A stretch of DNA of 45,546 bases from Pseudomonadota bacterium (lineage in GTDB: Bacteria; Bdellovibrionota_C; UBA2361; OMII01): positions 1 through 45,546 of the forward strand of contig JAYVGZ010000122.1 of NCBI GenBank assembly GCA_043771805.1. The letters run 5' to 3'. Below are positions 1 to 45,546 of the stretch, piece by piece. The notes beneath the pieces are model-generated. The model saw nothing but the letters and a program-made list of their open reading frames with translations, had not been told where the DNA came from and made no database searches. The position numbers were made by a program, and so were the translations under genes. Numbering within the stretch: the stretch's first letter is position 1; every line of letters starts with the position of its first letter.

Positions 1-144
1 AGCTCGTTGTCGACGAAAGGTTCGCCTGACTGCAAAAGTTGTTCTCGTAACACCTTTGATTTGTGAACAAAAATATACCCGTGAACGGATACCGGATACG
101 GGCGTCGTCCAGAACTAAAAAATGTCCCTTGTAGGGAGACGGTT

Positions 145-2166
145 ATGATTGAATTTGGTCATTTTTCGATGTGCCTCGCGTGGTTGCTCGCTGTGGTCGG
201 TACAGTGATGGGAATCCTAGTGGGACTACCTCAATACAGTTCGCCGGCACGGACTGAGACCGTCCGCCGCATTTGCATACTAGTAGCCGTAGCGATAGGC
301 GCTTCGATAGTGTCTCTCGCGACCGCGTTCGTGAGCAACGACTACACCATCCAATATGTCTGGCAGTACTCTAATATCGACATGCCCTGGATCTACAAGA
401 TTACGGCCATTTGGGGCGGAATGGACGGCTCGATGTTGCTATGGTGCTTCTTAGTCTCCTGTTTTGTAGCAGCGCTATCGATTGCTTGTGTATCATACCC
501 GCGACGCTTAACACCTTGGCTCTTGGCCTTTGCTAACTCGTCCACGCTGTTCTTTCTTTCAATTACAGTTTTTCTTACAAATCCCTTTCGATACATCAAA
601 GCGGCCTTCATCCCACCTGACGGAAACGGATTAAATCCATTGTTGCAGAATGAATACATGGCAATCCATCCGCCACTCCTCTATTTGGGCTTCACCGGTT
701 TTGCGATCCCTTACGCCTTCTGTATGGCGGCCCTTTGCTCCGGGCAAACATCAAATGACTGGATACGCCTCACTCGAAGGTGGAGCCTGGTTGCGTGGAC
801 ATTTCTCACCGCGGGGATCGTTTTAGGTGGCCACTGGGCGTACCTCGAGCTGGGCTGGGGAGGGTTTTGGGCCTGGGATCCAGTAGAAAACGCTTCTTTT
901 CTCCCTTGGTTGACCGCTACTGCGTTTCTGCACTCGGTGATGGTTCAGGATCGAAAGGGAATGTTAAAGATATGGAATATTGCCCTGATTGTTTTGACCT
1001 ATGTCTTAACGGTTTTTGGAACTTTTCTAACTCGCTCGGGCGTAGTTCAGAGTGTCCATTCGTTTGCATCCACTGACATTGGCTGGGTTTTCTTGGCCTA
1101 CCTTGGGGTCGTCATTACTTTAGCCATCGGACTGGTAGTTTACAGGAGATCCGAACTCGCACCAGAGCGAGCGATCGAGAGCCTTTTCTCTCGCGAATCG
1201 GTATTTCTCCTGAACAATCTGGTGCTCCTCAGTATCTGTTTCTCAGTGCTATGGGGAGTTCTATTCCCAGTCTTCTCAGAAGCCTTCACCGGGGTGAAGC
1301 AAACAGTCGGAATTCCGTTCTTCAACGCGGTGAATGTTCCACTTTTCTTGGTGCTCATTTTTCTGATGGGTGTTGGCCCCAGTATCGCGTGGAAGCGCGC
1401 GTCGATTAGCCAGTTGAGGCGGCTCTTTCTGGTTCCGTTCACCGCAGCACTGGGGATAGCAATGCTACTTGTTTACGCCGGCATTACACAGTTTTACCCC
1501 GTCCTCTCTTACTCTCTGTGCTTCTTTGCACTGATGACACTAATTTCTGAGGTGAATCGCGGATTGCGGGCTCAAAGTGCGGTAACAACAGAGGCGCAAT
1601 GGGGTCCTACAAATGCGATTGCACTCATCCGCCGCCACCGCGTCAAATACGGCGCCCACATTATCCATTTCGGAGTGCTTATGATGACGGTGGCCATCAC
1701 TGCATCTATGGCCCACAAGATAGAGAAGGAGTTTACTCTGGCGCCGGGCGCTAGTTACACCGTAGGGCGATTCTCTATTCAGCTTGATGAGTTTCATGAA
1801 GAGGTGAATAAGAACTACGAGGCCGTTCAGGCCCACGCCACAGTCCGTACGCTTCGTGATAATCAAGTGGTTGCGACCCTGGCGCCAGAGCTCAGGTACT
1901 ATCAGAAGAATCAAACCACGACGACCGAAGTGGCTCTTCACATGGGGCAGCGAGAGGACCTTTATCTTGTCCTTGCCGGTGTTGATGAATCTGGAACCAA
2001 GGCATCGATGAAGATTTACATTAATCCGCTTCAGGTCTGGTTATGGTACGGGGCTATGATAATGGTCTTCGGGGGATTCGTAGTTGCAATCCCTCAATCG
2101 CGTGGTGTGGCGCGCGGTGCGGCAAAGCAAGTGATTGACAAGAGGGCGGTAGCGCAGCTTACATGA
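145..2166 (+). CDS. ccmF: cytochrome c maturation heme lyase CcmF (System I)
   Basis: 673-aa polytopic membrane ORF with the Trp-rich WWD motif WGGFWAWDPVENASFLPWL. It heads a string of ccm genes, and a gggaga RBS lies just upstream of the ATG. Confidence 0.9.
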   Translation: MIEFGHFSMCLAWLLAVVGTVMGILVGLPQYSSPARTETVRRICILVAVAIGASIVSLATAFVSNDYTIQYVWQYSNIDMPWIYKITAIWGGMDGSMLLWCFLVSCFVAALSIACVSYPRRLTPWLLAFANSSTLFFLSITVFLTNPFRYIKAAFIPPDGNGLNPLLQNEYMAIHPPLLYLGFTGFAIPYAFCMAALCSGQTSNDWIRLTRRWSLVAWTFLTAGIVLGGHWAYLELGWGGFWAWDPVENASFLPWLTATAFLHSVMVQDRKGMLKIWNIALIVLTYVLTVFGTFLTRSGVVQSVHSFASTDIGWVFLAYLGVVITLAIGLVVYRRSELAPERAIESLFSRESVFLLNNLVLLSICFSVLWGVLFPVFSEAFTGVKQTVGIPFFNAVNVPLFLVLIFLMGVGPSIAWKRASISQLRRLFLVPFTAALGIAMLLVYAGITQFYPVLSYSLCFFALMTLISEVNRGLRAQSAVTTEAQWGPTNAIALIRRHRVKYGAHIIHFGVLMMTVAITASMAHKIEKEFTLAPGASYTVGRFSIQLDEFHEEVNKNYEAVQAHATVRTLRDNQVVATLAPELRYYQKNQTTTTEVALHMGQREDLYLVLAGVDESGTKASMKIYINPLQVWLWYGAMIMVFGGFVVAIPQSRGVARGAAKQVIDKRAVAQLT

Positions 2167-2456
2167 TCAATATGTGGATAGTCGCAGCAGCTCTCTTAAC
2201 ACTTGCCATCGTTCTTTTCGCGGGCCTTCCGCTCCTCGCACCCGGCAGTTTAGCGGTCGCGGCCGGTGGCGCTGCCGATAATCGAGAGAACATTCTCTTT
2301 GATTCCAAAGAACGCGGTTTACGCGCTCTGAAAGATCTCGATTTAGACTACGCGATGGGCAAGTTATCTAAAGATGACTACGAGCAGTCAAGGGAGAGCC
2401 TAACGCGAGATGTGGCCGCAATTCTCACAGAGTTGAAGGGTCATGGACAGCCGTAG
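2163..2456 (+). CDS. small single-pass membrane protein inside the ccm operon (possibly a CcmI/CycH-like N-terminal module)
   Basis: 97-aa ORF whose start overlaps the ccmF stop (ATGA). It has one N-terminal TM helix followed by a charged helical tail. No CxxC or LRCxxC motif, so it is not CcmG or CcmH. Confidence 0.45.
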   Translation: MINMWIVAAALLTLAIVLFAGLPLLAPGSLAVAAGGAADNRENILFDSKERGLRALKDLDLDYAMGKLSKDDYEQSRESLTRDVAAILTELKGHGQP

Positions 2457-3144
2457 CGTCGCTATCGAGGCGCGTGGGGTGTCAAAGTTCTTCGGTTTAC
2501 TCCAGGTATTACGGGGTGTTTCGGTAAGTACCGCTGCGGGAGAGAGCATCCTCTTGCTGGGATCAAACGGAGCCGGCAAGTCAACTTTGCTGCGATTGTT
2601 AGCTGGTCTCTCAGCTCCTAATAAGGGCGAGATAATTAAATCCGAATCTGCCTCTATCGGGTTTGCAGCACATTATCCATTGCTTTACATGAAGCTAAGT
2701 GTGGCCGAAAACTTACGGCTATTTTCCCAACTCGCGCCGACTCTTGACTCAGCTAATGATCGTTGCTCAGCGTTGCTCACTACCTGGGGGTTAGAGAAAT
2801 ATAGAGATAAATCCATTTGCGATCTCTCAAAGGGAAATCAAGCAAGAGCAGCGCTCGCACGGACATTTCTTGGGAGCCCTTCTATTATTTTGCTCGATGA
2901 GCCCACCTCGCACCTTGACGATCAAGGGGTGGAGGTGCTGATGAAGGAACTATCAGCCGCGTTGGCCAGAACTCACAATAAGCCGTTAGTCCTCATTGCG
3001 ACTCACGATATCCATCGCGTTCGGGCCGTAGCGAATCGAATCGTCATCCTTAATAGAGGGCAGATATCGAGCGACTCGGGTGTAAATGCACCATTGGCGC
3101 GTCAAGAGCAGCTCATTGAAGCCTACCGTTTGGGAAATCGATGA
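2443..3144 (+). CDS. ccmA: heme exporter ABC ATP-binding protein CcmA
   Basis: Walker A GSNGAGKST, signature-like LSKGNQ, Walker B IILLDEPTSHLD. Located directly upstream of ccmB and ccmC. Confidence 0.85.
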   Translation: MDSRSVAIEARGVSKFFGLLQVLRGVSVSTAAGESILLLGSNGAGKSTLLRLLAGLSAPNKGEIIKSESASIGFAAHYPLLYMKLSVAENLRLFSQLAPTLDSANDRCSALLTTWGLEKYRDKSICDLSKGNQARAALARTFLGSPSIILLDEPTSHLDDQGVEVLMKELSAALARTHNKPLVLIATHDIHRVRAVANRIVILNRGQISSDSGVNAPLARQEQLIEAYRLGNR

Positions 3145-3830
3145 GTACTTTAGGTCGAACCTTCGTAGTGCTTGTGGGGAAGGAGTGGCGCCTCGAGTGT
3201 CGAAGCCGTGACCTCGTAACCCTCTTGCTGTGCAATGGTATCATGATGGCCGCGCTTATCGGTGCTGGCGTGAGCTCTTCAATTCTAGAGGATCGAGTCG
3301 TGCAGCGCCTCTTTCCAATGTTGCTGTGGTTAGCATTCCTCTTTTCAACAGTGGCATCTCTGACTCGCTCGCATGAAAATGAGCTCGAAGGGCATGGTTT
3401 TGAGGGACTCCTTTTGAGTGGCGTCGATGGAAGCGTAATGTATGCGGCGAAAGTTGTTGTTCTAACAATCTTGCTGAGCCTTAGCTTTGTAGCAACCGCA
3501 GGAGCGTTGGGCGTCGCCCTCAATAGAGAGTTATTCGATATCTTTCCCCATCTGCTTGTGATTGGGGCACTGACATCGGTGGGAATTGCTAGTTTAACGG
3601 TGCTTCTTTCCGCGGTGGCAAGTACCTCTAGGATGAAGGGTGTGCTGTTGCCTATCCTTACTTTCCCCCTTCTTTTCCCGTACTTCTTCGCCGGATTAGA
3701 GCTTACGTCAACCCTTTTTGAGGTTCGCAGACTAGACCTCTCTTCGATCTGGATTTCTCTATTGGTAGGGGCTGACGTCGTTTTCTTCTTATTGGGGCTG
3801 AATCTGTACGAACTCGTTTTGCGCGACTAG
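3141..3830 (+). CDS. ccmB: heme exporter membrane protein CcmB
   Basis: 229-aa ORF with about 6 TM helices and an ATGA overlap with ccmA. The segment SLTRSHENELEGHGFEGLLLSG aligns by eye with the E. coli CcmB ALERLFRDDLQDGSLEQLML region. Confidence 0.85.
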   Translation: MSTLGRTFVVLVGKEWRLECRSRDLVTLLLCNGIMMAALIGAGVSSSILEDRVVQRLFPMLLWLAFLFSTVASLTRSHENELEGHGFEGLLLSGVDGSVMYAAKVVVLTILLSLSFVATAGALGVALNRELFDIFPHLLVIGALTSVGIASLTVLLSAVASTSRMKGVLLPILTFPLLFPYFFAGLELTSTLFEVRRLDLSSIWISLLVGADVVFFLLGLNLYELVLRD

Positions 3831-3892
3831 GCTAGGGTAGTTCGCAGCCTCCTTACTGTACCTCTGCTCGACCGGCTGCTATAAAGTAGGCC

Positions 3893-4588
3893 ATGGGAAA
3901 GCACGCAAATACCCTCAAATCTCTAGTTGTCGCTACTGTAGTTCTAGTGGCGCTCTCCCATCTCTACATTTTCATGCTCGTACCTAATGAGCGAGTGATG
4001 GGTGCTGTCCAACGCATTTTTTATTTTCATGTTGCGAGCGCTTTCGCCTGCTACGGCGCCTTCGGCGTGGTTCTGGTTGCAAGTCTGATGTTTCTTGTCA
4101 CTAATCGCTGGAGATCTGATATTCTCAGTGAGGCCGCGGGTGAAGTCGGTTTCGTGTTGTGCTCTATAGTGCTCGCCTCTGGGATGATCTGGGGCCACTC
4201 GGCCTGGAATACCTGGTTTCGGTGGGAAGAGCCTCGCCTTGTTACCTTCTTGGTACTGTGGCTCATTTTTCTTTCCTTTACGGTTCTCCGAAATTTCGGC
4301 GATCCAACGCGGATCGCGGTGCACTCGGCGATCTTGGGTATCCTAGGCGCGGCATCCGTTCCCCTTGTATCATTGTCGATCAACTTTCTCAGTGCGCGTG
4401 AGCAGCTTCACCCGAAAGTTATTGAGCATGGGGGACTTAAAGATCCGAGCTACTGGCAGGCTTTCGGTATCTCGACAGTTACTCTCTTGGCGCTCGCTGC
4501 GCTTCTGATCCATCTTCGCTACCGCATCGGATGCGCAGAGTACCTTAACAGAATGAGAATTATGGAGAATGACTCGAATGACACCTGA
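3893..4588 (+). CDS. ccmC: heme exporter protein CcmC
   Basis: 231-aa polytopic ORF with the Trp-rich motif WGHSAWNTWFRWEEPRLV. Sits between ccmB and ccmD. Confidence 0.85.
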   Translation: MGKHANTLKSLVVATVVLVALSHLYIFMLVPNERVMGAVQRIFYFHVASAFACYGAFGVVLVASLMFLVTNRWRSDILSEAAGEVGFVLCSIVLASGMIWGHSAWNTWFRWEEPRLVTFLVLWLIFLSFTVLRNFGDPTRIAVHSAILGILGAASVPLVSLSINFLSAREQLHPKVIEHGGLKDPSYWQAFGISTVTLLALAALLIHLRYRIGCAEYLNRMRIMENDSNDT

Positions 4589-4727
4589 CTTGGTACCCGA
4601 TACTTTTCCATCTCTATTTTGGTCGTACACGATAACGTGGGTTATTCTAGCTGCATACGTATGGTCACTCGGTGCTCGTATAGCTCGCATAGAGCGGAAG
4701 CTTCCTGATGATAAGGAGCAACAGTGA
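4578..4727 (+). CDS. ccmD: heme exporter protein CcmD (small ORF below the ORF-track cutoff)
   Basis: My own translation gives MTPDLVPDTFPSLFWSYTITWVILAAYVWSLGARIARIERKLPDDKEQQ: one TM helix followed by a basic tail. It overlaps the ccmC stop by 11 nt and the engB GTG start by 4 nt, which is the canonical position after ccmC. Confidence 0.6.
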   Translation: MTPDLVPDTFPSLFWSYTITWVILAAYVWSLGARIARIERKLPDDKEQQ

Positions 4728-5338
4728 GGACCCGCAAAAGTCAGCTCGAAATTAAAGAGGCAGAGTTTCTTTTTGGCGCGCCGTCAGCTGAAAATATAAG
4801 GAAGCAAAGCTTCCCAGAAATAGCTGTGATCGGTCGGTCGAATGTTGGCAAGTCATCATTCGTCAACCGGCTTGTGAACGGCAAGGTGGCTAAAGTCAGC
4901 GCAACTCCGGGGTGTACTCGGCAGATAAACTTCTTCCGCGTTAGAGGCGAATTAGTAGGAGTAAAATTTCAGGTCTCGCTCGTAGATCTCCCTGGATTCG
5001 GCTTCGCAAAGCTTTCAAAATCTGAGCGAGAGCAGATCGGGCGATCCGCTATCTCGTACCTCCGCGATCGGGAACAACTTCGTGCTGTCCTCCTGCTTAA
5101 CGATTGCAGACGGGAGCCTCAACGTGATGAGTTGGCGATACAAGACACGTGTGGTCGTGCTGGGGTTAGCTGCCTAGTGGTGCTCACCAAGATGGACACT
5201 CTTAAGCAGAACGAGAAGGCAAAAGCTACGGCAAAAGTGGCTAAGGCCTACCGTCTTGAACCTGGAGATGTCCTCCATGCAGGAGAGGATCTCTTGGTTG
5301 ATCCGGTCTGGGAACGAATTTTGACCGTAATCGAATAA
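4724..5338 (+). CDS. engB: ribosome-biogenesis GTPase EngB/YihA/YsxC
   Basis: G1 GRSNVGKSS, G3 DLPGFG, G4 TKMD, with typical length and N-terminal layout. Starts with GTG. Confidence 0.9.
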   Translation: MRTRKSQLEIKEAEFLFGAPSAENIRKQSFPEIAVIGRSNVGKSSFVNRLVNGKVAKVSATPGCTRQINFFRVRGELVGVKFQVSLVDLPGFGFAKLSKSEREQIGRSAISYLRDREQLRAVLLLNDCRREPQRDELAIQDTCGRAGVSCLVVLTKMDTLKQNEKAKATAKVAKAYRLEPGDVLHAGEDLLVDPVWERILTVIE

Positions 5339-5366
5339 AGATTCGAGTGCACTCATCGAGGAGCTT

Positions 5367-5993
5367 ATGTTTACCGGAATAGTCCAGGGGCTGGCGTCGG
5401 TCTCCTCCGTTTTGCAAAAGTCGGAAGTTATCTCCCTTGGTATCTCTTTTCCGGTGGGTGCGCTTATGAGTGTTCAGCTTGGCGCCAGTATCGCGATCAA
5501 TGGATGCTGTCTCACAGTTGTTTCTGCAGAGGGTGACGAAGCCCTCTTTGATGTTGTGCAGGAAACAGCCATCCGCACTAACCTCGGTTCTCTGCAAAAG
5601 GGTGAACGGATTAATTTTGAACGATCGCTGAATTATGGGGATGAAGTAGGGGGCCACCTGGTGTCTGGCCATATTGACACGACGGGTCGGATCTCGAGGG
5701 TGGACCTCTTCGATCTGAGCCGAGACCTCACAATCACGGTGGAACCATCCTGGACCAGATTTATTTTTGCCAAGGGATACGTGGCACTCAATGGTGCAAG
5801 TCTGACCGTTGTATCAGTTGATAGGAAAGCAGGTCAAATCACTGTTTCATTGATCCCTGAGACGATTAAGCGAACAACGTTTGGAGGGTGCGCTGTGGGT
5901 TCTCTTATTAATATTGAAGTTGATAGGGCAACTCAAGCAGTTGTTAATACAGTGGAGCGAATTTTGGAGGACGGGGTAACCGACCCAAAATAG
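5367..5993 (+). CDS. ribE: riboflavin synthase alpha chain
   Basis: Hallmark N-terminus MFTGIVQG, a 208-aa two-repeat lumazine-binding architecture, and GGHLVSGHID in the second half. Confidence 0.9.
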   Translation: MFTGIVQGLASVSSVLQKSEVISLGISFPVGALMSVQLGASIAINGCCLTVVSAEGDEALFDVVQETAIRTNLGSLQKGERINFERSLNYGDEVGGHLVSGHIDTTGRISRVDLFDLSRDLTITVEPSWTRFIFAKGYVALNGASLTVVSVDRKAGQITVSLIPETIKRTTFGGCAVGSLINIEVDRATQAVVNTVERILEDGVTDPK

Positions 5994-6211
5994 CTTTTGA
6001 ACTTTATACGAATAAGGATCTACACTGAGACGTCCAGTTCGTTGTTAGAATGTCCGACATCCTAAGTTTCTAGTTTGTACTCTCTTCTTACTTGATTTTT
6101 TGAAAGGAGAAGTCGAGTTAGTTTGCGGGGTATTTTGGGGTACGTAGTATCCCATGATAGCTCGCTTCGACGGATGTGAGATGTTTAGTGTTACTCAATA
6201 TGAAAGGTACT

Positions 6212-6421
6212 ATGACAAAAAATAATGTTCTTTCCTCTTTCTCAGCTCTTTTACTTGGTGCAATTTTCAGCGTTGGTCTGATTGCAGCTCCTTCTATCGC
6301 TTTCGCTGGCGACCATAAGTGCAGCGGCGAAAAGAAGTGCAGCGGCGAGCACAAGTGCAGTGGTGAGAAGAAGTGCAGTGGTGAGAAAGATCATCATGAC
6401 AAAGATCACCACGACAAGTAA
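6212..6421 (+). CDS. secreted Cys/His-repeat peptide (putative metal-binding peptide or RiPP-like precursor)
   Basis: A gaaagg RBS precedes the ATG at 6212. Signal peptide MTKNNVLSSFSALLLGAIFSVGLIAAPSIAFA with an AXA cleavage site. The mature 37-mer is GD(HKCSGE)(KKCSGE)(HKCSGE)(KKCSGE)KDHHDKDHHDK. The ORF track starts it at 6176. Confidence 0.7.
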   Translation: MTKNNVLSSFSALLLGAIFSVGLIAAPSIAFAGDHKCSGEKKCSGEHKCSGEKKCSGEKDHHDKDHHDK

Positions 6422-6441
6422 TCAGCCTAGCTGATTCAAAA

Positions 6442-6507
6442 GCCGCTCTACCTCGATACCAGGCAGTCCCTTTAGACTCTCAGGAACTTAGGTAGGGCGG
6501 TTTTTTA
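6442..6507. terminator. candidate bidirectional terminator hairpin between convergent genes
   Basis: gccgctctacc (6442-6452) pairs with ggtagggcgg (6491-6500) with one wobble, followed by tttttt. The loop is long (about 38 nt), so this is not a textbook intrinsic terminator. Confidence 0.35.
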
Positions 6508-6514
6508 TTCGCAG

Positions 6515-6901
6515 CTACGTTTCATCAAAGACTGCAATAGGTCGATTTGAACTGTCGACAGCGACCATCACCACCTCAGCCGATGTCACCCGGTGAGTCT
6601 GAATTGCATCTACACCTCGTTGGGCATCCACTTCTACACGGATGGAAATGGATGATTTCCCCACCTTTATCGTATCGCAATAGAAGCTGACCGCGTCACC
6701 AACATAGACCGGAGAAATAAACTCTACCTCACGCATGACTTTTGTAACGTACTTGCGCGGTGCAACCGAGCGGGCATGTTGGCCGGCAGCCAAATCGATG
6801 AGGCTTAAAATATGGCCTCCGAAGATGCTTCCGAGTGCGTTAGTATCACGTGGCATCATGATTGACCTGATTGCTGGATTTCTGGGGCATGCTTCGGTCA
6901 T
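6515..6901 (-). CDS. acyl-CoA thioesterase, hotdog fold (YciA-like)
   Basis: MMPRDTNALGSIFGGHILSLIDLAAG is typical of YciA-type thioesterases. I placed the start at the internal MTEACP Met, because the longer track ORF (to 6970) would overlap the divergent gene. Confidence 0.8.
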   Translation of the reverse strand: MTEACPRNPAIRSIMMPRDTNALGSIFGGHILSLIDLAAGQHARSVAPRKYVTKVMREVEFISPVYVGDAVSFYCDTIKVGKSSISIRVEVDAQRGVDAIQTHRVTSAEVVMVAVDSSNRPIAVFDET

Positions 6902-6925
6902 AGAGGGCTCCGTAAAAGTGAGAAT

Positions 6926-8752
6926 GTGAGCGGGAAAGAAGTAACACAATTTGAAGATAGTAGCAGCCATTCACTCGGTAGCACGCTTCCGTGGTTAGTG
7001 TTGCTTGCGGGGGCCACCCTGGCGGTCCTTCTGCCCATTGGGTGGTTGGTTGGCACCGGTCGGGTATTTACTGCTTTCTTTTTAGTCCACGGTGTTGTGT
7101 TCCTCTCAGCAGTAGTTTTTAGCCTACTCCTAACTGCTCGACTTACTAAAAGCTCTCGGATTTTAACTGGATTTAGCAGCTTCTTTTTTCTGGTGGTGTT
7201 GGTTCAGTGTGCGAGGCTTGCAACGCTTCCGATCACAGCGACTGATGCTCTCGTGCACCACCTAGCAGTCCCGAAGTGGTGGTGGAAGGCCGGTTTTATT
7301 CACGAAATTTCCTGGCACGAATGGTCCTACTATCCAATGCTCCTCAATCTTGGATATTTAGGCATGCTGCAAATGGGCTTTACTTCGTATGCAGCATTCT
7401 ATCATTTGGGATACTTCGTGATTTTGATCGGGCTCGTAGCTCTCTGTGCGCGTTCTCTGTCGGATGATCATCGAGTGACCCTCCTCTCTGCCGTGCTCTT
7501 AATTTCATTGCCCGTATTTCTGAGGTTGGCCACTGTACCGCTTGTAGATCTCGGGTTAGCGGTGTTTTCTCTTCTTGCTGTTTTTTTCTTGGCACGGGCC
7601 ATTTCTTACCGGCATGTCGTGTCACCTCGGGCTCGGGTTTGGAACTTTCTCGCGGCCGGCGCCGCCCTTGGTTTCGCCGCGAGCACTAAGTTAAACGGAG
7701 GGCTTTACGCGGCCCTCTTTCTTGCTGCGATCGCTCTATCGATTGGGCAGAAACGCATTCAGCTTAGACACGGAATCATACTCGCTTTGGCGGCACTTCT
7801 GGTCTACGTCCCTTGGCTTGTGCGGAATGCCTGCTGGACTGGAAATCCGCTCTACCCCCTTTTCAAATCCTCACTAGGGGGCCCTCAACTTCTTCTCCCG
7901 GGCGCCCCAGTAGGGCTACCACCTCTTCTCCATCGAATGACCGTTTATGGTGAGAGTATGGTCGAGGTTTTACTTCTACCAGTTCGCATTTTCTTAGGAG
8001 GGCACGATAACGACCCGAGACAGTTTGACGGATCGCTTACCCCGCTTCTGCTGCTTGGTCTCATGACAGTTGCAATTCAGCGCGAGTGGTTCGGAAAGGT
8101 ATTCGTTGGGGGGCTCTCCATCGTTTACATTTGTGTTGCGGTCGTCGTTTCCTCGGCGCGAGTGAGATATCTTGCTCCCGTCGTGCCAAGCCTCTGTGTT
8201 TTCGCGGGCTGTGGTTGGAACGCTTTCGGTCTACGCTTTGGCGCGCGCCTTCGACAGGGTTCCCTGGCCGTGGCCGTGCTTGTATCTCTTGTAACGGCGG
8301 GCAACTATCTCTTCTTTACCCTACCAACCGAATCGGGGCGCGCCTTCTTCGCGGGAAAGCTTTCGCGTGCGAGCTACCTAGCCTTTGAAATACCTGAATA
8401 CGAACTAATCGCGTACGTTAACGAGAAGCTGCCGAAGAACTCGCGACTGTATCTTCTCAATACGAGCAATCCGTTCTTTTACTTCGATCGCGAGGTTATC
8501 TCGCGCGGCTACTACTCGGCCAATGAATTGGTGTCTTGGCTCCGGGCGGGGAAGACACCTCAGGAAATTCAGGCAGCTTTCCATGAGCTGCAGGTCACAC
8601 ACCTCTTCGTCCATTCCAGGCGCCTTCAGGATATTCTTGTGGCGACTTTGACTGCCGATCAGCTTGCGACGTGGAATGAATTCTCCAAGACCTATCTGAG
8701 CGGGGTCGTCACCTCCGGTGATTTTTCATTGTGGCGGGTCGTGTCGCCATGA
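6926..8752 (+). CDS. polytopic GT-C-fold membrane glycosyltransferase candidate (ArnT/PMT_2-like)
   Basis: 608 aa with about 12 TM helices. An Asp-containing first periplasmic loop (TATDALVHHLAVPKWW) and a soluble C-terminal domain. Translationally coupled (ATGA) to a GT4 enzyme. Confidence 0.5.
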   Translation: MSGKEVTQFEDSSSHSLGSTLPWLVLLAGATLAVLLPIGWLVGTGRVFTAFFLVHGVVFLSAVVFSLLLTARLTKSSRILTGFSSFFFLVVLVQCARLATLPITATDALVHHLAVPKWWWKAGFIHEISWHEWSYYPMLLNLGYLGMLQMGFTSYAAFYHLGYFVILIGLVALCARSLSDDHRVTLLSAVLLISLPVFLRLATVPLVDLGLAVFSLLAVFFLARAISYRHVVSPRARVWNFLAAGAALGFAASTKLNGGLYAALFLAAIALSIGQKRIQLRHGIILALAALLVYVPWLVRNACWTGNPLYPLFKSSLGGPQLLLPGAPVGLPPLLHRMTVYGESMVEVLLLPVRIFLGGHDNDPRQFDGSLTPLLLLGLMTVAIQREWFGKVFVGGLSIVYICVAVVVSSARVRYLAPVVPSLCVFAGCGWNAFGLRFGARLRQGSLAVAVLVSLVTAGNYLFFTLPTESGRAFFAGKLSRASYLAFEIPEYELIAYVNEKLPKNSRLYLLNTSNPFFYFDREVISRGYYSANELVSWLRAGKTPQEIQAAFHELQVTHLFVHSRRLQDILVATLTADQLATWNEFSKTYLSGVVTSGDFSLWRVVSP

Positions 8753-9981
8753 AGATAGCTGTGTTTTCAACTTCTTTTCCGCGGTTTGAGGGCGATGATG
8801 CTGGGGTCTTTGTGGAACGCATGGTGCAGGCTTTCTCCACCATTGGGCTCTCTGGAGTGGTGTTCGTCCCTCGAGATAGGGGCGAAGTCGATGGGAATAT
8901 CGGCGCGTTCAAGGTGCATCGATTTAGGTATACGTTATTCGGTCGCGGCCGACTTGCCTTTGGTGCAGGAATAATGCCGAACATTCGGGCGGCACCTTTG
9001 TGTGTGACGCAGGCACCAGGATTATTGGCTGGTTTTTTTATCTCAGCCTTTCAGAGTCGAGAAGGCTTAGATCTCGTTCACGCCAATTGGCTTATTACAG
9101 CGATCCCAGCGATGGCTTTTGCATGGTGTCGGGGCACGCCCTACGTAGTGACCACGCGAGGCGAAGACCTCCGATTGCTTCGGTCCATGTTTTTTCGTCT
9201 CGTATTGGCGATTCCGCTGAAAAGAGCCTCGCGAATCGTTACCGTTGGAAAATCTGTCGGCGAGGAGTTGGAGCAGTACTATCCAAGATTAGCAAATCGC
9301 CTCGTCACCATCGAAAATGGGGTGACCTTACGCTGCCCGACTTATGACGAAATCAACGCCTTCAAAAAGGCTAGGGCAATCACCGCGGAATCGGAATACC
9401 TTGTATTCGTAGGCTCTCTCATTCCCCGAAAGCAGATCGAAGTACTTATTGAGGCGCTCAGTAAGGTGAGTCGTAGTGACGTAGTGCTGTTGCTGTGTGG
9501 TCGAATGGATGATCAGAATTACGTGCACAATCTTCGCGAGCTCATTCAGCAGCTGGGACTGGAGTTGCGGGTGAGGTTCGAGGGCGCTGTGCGTTCAAAT
9601 GACATCGCACTGTATTTGGCAACCGCCGTTGGATACATTTCAGCCTCCTCATTTGAAGGCCGACCAAACTCAGTACTTGAGGCGATGGCTGCTGGACTGC
9701 CGGTGCTCTTATCCGACATACCGGCTCACCAAGAGATGATCCAACCGGATGAATCCGGATTGCTTTTCAGCGACGCTGATGAAGCAGCTCGTGCAATTGA
9801 GAGTATTCTTGACAGTCCTCAGTTAAGAGACACTTTGGGTTTGGCAGCGGCGGAAGCTGTTCGATCTCAATCCTGGGAAGAGAGTGCAAAGAGCTATCAA
9901 AATCTCTTTTCGGAGATTCTTGGGAGAGAGGGGACCTCAGTACAATCCGGCGAGCTTAAACCCAATACCCGCGGCAACTAG
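8749..9981 (+). CDS. GT4-family (GT-B) glycosyltransferase
   Basis: E-x7-E motif FEGRPNSVLEAMAAGLPVL and N-terminus MKIAVFSTSFP. The start was moved to the ATG at 8749, which overlaps the upstream stop. Confidence 0.85.
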   Translation: MKIAVFSTSFPRFEGDDAGVFVERMVQAFSTIGLSGVVFVPRDRGEVDGNIGAFKVHRFRYTLFGRGRLAFGAGIMPNIRAAPLCVTQAPGLLAGFFISAFQSREGLDLVHANWLITAIPAMAFAWCRGTPYVVTTRGEDLRLLRSMFFRLVLAIPLKRASRIVTVGKSVGEELEQYYPRLANRLVTIENGVTLRCPTYDEINAFKKARAITAESEYLVFVGSLIPRKQIEVLIEALSKVSRSDVVLLLCGRMDDQNYVHNLRELIQQLGLELRVRFEGAVRSNDIALYLATAVGYISASSFEGRPNSVLEAMAAGLPVLLSDIPAHQEMIQPDESGLLFSDADEAARAIESILDSPQLRDTLGLAAAEAVRSQSWEESAKSYQNLFSEILGREGTSVQSGELKPNTRGN

Positions 9982-10329
9982 ACTGCCATACACGTTCAAT
10001 GCAGCCGATACGCCAGCGGTTATAATTTGCCCAGAATGTACAAGCTGTAGGATATCCACGCTGAAGGCAGAGAATGTAGTAAACCCTCCAAGTACTCCCG
10101 TAAACACCAAGGCCTTGGTGTGAGGGTCGATGCCGTCAAGGCTGCCTCCAAACCGCGCCACTAGGTAGCCTGCCACAAAGCACCCGACTACGTTCACGAT
10201 AACGGTAGAAAGAGAAAGTGATGTTTTTGCCAAGAGATACTCGACGGCGAATGCACACCCAAATCGTAGGAGCGCACCGCACGCGCCCCCTGTCGCGACG
10301 AGCACAAGAATAAAGGGAGAAATAATCAT
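9937..10329 (-). CDS. crcB: fluoride ion channel CrcB/FluC
   Basis: 130 aa with 4 TM helices, GGACGALLRF and GGFTTFSAFS motifs. Its 3' end overlaps the convergent GT4 gene by 45 nt. Confidence 0.9.
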   Translation of the reverse strand: MIISPFILVLVATGGACGALLRFGCAFAVEYLLAKTSLSLSTVIVNVVGCFVAGYLVARFGGSLDGIDPHTKALVFTGVLGGFTTFSAFSVDILQLVHSGQIITAGVSAALNVYGSLVAAGIGFKLAGLY

Positions 10330-10456
10330 CGCAAAGCTCTTCGTAAATCAGATCCACACAGGCTGAGACCGTTCAAAAATGAGGTGCGAGAACCTATTAG
10401 CGCACACGTTAAAATTGAACGTCATATCTACATACAAGGTTTACAAGGTTGTGACT

Positions 10457-11749
10457 ATGCCAAAATCATTGCACCTGGCGCTCTCTCTGATTCGGATCCC
10501 ACACCTTGCGCTGTCGCTTTTCGTTTTTCCATTAGTACTCAGTCTCGTGCTTGTCGTTGGGCAGCTCGTAGTCACCGGGGTCTTTATGAAGACTGCCGGG
10601 AGAGATGCGGATGAGGTTGTTGTTTCCTCAAAGCGACGGGAGGAGAACAACCTCCTTCGTCGACTGCTTTACAGTGAGGGGCGCCGCCGCGACCCAATCA
10701 AAATATGCAGGTGGGTTACCGATTTGAATGACGGTCAAGAGAAGCCCCCGGGAGATGCATGTCAACCAGATAGACTTGATGTTGCTCTTCGAGCTGCCGA
10801 TCCTGCAACGTTCGATGCCCAACAGTACGCTAGCATTTTTGAGGGACATATCGACCGACTTCATGTGTGCCGGGAATGCGAGCCAGACATCGTTATTTCA
10901 TTTGATGAAAAGGGACGACCGATATCAAAATCCTCGAGTGCTTTTGGGATGATTGTGCTCATGCTTCCATATGAGAGCAGAAATCTTGCTGACAAGAAGA
11001 TTAGCTTTCGACGAGATGTCGAAAATATTCGTCTTTTACTCGGAAGTCTTTACTTCACGGTACCGGAGATTCCGGGAGGGATTGGTGTATCTGAACTCAA
11101 GACCTCCATCCCGGTGACGCTCAATATTACGTTTCTCGTCGTAATCGCCCTTTGGTTGGCCCTGAAAGCACACCGCAAAGTACTCGATTATTTTTCGCAC
11201 AATAACGTGCTAATGCCGTTAGTGGCGGCGTGCGGAAAGAATAGGTTTTATGCAGCCATTTGGTCTCTTACAGCTCTAAGGGTATTCTGTTTTCTCGGCG
11301 CGTCGATTCCCTTGGTTTACTTCGGGCTCCAAGACGTGTCCGATGCCAAAGCCTTTTCGAGCCTCAAGGTCTCAACACTGCAGGTCGTCGTATGGCTTAT
11401 TACCCTTGTGACGTCGCTCGGGTTAGCCACTATGATGGCTTCTCTCTCAGAGCTGAAGCACCGTCAAAGCGTCTTAAGCCTCACCTACCGATATGTTCCA
11501 ATTCTGTTCGCGCTTCTCGGTGCGATCGTGTGGAGCGGGTCGTTCCTTTTTATCGGGGAAGCCTCAAGCTTCCTTCGTACCGTTATAACGATTCTTCCCA
11601 TTATCGGCATGACACCCATTTTTGTGGGGCCAATTCTTAATCTGCCCGTCTATATGATGCTGACTCATGCTGCATTTTCAACCATCTTGTTACTCGTTGC
11701 GCTGCGACACAACGCGCGCTGGTTTGCGGCACATCTGGAGGAGGTATGA
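10457..11749 (+). CDS. ABC-2-type transporter permease-like membrane protein
   Basis: TM1, then an extracytoplasmic loop of about 190 aa, then 5-6 TM helices. ATGA overlap with the downstream ABC ATPase. The start was placed at MPKSLHL; the track ORF starts at 10379. Confidence 0.5.
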   Translation: MPKSLHLALSLIRIPHLALSLFVFPLVLSLVLVVGQLVVTGVFMKTAGRDADEVVVSSKRREENNLLRRLLYSEGRRRDPIKICRWVTDLNDGQEKPPGDACQPDRLDVALRAADPATFDAQQYASIFEGHIDRLHVCRECEPDIVISFDEKGRPISKSSSAFGMIVLMLPYESRNLADKKISFRRDVENIRLLLGSLYFTVPEIPGGIGVSELKTSIPVTLNITFLVVIALWLALKAHRKVLDYFSHNNVLMPLVAACGKNRFYAAIWSLTALRVFCFLGASIPLVYFGLQDVSDAKAFSSLKVSTLQVVVWLITLVTSLGLATMMASLSELKHRQSVLSLTYRYVPILFALLGAIVWSGSFLFIGEASSFLRTVITILPIIGMTPIFVGPILNLPVYMMLTHAAFSTILLLVALRHNARWFAAHLEEV

Positions 11750-12519
11750 CACAGAACCCCGATCATGCGATCACCCTTACGGCTAAAGACCTCGGTATCC
11801 GGTACACAGACCTTGTGGCCCTTGATATTCCGGCCTTAGCAGTAACCGGGACTGTAATAGCGCTCCTTGGTCACAACGGTGCAGGTAAATCAACTATGAT
11901 CAAGGCTCTCCTGGGTTTATTGGAGCCGTTTAGCGGATCTCTTTCGGCGGTAGACCGACGAGGTAACCGTCTTGTACCCGAGGAGCACATGGCCTTCTGC
12001 CCAGAAAATGGTGCTGTGTTCGCGGATATCTCGGTTGAACGATATCTGCAGTTATGGTGCCGGATTAAACATTACGATCCGAAGTACTACAGAAAGGCTG
12101 GTGCAAAGTACGTCGAACGGCTCGAGCTTGGGCCTCTCCTTTCAAAAAAAGGTCGCGAGCTATCGAAGGGACAACGTAGACGTACGCAGACCGCGCTTGG
12201 ATTTATGAGTGATCCTAAGCTATTCCTTTTTGATGAGCCATTTGATGGCCTTGACGTTCAACGAACGAATGAGCTGATGGAGATCGTTGAAGAGGAGTGT
12301 CACCACCGTACCTTCGTCATTTCGTCGCACCGTATGGATGTCATGGAGCGGGTCGCTGATGGGGTTATTGTTCTTAAAGGCGGGGAGGTTGCTACCGTCG
12401 GATCGGTCGCTGAGGTGTGCTCAGACCTAAGTCTGGGTCGTATTTTGCCCGAGGATATGAATCTTACCGATGCAATGCGGGTTCATTTGCAGGAGCTTCG
12501 TGTGAACAGTCAAGCTTGA
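11746..12519 (+). CDS. ABC transporter ATP-binding protein
   Basis: Walker A GHNGAGKST, signature LSKGQRRR, Walker B LFLFDEPFDGLD. Confidence 0.85.
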   Translation: MTQNPDHAITLTAKDLGIRYTDLVALDIPALAVTGTVIALLGHNGAGKSTMIKALLGLLEPFSGSLSAVDRRGNRLVPEEHMAFCPENGAVFADISVERYLQLWCRIKHYDPKYYRKAGAKYVERLELGPLLSKKGRELSKGQRRRTQTALGFMSDPKLFLFDEPFDGLDVQRTNELMEIVEEECHHRTFVISSHRMDVMERVADGVIVLKGGEVATVGSVAEVCSDLSLGRILPEDMNLTDAMRVHLQELRVNSQA

Positions 12520-12644
12520 TACCATCACCGGTCTTGTATCCGAGTATTCTCATTGAGACCCGTAACAAATATCACCAACACTGAGCGAGGCGGTCTGGTG
12601 AAGAGTAACTAAATGCATAGACCCTCCAACCATTGAAGACTATA

Positions 12645-12658
12645 AGAAGACGTCTTCT
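12645..12658. promoter_or_regulatory. perfect 14-bp palindrome upstream of the lipoprotein gene (candidate operator)
   Basis: agaagacgtcttct, ending 18 nt before the ATG at 12677. Confidence 0.3.
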
Positions 12659-12676
12659 CCTAACGCATGGAACTCT

Positions 12677-14326
12677 ATGAAAGTATCGAAAAACGTTCGA
12701 CCTCTCTCCGCTCTCGTGATTAGTGCGCTTGCATTTGGCCTAGGCTGCAAAGGATCGAGCCCTGTGCCGACAAAGAGCACCAATCTAACGGGGCTCCTAC
12801 CCGCTAAGACCATTGGATTCCTCTCGGGTGATTTTCAGAACGAAGACATTCAAACATTCCTCCTCTCGGAGGAGTACAGTTTGTACATCGAGGGAATTCG
12901 ATCGGCGACAGAGAAGAACAAACAGGTAACGGGAGACTTTACCGCTTACTGGGAGGTTTTGCAGTCCATAGGCCTGGTCGCTGCCAAGGGTGATACTACT
13001 CGACCGATCGGTGCCGCGCTCTTTTTTGCCGCTGTGGGTGAGAATAAAAGTGTAGACCTTGGTGCATATTACGACTTAGTTCCGGGCAGTAATGGCAAAA
13101 CACTCCTAGGAAAGGCAAAAGAGGCGCTCGGGCGAGCTAAAGTAGCAAGTGAGCCAGTTTCCGGCGCGGGTTTCGAGGGCGTGGCGATAAAGTTGTTTGC
13201 AAATGCTGGTGAAGTAGCTCCGACCGTAGCCGCGTATCGGGACATGCTCAAGTTGGATACTGTTTTCGTAGCGGCTAATGAGAGCCGCATCGTGCTTTCT
13301 ACTACAAAACTGGGGCTTGAGCGTGGCTTCGCACCAGCCAAGGATGAAGCGAAAGCGTTGCTTGAGGGCGAAGACTTTAAAAAAGTAATTACTAGTGCTG
13401 GTGGAACCACTGCCTTGCCGATTTATGGAATGGTCGATGTGAGACAGGTTGCAGAAACGGTTGCCTTTGATTCAAGCGACAGCAAAGATCTGCCAGTCTC
13501 CCTTATCGGAGTAACATCCGGTTTCAAAAATAAGACAATTGTAGGGAATTTGGCTGCTCTTGTTTCTCCAAAAACTCCAGATCAGGAGAAGGGATTTGGA
13601 GCTTTGGTTGGCTCAAGCGTAGCCCCGCTTTTGTCAAACATGAGCGGCACTTCCGCGTTTGCGTTCTCGATTGATGGTGGTGTACTGAAGCGAGCGGTTG
13701 AGGCATTTGGGAGTGAGATTCCGCAGGAAGAGCGTGGAAAAATTACTGACTTGCTCGGTAAAATTCAGGCACTAAGTATTGGGTTTGCCCCCGCCACGAG
13801 CACTCTCCCTTACCCAGATATGACTATCTCTCTCGCCTCAACGGATACCGATGGGCTTGTCGCAGGTATCAAAGCACTTATGGCAGAGGGGCCTTTGCCT
13901 CCGGGTATGGAATTGAAGGGCGGAACGGTAGAAGGAATCGCTGTCGAATCTTTACCGACACCGCTTGGTATAAAAATCCATCTAGCGAAGGATGCAAAGC
14001 ACGTAGTTATTGCTGCGGGTGATGGCGCGTTGATCGCGGCTATGAAAGAGAGCGGGCCCTCGGGATCGTTGGCGGCTAGTGCTGCGTACAAAATTGTCGC
14101 TGAGCGTCTCAAGTCGCCGGTGGTAGCACTAGTGGTTTACTATCCGAAATTCGGTGTGATTCTGGAGTCTGCCATGCAGGCGGCCGCGATGTTTGCGCCG
14201 CAAGGGGCAGCACTTCCGAAAAGCTCTTATGAGCAGTTTAAGCACATGGGGCGAGTTAGTATTGGATTTAGTTATGTGCCGGGGGTTGCTTCTGTTTCGT
14301 TTGCGCAAGACCTGGCTAAGCAGTAG
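12677..14326 (+). CDS. large lipoprotein of unknown function
   Basis: Signal peptide with lipobox AFGLGC (Cys24). The 549-aa body is Ala/Gly/Lys-rich and soluble. No family recognised. Confidence 0.7.
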   Translation: MKVSKNVRPLSALVISALAFGLGCKGSSPVPTKSTNLTGLLPAKTIGFLSGDFQNEDIQTFLLSEEYSLYIEGIRSATEKNKQVTGDFTAYWEVLQSIGLVAAKGDTTRPIGAALFFAAVGENKSVDLGAYYDLVPGSNGKTLLGKAKEALGRAKVASEPVSGAGFEGVAIKLFANAGEVAPTVAAYRDMLKLDTVFVAANESRIVLSTTKLGLERGFAPAKDEAKALLEGEDFKKVITSAGGTTALPIYGMVDVRQVAETVAFDSSDSKDLPVSLIGVTSGFKNKTIVGNLAALVSPKTPDQEKGFGALVGSSVAPLLSNMSGTSAFAFSIDGGVLKRAVEAFGSEIPQEERGKITDLLGKIQALSIGFAPATSTLPYPDMTISLASTDTDGLVAGIKALMAEGPLPPGMELKGGTVEGIAVESLPTPLGIKIHLAKDAKHVVIAAGDGALIAAMKESGPSGSLAASAAYKIVAERLKSPVVALVVYYPKFGVILESAMQAAAMFAPQGAALPKSSYEQFKHMGRVSIGFSYVPGVASVSFAQDLAKQ

Positions 14327-14412
14327 AAGACCAGATCACCATTGGTCAGGATTGCCGGATTGAGGTGTCTGGTAGTACGGGAAACTGGGTAGGGCTGAGG
14401 CGAAGCATTTAT

Positions 14413-15585
14413 TTATCTCCAAACCTGTTCAAGAAATTTTTTCCAGGGCAAAACGCTCACTCCATTTTCGTTACGCTCCTGCTCTCCGTCGTATACGAGT
14501 ATGGGGATACCGCCGTCGACGGCTTCGGTTATTGCTTTCAATGCAGCTAGGTCTTTTACCGTTACTGTTCTTGATGACTTTATCTCCACGCAAAGAGGCT
14601 TTTGCTTTGGTAACTCGATAATTAAATCAAGTTCAGCACCATCTTTTGTGCGCAAGTGCGAGAAACGGGCATCTTTCCTGTGATAGGAATTCAGTTTTAA
14701 ACACTCAAGCACTACATGGTGTTCAAAAGCTCTTCCCCACTCTGAAGTACCGTGGCGTAAGTCGGAGGTAATATTCTTTTCTAACGCATTCTTCACTCCG
14801 ATATCAAAGAAGTAGAACTTCGATGATAATATCGTGCGCTGACGAGCTGATCGCGTAAAGGCCGGAAGAAAAAATCCTAGAAGCGTATCTTCTAAAATCT
14901 CAAAATACCGTCCTACTGCCTTCTGATCTACGAGAGCAGCATCACCTATCTTAGAGAATGCTACGGGTTGCCCGTTAGCCTGTGCTGCCGCTTCCAAGAA
15001 GCGAACAAAGGGTTCGAGCTTTCGCACAATCTGCTCTTCCTTGATCTCCTCTTTGACATAAGTCGATACATAGCTACGAAGGATCTCTGCTCGTTGTTCA
15101 TTAGACTCAGCTGTCACTACGGCAGGTAAGGTACCCCAGCGCAGGGCCTGACTGAGCTGCCAATCATCACCAACCTCTAAAAGAGAAAGCGAGTGAAGAT
15201 CATTCACAAGTGCTCGGGCTGCTAACATGTCAGCACCGCCACGCTTTAGCTTGCGTGCACTCGAACCCGTCAGGGCAAATTTAATTTTACGATGATAATT
15301 TGGATCTTCGAGGATATCGTGTACCTCATTCAGGAGTGCTGGTACTCGCTGCACTTCATCGATTACTACCCATTCAGCTAACTCACCATCAATCGAGAGA
15401 AACTGTCGCAAAGTCGAAGGTCTTGTTAAAAGCTCCAAGTAAAGTTCTTCTTTGAGAAGATTAACGGTTGCTACACGGTTGCTGTCTGCAAAGATTCTGC
15501 GAAGAAGCCAGGTTTTACCTACTCCGCGCGGTCCGAATAGGAAAAAGCTCTGATTTAACAATGGTTTGCATAATCTTGGGTACAT
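14413..15585 (-). CDS. AAA+ ATPase of the AAA_14/DUF4143 family with a PD-(D/E)xK-like C-terminus
   Basis: Walker A GPRGVGKT, Walker B VVIDEVQ, the conserved TGSSARKLKRGGA segment, and a C-terminal ELDLI...VEIK nuclease-like motif. Paralog of 42680..43822. Confidence 0.85.
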   Translation of the reverse strand: MYPRLCKPLLNQSFFLFGPRGVGKTWLLRRIFADSNRVATVNLLKEELYLELLTRPSTLRQFLSIDGELAEWVVIDEVQRVPALLNEVHDILEDPNYHRKIKFALTGSSARKLKRGGADMLAARALVNDLHSLSLLEVGDDWQLSQALRWGTLPAVVTAESNEQRAEILRSYVSTYVKEEIKEEQIVRKLEPFVRFLEAAAQANGQPVAFSKIGDAALVDQKAVGRYFEILEDTLLGFFLPAFTRSARQRTILSSKFYFFDIGVKNALEKNITSDLRHGTSEWGRAFEHHVVLECLKLNSYHRKDARFSHLRTKDGAELDLIIELPKQKPLCVEIKSSRTVTVKDLAALKAITEAVDGGIPILVYDGEQERNENGVSVLPWKKFLEQVWR

Positions 15586-15617
15586 ATGTCTGAAATGTAC
15601 GACGTTTCAGACATATG
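15583..15617. repeat. perfect 13-bp inverted repeat enclosing the start codon of the AAA ATPase gene
   Basis: catatgtctgaaa (15583-15595) and tttcagacatatg (15605-15617). The stem can extend to about 16 bp with a 3-nt loop. The gene's ATG is the last 3 nt of the 3' arm on the mRNA. Confidence 0.9.
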
Positions 15618-15970
15618 CGCCAGAGGGGCTACCAGTAATCGCACGTTCTAGCTAAGAGATTAAAACCATCCGTAGATCTTCACAGAGCATACTGGCGACT
15701 GTCACTACTGTGTATTGCCGTCACTGAGCCATAAAATATTGCAGGAGTTATCATACGCGCCCTCCATGCTGAATCGCATCCGCACGCCTGGGCGATACTC
15801 ATACAGCTGCTCAGGGCTGTGTTTCAATATTAGCTGGTACAGATCAGGGCCGATCGTATTGCGCCATTCTGCCGCCACTCGCTTTTCTCCGCGACTCCCG
15901 CGCGCATGTAGCTCGCCGAGAATAAATGGAGCCGCAACGTGTCCGAATCTGTGGTGCCCGTCTGCCACGG

Positions 15971-16102
15971 CCAACCGAGACCGATATCGAAGCACTGATC
16001 GCTTAGGGGCGTTGGCCACCGAGTATGGGATTGAAGGGCGGAACGGTGAAAGGGATCGATGTGGAATCCTTACCGACACCGCTTCGTCATGAACACAATT
16101 AA
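15971..16102 (+). pseudogene. fragment of a paralog of the 12677..14326 lipoprotein gene
   Basis: It translates to PTETDIEALIA*GRWPPSMGLKGGTVKGIDVESLPTPLRHEHN*. This aligns with STDTD(GLVAG)IKALMAEGPLPPGMELKGGTVEGIAVESLPTPLGIKIHL of the intact gene (nt ~13840-13975). It carries an in-frame TAG at 16004-16006 and a 15-nt deletion. Confidence 0.8.
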
Positions 16103-17638
16103 CTAACTGGGACGTGGATGTGCTCTAAGCCATTCTTCTCGAAAGCGACTAAGCCCGTCTTCATCTACACCCATCCGTTGTGCGACTTGCCGAGCGTACA
16201 GTGCCGGATCCATGTCCTCAGGAAAACGGCCTTCAACAATTTTGTGCGTTAGGCGAACCCCTGGGCGGCCGTCAGGTTGTACTTCCGAGACAGCGTCTGG
16301 ATGGAGGATCCGAAAGTTTTCGTCAAGCGTATCAAGAAGATCCAAATTGTGAGTCGCGAGAATAACCCGCATCCCGCAAAACTGCATCGTCTTGAGGATC
16401 GGGAGAGCAATCGGCGTGGCAGCCTTCTCGCTTGTTCCACTTCCAATCTCGTCAATTCCTAGAATGGTCCTTGAATCAACTGTGACATCCAAATGATCTG
16501 CGATCCCCCCGAGCTCTTCCCCGAAACGCCCTTCAGTGGAAGAAGACTGATTTTGCTTCGGAACAGTGAAGCCAATCTTCGTAGCAGGTGAGATCTTTCC
16601 AGCCGAGAAAAATCCTCGGCCATGAGCTTGGCAAAGAAGGAGGTTCAACATTACCGACTTTATCCAGGTAGTCTTACCTCCACTGTTGGGGCCACAAAGG
16701 ACAAGACTTTCAGGCCCACCAATTGACGCATCGTTAAGCACGAAATCAGCTTGCGTGGAATGAAGTGGACTTCCCATGTTTTGGGCAACGAAGATGACTT
16801 CATCAGCAGGGACCAATGTCGCTGACGAAGATGGTAATTTTGCATCTCTAAAGAACCGATTTAGTGCTAGCAGGCCTTTCAAATTCGCTATTGAATTGAG
16901 TGCTGGCACAAGCTGTGTCTGGGCCATCTCGTGAAGAGGATGTAGAACAAGTTCTTTATCAATAGGTATCTTAACACCAAAGAGACCCAGAGTGGCAGCG
17001 GCTGACACCCCAGCAATGATGGGGTAGAGGAGCCCAGGTTCTGTCTGAGCTAAGGCGCCAAGGGCAGATCCAGCCGCTGCTGCTCCGGTCAAAGCAATCG
17101 CTGGATCAACTGGGAACGGCCAAAATCTAAATCCTCTAGAATTGAAGGGAACATCACAGCTGGCCATCACCCCCCGCAAAGTGTACGTACAACCATGCAT
17201 CAAGCGCCGCGCAAGTTCTGTCTGGCGAAAGTGTTGTAGATCTTTAAATAGCTCCTGCAACAGCGGACTGCTACAACGAGGGAGCCTATCAGCTGCTTTA
17301 CAAAACTCTACAACTGCACCTGCGCATTCATGATACCAACCGTACCAACTTTGACCAGTCTCTGGTCCATCCATAATCAGTAGTAGGTTTCGGGCACCTG
17401 AATTTTGAAGGAATTGATTGACCGCCCGTTCAAGGGCGGGACTGCTCGCCAACTCTACTCCAGCCTCCTGTCGGAGTCGGATATGCTCAACATCGGTGGG
17501 TAGGTGGCAGAACGACCGAACTAGAGAAATCGCTTCAAGAGTCTTTTCTTCGAAATTGATATGCCTGTCAGACTGCACGCCCATGACACGAAGGATCAAT
17601 TGATCAATTTCAAGATTATTCCATCCATCATCGTCCAC
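16103..17638 (-). CDS. MutS-domain-V-like ABC ATPase with predicted membrane segments (not canonical MutS1/MutS2)
   Basis: FVLNDASIGGPESLVLCGPNSGGKTTWIKS (MutS-type Walker A), DEIGSGTSEKAAT (Walker B) and ATHNLDL. No mismatch-binding or Smr domains. A central hydrophobic stretch AIALTGAAAAGSALGAL...IIAGVSAAATLGLFGV. GTG start; the frame may extend to 17880 (see findings). Confidence 0.75.
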   Translation of the reverse strand: MDDDGWNNLEIDQLILRVMGVQSDRHINFEEKTLEAISLVRSFCHLPTDVEHIRLRQEAGVELASSPALERAVNQFLQNSGARNLLLIMDGPETGQSWYGWYHECAGAVVEFCKAADRLPRCSSPLLQELFKDLQHFRQTELARRLMHGCTYTLRGVMASCDVPFNSRGFRFWPFPVDPAIALTGAAAAGSALGALAQTEPGLLYPIIAGVSAAATLGLFGVKIPIDKELVLHPLHEMAQTQLVPALNSIANLKGLLALNRFFRDAKLPSSSATLVPADEVIFVAQNMGSPLHSTQADFVLNDASIGGPESLVLCGPNSGGKTTWIKSVMLNLLLCQAHGRGFFSAGKISPATKIGFTVPKQNQSSSTEGRFGEELGGIADHLDVTVDSRTILGIDEIGSGTSEKAATPIALPILKTMQFCGMRVILATHNLDLLDTLDENFRILHPDAVSEVQPDGRPGVRLTHKIVEGRFPEDMDPALYARQVAQRMGVDEDGLSRFREEWLRAHPRPS

Positions 17639-17683
17639 GACAGAGGAACCCAGTGCTCTACGCAGTTCTTTGAGGACGCCGTC

Positions 17684-17691
17684 TTTTTTTT
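17684..17691. repeat. T8 (A8 on the coding strand) homopolymer at the junction of two open frames
   Basis: The 66-codon frame from ATG 17880 and the MutS-like frame are both open up to this tract. One extra A would fuse them. Confidence 0.9.
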
Positions 17692-17913
17692 ATTAGCTTC
17701 AAAGGCGACTGAAAGGAGCCCCTCAAAGGCTTTGGACTCTGACACCAAACATCTCCGTGCACGAGTTCGGGCGTCTTCGCATGGTTCATTGGAACCTCCG
17801 ATTGTCGAGGGAACCATTACCCCCGTTGGGTGCTGTAGGTCTCCTCCCAATCGAGGCCTCAGGTGTATAACTGTTGCCATCTTCCATCATCTCCACATAA
17901 TCCAATGTGGCAG

Positions 17914-17942
17914 ATTATAAGACAGCTTCGATGGCTAGTCAT
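17914..17942 (-). promoter_or_regulatory. candidate sigma70-type promoter upstream of ATG 17880
   Basis: On the minus strand, -35 atgact (17942-17937), a 17-nt spacer, and -10 tataat (17919-17914), about 34 nt upstream of ATG 17880. Confidence 0.3.
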
Positions 17943-18274
17943 ATCGGATCGCCACGCCGTAAATAAGTGCTCTCGATGGGTATGTATGAGCACCTAACTG
18001 GCATTTCCATGCTTTGAAGTCCAGCCGCAACAAAAGCACCGAGAGTCTTTTGGGGTTTCTATCTTTCCGTGCTTCTAGAATCTCGGGTTAGGATTCGATT
18101 CAGCTTCGGGACTATAGGGCGATTTACGTAGCTTCGTTCGATATTCAATCGCTCCGAGCACTGCAACTACAGGTTTACGACAAAGGAGGTAAGCCAAATT
18201 TTGAAGCTTTATGTTAAGCTAGGTAGGGATAGTGGCTTTCAGAATCCCATTCATCCGCTCCGTAGAAAGATGAA

Positions 18275-18595
18275 TCATGCCTTAAACTGGTCGCGCCCAG
18301 CGGTAAGGTACTCCATAACCACGATTGTAGCGTCATCACTACCTTGAAGTGCATCTACCGAACTTTGTCTCACCTGTTGGCAGAGCGAGGTGAACTTATC
18401 GATGGCGTCCACTACTCCAGTGCATTCACGACGCACTTCAACTATTTGGTCCCCACCATCGAAACCGCGAAGCCTCTGGAACATCCGCGGACCGTCACTA
18501 CTATTGGCTCCTGTTCGTAACAGGGCCATTCTTATCTCGCAAATCGAACGAGCTCCCAAGTGAAGCATTAACTTTATCGCGCTGCGCTTGAGCAA
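18275..18595 (-). CDS. hypothetical protein, possibly a degenerate C-terminal remnant
   Basis: 106-aa ORF with a TTG start and no family recognised. The tail QGSDDATIVVMEY loosely resembles the terminal DDxT(l/v)vv motif of PP2C/SpoIIE phosphatases. Weak call. Confidence 0.25.
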   Translation of the reverse strand: MLKRSAIKLMLHLGARSICEIRMALLRTGANSSDGPRMFQRLRGFDGGDQIVEVRRECTGVVDAIDKFTSLCQQVRQSSVDALQGSDDATIVVMEYLTAGRDQFKA

Positions 18596-18735
18596 ATGAT
18601 TTCGAGATGTTTCAGCAGGTTACATTATATGCAGTTACCTACTTGGGTGAATTGCTCGGGGCACCGGCACCATAAGGCACCAATGCCGTACGTCCAAGGC
18701 TTTCCACTCAACCTCTCGATTGCTACCTTCCCTAC

Positions 18736-18951
18736 ATGCAAGAAACCGGAGCTGATCGGATTAGTTTATTATTCGAGATGATTGAGTTCGCTGAGCACTC
18801 TCTGCGCCAACAGCTTATCTCGGCGTATCCGGATAGTTCGGAAGGCGAGATAGAGGCTCATATAGCGAGCTGGTATGCGCCAGAGTTGCCGCAGGATCTT
18901 CTTACATGGCAAACGGTAAAGCCTGGTTTTCCGGGAACAGATGAGCGGTAA
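18736..18951 (+). CDS. small acidic protein, first gene of a two-gene TA-like pair
   Basis: 71-aa ORF. Its stop (TAA 18949-18951) overlaps the ATG (18941) of the reconstructed nucleotidyltransferase gene by 11 nt. Confidence 0.5.
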   Translation: MQETGADRISLLFEMIEFAEHSLRQQLISAYPDSSEGEIEAHIASWYAPELPQDLLTWQTVKPGFPGTDER

Positions 18952-19551
18952 GGTTCTACAAAACAACCTAATTGCTCTTTCTACCTTTCTACCTTTCTAG
19001 CTGACCAGCAGGTGAAATTCTGCCTCGTTGGGGGCTTTGCTGTCACTTTCCGCGCAGAGCCGCGATTAACACGTGACATTGATATCGCTCTCATTGCTAA
19101 CGGCGATCAGCATGTCGAAAATATTATACAATCGCTTACACAGTTAGGATGGGTTGCAGAAATACTCCTTGAGAACAAAGCGAGAGGCCTCATCAGTACA
19201 GTTCGTATGATCGATCCCAATTCCGCGCGAAAAATCTATACAGATCTTCTGTTCCATGCATGTGGTATTGAAAAAGAGGTTGTAGAGAGCGCAACCTTAG
19301 AGCTCTTGTTTCCCGATACACGAAAATTGCCAGTTGCATCAGTGCCCTCACTTATAGCCATGAAGTGCTTGTCGCACTCGCCACAACACCGAAGTAAAGA
19401 CTGGGATGACCTGCGAGGACTTGTCTCACGTTCATCCGAGACGCAGAGAGAAGAGGCAGCGAGGATGGTCCGTCTCATCGAGGAGCGAGGTTTTGCGAGA
19501 GGAGTCAATCTGGTCGCAAAGTTGGAAGACATTTTCAATGCTATGAAATGA
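18941..19551 (+). pseudogene. Pol-beta-superfamily nucleotidyltransferase (DUF2204-like) frameshifted by an 8-bp tandem duplication
   Basis: GGFAVTFRAEPRLTRDIDIAL (GG-x-A...R-x-T-x-DID) and SKDWDDL motifs. ATG 18941 reads MSGKVLQNNLIALSTFLPF* and stops at 18998-19000. Removing one ctttctac unit gives MSGKVLQNNLIALSTFLADQQVKFCLVGGFAV... continuous to 19551. Confidence 0.8.
18977..19000. repeat. tandem 8-mer x3 (ctttctac ctttctac ctttctag)
   Basis: Read directly from the sequence. The unit length is not a multiple of 3, so copy number sets the reading frame of the nucleotidyltransferase gene. Confidence 0.95.
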
Positions 19552-19647
19552 GTGGGTGCGTGGATGAGGACCATTCCTTATCCACTAGCGCTACATACAT
19601 AATTGTAAAACGTACCGAGTGCTCGACCTCGCTCGTCATAGGCGATA

Positions 19648-20544
19648 TCACTTCGAGGGTGAAGAGATCTCAACAAATCTTTCAAAAGAGATAGTTGCGC
19701 TCTCTCCCCCGATGTCCCCGAGAAACTCACCATCGATTTGCACCGCCGAAGTCGGTGAGATGCCTTCAAGGGAGAACGTCTTTCCAGAACATGTCGGTTT
19801 TGGTGTCGGTACGCACCCCACCCCCGAGAGAAGTATTTGAAGGTAATCCCTGATCGAATTCAGTTGAATACACTCGATCAGGGCATCCGAGGAACTCCCC
19901 ACCGAGTTCGAGCGACCAAGCCCCAGGTAGCTCTGTACGTTTGAAAAAACAAGCGAAAGGATTCCATCTCGAGTCGAGAGGTGCCGAGAGCCGCTCTTGA
20001 GTGTGATGGTCTGCAGTGGCCGCTTTGAAGCGGTAACCGCGATCAGGCCGTAGGCAATGCGATTAGCGAAACGGCTTCTTAATGTGGTTTTTCTGCGCCA
20101 CGCTTCGAAACGCTCAATGACTGCACCATCGAAGCCTATTGAGCAGTAGTTGCAAAACGGCACGCTAAGATTGCTACTGGTAAATCGCCAGATTGCGAGT
20201 TGACTCGTTGGCCACGAGTTGATTGTAGAAGTCAGCCTCAGTGGGTTGTAGAACTGAAGCCGGGAAGGGATACTAAGTGACCGGCTGAGGTCATTGGCGG
20301 TACCCATCGGAATAAAGCTCACTGGTCTTTGGGGAAGATCCGGATGGGTGACTACCGCGGAAATAGTCCCGTCACCCCCTACTACTACGATTTTGTCGTA
20401 TTTGTTTAGAGATTTGAGCTGGCTGGATAGGCTGGAAAAGTCTATTTCAATGACTGTACAAACTGTGGATAACCGTCTGGCTAGCTGCCCGCCTGAACCG
20501 TCGCCGGATGACATGTTTACGAGACAGCAGATGTTTTTGGCCAT
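19648..20544 (-). CDS. diacylglycerol/lipid kinase catalytic-domain protein (YegS/LCB5-like)
   Basis: The VVVGGDGTISAVV motif near the N-terminus, a C-terminal QIDGEF segment, 298 aa. Confidence 0.8.
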   Translation of the reverse strand: MAKNICCLVNMSSGDGSGGQLARRLSTVCTVIEIDFSSLSSQLKSLNKYDKIVVVGGDGTISAVVTHPDLPQRPVSFIPMGTANDLSRSLSIPSRLQFYNPLRLTSTINSWPTSQLAIWRFTSSNLSVPFCNYCSIGFDGAVIERFEAWRRKTTLRSRFANRIAYGLIAVTASKRPLQTITLKSGSRHLSTRDGILSLVFSNVQSYLGLGRSNSVGSSSDALIECIQLNSIRDYLQILLSGVGCVPTPKPTCSGKTFSLEGISPTSAVQIDGEFLGDIGGESATISFERFVEISSPSK

Positions 20545-20684
20545 AATTTTACACCTGAGAAGCGGTGTTTTATGCTCAAGGAGGAGTGTCCGTCACAACC
20601 TTGCGCGTTAGTCGCTGTGAAGATATCTGAGATTACCCTGATTTTGGTATCCGGGCCCCAAGAAAGTAATTTACCGAGCTCGCT

Positions 20685-23432
20685 ATGTTAGTTTACCTCG
20701 CCAAAAAATTGTTCGGGACGCGCAATGACCGTGTCCTTAAACTCCTTCGCCCAATGGTTCTGAGGGTTAACGACCTTGAGCGCACTTATCAGCCAATGTC
20801 AGATACCGAGCTGCAATCTCAGACAGCTCGGTTTAAGGAACGACACGCTAACGGCGAGTCTCTTGACGACCTTTTGCCAGAGGCCTTCGCAGTTACGCGC
20901 GAAGCGTCACGGCGCGTTGTGGGAATGCGCCACTTCGATGTGCAGCTGATCGGAGGCGCTGTTCTCCACAACCGCATGATAGCTGAAATGAGAACAGGCG
21001 AAGGCAAAACCCTTGTTGCGACCTTACCTTCCTACCTCAACGCGATTACCGGTCGTGGGGTGCACGTGGTAACTGTAAACGATTACCTTGCTCGCCGAGA
21101 TGCTGAGTGGATGGGGCGAATTCACTCGTTTCTCGGTCTTGAAGTTGGCTGTGTTTATCACGGCATGACCGAGGAGAGTAAGCGCGCTGCGTATCAGTCA
21201 GATATTACTTACGGACAGAACAACGAATTCGGGTTCGATTTCCTGCGCGATAATATGAAGTTCTCTGCCAGTGAAATGATGCAGCGGCAACATTATTTCG
21301 CAATTGTTGACGAAGTCGACTCGATTCTCATTGATGAAGCGCGAACTCCGCTTATCATTTCCGGCCCCGCAGAGGAGTCAACTGATAAATATTATCAGAT
21401 AAATCAAATCATCCCGCAGCTACAGAAGGGTAAGGACTATGAGATGGATCTCAAGTCGAAACAACCTTCGCTGACGGACGCGGGCACTAAGAAGGTAGAG
21501 GCTCTTCTTAACGTTGATAACCTGTACGACCCGAACAATATTGAAGTGCTCCACCACGTAGTTCAAGGGCTTCGTGCGTACACTACCTTTGAGCGTGACG
21601 TGGATTACGTTGTTCAGGGTGGCCAGGTTGTTATCGTTGACGAGTTCACCGGCCGACTCATGCCGGGCCGCCGTTGGTCGAACGGCCTTCACCAGGCCAT
21701 CGAGGCGAAAGAGGGCGTTCAAGTAGCAAGAGAGAACCAAACGCTAGCGTCAATTACCTTCCAGAATTACTTCCGAATGTATGAGAAGTTGGCGGGCATG
21801 ACCGGTACCGCTGATACCGAGGCGGGGGAGTTTAAGCAGATTTACTCCCTCGAAGTAGCACTGATTCCGACCAATCAATCGATGGTCAGAAAGGACAACG
21901 TAGACGTTGTCTACCGCACACGCCGCGAGAAATATGATGCCGTAATCAAAGACATCGAGGAGGTTCACGCGAAGGGGCAACCAGTATTGGTCGGCACCAT
22001 CAGTATCGATCAGAGTGAAAATCTCGCGCGGATGCTGCAAGAGAAGGGCATTAAGCACAACGTGTTGAATGCAAAACAACATGAGCGCGAGGCGGAGATC
22101 ATTGCGCAGGCGGGTCGTTTCGCGGCTGTGACTATCTCTACGAACATGGCGGGTCGAGGCACAGATATCTTACTTGGAGGTAATCCCGAATTCCTAGCGG
22201 TGACTGAAACGGGCATTAAGGATCCTGACGATCCTGTGCACAAGGAAGCGTTAGAGCGCCACAAGGTCGTATGCAAGGAAGAGCATCAACGCGTAGTCGA
22301 TGCAGGTGGACTGTTTGTAATCGGTACTGAGCGCCACGAATCACGTCGAATCGATAACCAGCTTCGCGGTCGTGCCGGTAGACAGGGCGATCCAGGCGAG
22401 TCTCGCTTCTACATTTCGCTGGAAGATGATCTGATGGTCCGTTTCCAAGGCGAGAGATTGCAACAGCTCATGACGCGCATGGGGTGGGAAGAGGGGATGG
22501 CGCTCGACAACTCACTTATGAGCCATACGATTGAGACGGCTCAGAAGCGCGTCGAGGCAATGCATTTTGAGAGCCGAAAGAACGTCACCGAGTATGACGA
22601 CGTGATGAACAAGCAGCGTCAAGTAATTTACAACTTACGCTACCGAATCCTGAAGGCAGAAGGAATTCGCGAGCAGACACTGGATACGATTGATGATCTC
22701 CTTGAGGGATCCGTTACCGTTGTTTGCGACGAACGCAGCAAACCCATGGATTGGGATCTTTCCAAGTTAAAGGAGCGGTTCGTCTTCCTTACTGGCCGGG
22801 AGCTTGAGTTCCCATCTGACTTACCGTTAGATCGCCAATCCATCTTTGACGCCATGCGTGAGCAGGCTCGAGCAATCTACACAAAGCATGCTGAAGAACA
22901 GGGCGCAAAGCTCACCGGATTGAGCGAAATCGGTGTTTCCCCGCAACTTAACCGAGGACTTATCTCCCAAGATGCTGCAATTGGTTTCGAGATTATCGAG
23001 CAAGATACGATGCTTGAAGCTGTCGATTATTTCTGGCGGCACCACTTGCAAGAGATGGATCACCTCCGAGAAGGAATTGGACTTCGTAGTTACGGTCAGA
23101 AAAATCCGCTCTACGAATATCAGCGTGAAGGATTCATCATGTTCCAGCAAATGTTGGAAGAGATGAAAGAGACGGTGACGCGTAAGCTTTACTACCACGA
23201 CGTCCCATCCGTCGAGGATGTCGTAGCGCATCTCGAAGAGGAGCGCGCGCGCAGAGATGCGCTTGATAAACAGATTCAATTAGGGCGCGGCTCTGAAGAC
23301 GCAGAACCTGAAGCTCCAATGGCAGCGCCAGAAAACGCAGAAGAGAACGGCACCCCCCTTCGAGATCCAGAGGAAGAGCGCGCACGCCTTGAGGCCCAAC
23401 GTAAAGCGCGGCGAAAAGCCGCGAAGAAGTGA
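20685..23432 (+). CDS. secA: preprotein translocase ATPase SecA
   Basis: N-terminus LAKKLFGTRNDRVLK, FAIVDEVDSILIDEARTPLIISG, TNMAGRGTDI, 915 aa. The Lys/Arg-rich C-terminus has no Cys/His zinc-binding tail. Confidence 0.97.
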   Translation: MLVYLAKKLFGTRNDRVLKLLRPMVLRVNDLERTYQPMSDTELQSQTARFKERHANGESLDDLLPEAFAVTREASRRVVGMRHFDVQLIGGAVLHNRMIAEMRTGEGKTLVATLPSYLNAITGRGVHVVTVNDYLARRDAEWMGRIHSFLGLEVGCVYHGMTEESKRAAYQSDITYGQNNEFGFDFLRDNMKFSASEMMQRQHYFAIVDEVDSILIDEARTPLIISGPAEESTDKYYQINQIIPQLQKGKDYEMDLKSKQPSLTDAGTKKVEALLNVDNLYDPNNIEVLHHVVQGLRAYTTFERDVDYVVQGGQVVIVDEFTGRLMPGRRWSNGLHQAIEAKEGVQVARENQTLASITFQNYFRMYEKLAGMTGTADTEAGEFKQIYSLEVALIPTNQSMVRKDNVDVVYRTRREKYDAVIKDIEEVHAKGQPVLVGTISIDQSENLARMLQEKGIKHNVLNAKQHEREAEIIAQAGRFAAVTISTNMAGRGTDILLGGNPEFLAVTETGIKDPDDPVHKEALERHKVVCKEEHQRVVDAGGLFVIGTERHESRRIDNQLRGRAGRQGDPGESRFYISLEDDLMVRFQGERLQQLMTRMGWEEGMALDNSLMSHTIETAQKRVEAMHFESRKNVTEYDDVMNKQRQVIYNLRYRILKAEGIREQTLDTIDDLLEGSVTVVCDERSKPMDWDLSKLKERFVFLTGRELEFPSDLPLDRQSIFDAMREQARAIYTKHAEEQGAKLTGLSEIGVSPQLNRGLISQDAAIGFEIIEQDTMLEAVDYFWRHHLQEMDHLREGIGLRSYGQKNPLYEYQREGFIMFQQMLEEMKETVTRKLYYHDVPSVEDVVAHLEEERARRDALDKQIQLGRGSEDAEPEAPMAAPENAEENGTPLRDPEEERARLEAQRKARRKAAKK

Positions 23433-24607
23433 ATTCAAGCCCATTTGGGCTCTATGTTCATATACCTTTTTGCGCGCAGAAGTGTCCGTATTGTGATTTC
23501 AATACTTATGCTGTTGCGCGTGCCCCGGAAGATGAATACGCGGCGGCGGTCCTACAAGAGCTCTGTAGGTATGCAAAGCACGAGGGCTTTAAGGATCGGC
23601 TAGTCGGAACCATTTTTTTCGGTGGCGGAACTCCTTCTCTGCTCTCCGGCAGCGCGATTGCAAGAATTGTTGACGGTGCACGAAAGACTTTTGGCCTTAC
23701 GGAGGGGTGCGAGGTCACCATCGAGGCGAACCCTGCCTCGGCTATGGAGACACGTTACCGTGAGTACAGAGATGCAGGCGTGAACCGCATCAGTTTAGGT
23801 GCTCAGTCATTCTCTCCAAGAAACTTAGAGCTATTGGGCCGCGATCATACTCGCGGTCAGATCATCGGTGCGGTGGAATCAGCTGTAAAAGTTGGTATTT
23901 CCAACGTAAGCCTCGACATTATCTTTGGTCTTCCGAATCAATCCGTCACCGATGTGTTGAATGACCTGACAGAGGCAGTGGCACTTCCTATTCAGCACAT
24001 CTCGACTTACTCGCTCACGATTGAAAAGGGCACTCCGTTTTTTCAGCGACAGGAGCGGGGTCTCTTCACTCTTCCGGTTGATGACGTCGTTGTGGAAATG
24101 TTGGCGCGAATCCCGAGATTTCTTGGTGAACACGGCTTTGCGCGGTACGAGATCAGTAACTACGCTCGAAATGGGCAGGTGAGTGAGCATAATCTTGCTT
24201 GCTGGAATGGTTGTGACTACCTCGGTTTGGGTGCCGGCGCGCACAGTTTTGTAGCGAACAGTGCGGCACCAGACCGGAGTGAGGGTCTCAGGTGGAGTAA
24301 CTGTGCACTGCCAGCTGATTACATGAAGCGAGTACAGAGTGGCTCAGCCGCATCTTGGCAAGAGCGGCTCGATAAGAAGGCGCTAAAATTTGAATTCTTT
24401 TTTCTGGGGCTTCGAAAGATTAACGGGGTTGACCTAGGGAAGTTCGATCAGATTTTTGGGGTAGGAAGTGTCGACGAATACCGTGAGGTTATTTCTGAAC
24501 TAGAGCGTGAAGGATTTTTGAAGCACTCAGAGAATTCGGTGTGTCTGACCTCGCGCGGAATCACTCTTGCCGATTCGGTGACGGAGAGGTTTTTGGGGGC
24601 GACGTAG
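23429..24607 (+). CDS. hemW: radical SAM heme chaperone HemW (HemN-like)
   Basis: CAQKCPYCDF (CxxxCxxC) near the N-terminus and FFGGGTPS. 392 aa, ATGA-type overlap with the secA stop. Confidence 0.9.
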   Translation: MNSSPFGLYVHIPFCAQKCPYCDFNTYAVARAPEDEYAAAVLQELCRYAKHEGFKDRLVGTIFFGGGTPSLLSGSAIARIVDGARKTFGLTEGCEVTIEANPASAMETRYREYRDAGVNRISLGAQSFSPRNLELLGRDHTRGQIIGAVESAVKVGISNVSLDIIFGLPNQSVTDVLNDLTEAVALPIQHISTYSLTIEKGTPFFQRQERGLFTLPVDDVVVEMLARIPRFLGEHGFARYEISNYARNGQVSEHNLACWNGCDYLGLGAGAHSFVANSAAPDRSEGLRWSNCALPADYMKRVQSGSAASWQERLDKKALKFEFFFLGLRKINGVDLGKFDQIFGVGSVDEYREVISELEREGFLKHSENSVCLTSRGITLADSVTERFLGAT

Positions 24608-24673
24608 ATTCATATAGTTCGACTAGGGAAGCTGACATACGCTCTTGCGAAATAGCCTCGGATGTCAGGTGAC

Positions 24674-25738
24674 TCACCGATCGCCCCATTTCAAAAAAGA
24701 GATCGCCCGCGCCTCGCTCCACCTCTCCGGTGACCGTAACCGCTGCAAAAAACCTACATGCCCACCATGACGCGGAGTCTCTAAGAACAGAGACGCATTC
24801 TCTTCGGCCTCTTCACGCGGAAAACACTCCGAACCTAGGAAGGGATCATCCAATGCATTCACCAGCAAAGTCGGAACACGAATCTTCGTCAAAAACTGCC
24901 GCGAACTCTGACTAGTCCAGTAGTGTTGAATCGAATCAAAACCGTGCAGAGGAGCGGTAAATCTACGATCAAATTCGTGGAACGTATTTATTTTATCTAG
25001 TCCGGTTAGATCGACGATACCCGGAAAGCGCACCGCTTTCTCTCGCATGCGCGCACGCAGTGGCGCCAAGAGATACCGCATATAGAGACGGTTACGAAAT
25101 CGAGCGAGTTCATCAGACGCAGAGGTAAGGTCTACCGGTACAGAGAGGGCGAATGCGGATCGTATCTCAGAGGGAGCGTTTTCCCCGGCCTCGCCCAAAA
25201 ATTTAAGGGTAATGTTTCCGCCGACACTGAATCCAACGAGAGAAATTTGAAGATTGTGAGGAGGCAGAGTCTGGTCGCTTGGTTGGGAATGATCCGCCGG
25301 TAGTGCCGGCCAAGGGCGTTGAATAACCCTTTCAATCACAGCGCGCAGGTCTTGCGACTGCCCGCTATGGTACCAACTCAGTAGTCGATTGGGCCGTACG
25401 CCGCACCCCCGCATGTTCCAAGTCAAAACAGTAAGTCCCGCAGAGAGAAGCGACCGCGTGACACCGGTTACGTAGTTACTCGAAACTGAGCCCTCAAGAC
25501 CGTGGGTCACTATGACCAGTCGGCTCAAATCATGACCGGGGTGCCAATACAGCTCTACGAAGTCCCCGTCGGGGAGTTCCAGTACCTCCTCAACCGAGTT
25601 AGGGAGCGCAGGTTGCTTTAGGGTCAAGGGGAGTACCGACTGCAGATCGCCCGAAGTAAGGGGCCAAGGCGGACGGTAGAGGGAATCGATTATTGGCATG
25701 CCGGTGTGGTCTATAGAGACTGTTGCACGAGGTGTCAC
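24674..25738 (-). CDS. alpha/beta hydrolase, YheT-like
   Basis: HGLEGS oxyanion-region motif, nucleophile elbow GFSVGGN, 354 aa. Confidence 0.75.
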   Translation of the reverse strand: MTPRATVSIDHTGMPIIDSLYRPPWPLTSGDLQSVLPLTLKQPALPNSVEEVLELPDGDFVELYWHPGHDLSRLVIVTHGLEGSVSSNYVTGVTRSLLSAGLTVLTWNMRGCGVRPNRLLSWYHSGQSQDLRAVIERVIQRPWPALPADHSQPSDQTLPPHNLQISLVGFSVGGNITLKFLGEAGENAPSEIRSAFALSVPVDLTSASDELARFRNRLYMRYLLAPLRARMREKAVRFPGIVDLTGLDKINTFHEFDRRFTAPLHGFDSIQHYWTSQSSRQFLTKIRVPTLLVNALDDPFLGSECFPREEAEENASLFLETPRHGGHVGFLQRLRSPERWSEARAISFLKWGDR

Positions 25739-25830
25739 AGTTGAGTCACAGTAGCAGAGGCATCATCCTAGCAGCATTCTCATTGCATGGTAGCTCACCG
25801 TTAATTTTAGGTTATTCTCGGTAAAAATAA

Positions 25831-28152
25831 GTGCTCACAAGCGGCTTCACTGATCTCATTGTATGGCTCCTTATTCTTGAGGTCCTGGGTTTCTGTGCAT
25901 TGCCGTACCTCGCTTGGATGCTGCCGAGTGCGACGGATCGTGGATACGGTGTTTCAAAGATATTCGGGATGTTTTGCTTCGGCATTTTGTCGTGGTTTTT
26001 GCCGGCGTGCGGGGTGATCCATGCAACCCGCGCATGGGTCACCATTATTTTCGGAGTGTGCCTTCTACTAGGGTATCGGGGTTTCACCGCGTCACCTGTG
26101 ATTAGGAAGGAGCTTTTCAGCGTTCTAAAAAAGCATGCCTTTTATGTTGAGGGGCTCTTTCTCGGGCTCTCACTCATATTCGCGCTTATTCGCGCGGCGA
26201 ACCCGGAGATCGTGTGGGGCGAAAAGCCTATGGACTCGACGTTTCTTCATTTTTTTACCCGAAATGAGGTACTCCCACCGCAAGATCCTTGGGCGGCGGG
26301 GCACAAGATGAGCTACTACTACGTGGGAATTTACTTTATTGCAGCTCTGCTCAAACTATCAGGGATTCCTGTCGCTATTGGCTACAATCTTGCCATTGCT
26401 TCACTGGCTGGTCTTGTCGCGGCGGCCCTCTACTCTCTTATGGGGCTTATAACCAGAAGCCCACTCTTTTCTTTCCTTGCGGCTTTTTTTATCACTTTCT
26501 CGAGTGATCCAGAGGTGCTCAATTTATGTGTATTGCAACGTCGTCCCGCGAGTTTCGATACCTTTTGGGCGTCCACTAGAGTTTTTACGTCTCCTTTTTT
26601 CTTTGAGTATACCTCGTGGTCTATGTTGTTTGCTGATCTTCATGCGCACGTAATATCGATTCCGTTTACAGTGCTTCTGACAACGTTGAGTGTGGCGCTT
26701 TTCTTGGATGGTGCGGCAAGGTTTACTCGCCACGGGATCGTCTTGCGCATTTCCGCAGGGGCGGTGTGGGGAGCTCTCTACGGTATCAACACATGGGACG
26801 CGATTACATTCGGTTTGGTTCTCCTCATTATACTCCTCCTTGCGCCTATTGCGCCGTTCTGGAAGCCTCCGGCATCACCATCAGGTAACATTCCTCTCTA
26901 CGAAAAAGTTTTCGCTTCTGGATTCGCCCGCGGTGTATCGTTGGTCTGGGACCTTGCTACGATAAGCGTTGGCTTCTTGGTCGTTGCGCTACCGTACGCG
27001 CTCCACTCGGGCGCTCAACAGCAGATATCATGGGGTTGGGCAACTGCACCTGAGTTCAATTCATTGGGACAACTCGTTGGAATGTTGGGGTACTGGTTTT
27101 TTGGACTCCTCTTTGCCTTTGCATTGCTCCTGTCCATCCGAAGTAAGAGCCTGGCCGAGTCAGTTTATTCTCACGGTATGTCTTTAGCGTCTATTGGGAT
27201 TGCTATTGGGAGTGGGATAATTCTTCTTCTGATTTTTTTCTGCCTCCCTTTTTTCAATGCCATTACCGGGGCGACTAACCAACCGTGGGGGATTTTCTCT
27301 ATGGCCGCCTTCCTCGGGGTTGGCAGTTGGTTCTTGCTGTGGCGTGCCTCCACTACGGACGTGCAGAAGGCCGAGCAGAAGGCCGCAGGGCTCTTCGTAA
27401 TTACCGGATCGCTCCTCATCGTCGTTCTTGAAGAGCTCTTTTTGATCGATAGGATGAATACTCTCTTCAAGGGATATCTTGCCGTTTGGATGTTGGTAGC
27501 TGTTGGTTGTTGTGGGGCTATCTTTTACGCTATTCGTGAAGTAAGTCGTCGAGGGCATCGTGCTTCGGCTTTCGTCTGCTCCCTTTTTCCACTTCTTGTT
27601 GTGTGCCTTTCTTTTATTGGCGCGGGGCTCAATATTGCTGGTGTTATTCGAATGCAGCGAGTCCCGACTCGGGATTTCACCTTAGATGGGGCTGCATACC
27701 TTCGGCATTCTGAATCAGCAGACGCAGCAGCTATTGCTTGGCTCAATGCAAACATCACGGGTACGCCGACTGTGCTTGAGGCTCAAGGAGATTCCTACGG
27801 AGAATTCACAAGAATCGCCATGCACTCTGGGCTCCCTACGGTGCTTGGATGGGAGCACCATGTCGGCCAACGAGGACTACCGCACGAGGATCTCGTAAAC
27901 CGAAAACAATCAATACGGCAGCTCTATTCAACCACCGATCTATCGTTTGCCAAAAATCTACTCCTTCAGCACCGTATCGATTTAGTAGTAGTCAGCCTGC
28001 TCGAGCGACAAACATATCCAGCGACCGGCTTAAGTAAATTTGAGACCAATCCGGACGTCTTTATTCCGCTTTATCGTTCTGGTGATGCAGCGATTTATGC
28101 GACGTACTTTTCTACCTATAACCCTGAGTACCGAGGTAATCTGAAGCCATGA
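25831..28152 (+). CDS. DUF2298 / TIGR03662 'Chlor_Arch_YYY' polytopic membrane protein (GT-C-like candidate)
   Basis: GEKPMDSTFLHFFTRNEVLPPQDPWAAGHKMSYYYVG contains the family's DPW...YYY signature. More than 15 TM helices plus a C-terminal soluble domain. GTG start. Confidence 0.75.
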   Translation: MLTSGFTDLIVWLLILEVLGFCALPYLAWMLPSATDRGYGVSKIFGMFCFGILSWFLPACGVIHATRAWVTIIFGVCLLLGYRGFTASPVIRKELFSVLKKHAFYVEGLFLGLSLIFALIRAANPEIVWGEKPMDSTFLHFFTRNEVLPPQDPWAAGHKMSYYYVGIYFIAALLKLSGIPVAIGYNLAIASLAGLVAAALYSLMGLITRSPLFSFLAAFFITFSSDPEVLNLCVLQRRPASFDTFWASTRVFTSPFFFEYTSWSMLFADLHAHVISIPFTVLLTTLSVALFLDGAARFTRHGIVLRISAGAVWGALYGINTWDAITFGLVLLIILLLAPIAPFWKPPASPSGNIPLYEKVFASGFARGVSLVWDLATISVGFLVVALPYALHSGAQQQISWGWATAPEFNSLGQLVGMLGYWFFGLLFAFALLLSIRSKSLAESVYSHGMSLASIGIAIGSGIILLLIFFCLPFFNAITGATNQPWGIFSMAAFLGVGSWFLLWRASTTDVQKAEQKAAGLFVITGSLLIVVLEELFLIDRMNTLFKGYLAVWMLVAVGCCGAIFYAIREVSRRGHRASAFVCSLFPLLVVCLSFIGAGLNIAGVIRMQRVPTRDFTLDGAAYLRHSESADAAAIAWLNANITGTPTVLEAQGDSYGEFTRIAMHSGLPTVLGWEHHVGQRGLPHEDLVNRKQSIRQLYSTTDLSFAKNLLLQHRIDLVVVSLLERQTYPATGLSKFETNPDVFIPLYRSGDAAIYATYFSTYNPEYRGNLKP

Positions 28153-30485
28153 CTCTCATTCTCCTACTGGGATTGATTGCTTTTCTTTGCTTTAGAATTG
28201 CAGCCCCTTTGTTTGAAACGACCTTCTTAATCTTGCTTGTAACGCCCCTACTATGGTTTTTGATCGGGTCGTTTTTGCTTGCTCTTGGTGTTTCTCTTCC
28301 TGGAGGTTCGACTGCGTTTGCAATCTACGCCGCGCTAATACTAGCCCTCATTGGATCGGCGTACCTTTTCTTCGGTGTTTCAAAGAGTAAACGTAGTATC
28401 GAGGATACACTCGCACTCTTCACCTTTGTGCTGGTGTTTTCAGTAGCGTATGCCTTAGCTCTCTCGTGGCCTGATTTCATCGCGATGGGCGAGCGACTCC
28501 GTGACTACTCTCTCCTCGCTTCCTCAATTGACTCGCCGATAATACCAAAAGAACCTTGGATGGCGGGTGCTGTGCTCAACTACTACGTGTATTGGTACCG
28601 CTTTGGTCACTTCCTCTCTTCTACACTCGGCATGCCGGTGTGGGATGTGTACCACCTTATGACTGCTTTCGCGCTTGCGTTCTACAGTGCTGTTCTTTAC
28701 CAGATCGTTCGGTGTGTTCTCGGAGGATCGATTCTAGTGGCGGGCGTTACGTCTGTTGTCGCAGCCTTTGGATCAAATATCGCCGGTTTTCTGCTTTGGA
28801 AACGCGGCGATGATAATTGGTGGGGGCCCTCGCGGGTCGTGAAGGGTGCCATCAATGAGTTTCCTGCGTGGTCATTCATCCTGGGTGATCTTCATCCACA
28901 CTTCCTTAACCTGGGGCTTTTGCCGTTCGGGATTCTTCTTCTTCACCGAATTGTTGCAAGTCGACAAAGTTCCCTCATAGTGGGTGTTTCTACTATACTG
29001 GTATCAGTGCTGGGCATCCTTTGGCTTTTCGCCAGTAACGCTTGGGAAGTTCCCATGTGGGTCGGTTGTATCGGCCTGGTAGCCCTTCTGGCTGCAACAA
29101 AGCGGTGGAGTCTCACCATTCGATGGTTACGAGATCGGCTTAGGGGAATGGCGCCCTTCGATGTCGTCAAGGCCGGCGTGTCTCTCGTAGTTCTATTCGC
29201 TGGTATCGTGAGTGTTGCTCTGTTAGGAGCGCAGAATTCATTTACTCTCAGTACGGTAGTTATTCTCGGAGCCGTTGCGTTCTTTTGTGCGTTCTTCCCC
29301 TATAAGACTGAGCTCGTTCCGTGGGTACGTTCAGCCCTCTCTGATCGGCGATGTCTGAGTCTTGTAGTCTTTGGTGGTATTTTGGCTCTCGCATTACGGC
29401 TCTCTAGCCGTCACATTGTGCCTGAGGGCGGGGCGTTGCATTTTGTTCGCTCTCCGATAGAGGTTACCCAAACATCAGAGCTCTTTCTCCATTGGGGCTT
29501 TCCACTTACGTTAGCTACGCTCGGCTCCTTATTCCTTCTCCGTCGCAATTCCGTTCGGCTGGTATGCTTGGCGTTGATAGGGTGCACTCTCCTGTTTGAT
29601 AAGGGCGCACTGTTTTTATTTGCACTCGGCAGCCTGCAGGTCATACGACTGATGTCGGTCGATCGACGGAGTCGCGAAATGTTTTGGGAAAATATCTTTG
29701 GTGATGCTCTCTTACTTGGTGGGCTTGGTCTTGTATTCCTTCCCGAGATTCTATTTCTCGACGATGCCTACGGTGGAGAGAATGAGCGCATGAACACCAT
29801 ATTTAAGATCTACACCACATCGTGGGCACTTCTTATGCTCGGTGCCGTTAGCGTTTTTACGCGCGGACTTACCGCGGTTTGCTACACCGCGCAGGGGTGG
29901 CCGCGGCTGCCAGGACTTCTTGCTTCTTGTGGATGGGCAACAGCAGTGGTTTCCATGGTTGTGACGCTCCCGTTTTTTTATCATGCAGCAAAGTTGCGAA
30001 TGCCGCGTACTAACATTGCGTCGATCGTGCCGGCTTCCGAAGGGTTATCAGAGCTCGATCAACGCTTTCCTGGTTCCGTAACAATTGTTCGAAAATTGCG
30101 GGAGGAGTCGAAAGGGGTTGTCCTTGAAGCGCAGGGTAATGCCTACGACTACACCTCATTCGTATCCACTCTGGCGTCCCAAACAGCCTTTCTCGGTTGG
30201 GCAAATCACATTAATTTGCTGACGAAAAAATTTAAGGAGGTGTCCGGTCAAGGGGAGGTGAGCCGCGAAGTTTCTCGGCGGGAGCAGGTTACGGACGCCT
30301 TCTACCTTAATTCCTCTTGTTTCAGCCGGCTCGCGACTGCTCGGGAGGAAGGGATATCGTTTGTCGTCATTGGATCAAAAGAGGTGCAAAAGTATCCGCA
30401 ACTTAGAAGTGCTGATTTTTCCTGCTTTACTGAACTAGCAAAGGATAGAGAGTACCGTCTATTTTCGACGACCATGACGCCTTAG
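28149..30485 (+). CDS. second DUF2298-family polytopic membrane protein (divergent paralog)
   Basis: GERLRDYSLLASSIDSPIIPKEPWMAGAVLNYYVYWYRFGH matches the same N-terminal signature. ATGA overlap with the upstream paralog. 778 aa. Confidence 0.7.
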   Translation: MTLILLLGLIAFLCFRIAAPLFETTFLILLVTPLLWFLIGSFLLALGVSLPGGSTAFAIYAALILALIGSAYLFFGVSKSKRSIEDTLALFTFVLVFSVAYALALSWPDFIAMGERLRDYSLLASSIDSPIIPKEPWMAGAVLNYYVYWYRFGHFLSSTLGMPVWDVYHLMTAFALAFYSAVLYQIVRCVLGGSILVAGVTSVVAAFGSNIAGFLLWKRGDDNWWGPSRVVKGAINEFPAWSFILGDLHPHFLNLGLLPFGILLLHRIVASRQSSLIVGVSTILVSVLGILWLFASNAWEVPMWVGCIGLVALLAATKRWSLTIRWLRDRLRGMAPFDVVKAGVSLVVLFAGIVSVALLGAQNSFTLSTVVILGAVAFFCAFFPYKTELVPWVRSALSDRRCLSLVVFGGILALALRLSSRHIVPEGGALHFVRSPIEVTQTSELFLHWGFPLTLATLGSLFLLRRNSVRLVCLALIGCTLLFDKGALFLFALGSLQVIRLMSVDRRSREMFWENIFGDALLLGGLGLVFLPEILFLDDAYGGENERMNTIFKIYTTSWALLMLGAVSVFTRGLTAVCYTAQGWPRLPGLLASCGWATAVVSMVVTLPFFYHAAKLRMPRTNIASIVPASEGLSELDQRFPGSVTIVRKLREESKGVVLEAQGNAYDYTSFVSTLASQTAFLGWANHINLLTKKFKEVSGQGEVSREVSRREQVTDAFYLNSSCFSRLATAREEGISFVVIGSKEVQKYPQLRSADFSCFTELAKDREYRLFSTTMTP

Positions 30486-30525
30486 TCATCGATAAGCGAC
30501 GGGATAAAATAACGTGCCTCGGTTC

Positions 30526-31599
30526 CTACTGCGGTAACAGTTGCGAGCGGCGTAACAAACTAGCTATTTCTTCAGCCGCTAGTCGGTGCCCGGCAATAGA
30601 AAAATGACGGTCTGAGGTAGTGTACAGTTCTTCAGAGGCTCGCGATCGAAACAGCTGCGTGAGGTTTACTGCCGGGAGTGCAGTGCTTCCCGCTATAGCC
30701 ATCGCAAGGTTCTCGTTTGTTTCATAGAGTTCAGGAGGAACACCTTCGACTTTTAGACGAGAGTCGTCCTGCACAATTTCAAAGGACGGAACAATGACGA
30801 ATGCAACGGATATGCCGTTCTTCTTTAGTAGCACCACCCCCTCGGTGATGAGTCGTTGAACCAAAGGAACACCGATCGCCCTATAGCGCTCGCTAGGGTC
30901 CGTCAAGATATGTGTATGATCCTGAAAAAAAGTGCTGTCGATCATCTTCTCGACGGTCGGCGATAGGAAGCTGCCATACCGAAACATGTTGTAGGCAAGA
31001 TTCAGACGAAAAGTCGGTACGTGATTGGTCACGTAGTTATCTACTCTTGGCTGGAGGGAGTTGTCGGCGGAGATTTCGTAGAGGTGATCGTTTACTACGT
31101 CCCCGAAATCGTTCCCCGCAAAAATGCTCCAGATTACAAGATCTGGGTGAAGTCGCAGAACATCCTCTTGAATGACCACGTACTCCTGATCCGGTCCGTA
31201 GCCGGTAATTCCAAGATTAAAGACCTCATATCCCTTGCCGAGCTGCTGCTCTAACTGCTTCGGAAACGTTTCTGTGGGTTCAACAGCTAACCCCATGGGA
31301 AACGAATCTCCGATAACGACTATACGGTAGGTGCCAGGGCGCTTTGCCCCGAATTCGCGATCTCGGTACCCCCAAGAATTGATAGAACGATTGGGCCAGG
31401 GCTTGACGCGGTACAAGCGCTGTCTGTCCAACTCAATACGAAGTGCCCCACGACCTTCGGGAAGACCTTTAAGTTGAATTAAATATGAGGCGTTGAACCC
31501 CCAGACCCGGAGAGAAAACTCACACATGCCAAGACTAAGCACCGTTATGCAGCACCATTTCAGGACGAAACGACCTGTGCTCTTCATGCCTGGTCGCAT
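30526..31599 (-). CDS. membrane-anchored SGNH/GDSL hydrolase
   Basis: Block I VVIGDSFPMG, block III AGNDFGD, block V SDRHFS (DxxH), and an N-terminal TM helix. The start was placed at the internal Met (31599) to avoid overlapping the upstream gene; the track ORF starts at 31680. Confidence 0.65.
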   Translation of the reverse strand: MRPGMKSTGRFVLKWCCITVLSLGMCEFSLRVWGFNASYLIQLKGLPEGRGALRIELDRQRLYRVKPWPNRSINSWGYRDREFGAKRPGTYRIVVIGDSFPMGLAVEPTETFPKQLEQQLGKGYEVFNLGITGYGPDQEYVVIQEDVLRLHPDLVIWSIFAGNDFGDVVNDHLYEISADNSLQPRVDNYVTNHVPTFRLNLAYNMFRYGSFLSPTVEKMIDSTFFQDHTHILTDPSERYRAIGVPLVQRLITEGVVLLKKNGISVAFVIVPSFEIVQDDSRLKVEGVPPELYETNENLAMAIAGSTALPAVNLTQLFRSRASEELYTTSDRHFSIAGHRLAAEEIASLLRRSQLLPQ

Positions 31600-31610
31600 G
31601 AAGGGCCACC

Positions 31611-33653
31611 CTATTTTATAAATCGTGATGTGTCCTTGGCTGTTAAAACTGTAGCATACGTGAATCCAGAGCTGTTCCACGGGTAATGATTAATGGAAAA
31701 GCGCAGAAACTTCCGTAGCGTCATCTGAGTAAAATCGGGGACCCACCATCCGCGAAGATTAACCGTTCGAGAGTAATATCCTTCGGGAACATCTCCCGGT
31801 GTAGGGGTCTCTTTAAAATCTTGTACAATGTAGGTGAAGTTCTTCTTTTCTTCAGGGGTTGCTGAGAAGCGGTATTCATTTGGAAGATGCCGAAAGTACC
31901 ATGTGAGCGGCCAGGTACCCTCGCCAGACACAAGTACCTTTGGTTTGTAGGCATTGCGCTCAAAAGAAACCTCCTCGACGACTTTCTTGGCGAAGTCTGC
32001 GATCTCATAGGTCGTATGTACTTGGCTCAGGTACTCGGTCTCTTTCCCCGCATACTGAAAATTAGTTTGGATTGATGCTCGGAGCATAAACAAGAACACA
32101 ACAATAGTTATAACGCGGCCTACGTTGAATCTGCCGAGATAGTTTCCGACGTAGTTGAAGAGTGCGCATATAACAAGAATCGCACCGAATGCAAGAAAGC
32201 CAAGGTTTTCGACAACAGTCGGAGCGCCAAGACTAAACTTCTGATTCGACCACTCAGTCCACTCTTCCAGAATGAAAAAAATACCAAAAATCATGCTGGC
32301 CATGCCCAGCCACAAGAAGGCCCGCTGAATGGGGTACCGTTTGTAGTCGACTGGATAGCGTTGAAAGTAATCCTGGAAGAAGAGCGTAAGGTACGGCAGT
32401 GAGTAGATCAATGGATAGAGGGTCAGCCATGGTACTTTCTCTCCGAGATAGCTGTATACGTAGAAGGTGGCGGAGAAAAAGTATGCGCAGGTCGCGAGCC
32501 CAAACTCTTTTCGGAGAAGATGGTGAACAGTGACTATTGGTGCATGAAACAGCAGAATAAAAAGACCCACTAGATCGTAGTAGTCTTTGAGTTTAAAAAA
32601 GCGCCAAACAGGCACCTGCTTTAGTTCAGAGCCCGAGGTTATGAGGCATGAGAGAATAAGACCAAATGCAACCATTGCGCCGACCATCTGAATCTCGGGG
32701 CGAGTTCTGCGATAAAAGAGGCACAGGTGCGTGATGAAGGCGACGAGAAGTGGAAGTTCGTACCAGCCAAGCACATAGAGGTGAAAGTTGAATGGGCCCT
32801 CAATGCGCTCCATTTCATGATGTTTTTGCCAATATTCGAATCCCTTTTGGCCGAGCCCTTCGATAATTCCCTCTGGATATCGGAACCCGGCGCTGTAAAA
32901 CCAGCAGTACACCAGAGCGGCAAAAATGAATGACCAGCACACTTCCCAGGGGTAAGTGGAGATATAAGCAACAAATCGCTCAGCTATGGATTTCTTTTCA
33001 CCTGGAAAAAATACAAATCGGAAAAGAGTTTCGAATGCGAGGTAACCGAAAAAGATAGCGACAGTTACGAACAAATTTTCTTTCGTGCACCACTGTATCG
33101 CGAGCCCGAGGCAAAACCAGAAAGCTTTCATCCTGGGCGGCGCAAGAAGGCAGCCGTATACGACCATCAGCATGCCTGAAATTACCCAGTAATCCTCTCG
33201 CAGGAAGCGCGACCAGTAAACGAGGGTCGGAGACAAAGCAACAAAAGCAGTGAGTATTAGAACTGTGGGCTTTTTGAAGAACTGGCGAAACAGGAGTGGA
33301 ATGAACAAAAACGCTGAGCCCATCAGGCATACAGGCACACGAGCCGCCCATAGTGAATCCCCAAAAGTAGCGTAAATAAGGCGCATGCTGTTGTACAGCA
33401 TCGGGCCGTGGAGCATCGGATCGTATTTGTAGAAATTACTATTAGGCCAGTCGTAGAAATAACGACCGTACATGCCGTGGAGTGATTCGTCGTGATGGTA
33501 GGGGCGCATATCGAGGAGCGTCCACCGAAGCAGGAGCCCGGCTACAATCAGGGCTGCGTAAAGCAACCATTCTGCAGCGGAAAAATACGAGGAGAGGCCT
33601 GTGCGATCAGGGGAACCCTCTGTGACATTTGTAGAAGTATCGGCATTATTCAT
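31611..33653 (-). CDS. TIGR03663 / Agl23-like polytopic membrane protein (GT-C-like)
   Basis: The N-terminal loop MRPYHHDESLHGMYGRYFYDWPNSNFYKYDPMLHGPMLY matches the HHDE...Y-x-YDP-x-HGP signature I recall for this family. 680 aa, about 14 TM helices. Confidence 0.65.
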   Translation of the reverse strand: MNNADTSTNVTEGSPDRTGLSSYFSAAEWLLYAALIVAGLLLRWTLLDMRPYHHDESLHGMYGRYFYDWPNSNFYKYDPMLHGPMLYNSMRLIYATFGDSLWAARVPVCLMGSAFLFIPLLFRQFFKKPTVLILTAFVALSPTLVYWSRFLREDYWVISGMLMVVYGCLLAPPRMKAFWFCLGLAIQWCTKENLFVTVAIFFGYLAFETLFRFVFFPGEKKSIAERFVAYISTYPWEVCWSFIFAALVYCWFYSAGFRYPEGIIEGLGQKGFEYWQKHHEMERIEGPFNFHLYVLGWYELPLLVAFITHLCLFYRRTRPEIQMVGAMVAFGLILSCLITSGSELKQVPVWRFFKLKDYYDLVGLFILLFHAPIVTVHHLLRKEFGLATCAYFFSATFYVYSYLGEKVPWLTLYPLIYSLPYLTLFFQDYFQRYPVDYKRYPIQRAFLWLGMASMIFGIFFILEEWTEWSNQKFSLGAPTVVENLGFLAFGAILVICALFNYVGNYLGRFNVGRVITIVVFLFMLRASIQTNFQYAGKETEYLSQVHTTYEIADFAKKVVEEVSFERNAYKPKVLVSGEGTWPLTWYFRHLPNEYRFSATPEEKKNFTYIVQDFKETPTPGDVPEGYYSRTVNLRGWWVPDFTQMTLRKFLRFSINHYPWNSSGFTYATVLTAKDTSRFIK

Positions 33654-33681
33654 ATTACGTCACCATCGAGTCAGGTGTATT

Positions 33682-34710
33682 TCAACTATGGGGCGATCTG
33701 TTCGGCTGTTCGGGGGCACTTTTCGGGCCAAGCGGCTCGCCCTGAACGCGGTCGATTAAATACAGCGGGCGTCGTTGCCCCTGTTCAAAAATACGACCGA
33801 CGTATTCTCCGAGTATTCCGAGGAACATAAGCTGCACTCCGCCAAGGAGGAGAATAGAGGCCATTAACGAGGTGTATCCTGAGTAGTTGATACCTAAGAT
33901 CTTTAAGATGATAACAACTATGATGTATAGAAAGGCGAAAGCAGAGGTGATTACCCCCATATAGGACGCTAGCCGCAGAGGGGCGTAGGTGAATGAAGTG
34001 ATCGCATCAACTGCGAGAAAGAGCGATTTACGAAAAGGGTACTTCGTCGTGCCGGCGAATCGTTCAGGTCGATTGTACGGTAGTGCGATCTGATGGTACC
34101 CGATCCATGAAACCATTCCTCGCACAAAGCGGTGACGCTCTTTGAGGGACTGAAGAGCATCCACTGCCCTGCGGTCCATGAGTCTGAAGTCCCCGGTATC
34201 CCGAGGAACGTGCAGCCCGGCGATATGCTCAAAGATCCGATAGAAGGCAAAGGCAAAGAAACGCTTCGCCCATGATTCTCCGAATCTCGTTTGCCGCTGT
34301 CCGTATACAACGTCGTAGCCGGCCCGCCATTGAGCAAGCATATCTGGAATAAGTTCTGGTGGGTCCTGTAAGTCTGCATCAAGGATTACGACAACTTCAC
34401 CGCGGGTTTGGTCGAGGCCGCACGTAATAGCGGTTTGATGGCCGAAATTCCGCGCCAGGCGAACGGCTTTAATGAAGGGAAGTTCTTCAGCAAACGTGCA
34501 GATAATGGGCCAAGTCGTGTCTTTGCTACCGTCGTCGATCAGCACTATTTCAAAGGGAAATTTGTAAGACGCCACAATTTCGGCTAGCCGACGCTTCAGC
34601 TCGGGTAGGACTTCCTCTTCGTTGAAGCAGGGAATGACGAGCGATAGGCTTTGGGGATCTCGATCCCTCGGCACTCTTAGTAAGCTTTGCTTGCTGATTA
34701 CGTCCGTCAC
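33682..34710 (-). CDS. GT2 polyprenyl-phosphate glycosyltransferase (ArnC/GtrB/DPM1-like)
   Basis: LSLVIPCFNEEE, IDDGSKDTT, DADLQDPPELIP, and two C-terminal TM helices. Confidence 0.85.
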   Translation of the reverse strand: MTDVISKQSLLRVPRDRDPQSLSLVIPCFNEEEVLPELKRRLAEIVASYKFPFEIVLIDDGSKDTTWPIICTFAEELPFIKAVRLARNFGHQTAITCGLDQTRGEVVVILDADLQDPPELIPDMLAQWRAGYDVVYGQRQTRFGESWAKRFFAFAFYRIFEHIAGLHVPRDTGDFRLMDRRAVDALQSLKERHRFVRGMVSWIGYHQIALPYNRPERFAGTTKYPFRKSLFLAVDAITSFTYAPLRLASYMGVITSAFAFLYIIVVIILKILGINYSGYTSLMASILLLGGVQLMFLGILGEYVGRIFEQGQRRPLYLIDRVQGEPLGPKSAPEQPNRSPHS

Positions 34711-34756
34711 TACAGTACCTGTGTCATCATCCTAAAATCAGCTTGGAGTCCTTGAA

Positions 34757-34929
34757 CCTAAAAACGGCAGTTGCGGTTCGCACAGCGGCGCAGCTGAATG
34801 AAATCGCTGCGGCTTTTCTGTTTTCCGTACTCACCCTGACGGTGCCAGGGTTCTGTGCGAAAAACAGAAAATCCTTTGCGCTTTCATTCATCTGCACCAC
34901 TGTGCCTCTCCTTAACTGCCGTTTTTAGG
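34757..34929. repeat. 173-bp hairpin-forming element with 16-bp perfect terminal inverted repeats and flanking TTGAA direct repeats (MITE-like, or a structured sRNA)
   Basis: cctaaaaacggcagtt (34757-34772) pairs with aactgccgtttttagg (34914-34929). ttgaa occurs at 34752-34756 and 34930-34934. Nested internal pairings include gcagctgaatgaaa/tttcattcatctgc and ttttctgtttt/aaaacagaaaa. Confidence 0.6.
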
Positions 34930-35154
34930 TTGAATGCAGCGGCAAGAAGCAACTACCCTTACAATACTCCACAAGGCAATGTCTAAATTGTCAGAGTCTA
35001 ACTGCCGTAATCCATCGTGACCATAAACTAAATTGATGCTCGAAGATCGTTTTACGGTGCAGAACTGGACGTTTTTAAACGAATGAACGATCATCCCCGG
35101 TTGAAGTTAGAGCCAGTGCCTCGAGATGGCGTTTTAAATTGTGAGTCGTAGCCT

Positions 35155-36306
35155 ATGAATTCAGAACAGCCAAATTGTGCACGGTGTGGGGTAGCGAATT
35201 CAGCTGGAGCGAAGTTCTGCTCAGCGTGTGGAAGAAGCCTCTTCGTAAAGTCACTTTCTCAGATTCTACTGGGGCTTTCAGGTCGGCAAGCCGTTACCCT
35301 TCTTTCGACTGTAGCCCTGGCCTTCGGTTCTGCTTACGGCCTCCAAAGCTACAACCACTTCAGGCGCGGAGTCGAAAAACCGACAGAGGACTATCAACCT
35401 CCTGCGAACGGCGGGCAGCCACCCGCTGGGCACCCAGGGTCCGCCGCACCGGTAAAGGATGATCCTGAACTTGCTGCCCTGAGGGCTGCTGCTGAGAAGG
35501 AGCCGCAGGATCTAAAAAAACTGAGGGCTTTTGCAGGCGGTCTTGCTGATCGATTGCGCAGTAATCCCGAGGCGCCGCCGCAGCTAGCTTTTGATGCTAT
35601 TGATACCTTGAGTCGGATACTTCAGGTCCTTCCCGAAGATGCTGAAAGTCTCGTAATGATGGCTGATGTCTCGTTTGATCAACGGGCGTTCAACAAGGCG
35701 CTTGAATTTTATCAGCGTTATCTCAAATTACAGCCGGACGACGCAGGAGCTCGTGCAAGGTATGCAAGCACCCTTACATTCCTTGGCAAATACGACGAGT
35801 CGATCCGTGAATTGGATGGGATACTCGAAAAAGACCCGAAAAATTTCCCAGCGATGGCCTACTTAGCAATTACTTACGCCCAGCAGGGAAAAATGGATAA
35901 GGCGAAAGAGTTGGGAGCTACGGCACTTTCAATCGCGCCAACAGATGAGGCGAGGGCGCGGTTTTCTGCGTTTGTAACTTCTCTCGATTCGGCGGAAATC
36001 AAGGGGCCTGCTGAGGAGGCACCGAGAGGACAAACTGCACCACGCGGAGTGCCACTGATTATTTCTGCGATTCAGAATAACCCAATTGCAGGGCAAAAGT
36101 TTGTTCGTTTTGAAGATAAGGATCCCGCGGTTCTGCGGCTGTATTTCAAAGATTTTCCAATGCAGGCGATGCCGCCATTTGCGAAGGAGAAGTTCTACTC
36201 AGGAATTAGAGCGAAGGTGAAAGAAGCGCAGCTAGCAACCTTGAAAGAGATTCAATTTCTGGATGCAGATTCCGGACTTGAATTGGATAAGTTGGGGATT
36301 GAATAG
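35155..36306 (+). CDS. zinc-ribbon, single-TM, TPR-repeat protein
   Basis: N-terminal CARCG...CSACG zinc ribbon, one TM helix, a Pro/Ala-rich linker, then TPR-like repeats (ALEFYQRYLKLQPDDAGARARYASTL...). Confidence 0.75.
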   Translation: MNSEQPNCARCGVANSAGAKFCSACGRSLFVKSLSQILLGLSGRQAVTLLSTVALAFGSAYGLQSYNHFRRGVEKPTEDYQPPANGGQPPAGHPGSAAPVKDDPELAALRAAAEKEPQDLKKLRAFAGGLADRLRSNPEAPPQLAFDAIDTLSRILQVLPEDAESLVMMADVSFDQRAFNKALEFYQRYLKLQPDDAGARARYASTLTFLGKYDESIRELDGILEKDPKNFPAMAYLAITYAQQGKMDKAKELGATALSIAPTDEARARFSAFVTSLDSAEIKGPAEEAPRGQTAPRGVPLIISAIQNNPIAGQKFVRFEDKDPAVLRLYFKDFPMQAMPPFAKEKFYSGIRAKVKEAQLATLKEIQFLDADSGLELDKLGIE

Positions 36307-36310
36307 TAGT

Positions 36311-36342
36311 GACCCAATCCCAAGATCGAAGGGGATTGGGTC
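36311..36342. terminator. perfect 11-bp stem-loop between convergent genes
   Basis: gacccaatccc (36311-36321) pairs with gggattgggtc (36332-36342). There is no clear U-tract on either strand. Confidence 0.4.
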
Positions 36343-36351
36343 AAAGGTCAG

Positions 36352-36543
36352 TTAGGCAACACGGCTTACTGTTGACTGGTCATCCTTTGCAGACCTTGCT
36401 TCCGGTTGTCCGTTGTCGGCGCTCGCCTCTTGTACTTCCTCTTTTGGCTTAGCTTGCACCGCTTCTTTCTTTTTTTCTTCAACCTTTTGCTTCGGGGCAA
36501 GTTCAGGTGTTCGTTGTGCCGGAGCTCCAATTGATGATGCCAT
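36352..36543 (-). CDS. small Lys/Glu/Ala/Pro-rich, probably disordered protein
   Basis: 63 aa from an ATG preceded by an aggaga RBS (8-nt spacing). Low-complexity sequence KQKVEEKKKEAVQAKPKEEVQE. No family recognised. Confidence 0.4.
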   Translation of the reverse strand: MASSIGAPAQRTPELAPKQKVEEKKKEAVQAKPKEEVQEASADNGQPEARSAKDDQSTVSRVA

Positions 36544-36763
36544 GTGTACTTCTCCTAACCCGTCCATAGTTCGGAAAGATGAATTCCCGTAGTGCTAGCT
36601 CAGATTGGTGCGGCTGACGGAAAAGATACCACCCACCCGAACGTAGCGGCGAAAGCCCGATTGAGCCTCGATCATCTACCTAAGCACTCTGGCGACCGTT
36701 TCCTGGGAATCCTTTAGAAGCGGGCGCCCTATCGTATTCAACAGCAAGTTTTTTTGTGGTTTA

Positions 36764-37000
36764 CAGGCTAAGTAGCTGACTAGCCTGAATGCCGTGAGGC
36801 ATTCAGGGTAAGCGTTCAGGATGCAACACCCGAATGGTGTTGCCAAATCGGTGCGTTAGCACTGATTTGTAGGGGGTCTTTGGTTCGACACTGTGTCGTG
36901 GCGAATCAAAGACCCCCGCTTTGAAAAATGGCCACGGAGCCCCATTTTTCAAAGGATTTCTCATGTCTCGGCCGATCAGGCCGAGGTCCGTGAGAAATCC
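36764..37000. other. array of seven consecutive near-perfect stem-loops (structured ncRNA/UTR or REP/BIME-like palindrome cluster)
   Basis: Stems are at 36764-70/36781-87, 36784-93/36798-807, 36823-30/36836-43, 36845-54/36859-68, 36872-82/36907-17, 36919-31/36942-54 and 36954-65/36989-37000. Stem lengths are 7-13 bp and spacers are 0-15 nt (five of six are 4 nt or less). Confidence 0.7.
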
Positions 37001-37015
37001 AGGCTAGTCCTTGCT

Positions 37016-37636
37016 TTACGCCCATGTAAGGGATGCTAGCCACCCGCCAAAGAGGGTAATGCAAGAGAGCAGTTTTGCAGCAAAGGGCAACCTCGACGAT
37101 TTCTTGATAGTACCTGTTCGATCGAATTCAGACCAAATGGTGAAGAAAACCATTCCGATCCATGACCAGAAAAATAGTTGGGCTACTACCTGGAACGGGA
37201 AATTTACCGTCGGAGCGTGCGCCTCTCTGACGATGCTCGATGGAGTGGGGGCGAGGAGAGTCATTTCATTCTCGACCTGTTCAATGGGGACTCCGTTCCA
37301 AGCCCCGGGTAAGAACCACCACATTGAGCGGGACACGAAAAGCCCGCGCTTAAGCTGTTCGAGACATTCGAGACGAACCGCAGAAGCTCTACTTTCTTGG
37401 CGACAGAGAATGAACAGTTCGTGAGAACTTTCTGCAGCGAAAGAGTTATAAGGTGTGCGCCAGGAGATCGATGACCGGTAGGCGGTTATCGCTCCGTCCA
37501 CGTCACCTTTTGCTAGTCCCTCTCGGGCGGAATGAAGGAACAACCGTGATTCGTAGTATGGGCGTAACAAAACGGGGGCCGCCAGAACGAGCACCAAGCA
37601 AAGAGTAGAGAGTAATCTAAGTGGGATAGATTTCAA
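37016..37636 (-). CDS. membrane protein of unknown function, last gene of the GT2/TMTC-like operon
   Basis: 206 aa with an N-terminal TM or signal helix, a soluble middle and two C-terminal TM helices. Lies 11 nt downstream of the TMTC-like gene. Confidence 0.55.
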   Translation of the reverse strand: MKSIPLRLLSTLCLVLVLAAPVLLRPYYESRLFLHSAREGLAKGDVDGAITAYRSSISWRTPYNSFAAESSHELFILCRQESRASAVRLECLEQLKRGLFVSRSMWWFLPGAWNGVPIEQVENEMTLLAPTPSSIVREAHAPTVNFPFQVVAQLFFWSWIGMVFFTIWSEFDRTGTIKKSSRLPFAAKLLSCITLFGGWLASLTWA

Positions 37637-37647
37637 TGAGGCACGAT

Positions 37648-39300
37648 TTAGGGGCTAGCGTTTAATTGTAGATCTTTCCAGCGAGTAGTTAAATTTAAAA
37701 ACTCACTAGTATCAGGCGTAAGTCTTGAAAGTCGAGCGTAAATCTCGTCATAGCGATATTTATCTTTGCGCTCTACGGCTAACGCAAGTAATCCGGTTAA
37801 AGCCTCAACGTTGTTGGGGTCAAGGGCAACAGCTTGCAAAAAAAGCTTCTCAGCGTTTTCGAGTTCGCCTCGGTTCGCGTAAATACGCCCGAGAAGTTGA
37901 AGACTTGGTGTGTGAGAGGCATTTATTTTGAGGGCCTCATGAAGCCAGTGCTCAGCCCCAGCGGTGAGTCCTTTTTGTGTGTAGATTGAAGCGAGCCCGA
38001 AGGCAGCATCAGCGTACTGAGGATACATCGCTAGCGCTGCTCGAAGGCGTGCTTGGCTTCCGTCAAGGTCTCCCTGGTTACGAAGAAGAATACCGTAATT
38101 GAGCTGAGCCTTAACGCTGTTCGGCGATGCTTCTATCTGGTGCGAAAAGAGAGCTGCATTATCCCGCCATAGAGGGATGGTCCACCACGTAACGGCGAGA
38201 TATCCGAAGGCGATAGGCGGGCCCAGCCGACTCCAGCTCGATTGAGCCACTAAAGAGACGAAAGTGAGGACTAGACCAACACTTGGTGCATACAGTAAAC
38301 GCTCACCAAAGATTGTACCGATGGGGAAGAAAATGTTTGAAGTTAAAGCAAATGCGGTCAGAAACCAGAGGGTTCCAAGTCGGGTTACATGAACGCGAAA
38401 GGCTAGTAGGAAAAGAAGCGCGCAAACTCCGCTGTATCCAATTAGCCAAAGTAGAGAGTTCGATGGGAGAAGAGATCCGTACGAGTAATCGGAACCAAGG
38501 CCATAGGGAACAAAAGTGATAGTGATATACCTTCCAAGAAGGGCAAACGCTGCAAGGGAGCGAAACGGCTGTTGTAGGAGTAGCAGCGGGTTATCCAGCG
38601 GATCTATTGCGGCCGCAGAGATGAGCGCAGTATTCAATGCATAGAATCTAAGGGAGCCGAAGCTAAGCACTGCGAGCATAAGGGCTGCTGAGTAGCGAAC
38701 TCGGTGACGTCCCGCACAGTACAGAATGAGTACTCCCCAAAGCGCCCCGTTCTCCTTGCTACACATTGAGAGCGCATAAAGGAGCGACGATGGAGCGATT
38801 CTGAGCCATGACACTTTAGAATGAGCCTCATTAGCTTTCTGCGAAAGCAGAACTGCAGTCAGTCCGAATGCAGCCGAAAGCAATTCAGCACGACCTGTAA
38901 CATTAGCAACTACTTCACCGTGAACCGGCAAAGTGCACCAGATTAAGGTGCTGAGGAACGCAACGGTGAGGGGTACGAGCCTTTGCAGGACACCAAATGC
39001 GAGCACGGTTACAACGACATGGAGGAGAATGTTCGTGGCGTGGTGTGGTAACGGATTTTTACCAGCCCACAGATACAGTAATCCGTTCGACAGAACCGTA
39101 ACAGGTCGGTAGAGGTTGCCGGGAAAGATCGGATGAAGTAGTGCCGCGAGCAACTCTTCTGGCTGCCGAATCGTAGGGTTGTTAACGATATGGATAAAAT
39201 CGTCTAGGGCGAAGCTGTTGGTCAGGGAGGGAATGAAAGCGACGAGAGAAGCAAAGATGAGAGAGAGGTACTGAATTTTGGTGGGATTTTGCGTACTCAC
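37648..39300 (-). CDS. TMTC-like GT-C membrane glycosyltransferase with C-terminal TPR repeats
   Basis: N-terminal FALDDFIHIVNNPTI...YRPVTVLS...HHATNILLH motif typical of bacterial TMTC/DUF1736-like proteins. About 11 TM helices, then TPR repeats (YGILLRNQGDLDGSQARLRAALAMYPQYADA...). Confidence 0.7.
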   Translation of the reverse strand: MSTQNPTKIQYLSLIFASLVAFIPSLTNSFALDDFIHIVNNPTIRQPEELLAALLHPIFPGNLYRPVTVLSNGLLYLWAGKNPLPHHATNILLHVVVTVLAFGVLQRLVPLTVAFLSTLIWCTLPVHGEVVANVTGRAELLSAAFGLTAVLLSQKANEAHSKVSWLRIAPSSLLYALSMCSKENGALWGVLILYCAGRHRVRYSAALMLAVLSFGSLRFYALNTALISAAAIDPLDNPLLLLQQPFRSLAAFALLGRYITITFVPYGLGSDYSYGSLLPSNSLLWLIGYSGVCALLFLLAFRVHVTRLGTLWFLTAFALTSNIFFPIGTIFGERLLYAPSVGLVLTFVSLVAQSSWSRLGPPIAFGYLAVTWWTIPLWRDNAALFSHQIEASPNSVKAQLNYGILLRNQGDLDGSQARLRAALAMYPQYADAAFGLASIYTQKGLTAGAEHWLHEALKINASHTPSLQLLGRIYANRGELENAEKLFLQAVALDPNNVEALTGLLALAVERKDKYRYDEIYARLSRLTPDTSEFLNLTTRWKDLQLNASP

Positions 39301-39378
39301 ATCAGTCCGAAGTGTCGTCTTGCATTGGCAGCGATCGTAAGGCGCTTCCGTTCTTTGAACAAGGCGGCAATCGACGAG

Positions 39379-40344
39379 CTAATGAATCTGTCCATGCGCC
39401 GATCGTTCATGAGCGCGGGCCATTTCAGCCACGTCCTTGTACTTCTCTGTTTCTTCAACAGAGAAAAGCCGGTCTCCGCGCTCTAATCGCATAGAGGCGA
39501 TTTGCTCAGCGATTAATCCCAACATAAAGATGATGATCGAGGAATTGATCAATAGGTGGGACATATTGGTGAATCGGCCCATCGTTGAAAACGTATAGAT
39601 GTAGCGGAATATTCCGCAGAAGAAGAGAAATGAACTCACGGGGAGAAACACTCTCAAGGGAGAAAATGACATCGCAATCTTGGTGATGATGAGGAGAAAC
39701 TCGAAGCCATCAGAGAGAATGCGGATCTTGCTCGTGCCAATTCGAAACCGGGTCTTTATCGGAACGTATGCGACTGAGCGGCCAGACCTGATAAAAGCAA
39801 GTGTCGACGTTGTCGGATACGAAAAACGGTTCGGAAACATATCGCAGAATCGAAGGGCGTCTTCCCGGCGCATGACGCGAAAGCCACTTGTGAGGTCATG
39901 AATTTCGAAGTCAGCGATGAACGAAGCGAATGTGTTGTAGAAGATATTGGCCATGTCTCGGTGCCAGTGGCTTTCTGACCCCTTGGTACGAGCGCCGACG
40001 ACCATGTGAAATTTATCGATTAGTGCGACCAGTCGAGGGATGTCGTTCGGTTCGTGTTGCCCGTCACCGTCCATAAACAGCAGCACTTTTCCGTTCGACC
40101 CGCGAATGCCCGTCTTTACCGAGGCTCCATTGCCAATATTGTAAGGGTGAGAAATAACGCGCGCCCCAGCCGTTTGGGCCACTTCTCGTGTGTGATCGGT
40201 GCTTCCGTCGTCTACAACCAGCAGTTCAAAACTAGCTAAATTTAGGGCAAGGATAGCCTCAATGGTTTGACCGATAACACGATCTTCATTGTAAGCTGGT
40301 ATAATGATAGATAGTAATGGGGCTTCTGGGCCTGTACTCGTCAT
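39379..40344 (-). CDS. GT2 polyprenyl-phosphate glycosyltransferase (DPM1/GtrB-like)
   Basis: LSIIIPAYNEDR, VVDDGSTDHT, FMDGDGQHEPNDIPRL, and C-terminal TM helices. Confidence 0.85.
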   Translation of the reverse strand: MTSTGPEAPLLSIIIPAYNEDRVIGQTIEAILALNLASFELLVVDDGSTDHTREVAQTAGARVISHPYNIGNGASVKTGIRGSNGKVLLFMDGDGQHEPNDIPRLVALIDKFHMVVGARTKGSESHWHRDMANIFYNTFASFIADFEIHDLTSGFRVMRREDALRFCDMFPNRFSYPTTSTLAFIRSGRSVAYVPIKTRFRIGTSKIRILSDGFEFLLIITKIAMSFSPLRVFLPVSSFLFFCGIFRYIYTFSTMGRFTNMSHLLINSSIIIFMLGLIAEQIASMRLERGDRLFSVEETEKYKDVAEMARAHERSAHGQIH

Positions 40345-40433
40345 GTCTCACCGTACACTTATCCGTGTGATTTCGATGATGTAGAGAGCCTTAAAGGTTC
40401 GTAGATAACCGAAAACCTTACAGAGTTTATTCT

Positions 40434-41012
40434 ATGAATATTGATCACAGTAACGAATCTTGGTTGGCAGCAGTCACCGATACCTTCGCGTCTTATCGGC
40501 GAATGATAGACGCCGCAGTGAAACAGTTGTCGAATGAACAGCTTCGTATCCGACTGCAGCCGGGTGTTAATTCTGTAGCCGTCATCCTTAGGCACCTCGC
40601 GGGTAACTTAAAGAGTCGATGGACAGAGATCTTCACCACCGACGGCGAAAAGCCAGACCGAGATCGAGATTCTGAGTTTCAAGATTGGGAAGGAGACCGC
40701 GAGTCGCTTGAAAGGTACTTCAACGAGGGCTGGGCTGTGTTTGAAGCAATCTTGCGAGGGCTTTCCCACGATGACTTTGCGCGCAAAGTTGTCATTCGAG
40801 GGGAAGCGCAAACTTTGCAAGAAGCGCTTCTCGGAGCCCTTACTCACGTCTCCTACCATGTTGGTCAGATAATGATGATAGCGCGCACTGTTCATGAGGG
40901 AGAGTGGAAGTGGCTTACGATCGCACCCAATGAGAGTGCGAAACACAACTCGGAGACATGGGGCACGTCGATGAGCCGTGGGATTGCGGGGGACGACGGA
41001 GAGAAGCGATAG
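40434..41012 (+). CDS. DinB-superfamily protein (DUF1572-like)
   Basis: LRHLAGNLKSRWT and THVSYHVGQIMMIAR are His-containing helices typical of the DinB four-helix bundle. Confidence 0.7.
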   Translation: MNIDHSNESWLAAVTDTFASYRRMIDAAVKQLSNEQLRIRLQPGVNSVAVILRHLAGNLKSRWTEIFTTDGEKPDRDRDSEFQDWEGDRESLERYFNEGWAVFEAILRGLSHDDFARKVVIRGEAQTLQEALLGALTHVSYHVGQIMMIARTVHEGEWKWLTIAPNESAKHNSETWGTSMSRGIAGDDGEKR

Positions 41013-41048
41013 TCGGCTCACAATCTTTCAATTCGGTCTAGTAATCAC

Positions 41049-42191
41049 ATGCACTTTCTCTTCGCCTACTACACTCATAAACCCGGAGGCATGTGTAAGC
41101 GTCTCTATAGAGCTATGCATGCGGCAGCAGAGAGGGGTCACAAGGTAACATTTTGCACACTTGATCATCCCCCAATTGAAGTCCACGATGGAATGAGTAT
41201 CACGCTCGTTCCCTTCCCGTTACGGCGGAGAAACGGGCTTCTGTTTTGGGGGCTGTTCTCGGCTTGGCTGCCACTGTGGTTGCTGAAAGAGGTCCTCGTA
41301 AAAAAACCGGATCGTCTCGTTGCTTTTGGAGCTTACTACAGCTGCGCTATGGCGCTTGCGAGCTGGATAGCCTCGAAACCGACCATTCTTTTCCTCCGAT
41401 CTCTCACCTTTCGAAATGATGTATTGACAGGGAAGCCCGGTTGGTTGCGAAGAATTACTGGGACGGTCGATTGGATCGGCATCCGCGCTGCCCAGCGAGT
41501 GGTTTGCATGACGAGGAGCATGCAAGCAGAGGCGCAGGCGTTCTCGGGGCGAGATCTCGCTCAATTTGGTCTTCTTCCGAATGACATACCGAAAGAAATT
41601 GCTGCTAATGGGGCGCAATGCGACGGCGAATCTTCTTTGCCAGTAGGCGCTCAAGAATGCGTGAGCCGGGGAGGGATCGTGGCGGCGACGGCAGGGGTTC
41701 TCGACCGCCGCAAGAATGTATCGGTCCTGATTGAGGCATTGTCGCTTTATGAAAAAAATCTAGACACTCCTCCAGTGCACTTGATTGTTGCAGGAGAAGG
41801 AGCAGAACGGGCCGCGCTAACTCACCTTAGCGATCAGCTTGTACCGGGTATGGTTTCGTTTGTTGGATGGACGACCAACACTGCAGCACTCTTCTCCAGA
41901 GTCTCGCTAGTGCTTCACCCGGCTCTGCACGAGGGCATCCCTAATGTGGTCTTGGAGGCTCTGGCCGTAGGTACCCCCGTTGTGGTGTCTGATATTCCAG
42001 AGCACGCTGAAATCTTCTCCTCTGAGTTGATGCGCTGCGCACCTGGTGAGGCTGAGGCGTGGTTCCGCCTGCTGCTCCGCTTCTCAACGGAGGCAGCCTT
42101 TCGTCAATCCTTAATGGCGGCCGGCCAAGAGGTTCGTAACAGATTGATCTTTGATTGGGATCAACAGGTGATTGAACGAATTCTTGACTAG
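41049..42191 (+). CDS. GT4-family (GT-B) glycosyltransferase
   Basis: E-x7-E motif HEGIPNVVLEALAVGTPVV. 380 aa. Confidence 0.8.
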   Translation: MHFLFAYYTHKPGGMCKRLYRAMHAAAERGHKVTFCTLDHPPIEVHDGMSITLVPFPLRRRNGLLFWGLFSAWLPLWLLKEVLVKKPDRLVAFGAYYSCAMALASWIASKPTILFLRSLTFRNDVLTGKPGWLRRITGTVDWIGIRAAQRVVCMTRSMQAEAQAFSGRDLAQFGLLPNDIPKEIAANGAQCDGESSLPVGAQECVSRGGIVAATAGVLDRRKNVSVLIEALSLYEKNLDTPPVHLIVAGEGAERAALTHLSDQLVPGMVSFVGWTTNTAALFSRVSLVLHPALHEGIPNVVLEALAVGTPVVVSDIPEHAEIFSSELMRCAPGEAEAWFRLLLRFSTEAAFRQSLMAAGQEVRNRLIFDWDQQVIERILD

Positions 42192-42273
42192 GGCTTGTAA
42201 GAGTGCCGTGTTTCTTGCGGTGTGACCACCGCTGCGTTGCTAGCCGCCCTCTCGCTACGAAAACCTGTGAGCG

Positions 42274-42660
42274 ATGGCGGCCAGCCTTCCGTCAAGATGT
42301 TGTATTAGGAACTCATTCAAGAGCGACCTCCCAGCATGTCCCCAATGTCAGTCAGAATTAGCCTACGAAGACGGCAATCTCTTTGGGTGCCCTGAGTGTG
42401 CTCAAGAGTGGTTCCTTGAACAGCCTGTAGAAATTCCAGAACAAAGTTCGGTCGTGAAGGACTCCAACGGTCAACCGCTGCAGGATGGAGATACCGTTAC
42501 TGTCATTAAAGATTGAAAGGACAAGGGCACATCCTCTATCGTCAAGGTTGGTACTAAGGTGCGTATCCTTAGACTTCGTGACAGTGACCACGATAACGAC
42601 TGCAAAACTGATGGAATTGGGGCGACGAAGTTGAAGTCGGCGTTTGTAAGGAAGGCATAA
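42274..42660 (+). pseudogene. phnA: PhnA/YjdM zinc-ribbon protein interrupted by an in-frame TGA
   Basis: CPQCQSELAYEDGNLFGCPECAQEW...[67 protein letters not shown] aligns along its length with E. coli YjdM. The TGA at 42514-42516 replaces the conserved Leu of DLKVKGSSS. The N-terminal start is uncertain. Confidence 0.8.
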
Positions 42661-42679
42661 AGCGGTGCGGCCGAGTTCG

Positions 42680-43822
42680 CTAAAATAACTTTCTCTCCCA
42701 AAGCAGCTGAAGAAAATCTTTCCAGGGAACAATCTCAATATTTTTCTCTGTCCTCTTTAGCGGATCTCTCGAAACAAGAAGGTATTTCTTTACCTTCCCC
42801 TCTTCCATCAAGGTTTTCAATCCGCTCAGGTGTCGTTCAGAAACTCTCTCCGCTGATTTCACCTCAATGGCGCATTGATCACCAACTATGAAGTCAACCT
42901 CGTGTTGTGATGTTGTTCTCCAGTACATTAACTCCGAGTCGCTTTCGGTGTAGGAAAGGTACGCGCGTAGCTCTTGAGCTATAAAGTGTTCGAAGGCGTT
43001 CCCAAAAGCCTCCGATCCCTCAACGACTGGACCCCTTTTTGCCATGGCGCCTGCGACCCCAACATCAAAGAGGTAGAACTTAGAGCGCGACACAGCCTTG
43101 CGTTTTTTTGTCTTCGAGAAGGGGCGAACCTGAAATCCGATGAGCGTATCCTCCAGGATTTCAAAATAAGATGCGACAGTCCGGGGAGGAACGCCTGCAT
43201 CAGAGCCTATCTGCTCAAAGTTGATCTCCTTGCCGCTGCTAAGCGCAGCCGTATCAAGGAATCGAGCGAAGTGGTCTATCTTTCTTACCAATGCCTCACC
43301 TGCTACCTCTTCCTTTAAGTACAGAGAGAGGTAGTTCTTTAATTCGTCTTGCGGATAGTGCGAGAAATAGATTGCAGGCAACCCGCCGTGTGAGAGGTAC
43401 CGCTCCAAATGAAAATGTTCTTTCAATTCAAAGCTAGTGAGAGGGAGCAGCTTGCATTCCCACGCTCGTCCACCGAGAAGGTTTGCGCCTCCCCGCTTCA
43501 GTTTTCGTGCGCTTGAGCCGGTAAGGAGAAAGCGAACATTTTTCGATTCTATGAGTCGGTGGACTTCGTTGAGGAGATTGGGAAGGCGTTGGATCTCATC
43601 CACTATGACAAGTTCGGCCGGACCTATCAGTTCTTCAATTAGTGCTGGTCTGCGGAGAAGCCGGGAGTAGATGTCGTCGTTTAGGAGGTTCAATGCAAGT
43701 GCGTCGGCCTTTAGGAAAGAGTGTTCTGTTAGCTTTGTTTTGCCAGTGCCGCGTGCGCCAAAGAGGAAGTGGCTCTTTTTTGCAAGTAATTCAGGTAGGT
43801 TAAGGGAGCGTTCGATGAACAT
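42680..43822 (-). CDS. AAA+ ATPase of the AAA_14/DUF4143 family (second paralog)
   Basis: Walker A GARGTGKT, Walker B VIVDEIQ, TGSSARKLKRGGA, and a C-terminal EVDFIV...IEVK motif. The likely start is MFIERS (43822); the track ORF begins at 43861. Confidence 0.85.
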   Translation of the reverse strand: MFIERSLNLPELLAKKSHFLFGARGTGKTKLTEHSFLKADALALNLLNDDIYSRLLRRPALIEELIGPAELVIVDEIQRLPNLLNEVHRLIESKNVRFLLTGSSARKLKRGGANLLGGRAWECKLLPLTSFELKEHFHLERYLSHGGLPAIYFSHYPQDELKNYLSLYLKEEVAGEALVRKIDHFARFLDTAALSSGKEINFEQIGSDAGVPPRTVASYFEILEDTLIGFQVRPFSKTKKRKAVSRSKFYLFDVGVAGAMAKRGPVVEGSEAFGNAFEHFIAQELRAYLSYTESDSELMYWRTTSQHEVDFIVGDQCAIEVKSAERVSERHLSGLKTLMEEGKVKKYLLVSRDPLKRTEKNIEIVPWKDFLQLLWERKLF

Positions 43823-43852
43823 GACTATATGATGCCGTAAATTAGTAATAAT

Positions 43853-43868
43853 CCGCAACATGTTGCGG
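43853..43868. repeat. perfect 16-bp palindrome upstream of, or at the alternative start of, the second AAA ATPase gene
   Basis: ccgcaacatgttgcgg. Its central catg contains the alternative ATG at 43861. Confidence 0.9.
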
Positions 43869-44291
43869 GAAAATGGATAACTTCAGTAGAAATATTCAAC
43901 ATGCTGTAATATTGATGATTTCCGACCCCATGCCACCTGCCCAACTCTAATACTTCTATGGACGTGAAAATCAGAGATGTACCTCTTTGCTCGCCAAAAG
44001 GTTGCTCATGACGGGACTCTAGGACTGCGAATGGTAGTTTTTGAATGATCGGGCCGGACCCGCCGGCGAACGACGACTATTTCGCACGCGGAAGCCCTTA
44101 ACATATGTTGGGACTACAGCCTTGCAGGCAAGTTTAATTGATAGGTTTTGACTGGACTTCTTAATTGCGCAGGAGCTATCGACTTGTAGAAACTCTCAAG
44201 GAAAGCCCATGATGACTCAATCGGTTGACCACGTACCACTATCGGCTCAACTGACTGATACGGCTTGAGAATCAATTGATTTTCCTATCAA

Positions 44292-44822
44292 TTGGACGAG
44301 AAGGAGTTCCTCTCTCCGTTCGGTATTCGCTCACTTTCAAAGATCCACGCCGACTATCCGTACACCCTCACAATTGATAACGCTCAACACCGCGTCGACT
44401 ACTGTCCGGGCGATTCGAACACTGATTTCTTCGGCGGAAATTCGAACTGGCGTGGACCAGTATGGTTTCCGATCAATATTTTACTGATTGAAGCGTTGGA
44501 GCGGTATGACTTTTTCTACGGAGATTCTCTCACGGTACCCTGCCCCACCGATTCCACAAAGACGATGACGTTACGCGAAGTAGCAAATGAGCTATCACGA
44601 AGATTGGCCGCACTGGTTTCGCGGGGAGCTGATGGGAGTCGTCCGTGCCATGGTAGCGAGGAGAAGTACGCTACTGATCCGCACTGGAAGGATCTCGTTC
44701 TCTTTTATGAACATTTTCACGGGGACACCGGACGTGGAATCGGCGCGAGTCATCAAACGGGGTGGACTGCGCTGGTGGCTTGGTGCTTGGAGCGCTTGCA
44801 AAAACGGGGCGTGACTAGATAA
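44292..44822 (+). pseudogene. C-terminal remnant of a GH63-like (MGH1/YgjK-type) glycoside hydrolase
   Basis: LDEKEFLSPFGIRSLSK...GGNSNWRGPVWFPINILLIEAL...HQTGWTALV resembles only the last ~175 aa of enzymes that I recall being roughly 800 aa. An in-frame TGA lies immediately upstream, and there is no ORF in the preceding 430 nt. Confidence 0.6.
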
Positions 44823-44850
44823 ACTTGTTAGCCTCTTCGACCACGATTCT

Positions 44851-44878
44851 GTTCCCCTACGCTGAGGCTTCGGGGAAC
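44851..44878. terminator. stem-loop between convergent genes
   Basis: gttcccc (44851-44857) pairs with ggggaac (44872-44878) across a 14-nt loop. Weak. Confidence 0.25.
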
Positions 44879-44918
44879 ATGACACTCGGGCAGATGCGAA
44901 GCACTGCTCAACTTAGTG

Positions 44919-45546
44919 TTATCGCGGGAGTACAGAACGGTACAGCAATCTTTCGACTCTCGATAGCAACACGCGCCCTCCCGCGAATTTGCTGACAAAA
45001 TCATCAGCCCCACCGTCAAGTAAGATCACCTCATTATCGTAGCTATCGGCCGAGGTAAGCATGATAACCGGAATACGAACTGTATCTGGATCTCGTCGAA
45101 GCAACCGAAGAGTTTGTAAGCCATTCACATTTGGCATATGGAGGTCGCACACTATCAAATCCGGTTGACATGCGAACACTTGCTGCATGGCTTCACCTCC
45201 GTCATGAGCCTGGATGACTTCATACAGAGCCTTCTCTAGGAATTTCGTTATGAGCATTCGAATTTGTGGGTCATCTTCGACCAGCAGAATTCGCTTCTTA
45301 CCAGATGCGTGCGGGCTAGAATTACCAGATGCGTGCGAGCTAGAATTCGAGGCGTGATACTGCCCATTTGAAGTATCGTGGACATGCGTGAGAATTCTAC
45401 CGGAAAACGCAGAGAGCGGCACTGGATACTGTTCCGCAGGATCCGCGAGGCACGCTTGTTGCGACCGGATAGTTGCTAATGACGCAGGAATCAGATCCCC
45501 CACAGCTCGGGTCGCCTCATCGATAGAGGTCAACCCTTCTGCAATG
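44919..45546 (-). CDS. response regulator with a C-terminal receiver domain (5' end runs off the window)
   Basis: ILLVEDDPQIRMLI, DLIVCDLHMPNVNG, PVIMLTS and DDFVSK are receiver-domain hallmarks. The frame stays open to the window edge upstream of the TTG at 45533. Confidence 0.75.
   Translation of the reverse strand, partial: IAEGLTSIDEATRAVGDLIPASLATIRSQQACLADPAEQYPVPLSAFSGRILTHVHDTSNGQYHASNSSSHASGNSSPHASGKKRILLVEDDPQIRMLITKFLEKALYEVIQAHDGGEAMQQVFACQPDLIVCDLHMPNVNGLQTLRLLRRDPDTVRIPVIMLTSADSYDNEVILLDGGADDFVSKFAGGRVLLSRVERLLYRSVLPR
45298..45345. repeat. 24-bp tandem duplication (x2, one mismatch) inside the response-regulator linker
   Basis: ttaccagatgcgtgcgggctagaa followed by ttaccagatgcgtgcgagctagaa. 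This encodes the repeated SS(S/P)HASG(N/K) linker. Confidence 0.9.

Follow-up and report, generated by a model that had tools for sequence, protein, structure and literature searches.

A short secreted peptide encoded in the window, by which we mean the whole 45,546-nt stretch of DNA analysed here, is best read as an orphaned precursor of the Lys-Cys captophorin/bufferin type, the enzymes of which have been lost and which, kept by selection, acts on metal in its unmodified form (probability about 0.6). The gene would descend from the precursor (‘A’) gene of a three-gene cassette of the captophorin/bufferin/oxazolin kind, Lys-Cys repeat group, with an MNIO/DUF692 oxidase and a DUF2063-fold partner as its other two products. 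Such cassettes have been described for bufferins, oxazolin and captophorins (PMC11626156, PMC11252979, PMC13097082, PMC12452194), and the MNIO chemistry converts Cys into 5-thiooxazole, giving high-affinity Cu sites (PMC11626156, PMC13097082). Precursor genes seldom occur in genomes that have no MNIO gene; such orphans may function unmodified or may be dead (PMC12452194).

The peptide gene, its repeats and its family

An open frame is present at 6176..6421 on the forward strand, and its listed start, adopted in the earlier note, is the GTG at 6176. The frame is real but this codon is probably not the start, because the N-terminus found in all the homologues, M-[ST]-K-[KN]-N, aligns with the ATG at 6212. 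Translation from this ATG, the most likely start, to the stop codon at 6419-6421 gives a 69-aa product. The conserved AAGG core of a Shine-Dalgarno-like sequence lies 4-7 nt 5′ of the ATG, in agreement with the earlier proposal that the gene has its own ribosome-binding site (Table 1). By inspection, the signal peptide shows a Lys-containing n-region, a hydrophobic core and an AFA cleavage motif, and the layout M-x-K-K-N...SLSAL..G..AG.G...P..A.A is kept family-wide (alignment A1). The signal peptide ending in AFA and the 37-aa mature part described in the earlier note were thus recovered, and from this conserved layout we infer Sec export and cleavage after AFA. A chance open reading frame was ruled out by the conserved homologues and the low dN/dS reported below.

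Table 1 Features at and around the peptide gene (window positions unless a locus is named)
Feature	Position	Strand	Basis
ribE (riboflavin synthase), conserved left flank of the cassette site	5367..5993	+	Pfam Lum_binding, E 3e-43
Upstream block TTCGTTGT..GA..G.CC.ACATCCTA, conserved among peptide-only lineages	6040..6070	+	Alignments A3, A6
Shine-Dalgarno-like GAAAGG, ahead of ATG 6212	6202..6207	+	AAGG core at the same distance in 6/6 aligned homologous loci
Predicted Sec-type signal peptide, 32 aa (MTKNNVLSSFSALLLGAIFSVGLIAAPSIAFA)	6212..6307	+	Inspection of sequence
Predicted mature 37-aa peptide GDHKCSGEKKCSGEHKCSGEKKCSGEKDHHDKDHHDK	6308..6418	+	Sequence, Tandem Repeats Finder, homologue alignment
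Junction where relatives carry the MNIO and partner genes; 93 nt, no remnant of either	6422..6514	.	Gene order, tblastn
Long hairpin, 16-bp outer stem, A4 before, U6 after	6438..6505	.	RNA fold
YciA-like hotdog-fold acyl-CoA thioesterase, conserved right flank	6515..6970	-	Pfam 4HBT, E 1e-13; NCBIfam YciA, E 2e-21
Glutaredoxin-family gene (P0001-type lineages)	L056:4770-5255; L061:4768-5253; L083:3721-4206		

The mature peptide is made of GD, four (H/K)KCSGE units (HKCSGE, KKCSGE, HKCSGE and KKCSGE in turn; 6314-6385) and a KDHHDKDHHDK tail (6386-6418), so that the four six-residue repeats and two DHHDK units reported earlier were found again both by reading the sequence and with Tandem Repeats Finder. 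The latter returned a period of 18 (4.1 copies, 6317-6390), one of 36 (2.2 copies, 6308-6385) and one of 15 (2.4 copies, 6382-6417). Ser-Gly is encoded by AGC-GGC in units 1-2 and by AGT-GGT in units 3-4, which had been taken as a sign of conservation at the peptide level. This point holds, as all six differences between the two 36-nt blocks, read from the sequence, are synonymous. The peptide is highly charged and carries four thiols spaced C-x5-C together with six histidines, and its predicted N-terminus, Gly-Asp-His, is of the NH2-X-X-His type, known as the ATCUN pattern for binding Cu(II)/Ni(II). His occupies mature position 3 in 9 of the 15 aligned members with a predicted AXA site (alignment A1), and the motif K-C-[SN]-G-[ED] is conserved among the homologues.

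Apart from a chance Toxin_20 match, Pfam and NCBIfam scans of the peptide returned no family at E <= 10, the Pfam scan gave no match to DUF2282 (PF10048), and four homologues scanned with the Pfam and NCBIfam models had no match either. A search of protein collections nevertheless yielded 10 homologues with the same signal peptide and KCSG[ED] repeats (phmmer E-values down to 8e-11), and of the order's 91 species genomes, 24 encode such a peptide. The earlier note had called the peptide an orphan and had made its reading depend on homologues with conserved Cys spacing. Such homologues exist in the numbers just given; ‘orphan’ is therefore right for the missing enzyme genes and wrong for the peptide itself, and scans with the models of Pfam and NCBIfam, a check of the kind which the note had suggested, returned no family.

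In every one of the 23 other peptide-bearing genomes of the order, the peptide gene is followed at a distance of 75-302 nt, with no change of contig or strand, by a PF05114 MNIO gene. When 185,579 species genomes were scanned with a pattern derived from the peptide, 37 loci came up, hosted by Bdellovibrionota, Myxococcota, Planctomycetota/Phycisphaerae, Bradymonadia and Hydrogenedentes, and an MNIO gene is directly downstream at 32 of them. Among the loci with no MNIO, L036 and L038 were rejected as wrong-frame matches in GC-rich DNA and L055 as a different Cys-rich protein. L035 and L039 encode lipoprotein-type KKC-repeat proteins (L035:1486-1764, L039:3908-4225), with a lipobox Cys and repeats such as KKCCSE/KKCSGE/KKCAGD, and no MNIO was found within their 1-4 kb of downstream sequence; the genome of L035 has its MNIO cassette at another locus, L026. 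These two are candidates for a second kind of precursor, unlinked or orphan.

The MNIO of the relatives (~285 aa) matched PF05114 with an E-value of 4e-95; with the NCBIfam models, it scored about 250 bits on HvfB and 303-325 bits on BufB, for which the cut-off is 310. Its ~300-aa partner gave faint DUF2063/HvfC sequence matches, those to DUF2063 in Pfam being sub-threshold in 6 of 9 members, and a profile search with it against PDB sequences returned nothing meaningful. Because the sequence searches remained sub-threshold, the partner was identified by fold search. Its AlphaFold model (pLDDT 89.6) had only three significant PDB matches, namely 3DEE and two TglI chains (8HI7/8HCI), where 3DEE is NGO1945, the DUF2063 partner of the gonophorin cluster, and TglI is the partner of the MNIO TglH. 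Judged by this model, the partner is a DUF2063-fold protein. Based on the MNIO model scores and the partner fold match, the relatives carry a bona fide precursor-MNIO-partner cassette with a BufB-like MNIO. The earlier likening of the peptide to HvfA and bufferin precursors was well placed, since its homologues sit directly upstream of exactly such a pair of genes. In some enzyme-linked homologues (G001, G003, G014, G016; L009, L013-L015), Cys-free KKADTSD/KKADSSE units are found between KCSG units; the repeat array therefore appears to evolve by unit gain and Cys loss with the enzymes present.

The cassette site and its missing enzyme genes

Gene order was compared across the loci of ten relatives. 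The order is peptide gene, MNIO gene, partner gene and then a convergent hotdog thioesterase gene, which in some loci follows after other genes. In relative G001 the order is ccmB-ccmC-engB-ribE-peptide-MNIO-partner-thioesterase and in the window it is ccmB-ccmC-engB-ribE-peptide-thioesterase, that is, the order of G001 minus exactly the MNIO and partner genes. The two enzyme genes are certainly absent from their native site. They were also sought in the whole genome to which the window belongs, where neither PF05114 (MNIO/DUF692) nor PF09836 (DUF2063) had a match and where tblastn gave a best E-value of 0.44 with the MNIOs of four relatives and of 0.04 with the partner proteins of five. The lack of DUF692 and DUF2063 genes that had been noted for the window thus extends to the whole assembly by both HMM and tblastn searches. 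As this assembly is a MAG (3.66 Mb in 638 contigs, 87% complete), absence from the genome as a whole is likely rather than proven. Most likely, the MNIO and partner genes were lost cleanly, between the peptide stop codon and the convergent thioesterase gene, in an ancestor of the window. An assembly artefact at the junction was ruled out by the same layout in five independent assemblies of related lineages.

Close relatives differ at this chromosomal site, which may hold the full cassette, hold the peptide gene only or be empty. The position of ribE is identical in these three states, and that of the thioesterase gene, convergent with the peptide gene where there is one, is common to all of them. 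In the empty state, seen in sister-genus genomes, those without the peptide are also without the MNIO, and ribE or engB is directly followed by the thioesterase gene. The peptide-only state is found in P0001, P0002, P0012 and P0015, the closest database homologues, which come from several metagenomes and read ribE-peptide-thioesterase(-)-GT-C with no enzyme genes at the locus. Beyond the window this state is known from metagenome contigs, P0001 having been read on 20 of them; the contig of P0004 ends right after the peptide gene and its locus does not assign it to a state. The peptide-only layout is therefore common to the window and at least four other uncultured lineages.

The CcmA, CcmB, CcmC, EngB, RibE and thioesterase sequences were concatenated (1211 columns) and used to infer a maximum-likelihood tree, with two other families as outgroup and with P0001 and P0002 representing the four other peptide-only lineages. 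The window, P0001 and P0002 formed one clade with moderate support (81/81), and the sister group of this peptide-only clade was the genus in which the full and empty states occur (92/92). One ancestral loss of both enzyme genes is the most parsimonious reading of this tree, on moderate support; independent losses in the peptide-only lineages are the less parsimonious alternative. RibE and EngB are 52-55% identical between the window and the P0001-type lineages, which is a deep divergence. In the latter, unit 2 reads KKEEGE and one of four Cys is lost, so the number of Cys is not strictly constrained.

Two upstream blocks (6040-6070 and 6177-6196) are kept in the peptide-only lineages, where the synonymous sites of neighbouring genes are saturated, when the window is compared with the upstream regions of L056, L061 and L083. 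The first of them ends in TAAGTT in the window and in TATAAT in P0001-type lineages and is a possible promoter or 5′ leader element; as a promoter it could give a leader of about 140 nt. An Rfam search of 5800-6700 gave no match, and we make no claim for an upstream RNA element since the consensus fold of the leader shows no covariation support (covariation term -0.19).

The downstream hairpin of the earlier note proved to be real, with a folding energy of -37.3 kcal/mol and z = -4.9 (0/200 shuffles fold as well), and a similar hairpin (z = -4.7) is located 3′ of the peptide gene in L056. Lying between the convergent peptide and thioesterase genes, it is probably a terminator-like element, and it looks bidirectional because A4 precedes and U6 follows it. 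A terminator/promoter scan of 5900-7000 gave no match, the hairpin having been missed by this simple scan because its loop is long.

The true start of the thioesterase gene is probably internal, near 6901, and the listed 151-aa frame over-extended at its N-terminus, because the homologues are 117-128 aa long; in its 151-aa form the frame also extends over the beginning of the GT-C gene at 6926. Overall, the neighbourhood in the window consists of ccm, engB, ribE, thioesterase and glycosyltransferase genes and holds no metal-homeostasis genes. Downstream of the thioesterase gene (6926-9981), the genes for a PMT-family GT-C (608 aa) and a GT4 glycosyltransferase have syntenic counterparts in the peptide-only lineages, as well as in other families of the order (G038, G040, G039), and in the sister genus they are replaced by other genes. 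In P0001-type lineages, a 161-aa glutaredoxin-family gene is found between engB and ribE, which the window does not have.

Selection on the peptide gene and its possible function

In order to describe selection on the peptide gene, dN, dS and dN/dS were obtained from comparisons of P0001, P0002 and P0015, and pS from all pairs, including the window. The peptide gene showed a dN of 0.04-0.07, no higher than that of engB, and a dS of 0.36-0.61 against saturated values of 1.1 to >3 in the flanking genes, with dN/dS at 0.11-0.15. Its pS was 0.29-0.55 against 0.63-0.85 in the flanking genes (binomial p 4e-3 to 9e-9), and this gap persists despite the predominance of two-fold degenerate codons in the peptide. 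Across the variants, the remaining units retain all their Cys and Gly residues, and Ser varies to Asn. From the low dN/dS together with the low pS it follows that the amino-acid sequence is conserved and that synonymous sites are more constrained than those of the neighbours. These rates indicate that the peptide gene is under purifying selection in the peptide-only lineages. The low synonymous divergence could reflect high expression, with a strong codon bias, or else some constraint on the RNA itself.

A decaying relic, left behind after loss of the cassette and no longer expressed or functional, is among the possibilities named for orphan precursors (PMC12452194), and the unit without Cys (KKEEGE) in P0001-type lineages would fit such decay. 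We consider it very improbable here: at least five lineages, between which the synonymous sites of the flanks are saturated, have kept the open frame, signal peptide, Shine-Dalgarno sequence and terminator intact, and this persistence across the divergence argues against a neutral relic, as do the dN/dS and dN values given above. Related genomes that dispense with the system, moreover, lose all three genes and are left with ribE followed by the thioesterase gene. The peptide might instead still be a RiPP precursor acted upon in trans, either by an MNIO and partner or by a non-homologous cysteine-modifying enzyme encoded elsewhere. An MNIO pair could sit in the missing part of the 87% complete assembly, the K-C-[SN]-G-[ED] motif shows the same degree of conservation that it has in enzyme-linked relatives, as if still read by an enzyme, and L035 offers the example of a second, unlinked KC-repeat gene in a genome that has its MNIO cassette at L026. 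Set against this are the 3.66 Mb of sequence in which neither an MNIO nor a DUF2063 gene gave a noteworthy E-value, the adjacency of the MNIO in 23/23 genomes of the order and at 32 loci elsewhere with not one case of relocation, and a clean two-gene loss at a syntenic site repeated in five lineages, which together make modification in trans unlikely, if less so than decay. The earlier note had offered an unmodified metal buffer and modification by enzymes encoded elsewhere as alternatives; the former is favoured, though not decisively. What favours the unmodified role is the syntenic deletion of the enzyme genes combined with the shared layout in at least five lineages and purifying selection.

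An unmodified peptide could also have been retained for a role that does not involve metal. The peptide could, for example, be a periplasmic thiol/redox peptide tied to the adjacent cytochrome c maturation genes, a substrate of the neighbouring PMT-like GT-C glycosyltransferase, with one Ser per repeat, or a secreted factor for predation. It draws on the conserved synteny, with ccmFABCD upstream and the PMT-family GT-C and GT4 genes downstream, on the absence of metal genes nearby and on the host being a Bdellovibrionota MAG. The synteny is, however, uninformative on the peptide, because identical flanking genes surround the full and the empty states, and the Cys/His/Asp/Glu composition, the X-X-His N-terminus and the descent from a metallophore family would all point to metal binding. 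We hold a non-metal role to be the least improbable of the alternatives, at long odds nonetheless.

According to the preferred reading of an orphaned precursor that acts unmodified, the ancestor of the window and of at least four other uncultured Bdellovibrionota lineages would have lost both enzyme genes, and purifying selection would have preserved the peptide gene while the lineages diverged deeply (to about 52% identity in ribE). Since the gene has been kept under selection without the enzymes, its function would be independent of the conversion of cysteine into thiooxazole. Exported by Sec and cleaved after AFA, the disordered, highly charged 37-aa peptide would bind Cu, Zn or Ni in the periplasm through thiolate and imidazole ligands, drawing on its four C-x5-C thiols, six His and Gly-Asp-His N-terminus. 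By composition and ancestry, a lower-affinity periplasmic metal buffer or chaperone with ordinary, unmodified Cys/His ligands is somewhat better than an even bet. Unmodified HvfA provides a measure of what such a peptide may achieve, as it still retains about 2.2 Cu(I) per peptide but loses the competition for Cu(I) to BCA, and disulfides form between its cysteines (PMC11252979). By analogy, the peptide described here would bind copper much more weakly if unmodified, and its thiols may be tied up in the oxidising periplasm. Copper protection in Caulobacter needs the enzymes (PMC11626156).

Comparison with known systems and significance

The closest known counterparts are the oxazolin precursor HvfA (hvfABC, Haemophilus influenzae) and fontiphorin FonA / gonophorin, members of the Lys-Cys (EGKCG) group of captophorins (PMC11252979, PMC13097082). 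In common with these, the window peptide has a Sec signal peptide and short tandem Lys-Cys repeats in which small residues and an acidic residue follow the Cys, it has no leader peptide in the classical RiPP sense, and the genes of its homologues likewise lie immediately 5′ of those for an MNIO and a DUF2063-fold partner. Its repeat unit is a 6-mer, KCSG[ED][KH] (C-x5-C), in which Ser follows the Cys, in contrast to the 5-mer EGKCG (C-x4-C) of HvfA, and the peptide is much shorter (37 aa mature) and has His-rich ends. By score, the MNIO of its relatives is closer to BufB than to HvfB, and both enzyme genes are absent from its own assembly. The family is found in Bdellovibrionota, whereas published surveys concentrate on Pseudomonadota.

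The bufferins BufA1 (DUF2282) and BufA2 (BUF_6/12Cys) of Caulobacter vibrioides, a family with a known role in periplasmic copper chelation (PMC11626156), also arise from Sec-exported precursors, and it is their type of MNIO that the relatives’ cassette encodes, with BufB scores on either side of the cut-off. BufA1 is, however, a small folded DUF2282 protein with four conserved Cys in its core and the window peptide a predicted disordered repeat peptide with no DUF2282 match, no DoxX gene was seen in the cassette of the relatives, and Caulobacter requires for function the very enzymes that the genome of the window is without. Orphan bufferin and oxazolin precursors (PMC12452194) are in the same state, that of a precursor with neither MNIO nor partner; what sets the present case apart is that one can trace the ancestral cassette and the exact site of the deletion and can show both that the orphan state is shared by a clade of five or more lineages and that the gene is under purifying selection. 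The KCSG 6-mer family also lies outside the Pfam and NCBIfam precursor models tried. A rich content of Cys/His/Asp/Glu is shared with Hpn-type His/Cys-rich metal binders and ATCUN peptides, as a functional analogy and not by homology.

Of the features by which captophorin precursors are recognised, the peptide has the signal peptide (by inspection), the Lys-Cys tandem repeats and homologues upstream of an MNIO gene; an MNIO gene, a gene for a DUF2063/RRE partner (PME type 1) and a match to a curated model are lacking. Because its assembly has neither the MNIO nor the partner gene, we file it on its sequence as a homologue of captophorin precursors and not as a demonstrated RiPP.

MNIO-made thiooxazole metallophores, comprising bufferins, oxazolin and captophorins, are a newly recognised and very widespread class, to which this work adds a KCSG[ED] 6-mer precursor family that is accompanied by MNIO and partner genes in Bdellovibrionota, Myxococcota and Planctomycetota. 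The orphan 37-mer and its enzyme-linked homologues in G001 or G007 make a defined pair for gauging what modification adds. Conversion into 5-thiooxazole amounts to -4 Da per Cys and brings a ~305 nm chromophore. The locus is a clean natural experiment on whether enzyme-less precursors are dead or act unmodified, and in one clade it argues for unmodified action of the orphan precursor. That a freshwater Bdellovibrionota clade has turned a RiPP precursor into a stand-alone product, acting via unmodified thiols and imidazoles, is in our estimation evenly balanced; if true, nature would here provide an example of a RiPP core peptide that has gained, or brought to light, a function free of modification.

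Follow-up and report, generated by a model that had tools for sequence, protein, structure and literature searches.

The gene cluster analyzed here is best explained as a three-component-type system for extracytoplasmic glycosylation, fed by a lipid-linked monosaccharide donor and built around an uncharacterised GT-C family. We consider this reading fairly probable, and we offer it as a well-founded prediction of a familiar type of system; we do not claim a new principle. The three large membrane proteins of the cluster are predicted to belong to enzymes that have never been studied. The cluster lies in the window (the whole stretch of 45,546 nucleotides that was analyzed), and the host is an uncultured predatory-type bacterium of the Bdellovibrionota.

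Table 1. The cluster and its flanking genes, in window coordinates.
Feature	Coordinates	Strand	Basis
YheT/ABHD-like alpha/beta hydrolase	24674..25738	-	Pfam Abhydrolase_1/6
YYY1, DUF2298/TIGR03662 polytopic membrane protein, 773 aa	25831..28152	+	TIGR03662, PF10060
YYY2, divergent DUF2298 paralog, 778 aa	28149..30485	+	PF10060
SGNH/AlgX-like membrane-anchored protein, 357 aa	30526..31599	-	Pfam ALGX
Agl23-like protein (TIGR03663), 680 aa	31611..33653	-	TIGR03663
GtrB-type GT2, 342 aa	33682..34710	-	GtrB homology
Zinc-ribbon + TM + TPR protein, 383 aa	35155..36306	+	Pfam TPR families, Zn_Ribbon_1

The YYY1-YYY2 pair, in which the stop of the first gene and the start of the second share 4 nt (ATGA), converges on a minus-strand operon in the order GT2, Agl23-like, SGNH, with gaps of 28 nt (GT2/Agl23-like) and 11 nt (Agl23-like/SGNH). 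On the outer sides, the YheT-like hydrolase gene is divergent from YYY1, at a distance of 92 nt, and the TPR-protein gene is divergent from the GT2. An earlier note, made from the sequence alone, had described the five ORFs, a tandem and translationally coupled polytopic pair of about 775 aa, and a set of motifs, all of which are found in place: the signature sequences PPQDPWAAGHKMSYYYVG (YYY1 149-166) and PKEPWMAGAVLNYYVYWY (YYY2 133-150), HHDESLHG and YKYDPMLHGP in the 680-aa protein, DDGSKD and DADLQD in the GT2, and the GDS, GNDF and DRH blocks in the SGNH protein. One start codon had to be corrected. The SGNH start listed at GTG 31680 gives a 70 nt overlap with the upstream gene; the true start is ATG 31599, from which the 357-aa product is exactly the NCBI/ENA protein (P0241).

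By homology, the GT2 is a polyprenyl-phosphate GT2 of the GtrB/ArnC/DPM1 type. It aligns over its full length with Synechocystis GtrB sll0501 (PDB 5EKP; 298 bits, 9.4e-88, residues 21-324 on GtrB 27-331), and it also matches Glycos_transf_2 (115 bits) and, in the homology search, ArnC (172 bits). Both NCBIfam equivalogs are missed, PgfS at 281 bits (cutoff 500) and ArnC at 188 bits (cutoff 529). The DxD motif is DAD at 111-113, the C-terminal transmembrane helices are at 251-269 and 282-300, and orthologs that are 77-80% identical occupy the same operon in relatives. GtrB is such a close homolog that the proposed role, loading a sugar onto polyprenyl phosphate, is well founded.

The family assignments proposed for the three large proteins hold in the profile searches. 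YYY1 exceeds the cutoffs of both TIGR03662 (373 bits, 3.5e-111, cutoff 300) and PF10060 (221 bits, cutoff 27.8). YYY2 passes PF10060 (167 bits, cutoff 27.8) but not TIGR03662 (187 bits, under the cutoff of 300), and is therefore a divergent paralog. The Agl23-like protein matches TIGR03663 with 225 bits (cutoff 126) and PMT_2 with 28 bits. The expected GT-C core is recovered, through Foldseek matches to GT-C structures, in both of the AF2 models made, those of YYY1 (pLDDT 85.7, pTM 0.90) and of the Agl23-like protein (pLDDT 84.2, pTM 0.86). The best eight matches of the YYY1 model among solved structures are all GT-C, seven of them at E <= 0.001, with probabilities of 0.97-1.0. The GT-C structures matched comprise DPY19, AglB, STT3/STT3A, AftA, and Pmt4, and the likeness is one of fold, with TM-scores of 0.27-0.50 and about 11-14% identity. 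From the model, we predict that YYY1 is a GT-C-fold glycosyltransferase. In sequence and profile comparisons DUF2298 resembles neither PDB entries nor the Agl23-like family. A literature search on DUF2298 found no publications, and no member is known to have a demonstrated activity, in agreement with the earlier note.

YYY1 and YYY2 have 13-16 predicted transmembrane helices. In the topology predicted for DUF2298 from the AF2 helices and the positive-inside rule, the conserved residues and the C-terminal domain would face the periplasm, and the 13-helix core from helix 4 on would resemble canonical GT-C enzymes, with helix 4 as the likely counterpart of the canonical GT-C TM1. Invariant residues of YYY1 include E131, D135, D152, Y162-164, D269/H271/H273, D323, E534, D540, and W674/H677; E131/D135 and D/E152 (YYY1/YYY2) are in the loop after helix 4. 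The YYYxG motif of YYY1 (Y162-Y163-Y164-V-G166), which marks the family together with strong hydrophobicity and a length of 700-900 aa, does not vary across 28 homologs. Its counterpart in YYY2 is YYVYW, and YY alone is conserved in the YYY2 lineage. The YYY1 motif D36/G38/S42/K43 is missing from YYY2. The charged residues of the periplasmic side are common to both paralogs, with E115/D119, E135-P-W, D247/H249/H251, E300, E533, and D539 retained in YYY2. Acidic first-loop residues, which had been postulated for all three large proteins, are indeed conserved in the predicted first periplasmic loop of each; E131/D135 of YYY1 may correspond to the catalytic first-loop acid of PglB/ArnT/PMT. Finally, about residues 610-773 of YYY1 form a C-terminal alpha/beta domain, predicted to be periplasmic, that is OST-like and has an invariant GW-x-x-H/QRG patch.

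In Bdellovibrionota metagenome-assembled genomes, the two DUF2298 genes are repeatedly found alongside the Agl23-like gene and the GT2. The co-localisation that had been suggested thus stands for these genes; the five-gene set itself is not the conserved unit. In most Bdellovibrionota relatives an FAD oxidoreductase of the PRK07233 type sits between the GT2 and the Agl23-like gene, and there is no SGNH gene; commoner neighbors than SGNH are the YheT-like hydrolase upstream and the TPR protein downstream. The arrangement seen at 33-50% YYY1 identity has YYY1-YYY2 converging on Agl23-like, FAD oxidoreductase, and GT2 (read against the direction of transcription), with the TPR protein beyond; nine loci have this order of pair and operon. 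Among loci of at least 12 kb, at least two DUF2298 ORFs are present in 19 of 22 Bdellovibrionota-like and 9 of 14 Acidobacteriota loci, and an Agl23-like gene in 12 and 8 of them, respectively; all four Binatia loci have two DUF2298 ORFs. About a third of the Bdellovibrionota loci lack an Agl23-like gene within 10 kb, and the GT2 is missing more often. The DUF2298 fusions of Chloroflexota occur without either partner.

Where Bdellovibrionota-like loci extend far enough downstream, nearly all have a YYY2-type ORF directly 3′ of the YYY1-type one, and in other lineages two DUF2298 domains are fused in tandem. The fusions combine a PMT_2-like GT-C with DUF2298 (about 1300 aa), the same with an added NHL module (about 1900 aa), or a PMT_2-like N-domain with two DUF2298 domains and TPR repeats at the end (2400-2750 aa). 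This adjacency and fusion suggest an obligate pair, and YYY2 is probably a partner subunit of YYY1. Two paralogous GT-C-fold subunits encoded next to each other recall the heteromeric or tandem GT-Cs Pmt1-Pmt2 and EmbA-EmbB, to neither of which YYY1 and YYY2 are related in sequence.

Could the DUF2298 proteins, despite their GT-C shape, transport, scramble or scaffold polyprenyl-linked intermediates instead of acting as glycosyltransferases, and the convergent operons be neighbors only through shared envelope housekeeping or inherited synteny? The family has no known activity, translocation of lipid-linked oligosaccharide in liposomes is reported for the GT-C-shaped Agl23 family (PMC11182771), and the SecA-HemW-hydrolase-YYY synteny of the close clade shows that some of the gene order is conserved through inheritance alone. 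But invariant acidic and His clusters occupy predicted periplasmic loops in both paralogs, and DUF2298 domains occur in fusions with PMT_2 GT-C domains and with periplasmic TPR/NHL modules. Moreover, the gene set recurs in shuffled form in another phylum, the Acidobacteriota, and inherited synteny therefore cannot account for its recurrence. As an example, Acidobacteriota locus L039 has, within 15 kb and in an order unlike that of the window, SGNH, PMT_2-DUF2298-NHL, alpha/beta hydrolase, FAD oxidoreductase, DUF2298, and an Agl23-like gene with a 4-nt overlap. We regard this alternative as very improbable.

The Agl23-like protein has a GT-C likeness of its own: all nine Foldseek matches to solved structures at E <= 0.001 are GT-C, the best being ArnT (7e-5, TM 0.54), with STT3, ALG12/ALG9, and Pmt4 (PMT) among the others. 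The TIGR03663 family is marked by an invariant DE dipeptide, an HGP tripeptide, and two arginines near the N-terminus. All are present here (D55-E56, H82-G83-P84, R149, R152) and, together with H53, H54, S57, and H59, invariant across 29 homologs. The HHDES motif directly follows TM1, and D55-E56 comes 9 residues past TM1, like the DE motif of PMT. The sole experimental work on Agl23 concerns HhAgl23 of Haloarcula hispanica (the earlier note had placed Agl23 in Haloferax), which is described as flipping lipid-linked sugars (PMC11182771). Since that is the published function, the claim that all three GT-C proteins use the donor is uncertain for the Agl23-like protein, even with its PMT-type DE motif retained; it would either be a transferase that depends on polyprenyl-P-sugar or serve as a translocation factor for lipid-linked sugar.

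The type of system we favor has two sets of precedents. One is the three-component periplasmic systems, GtrA/GtrB/Gtr* of Shigella and Salmonella and the O-antigen side-chain systems of Klebsiella and Citrobacter, which typically modify O-antigen (PMC11127046). They share with the cluster a GtrB-type synthase, GT-C-fold proteins presumably acting at the periplasmic face, and optional enzymes that edit the lipid-linked donor. The cluster differs in having three predicted GT-C-fold proteins and not one, in that DUF2298 and TIGR03663 have no CAZy family or known activity, and in not lying inside an O-antigen locus in the window. Unlike those systems, it also shows no GtrA, SMR or MATE flippase gene; inspection of ORFs of at least 40 aa in 34.7-37.7 kb, and of the larger ORFs, found no GtrA-like small polytopic protein, and neither a dedicated flippase nor a gene for a sugar nucleotide or an acceptor was identified at the cluster. 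The Agl23-like protein may replace the dedicated flippase. The other precedent is archaeal, Agl22/Agl23 of Haloarcula hispanica and AglD/AglR/AglS of Haloferax volcanii (PMC3871713 for the latter). There too a GT2 lipid-phosphate hexose synthase adjoins a TIGR03663 protein, and synthesis at the inner face is followed by translocation and GT-C transfer outside. In this archaeal Dol-P-hexose branch of N-glycosylation, work on Agl23 has addressed it solely as a candidate flippase. The cluster differs in its bacterial host, for which undecaprenyl phosphate is the presumed carrier, and in having no oligosaccharyltransferase AglB.

We picture the pathway in conditional terms. The GT2, at the cytoplasmic face, would take a hexose or HexNAc from a nucleotide sugar and attach it to a polyprenyl phosphate, undecaprenyl phosphate or another, and the lipid-linked sugar would then reach the periplasmic face. 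That the GT-C proteins use such a lipid-phosphate-linked donor is suggested by the co-located GtrB-type synthase. The co-transcribed Agl23-like protein is the candidate for the translocation step, and may be a translocation factor, a donor-consuming DE-motif GT-C, or both. YYY1 and YYY2, as ancient DUF2298 paralogs, would probably form a hetero-oligomeric GT-C, and an acceptor in the envelope would receive the sugar by the action of its conserved periplasmic-loop acids. The proposed key motifs are DxHxH and, in the loop that follows the TM1-equivalent helix, GE[KR]xxD and [DE]PW. By analogy with ArnD, DprE1/E2, and ORF13, variable accessory enzymes might edit the donor or product: here the periplasmic membrane-anchored SGNH O-acyl esterase/transferase and the cytoplasmic YheT-like hydrolase, in most relatives the PRK07233-type FAD oxidoreductase instead.

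The matches of YYY1 to AglB and STT3 and its OST-like C-terminal domain with the invariant patch raise the question of whether the pair is like an oligosaccharyltransferase or ligase. As PglB/AglB do, it would transfer en bloc, to protein or lipid, a glycan already assembled on polyprenyl-PP, and the later addition of a terminal hexose would be all that is left to the GT2 and the Agl23-like protein, like Haloferax AglD/AglS (AglD/AglR/AglS, PMC3871713). The window contains GT4 genes, and upstream of the cluster in the closest relative (L083, YYY1 82% identical) is an ABC-transporter-dependent glycan cluster with Wzm, Wzt with Wzt_C, and large GT2-methyltransferases. We find this quite unlikely. 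The WWDYG and sequon-binding motifs cannot be aligned, and the sequences are not similar to STT3/PglB; two enzymes with monosaccharide donors, AftA and DPY19, match YYY1 equally well or better; and the Wzm/Wzt context is that of one locus only, the recurrent neighbor being a GtrB-type synthase.

As for the acceptor in the three-component reading, we lean toward protein, given the TPR/NHL fusions and the structural matches to the protein-modifying DPY19, OST, and PMT; a glycan or glycolipid is nearly as likely. A rival reading, unlikely in our estimate, is that the acceptor is lipid A, LPS core or another envelope glycolipid or polysaccharide, in a surface-charge or serotype modification of the Arn/Flm/Rgt or Gtr kind and not in protein glycosylation, with two DUF2298 paralogs for two acceptor positions. 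Bdellovibrio lipid A has mannose in place of phosphate, and we know of no enzymes assigned to that mannose. The cluster resembles the Arn aminoarabinose pathway of lipid A (ArnC/ArnD/ArnEF/ArnT) in several ways: ArnC is a strong relative of the GT2 (172-188 bits), the Agl23-like model finds its best structural match in ArnT, and the cluster has a hydrolase able in principle to edit a lipid-linked donor, the accessory acyl esterases (SGNH, YheT-like) and the FAD enzyme resembling the donor or product editing of the Arn and DPA pathways. In L039 a neighboring PMT_2 protein carries a PA14 carbohydrate-binding domain, and O-antigen is, as noted, the typical target of three-component systems (PMC11127046). 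On the other hand, the GT2 falls far below the ArnC equivalog cutoff, the cluster has no ArnA/B/D/E/F genes, ArnT-family sequence models give no match, and the window is without lipid A or core genes. TPR/NHL fusions are more typical of protein recognition. Finally, DUF2298 and TIGR03663 are also present in Chloroflexota and, according to the TIGRFAM description, in Archaea; to our knowledge both groups lack LPS.

The accessory genes differ in how widely they are kept. The SGNH protein matches ALGX (44.8 bits, cutoff 26.5) over model positions 29-134 of 268 only, and Lipase_GDSL_2 at 30.8 bits, slightly under the cutoff of 32.9; blocks I/II/III/V are seen as VVIGDSF, GITGYG, FAGNDF, and SDRHF. 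It is a putative esterase or O-acyltransferase, and its gene is a lineage-specific accessory, limited within the Bdellovibrionota to the window and to relatives that are 75-93% identical, with its place 3′ of the Agl23-like gene kept in two of these close relatives. Homologs at 50% identity adjoin other GT-C/GT2 genes and not DUF2298, and in Acidobacteriota SGNH genes of about 400 aa lie beside DUF2298 fusions. The YheT-like hydrolase, at 179 bits against NCBIfam PRK10985 (under the cutoff of 267), is a probable accessory enzyme: its gene, beyond the coordinates given in the earlier note, has the same position in about 13 Bdellovibrionota loci, and a 31-35%-identical homolog is directly 3′ of the DUF2298 fusion in three Acidobacteriota loci, L039 among them. 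The TPR protein is a possible adaptor or regulator of the system, and its gene occupies the same divergent position in six loci, at 45-47% identity and above.

All the ORFs and motifs on which the earlier note based a five-gene envelope glycosylation system are found in the region as described, and its interpretation is largely right, with four amendments. The genes of two DUF2298 ('YYY') polytopic proteins, YYY1 and YYY2, converge on a minus-strand operon encoding a GtrB-type polyprenyl-phosphate glycosyltransferase (GT2), an Agl23-like protein of the TIGR03663 family and a membrane-anchored SGNH hydrolase, with a gap of 40 nt (30486-30525) in between that has no hairpin. As listed, the SGNH ORF overlaps its upstream gene by 70 nt; an alternative start, ATG 31599, lies 11 nt past the upstream stop, is preceded by GGTGG, and gives a 357-aa product identical to the NCBI/ENA sequence (P0241). 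That sequence lies on a contig of 45,546 bp, so the window corresponds to one complete MAG contig. A scan for promoters and terminators told little, with 4 promoter-like sites against the 9.9 expected, and a tRNA and Rfam scan found no elements. We also observe a strongly negative AT skew (about -0.26) over 25500-30500, confined to the two DUF2298 genes, for which the simplest explanation is that the codons of hydrophobic residues are rich in T on the coding strand.

Table. Glycosylation-related features of the window
Feature	Coordinates	Strand	Remarks
PMT-family GT-C	6926-8752	+	Pfam PMT 38 bits
GT4 gene	8731-9981	+	overlaps PMT-family GT-C gene
YheT-like hydrolase	24674-25738
YYY1	25831-28152	+	773 aa
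YYY2	28149-30485	+	778 aa; overlaps YYY1 by 4 nt
SGNH	from GTG 31680 (as listed)	-	minus-strand operon
Agl23-like	33653->31611	-	680 aa; minus-strand operon
GT2	34710->33682	-	minus-strand operon
TPR protein	35155-36306	+	zinc ribbon, TM, TPR
Second module, first part	37016-40344	-	likely lipid-linked-sugar module
550-aa polytopic protein	37648-39300	-	'ALDDF' motif after TM1; C-terminal TPRs
GT2b	39379-40344	-	321 aa; two C-terminal TM helices
Second module, second part	41049-42191	+	likely lipid-linked-sugar module

The three large proteins all match the families proposed for them. YYY1 scores 373 bits with TIGR03662 (cutoff 300) and 221 bits with DUF2298; YYY2 scores 167 bits with DUF2298 and 187 bits, below cutoff, with TIGR03662; and the Agl23-like protein scores 225 bits with TIGR03663, "flippase activity-associated protein Agl23" (cutoff 126), with a weak match to PMT_2. 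GT2, which has two C-terminal TM helices, aligns over its full length with Synechocystis GtrB (PDB 5EKP, 298 bits, vs. 172 bits with ArnC); it falls below the PgfS and ArnC equivalog cutoffs, so that it can be placed firmly in its enzyme class but not assigned a sugar. The SGNH protein carries blocks I, II, III and V, matches ALGX in its C-terminal part (44.8 bits), and scores slightly below the cutoff for Lipase_GDSL_2. A hydrophobic anchor comes after its positively charged N-terminus, which makes a periplasmic position of the catalytic domain probable. We know of no activity for DUF2298, and a literature search on DUF2298, TIGR03662, TIGR03663, PF10060 and 'YYY domain' returned nothing functional. 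The TIGRFAM family descriptions include the occurrence of DUF2298 in Archaea and the co-occurrence of TIGR03662 with TIGR03663.

The predicted structures of YYY1 and the Agl23-like protein both have GT-C folds. The YYY1 AF2 model, built on a 28-sequence alignment (pLDDT 85.7, pTM 0.90), has GT-C enzymes as its eight best Foldseek matches to solved structures, seven of them at E <= 0.001; DPY19, AglB, STT3A, AftA and Pmt4 are among the enzymes matched. For the Agl23-like model (pLDDT 84.2, pTM 0.86) the best match is ArnT (TM 0.54), followed by STT3, ALG12/ALG9 and PMTs. For both models the resemblance to solved GT-C enzymes is at the level of the fold only (TM-scores 0.27-0.54 and 10-15% identity among the GT-C matches). 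Profile searches with both alignments against PDB sequences gave zero matches at E <= 1, and hhalign found no similarity between the DUF2298 and the Agl23-like alignments (probability 0.2%). As modeled, DUF2298 is GT-C by fold only.

Where the active sites might lie can be proposed from invariant residues. In the Agl23-like protein, H53-H54-D55-E56-S57 is invariant directly after TM1, and D55-E56 is comparable to the DE motif of PMTs. For YYY1, combining the AF2 helices with the positive-inside rule suggests that both termini are outside, and would place the Arg/Lys-rich loops 88-101, 293-300, 448-451, 504-516 and 574-583 in the cytoplasm. The first long periplasmic loop would be 124-164, after helix 4 (92-123), and it contains the invariant G130-E131-K-P-M-D135, the P-P-x-D152-P-W motif and the YYY motif. 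Helices 4-16 would form a 13-helix core like those of PglB and ArnT. Other invariant residues on the predicted periplasmic side are E259, D269-x-H271-x-H273, N320-x-W-D323, E534 and D540-R-M-N-T-x-F-K, together with G673-W674-x-x-H677 in the C-terminal alpha/beta domain. In an alignment of 17 YYY1-type and 14 YYY2-type sequences, YYY2 retains nearly all these residues, and for that reason both paralogs look catalytically competent. YYY2 lacks the D36/G38/S42/K43 motif of YYY1, which we predict to be cytoplasmic.

The proposed five-gene neighbourhood recurs in part: the DUF2298 pair, the Agl23-like gene and GT2 are found together in relatives, SGNH is absent from most of these, and the gene set is wider. 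The genomes most closely related are MAGs of uncultured freshwater Bdellovibrionota (YYY1 identity <=48%, SecA 76-81%). Nine homologous loci (L002, L003, L007, L009, L013, L014, L015, L017 and L027) share the order (SecA-HemW)-(reversed hydrolase)-YYY1-YYY2, facing Agl23-like <- FADox <- GT2 and then a divergent zinc-ribbon/TPR gene, FADox being a PRK07233-type FAD amine-oxidase/HpnE-like enzyme (482 bits). In almost every Bdellovibrionota-like locus that extends far enough downstream, a YYY2-type ORF lies directly 3' of a YYY1-type ORF. Among loci that reach 12 kb, more than one DUF2298 ORF is found in 19 of the 22 Bdellovibrionota-like, 9 of the 14 Acidobacteriota, all 4 Binatia and 1 of the 16 Chloroflexota loci, the last being mostly lone fusion proteins. 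Agl23-like genes occur in 12, 8, 0 and 1 of these loci, respectively, and a polyprenyl-P-type GT2 in 7, 5, 0 and 0. As an example, 15 kb of the Acidobacteriota locus L039 contain this gene set, rearranged: SGNH (399 aa), a PMT_2-DUF2298-NHL protein (1649 aa), an alpha/beta hydrolase, a FAD oxidoreductase, DUF2298 (696 aa) and an Agl23-like gene with a 4-nt overlap, with a PMT_2+PA14 protein and a GT2 alongside. That the set recurs in shuffled order in another phylum speaks for a functional module and against inherited synteny.

We rejected SecA-HemW as a functional link; it is a feature of the close clade only, missing from L083 and L021. The locus with the most similar YYY pair (82% identity) is L083, and there (1-8245) SecA/HemW is replaced upstream of the pair by an ABC-transporter-dependent glycan assembly cluster with Wzm, Wzt carrying a Wzt_C domain, a CmcI-type methyltransferase and large GT2-methyltransferase proteins. 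The CcmF, CcmA, CcmB and CcmC-like cytochrome c maturation genes at the left contig end (145-4588) show synteny with L003 and have no relation to the glycosylation cluster.

SGNH, which the earlier note counted in the set, is variable. Among Bdellovibrionota, the window and its close relatives L084/L085 (Agl23-like 93% identical, SGNH 75%) are the only ones to have it in the cluster; most relatives lack it, and have FADox between GT2 and Agl23-like instead. FADox (in L003, 16676-18040) has orthologs in the eight other loci of shared order and occurs also in L034, L039 and L064; it adjoins DUF2298 in Binatia and Acidobacteriota, and there is no FADox gene in the window. It could serve to modify either the polyprenyl carrier or the sugar linked to it. 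SGNH does not occupy the FADox slot, since it follows Agl23-like, and it is not an obligate DUF2298 partner: 50%-identical homologs lie beside a GT87 GT-C, a GT2 and a methyltransferase, and 35%-identical ones with a hydrolase and TPR. A more regular partner is the YheT-like hydrolase, outside the region that the earlier note had delimited, which recurs in about 13 Bdellovibrionota and three Acidobacteriota loci.

A DUF2298 profile search of 1.84 billion representatives (E <= 1e-10) found 5,936 clusters at 50% identity in several bacterial phyla. The architectures are stand-alone (~700-790 aa), with an N-terminal extension of 230 aa, PMT_2-like GT-C + DUF2298 (~1300 aa), the same with a C-terminal NHL propeller (~1900 aa), and N-domain + DUF2298 + DUF2298 + TPR (2400-2750 aa). 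The separate PMT_2-type GT-C, two DUF2298 and TPR genes of the window mirror the domain content of the giant proteins. We rejected the idea that the fused PMT_2-like N-domain belongs to the Agl23-like family, as its HMM misses Agl23-like at E <= 10; by its profile, it is another PMT_2 clade than TIGR03663. The window protein most like this N-domain is the PMT-family GT-C, at a weak 25 bits. NHL-repeat beta-propellers end DUF2298 fusions of Schekmanbacteria and Acidobacteriota (C-terminal regions of L022, L035, L039 and protein P0355), and a neighbouring PMT_2 protein in L039 (721-5034) has a PA14 domain; both may be clues to acceptor recognition.

The best supported reading of the cluster, and in our judgment a fairly probable one, is an extracytoplasmic glycosylation system of the three-component type (PMC11127046), with an archaeal parallel in AglD/AglR/AglS (PMC3871713). 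The GtrB-like GT2 would make a polyprenyl-P-sugar, the Agl23-like protein would flip it, consume it, or both, and the YYY1/YYY2 pair would transfer the sugar to an acceptor at the periplasmic face. SGNH, the YheT-like hydrolase and, in relatives, FADox would edit product or donor, as ArnD, DprE1/E2 and ORF13 do in known systems. The earlier note made Agl23-like a GT-C donor user, and the intact DE motif of the family would also suit a transferase; but it may be a flippase, since purified Agl23 from Haloarcula (H. hispanica, not Haloferax as had been stated) translocated a lipid-linked oligosaccharide in liposomes, and a role as flippase of Dol-P-hexose has been proposed for it (PMC11182771). 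As to the acceptor, we lean toward a protein, favored by the TPR/NHL fusions and the closest folds of the models; a glycan or lipid, to which the ArnT-like fold, the PA14 neighbour and the one O-antigen-like neighbourhood (L083) point, is nearly as likely.

The general logic of a lipid-linked sugar and a GT-C enzyme is textbook knowledge, and whether TIGR03663/Agl23 proteins are flippases or transferases is debated. The cluster and its relatives put DUF2298 and TIGR03663 beside a GtrB-type synthase, and elsewhere DUF2298 is fused to a second DUF2298 and to PMT-like domains. In place of 'function unknown' there is now a concrete hypothesis, open to mutation, with residues, donor class and partners, in a host that is uncultured. 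Were it confirmed, GT-C enzymes would gain a new family, and little-studied phyla perhaps a new class of surface glycoconjugate. A bolder version, which we hold only tentatively and think rather doubtful, is that DUF2298 is a new GT-C family acting as an obligate two-paralog enzyme, supplied with flipped polyprenyl-P-hexose by a bacterial Agl23-type protein. Its product would be a new envelope glycoconjugate (such as a new kind of glycosylation of exported proteins) common to Bdellovibrionota, Acidobacteriota, Binatia, Chloroflexota and Archaea, with lineage-specific editing of donor or product by FADox or SGNH/YheT esterases.

Next to the cluster lies the second likely lipid-linked-sugar module, with identical gene order in L084. 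The best NCBIfam matches of its GT2b are AglJ, PgfS, PpgS and Dol-P-hexose transferases. The 550-aa protein appears TMTC/PMT-like by eye only, and its N-terminal half has no match to PDB sequences. A 206-aa membrane ORF and a GT4 complete the module. A PMT and GT4 pair, like that at 6926-9981, is also found upstream in the relative L002. The extra GT-C genes bring the GT-C-like membrane proteins on the contig to five. Finally, in 16103-19551 a 511-aa protein that has domain V of MutS only is followed by about 1.4 kb in which long ORFs are lacking, and then by a short ORF (179 aa, against 238 positions in the model) for an AbiEii-like nucleotidyltransferase toxin; this could be what is left of a decayed toxin-antitoxin or defence locus.

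Follow-up and report, generated by a model that had tools for sequence, protein, structure and literature searches.

An intergenic string of hairpins in a Pseudomonadota bacterium read as a copy of a MITE of IS1380 type

Results

The intergenic hairpin region

The region described here lies in a window of 45,546 nt, by which we mean the whole stretch of DNA that was analysed, and which is contig C122 of G000, a MAG of 3.66 Mb in 638 contigs that is 87% complete. On its right it is bordered by the gene of a 206-aa membrane protein, located on the minus strand at 37016-37636 with its stop codon at 37016-37018, for which no Pfam family was found, and on its left by a small ORF that starts at 36567. 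A sequence-only reading of the window had described seven stem-loops within 36764-37000, and all seven were found at these positions. Some of its measurements have to be adjusted: the plus strand contains about four G-U pairs and not only two, 15 nt and not 16 nt separate the right edge of the array from the stop codon just mentioned, and the distance to the start of the small ORF is about 196 nt and not about 220 nt. When the two strands of 36740-37020 were folded, the plus strand gave -143.3 kcal/mol (z -11.4) and the minus strand gave -132.0 kcal/mol (z -12.1), and in each case none of 200 shuffled sequences folded as strongly. The long-range stem with which RNAfold closes this fold (gactagcctg / caggctagtc) consists of the target-site duplication and the terminal-repeat tips that are described below.

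No Rfam family reached its gathering threshold anywhere in the window, and the best match to the region in a permissive Rfam search was TD-2, with 25 bits against a cut-off of 48.7. A simple scan of 36250-37100 revealed no sigma-70-like promoter and no intrinsic-terminator pattern. A perfect 12-bp hairpin at 36310-36343 (tgacccaatccc / gggattgggtca), placed between a 383-aa TPR gene and a 71-aa ORF that are convergent, is likely a bidirectional terminator-like structure, and this simple scan did not call it. Other repeats are present in the window as well. Positions 34752-34934 hold a 173-bp MITE-like element that recurs about 12 times, complete or in part, on other contigs (84-96% identity); it has different ends and a TTGAA duplication and is a separate repeat family. 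Positions 1-200 have 61 matches on other contigs and are a high-copy repeat at the contig end, and positions 42101-42400 and 44101-44400 are each repeated four to six times elsewhere in the genome.

We assign most of the hairpin region to a single mobile element. Positions 36784-37003 of the window are, with a probability that we put at about 0.9, one copy of a MITE, that is, of a non-autonomous DNA transposon of IS1380 type. The copy lies on the plus strand and measures 220 nt, compared with 208 nt for the consensus of the repeat unit, which spans CCTGAATGCCTCACGG ... CCGTGAGAAATCCAGG. It is flanked by a CTAG at 36780-36783 and a second CTAG at 37004-37007, which are the left and right target-site duplications (the 4-mers co-vary between both flanks of the copies, see below), and the right one is separated by 8 nt from the stop of the 206-aa gene, which remains outside the element. 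The terminal inverted repeats are imperfect and about 16 bp long, with the pattern CCTGRATnnCTCACGG; the two ends read inward, CCTGAATGCCTCACGG and CCTGGATTTCTCACGG, are identical at 13 of 16 positions, the right repeat occupying 36988-37003 and reading CCTGGATTTCTCACGG on the minus strand. Six independent local hairpins account for 79% of the bases of the element. The element is short, remaining under the limit of about 500 bp that applies to a MITE, multi-copy and non-coding, with some short ORFs crossing the window copy, and every testable defining feature of a MITE is present in it.

The seven stem-loops are not equivalent with respect to this element. In hairpin 1, positions 36765-36771 pair with 36781-36787, and most of it is flank: the left arm (caggcta, 36765-36771) is flanking DNA outside the element, and in the arm that it meets, the target-site duplication is followed by nucleotides 1-4 of the element. 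Homology among 21 aligned copies begins at 36784, the flanks upstream of this position being unrelated, and hairpin 1 is a chance pairing of the flank with the target duplication and the tip of the terminal repeat. Hairpin 2 (36784-36807, plus strand) is a palindrome holding the left inverted repeat (consensus CCTGAATGCCTCACGG), and hairpin 7 (36954-37000, plus strand) has an outer stem formed by the right inverted repeat and its internal inverted copy, which encloses a small inner hairpin. These two are terminal palindromes that hold the presumed transposase recognition sequences, and the hairpins between them form a four-hairpin cargo, all on the plus strand: hairpin 3 (gcaacacc-cgaat-ggtgttgc, 36823-36843), hairpin 4 with its GTTA loop (36844-36869), hairpin 5 with the apex TTCGACACTGTGTCGTGGCGAA (36872-36917) and hairpin 6 (36919-36954). 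The stems had been described as unrelated in sequence, a description that needs revision since the transposon ends form part of hairpins 2 and 7 and most of hairpin 1 belongs to the flank.

The window copy has peculiarities of its own. The 15-nt gap that had been pointed out between hairpins 2 and 3 is present, and it is there because of a private 13-nt insertion on the plus strand (taagcgttcagga, 36809-36821), which none of 16 other aligned copies has and which repeats the 3' arm of hairpin 2 imperfectly. Moreover, the loop of hairpin 2 reads GTGA in this copy, an inversion of the TCAC that all other copies have. Because the left CTCAC motif is thereby inverted, the window copy is probably no longer mobile.

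Copies and target-site duplications in the genome

A search of the genome showed that the block recurs at 76-95% identity on other contigs of G000, in 21 long copies or more; several of them are cut by contig ends, so that this count is a minimum, and 20 copies were recovered from G000 with a covariance model. The family probably breaks the assembly of the MAG at several contig ends. Given at least 21 dispersed copies, the proposal that the hairpins represent a unique and novel multi-hairpin RNA locus fails, on the very ground that the sequence-only reading had named as decisive against it.

Aligned with 90-nt flanks, the copies have sharp boundaries and unrelated flanks. The 4-mers next to the boundaries vary among copies (CTAG, TTAG, CTAA, ATAG), yet of 14 intact copies, 11 have the same 4-mer on both sides (permutation p = 7e-5), the duplications of the remaining three differing at one base. 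This agreement within copies indicates that insertion duplicates 4 bp of a YTAR target. The flanks read YTAG...CTAR and look at first sight like a TA duplication, which would suit a MITE of another family that targets YTAR or CTAG, such as IS630/Tc1-mariner (TA in CTAG) or IS5, which has been reported to make a 4-bp YTAR duplication. An IS630-type TA duplication was indeed our first guess, and the covariation of the 4-mers led us to drop it: the bases on either side of the TA change together at the two flanks (ATAG/ATAG, CTAA/CTAA, TTAA/TTAA), and the duplication is therefore 4 bp and not TA. Furthermore, the sole full-length element of the genome with CCTGnATnnCTCAC ends encodes a transposase of the IS1380 family, and an annotated IS1380 copy from Rhizobium has the same type of end beside CTAG (both are described below). 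We therefore regard an origin from IS630 or IS5 as quite improbable.

Matching duplications also surround shortened forms of the element. In C540 and C154, deletion derivatives have hairpins 2-5 fused to the 3' end, the short copy in C154 being flanked by TTAA/TTAA, and C180 contains a 53-nt mini-element. In addition, the copy in C425 provides a paralogous empty site: it interrupts one member of a different repeat family, 15 further members of which show just one CTAA where the insertion occurred. The interrupted family, the third dispersed repeat described here, is about 175 nt long (TACTAAGGAGGCGGATGAATAGGCTAC...GTAGCCTATTCAGGCGCCCAGGTAGTAAGT) and has at least 17 copies, located in G000 at C633:2620, C497:2228, C289:795, C188:994, C125:396 and at least 10 more sites.

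The arrangement of the copies also bears on the suggestion, made from the bare sequence and favoured there over an RNA, of a DNA-level palindrome cluster of REP/BIME kind. Units of REP/BIME or REPIN type spread by a RAYT (a Y1 transposase) and clustered by chance would form a repeat that is dispersed, intergenic and palindromic, as this one is, and the genome contains one Y1_Tnp gene (C276, 36 bits). However, hairpins 3-7 occur only within copies of the element or its deletion derivatives and never singly, the palindrome of hairpin 2 recurs only as the end of shortened copies, and the contig with the Y1 gene bears no copy, while the ends of the element match those of an IS1380 element. The suggestion thus stands in so far as the block is a dispersed DNA repeat, and it does not stand as to REP/BIME, since the unit is a 208-nt block with terminal inverted repeats and 4-bp duplications. 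With no lone 20-40-nt units and no association with a RAYT, REP/BIME/REPIN is refuted on its defining features, and we give this explanation hardly any credence.

All 22 copies are intergenic, and many of them lie 1-45 nt from gene ends, often from 3' ends. Positions of this kind are expected because YTAR contains stop codons and the duplication regenerates the stop. In the fragmented MAG G000 there was no orientation bias with respect to the 3' ends of adjacent genes (8 sense, 10 antisense), nor with respect to local GC skew (13 vs 9), for which the MAG is too fragmented to allow a fair test. No empty allele of the window locus was found in the MAG, and metagenome contigs gave 0 matches for the empty-site junction and 0 matches for the core of the MITE; the plasmid collection likewise lacked any sequence matching the MITE. 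Among 35 genomes of the same family, none encodes a homologue of the 206-aa protein, and there is consequently no orthologous empty site in them.

Some copies record rearrangements of the palindromes themselves. In C68:2042-2261 and C255:1364-1609, the 13-nt unit CACTGTGTCGTGG of hairpin 5 is tandemly expanded to 2 and about 4 copies, respectively, and in C260:3020-3230 the left arm of hairpin 7 has been rewritten as the perfect complement of the right arm, a conversion that is a template-switch footprint. The CACTGTGTCGTGG expansions, the C260 arm and the inverted loop of the window copy are all instances of palindrome dynamics at the DNA level.

An IS1380-family partner

A scan of G000 with the end motif identified two elements of 1,652 bp, C605:41-1692 and C74:813-2464, which are 91.7% identical to each other. 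Their left end (CCTGAATACCTCACAG) and right end (CCTGGATGCCTCACGG) each agree with the MITE end at 14 of 16 positions, their inverted repeats are 16 bp long, and they contain a single intact ORF of 451 aa; the flanks are TTAG/TTAG for the C74 element and CTAG/TTAG for the C605 element. The 451-aa transposase scores 348 bits on the NCBIfam model NF033539, 'IS1380 family transposase' (cut-off 180), and 431 bits on PF13701 (cut-off 34.7), and it is 46-47% identical to annotated IS1380 transposases on Rhizobium plasmids. On one of these plasmids, the left end of the IS1380 copy reads CTAG followed by CCTGAATATCTCAAAG, which indicates that this type of end and the CTAG flank are common to an IS1380 subgroup in cultured bacteria too. 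The partner IS belongs to the IS1380 family, the members of which have about 1.6-1.7 kb, one ORF, short inverted repeats and direct repeats of 4-5 bp, as the models, the size, the single ORF and the repeats all fit.

The interior of the MITE is unrelated to this IS, and BLAST matches between the two are confined to the ends. The link between MITE and IS is documented in G000 only: among the other genomes with related elements (see below), G107 and G108 (about 20 copies) have no assembled IS1380 transposase, and in G081 and G004 it is present only as pieces located at contig ends, with no matching inverted repeat recognised in the G081 fragment. Insertion sequences are often unassembled in MAGs.

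A second MITE family of about 186-199 nt is present in G000. It has related ends of IS1380 type (CCTGCATCGCTCACAGG), CTAG flanks and a palindromic mini-form of about 40 nt, and it shares the motif CGACACTGTG with the hairpin-5 apex of the window MITE. Its sites are C84:~800-984, C471:~1120-1318, C312:5103, C174:5916 and C378:2115-2164, as well as the contig ends of C71, C72, C108, C131 and C571. The hairpin-5 apex was considered as an internal transposase site and rejected in this role, the motif being absent from the IS, yet present in the second MITE family.

Conservation of the structure in other genomes

BLAST and a covariance model of hairpins 3-5 were applied to the phylum as a whole, represented by 124 genomes. 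In the 35 genomes of the same family the element was missing, save for two fragments in G004, and the search of the phylum uncovered three more hosts: G107, from another family of the same order, with one full-length homologue of 72% identity flanked by TTAG/TTAG; G108, a congener of G107, with about 20 copies; and G081, from the same class, with about 15 weaker matches. In the elements of these three genomes the six hairpins follow one another as in G000, YTAR duplications are present and the stems differ in sequence. Hairpin 3 is kept in all three by A-U to G-C compensation around a conserved CGGAT loop, the inner pairs of hairpin 4 have changed on both sides in G107 and G108, and hairpin 6 has homologous hairpins in G107, G108 and G081. 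In hairpin 5, the apex TTCGACACTGTGTCGTGGCGAA is conserved in sequence across lineages and the basal stem has been replaced with compensation, seven of the eight pairs of this helix having changed on both sides. Sequence conservation between genomes extends to some of the loops, CGGAT in hairpin 3 and ACACT(G/C)TGTCGTGG at the hairpin-5 apex.

Related structures were seen in other arrangements. Strings of intergenic hairpins were found in G004, a member of the same family but of a different genus, at L010 1500-1600 (C191) and L018 1500-1660 (C58); they share hairpins 3-4 (GGTGTTGGCGAATCAGTG...), have different loops and lack recognisable terminal repeats. In G081 and G108, each terminal palindrome has CTAG on both sides. 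The G081 copy at C259:~6600-6900 contains an additional palindrome of 33 nt (CAGGTTGCTGAAAAACTAGTTTTCAGCAACCTG) that separates hairpin 2 from hairpin 3 and has CTAG on both sides; this palindrome is a mini-element nested in the MITE.

Pairing was quantified on a MAFFT alignment of four copies from G000, one from G107 and six from G108, from which hairpin 6 was omitted as misaligned by one column; the structure that was scored was derived from this same alignment. The cells forming a standard pair amounted to 98.5%, compared with 82.5% in shuffled alignments and 36-44% with slid partners; 25 of 53 pairs had changed on both sides (shuffled 17.1, slid partners 4-8), and the covariation score was 0.482 (shuffled 0.179, slid partners 0.064-0.104). 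None of 500 shuffles reached the observed values of pairing or covariation. Copies from G000 alone show hardly any covariation, with a single pair changed on both sides and a covariation term of +0.43, and the case for a maintained structure therefore rests on the comparison between genomes. The fact that the stems differ yet stay paired means that the folds are maintained, either by selection at the level of the element or by self-correction of the palindromes.

These data also have to be weighed with respect to the possibility that the block is primarily a structured non-coding RNA or cis-acting RNA, present in many copies, whose hairpins are selected for a function of the host. Such an RNA would account for the very strong folding, for the compensatory changes that keep all hairpins and for the many copies at 1-45 nt from the 3' ends of genes, and it would agree with the divergence in G000 of paired columns at half the rate of unpaired ones (3.4% vs 6.6%; Fisher p = 3e-4, the copies not being independent). 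It would also agree with an asymmetry between the strands, as sites departing from Watson-Crick pairing are mostly G-U on the plus strand (15 G-U sites vs 3 A-C sites, binomial p = 0.0075) and the plus strand folds better in 27 of 30 copies. However, this G-U asymmetry is a hint only, because a few ancestral G000/G107 positions cause most of it and it is absent in G108, and the stems are nearly all Watson-Crick, as suits DNA palindromes. The orientation of copies at gene 3' ends is without bias, no Rfam family was matched at threshold, and no promoter-like or terminator-like sites were found. Terminal inverted repeats, target duplications and a matching IS show transposition, and we consider it unlikely that the block is in the first place an RNA of the host.

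Discussion

In this study, we describe a conspicuous string of hairpins between two genes as a member of a repeat family that has terminal inverted repeats, target-site duplications and a matching IS in the same genome. Taken together, these three features mean that the copies arose by transposition. It would be the DDE transposase of the resident IS1380-family IS, of the type found in C605 and C74, that mobilises the MITE in trans, presumably by recognising the imperfect terminal inverted repeats of about 16 bp that the two have in common; we infer this from the likeness of their ends. At the window locus, the element would have been inserted at a YTAR site, here the CTAG that lies 8 nt beyond the stop of the 206-aa gene, and the 4 bp of this site would have been duplicated in the process.

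The IS1380 family includes IS1380, IS1247 and ISEcp1, and the partner IS resembles its members in having 1,652 bp and a single DDE transposase that scores above the NCBIfam equivalog cut-off. For comparison, IS1247 is 1,672 bp long with inverted repeats of 16/13 and a direct repeat of 5 bp (PMC3281130). The MITE is like the insertion sequences of this family in that its terminal repeats begin with CC and are about 16 bp long and that it duplicates 4 bp of the target, and it is unlike them in that it has no transposase and an interior unrelated to the IS. Full-text searches of the literature found no description of MITEs derived from IS1380. The transposases of the IS1380 family have been used as the prokaryotic outgroup of piggyBac (PMC10813416). 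As in the eukaryotic piggyBac transposons and the MITEs of piggyBac type, the 4-bp duplication of the MITE falls on a tetranucleotide centred on TA (TTAA in piggyBac, YTAR here, with TTAA in C154). Unlike piggyBac, the MITE has a looser target with a preference for CTAG, and its host is a bacterium. The excision chemistry of piggyBac, with its hairpin ends, is a feature of piggyBac that the present data do not support for the MITE.

Several families of bacterial MITEs form stem-loops, among them Correia/NEMIS in Neisseria, ERIC/IRU in enterobacteria, RUP and BOX in Streptococcus pneumoniae and the Rickettsia palindromic elements. The element described here shares with them that it is short, non-coding, multi-copy and mostly intergenic, that it is strongly self-complementary, and that it has terminal inverted repeats and target duplications. 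These families mostly fold as one long foldback, BOX being built of modular boxes, and RNA-level effects have been shown for some of the families of the Correia, ERIC, RUP, BOX and Rickettsia type. What sets the present element apart from them is its six separate local hairpins, the layout of which is compensated across bacterial families. It also resembles REP/BIME/REPIN elements, which are dispersed clusters of intergenic palindromes as well. However, REPs are units of 20-40 nt that are moved by RAYTs and have neither terminal inverted repeats nor target duplications, whereas the unit of the MITE is a 208-nt block with ends of IS1380 type.

The locus itself is ordinary selfish DNA, and the unexpected part is a cargo with compensated hairpins. 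For an ordinary MITE the ends suffice, and a transposon model does not by itself account for how strongly the cargo is conserved. The likeliest explanation, in our view, would be that selection at the level of the element acts on the fold, or on a factor bound to it, for mobilisation, combined with self-correction of the quasi-palindromes. The fold would serve the compaction or end-pairing of a single strand, or the binding of a factor at the hairpin-5 apex, and the quasi-palindromes would correct themselves neutrally by template switching, with footprints in copy C260 and the window copy; this self-correction alone would come second in our order of likelihood. Neighbouring genes may also be affected at the RNA level, an effect that we place last; the orientation data lend it no support.

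A more specific proposal goes further, and we advance it tentatively, as rather less probable than its negation. The cargo and the terminal palindromes might act as a folded single strand, either as RNA or as plus-strand ssDNA, that is required for propagation of IS1380 type, and the element might be a miniature composite in which palindromic mini-MITEs surround a captured core. Such a folded strand might join both ends of the element or bind a factor at the hairpin-5 apex TTCGACACTGTGTCGTGGCGAA. The compensation across three bacterial families and the excess of G-U over A-C on one strand are compatible with a folded strand, and the conserved loops, the CTAG-flanked terminal palindromes and the nested extra palindrome are compatible with the folded strand or with the composite. 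With regard to the composite in particular, the arrangement of these sequences suggests that mini-MITEs may indeed have come to enclose the core. A folded-single-strand step is not known for DDE transposons of the IS1380 family.

These findings have consequences for how the locus and its relatives are to be understood. The most conspicuous structured-RNA candidate of the window is selfish DNA and not a regulator of the adjacent glycosylation operon. Minus-strand read-through from this operon would nevertheless carry a strongly folded tail of 220 nt, and that such a tail might affect the stability of the operon mRNA is speculation. For the IS1380 family, the element adds a clear case of MITEs that are tied to these bacterial relatives of piggyBac and use a 4-bp YTAR target. 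Since six hairpins are preserved by compensation across families, a structural constraint is possible, and these elements may thus face a constraint that goes beyond the standard cut-and-paste picture.
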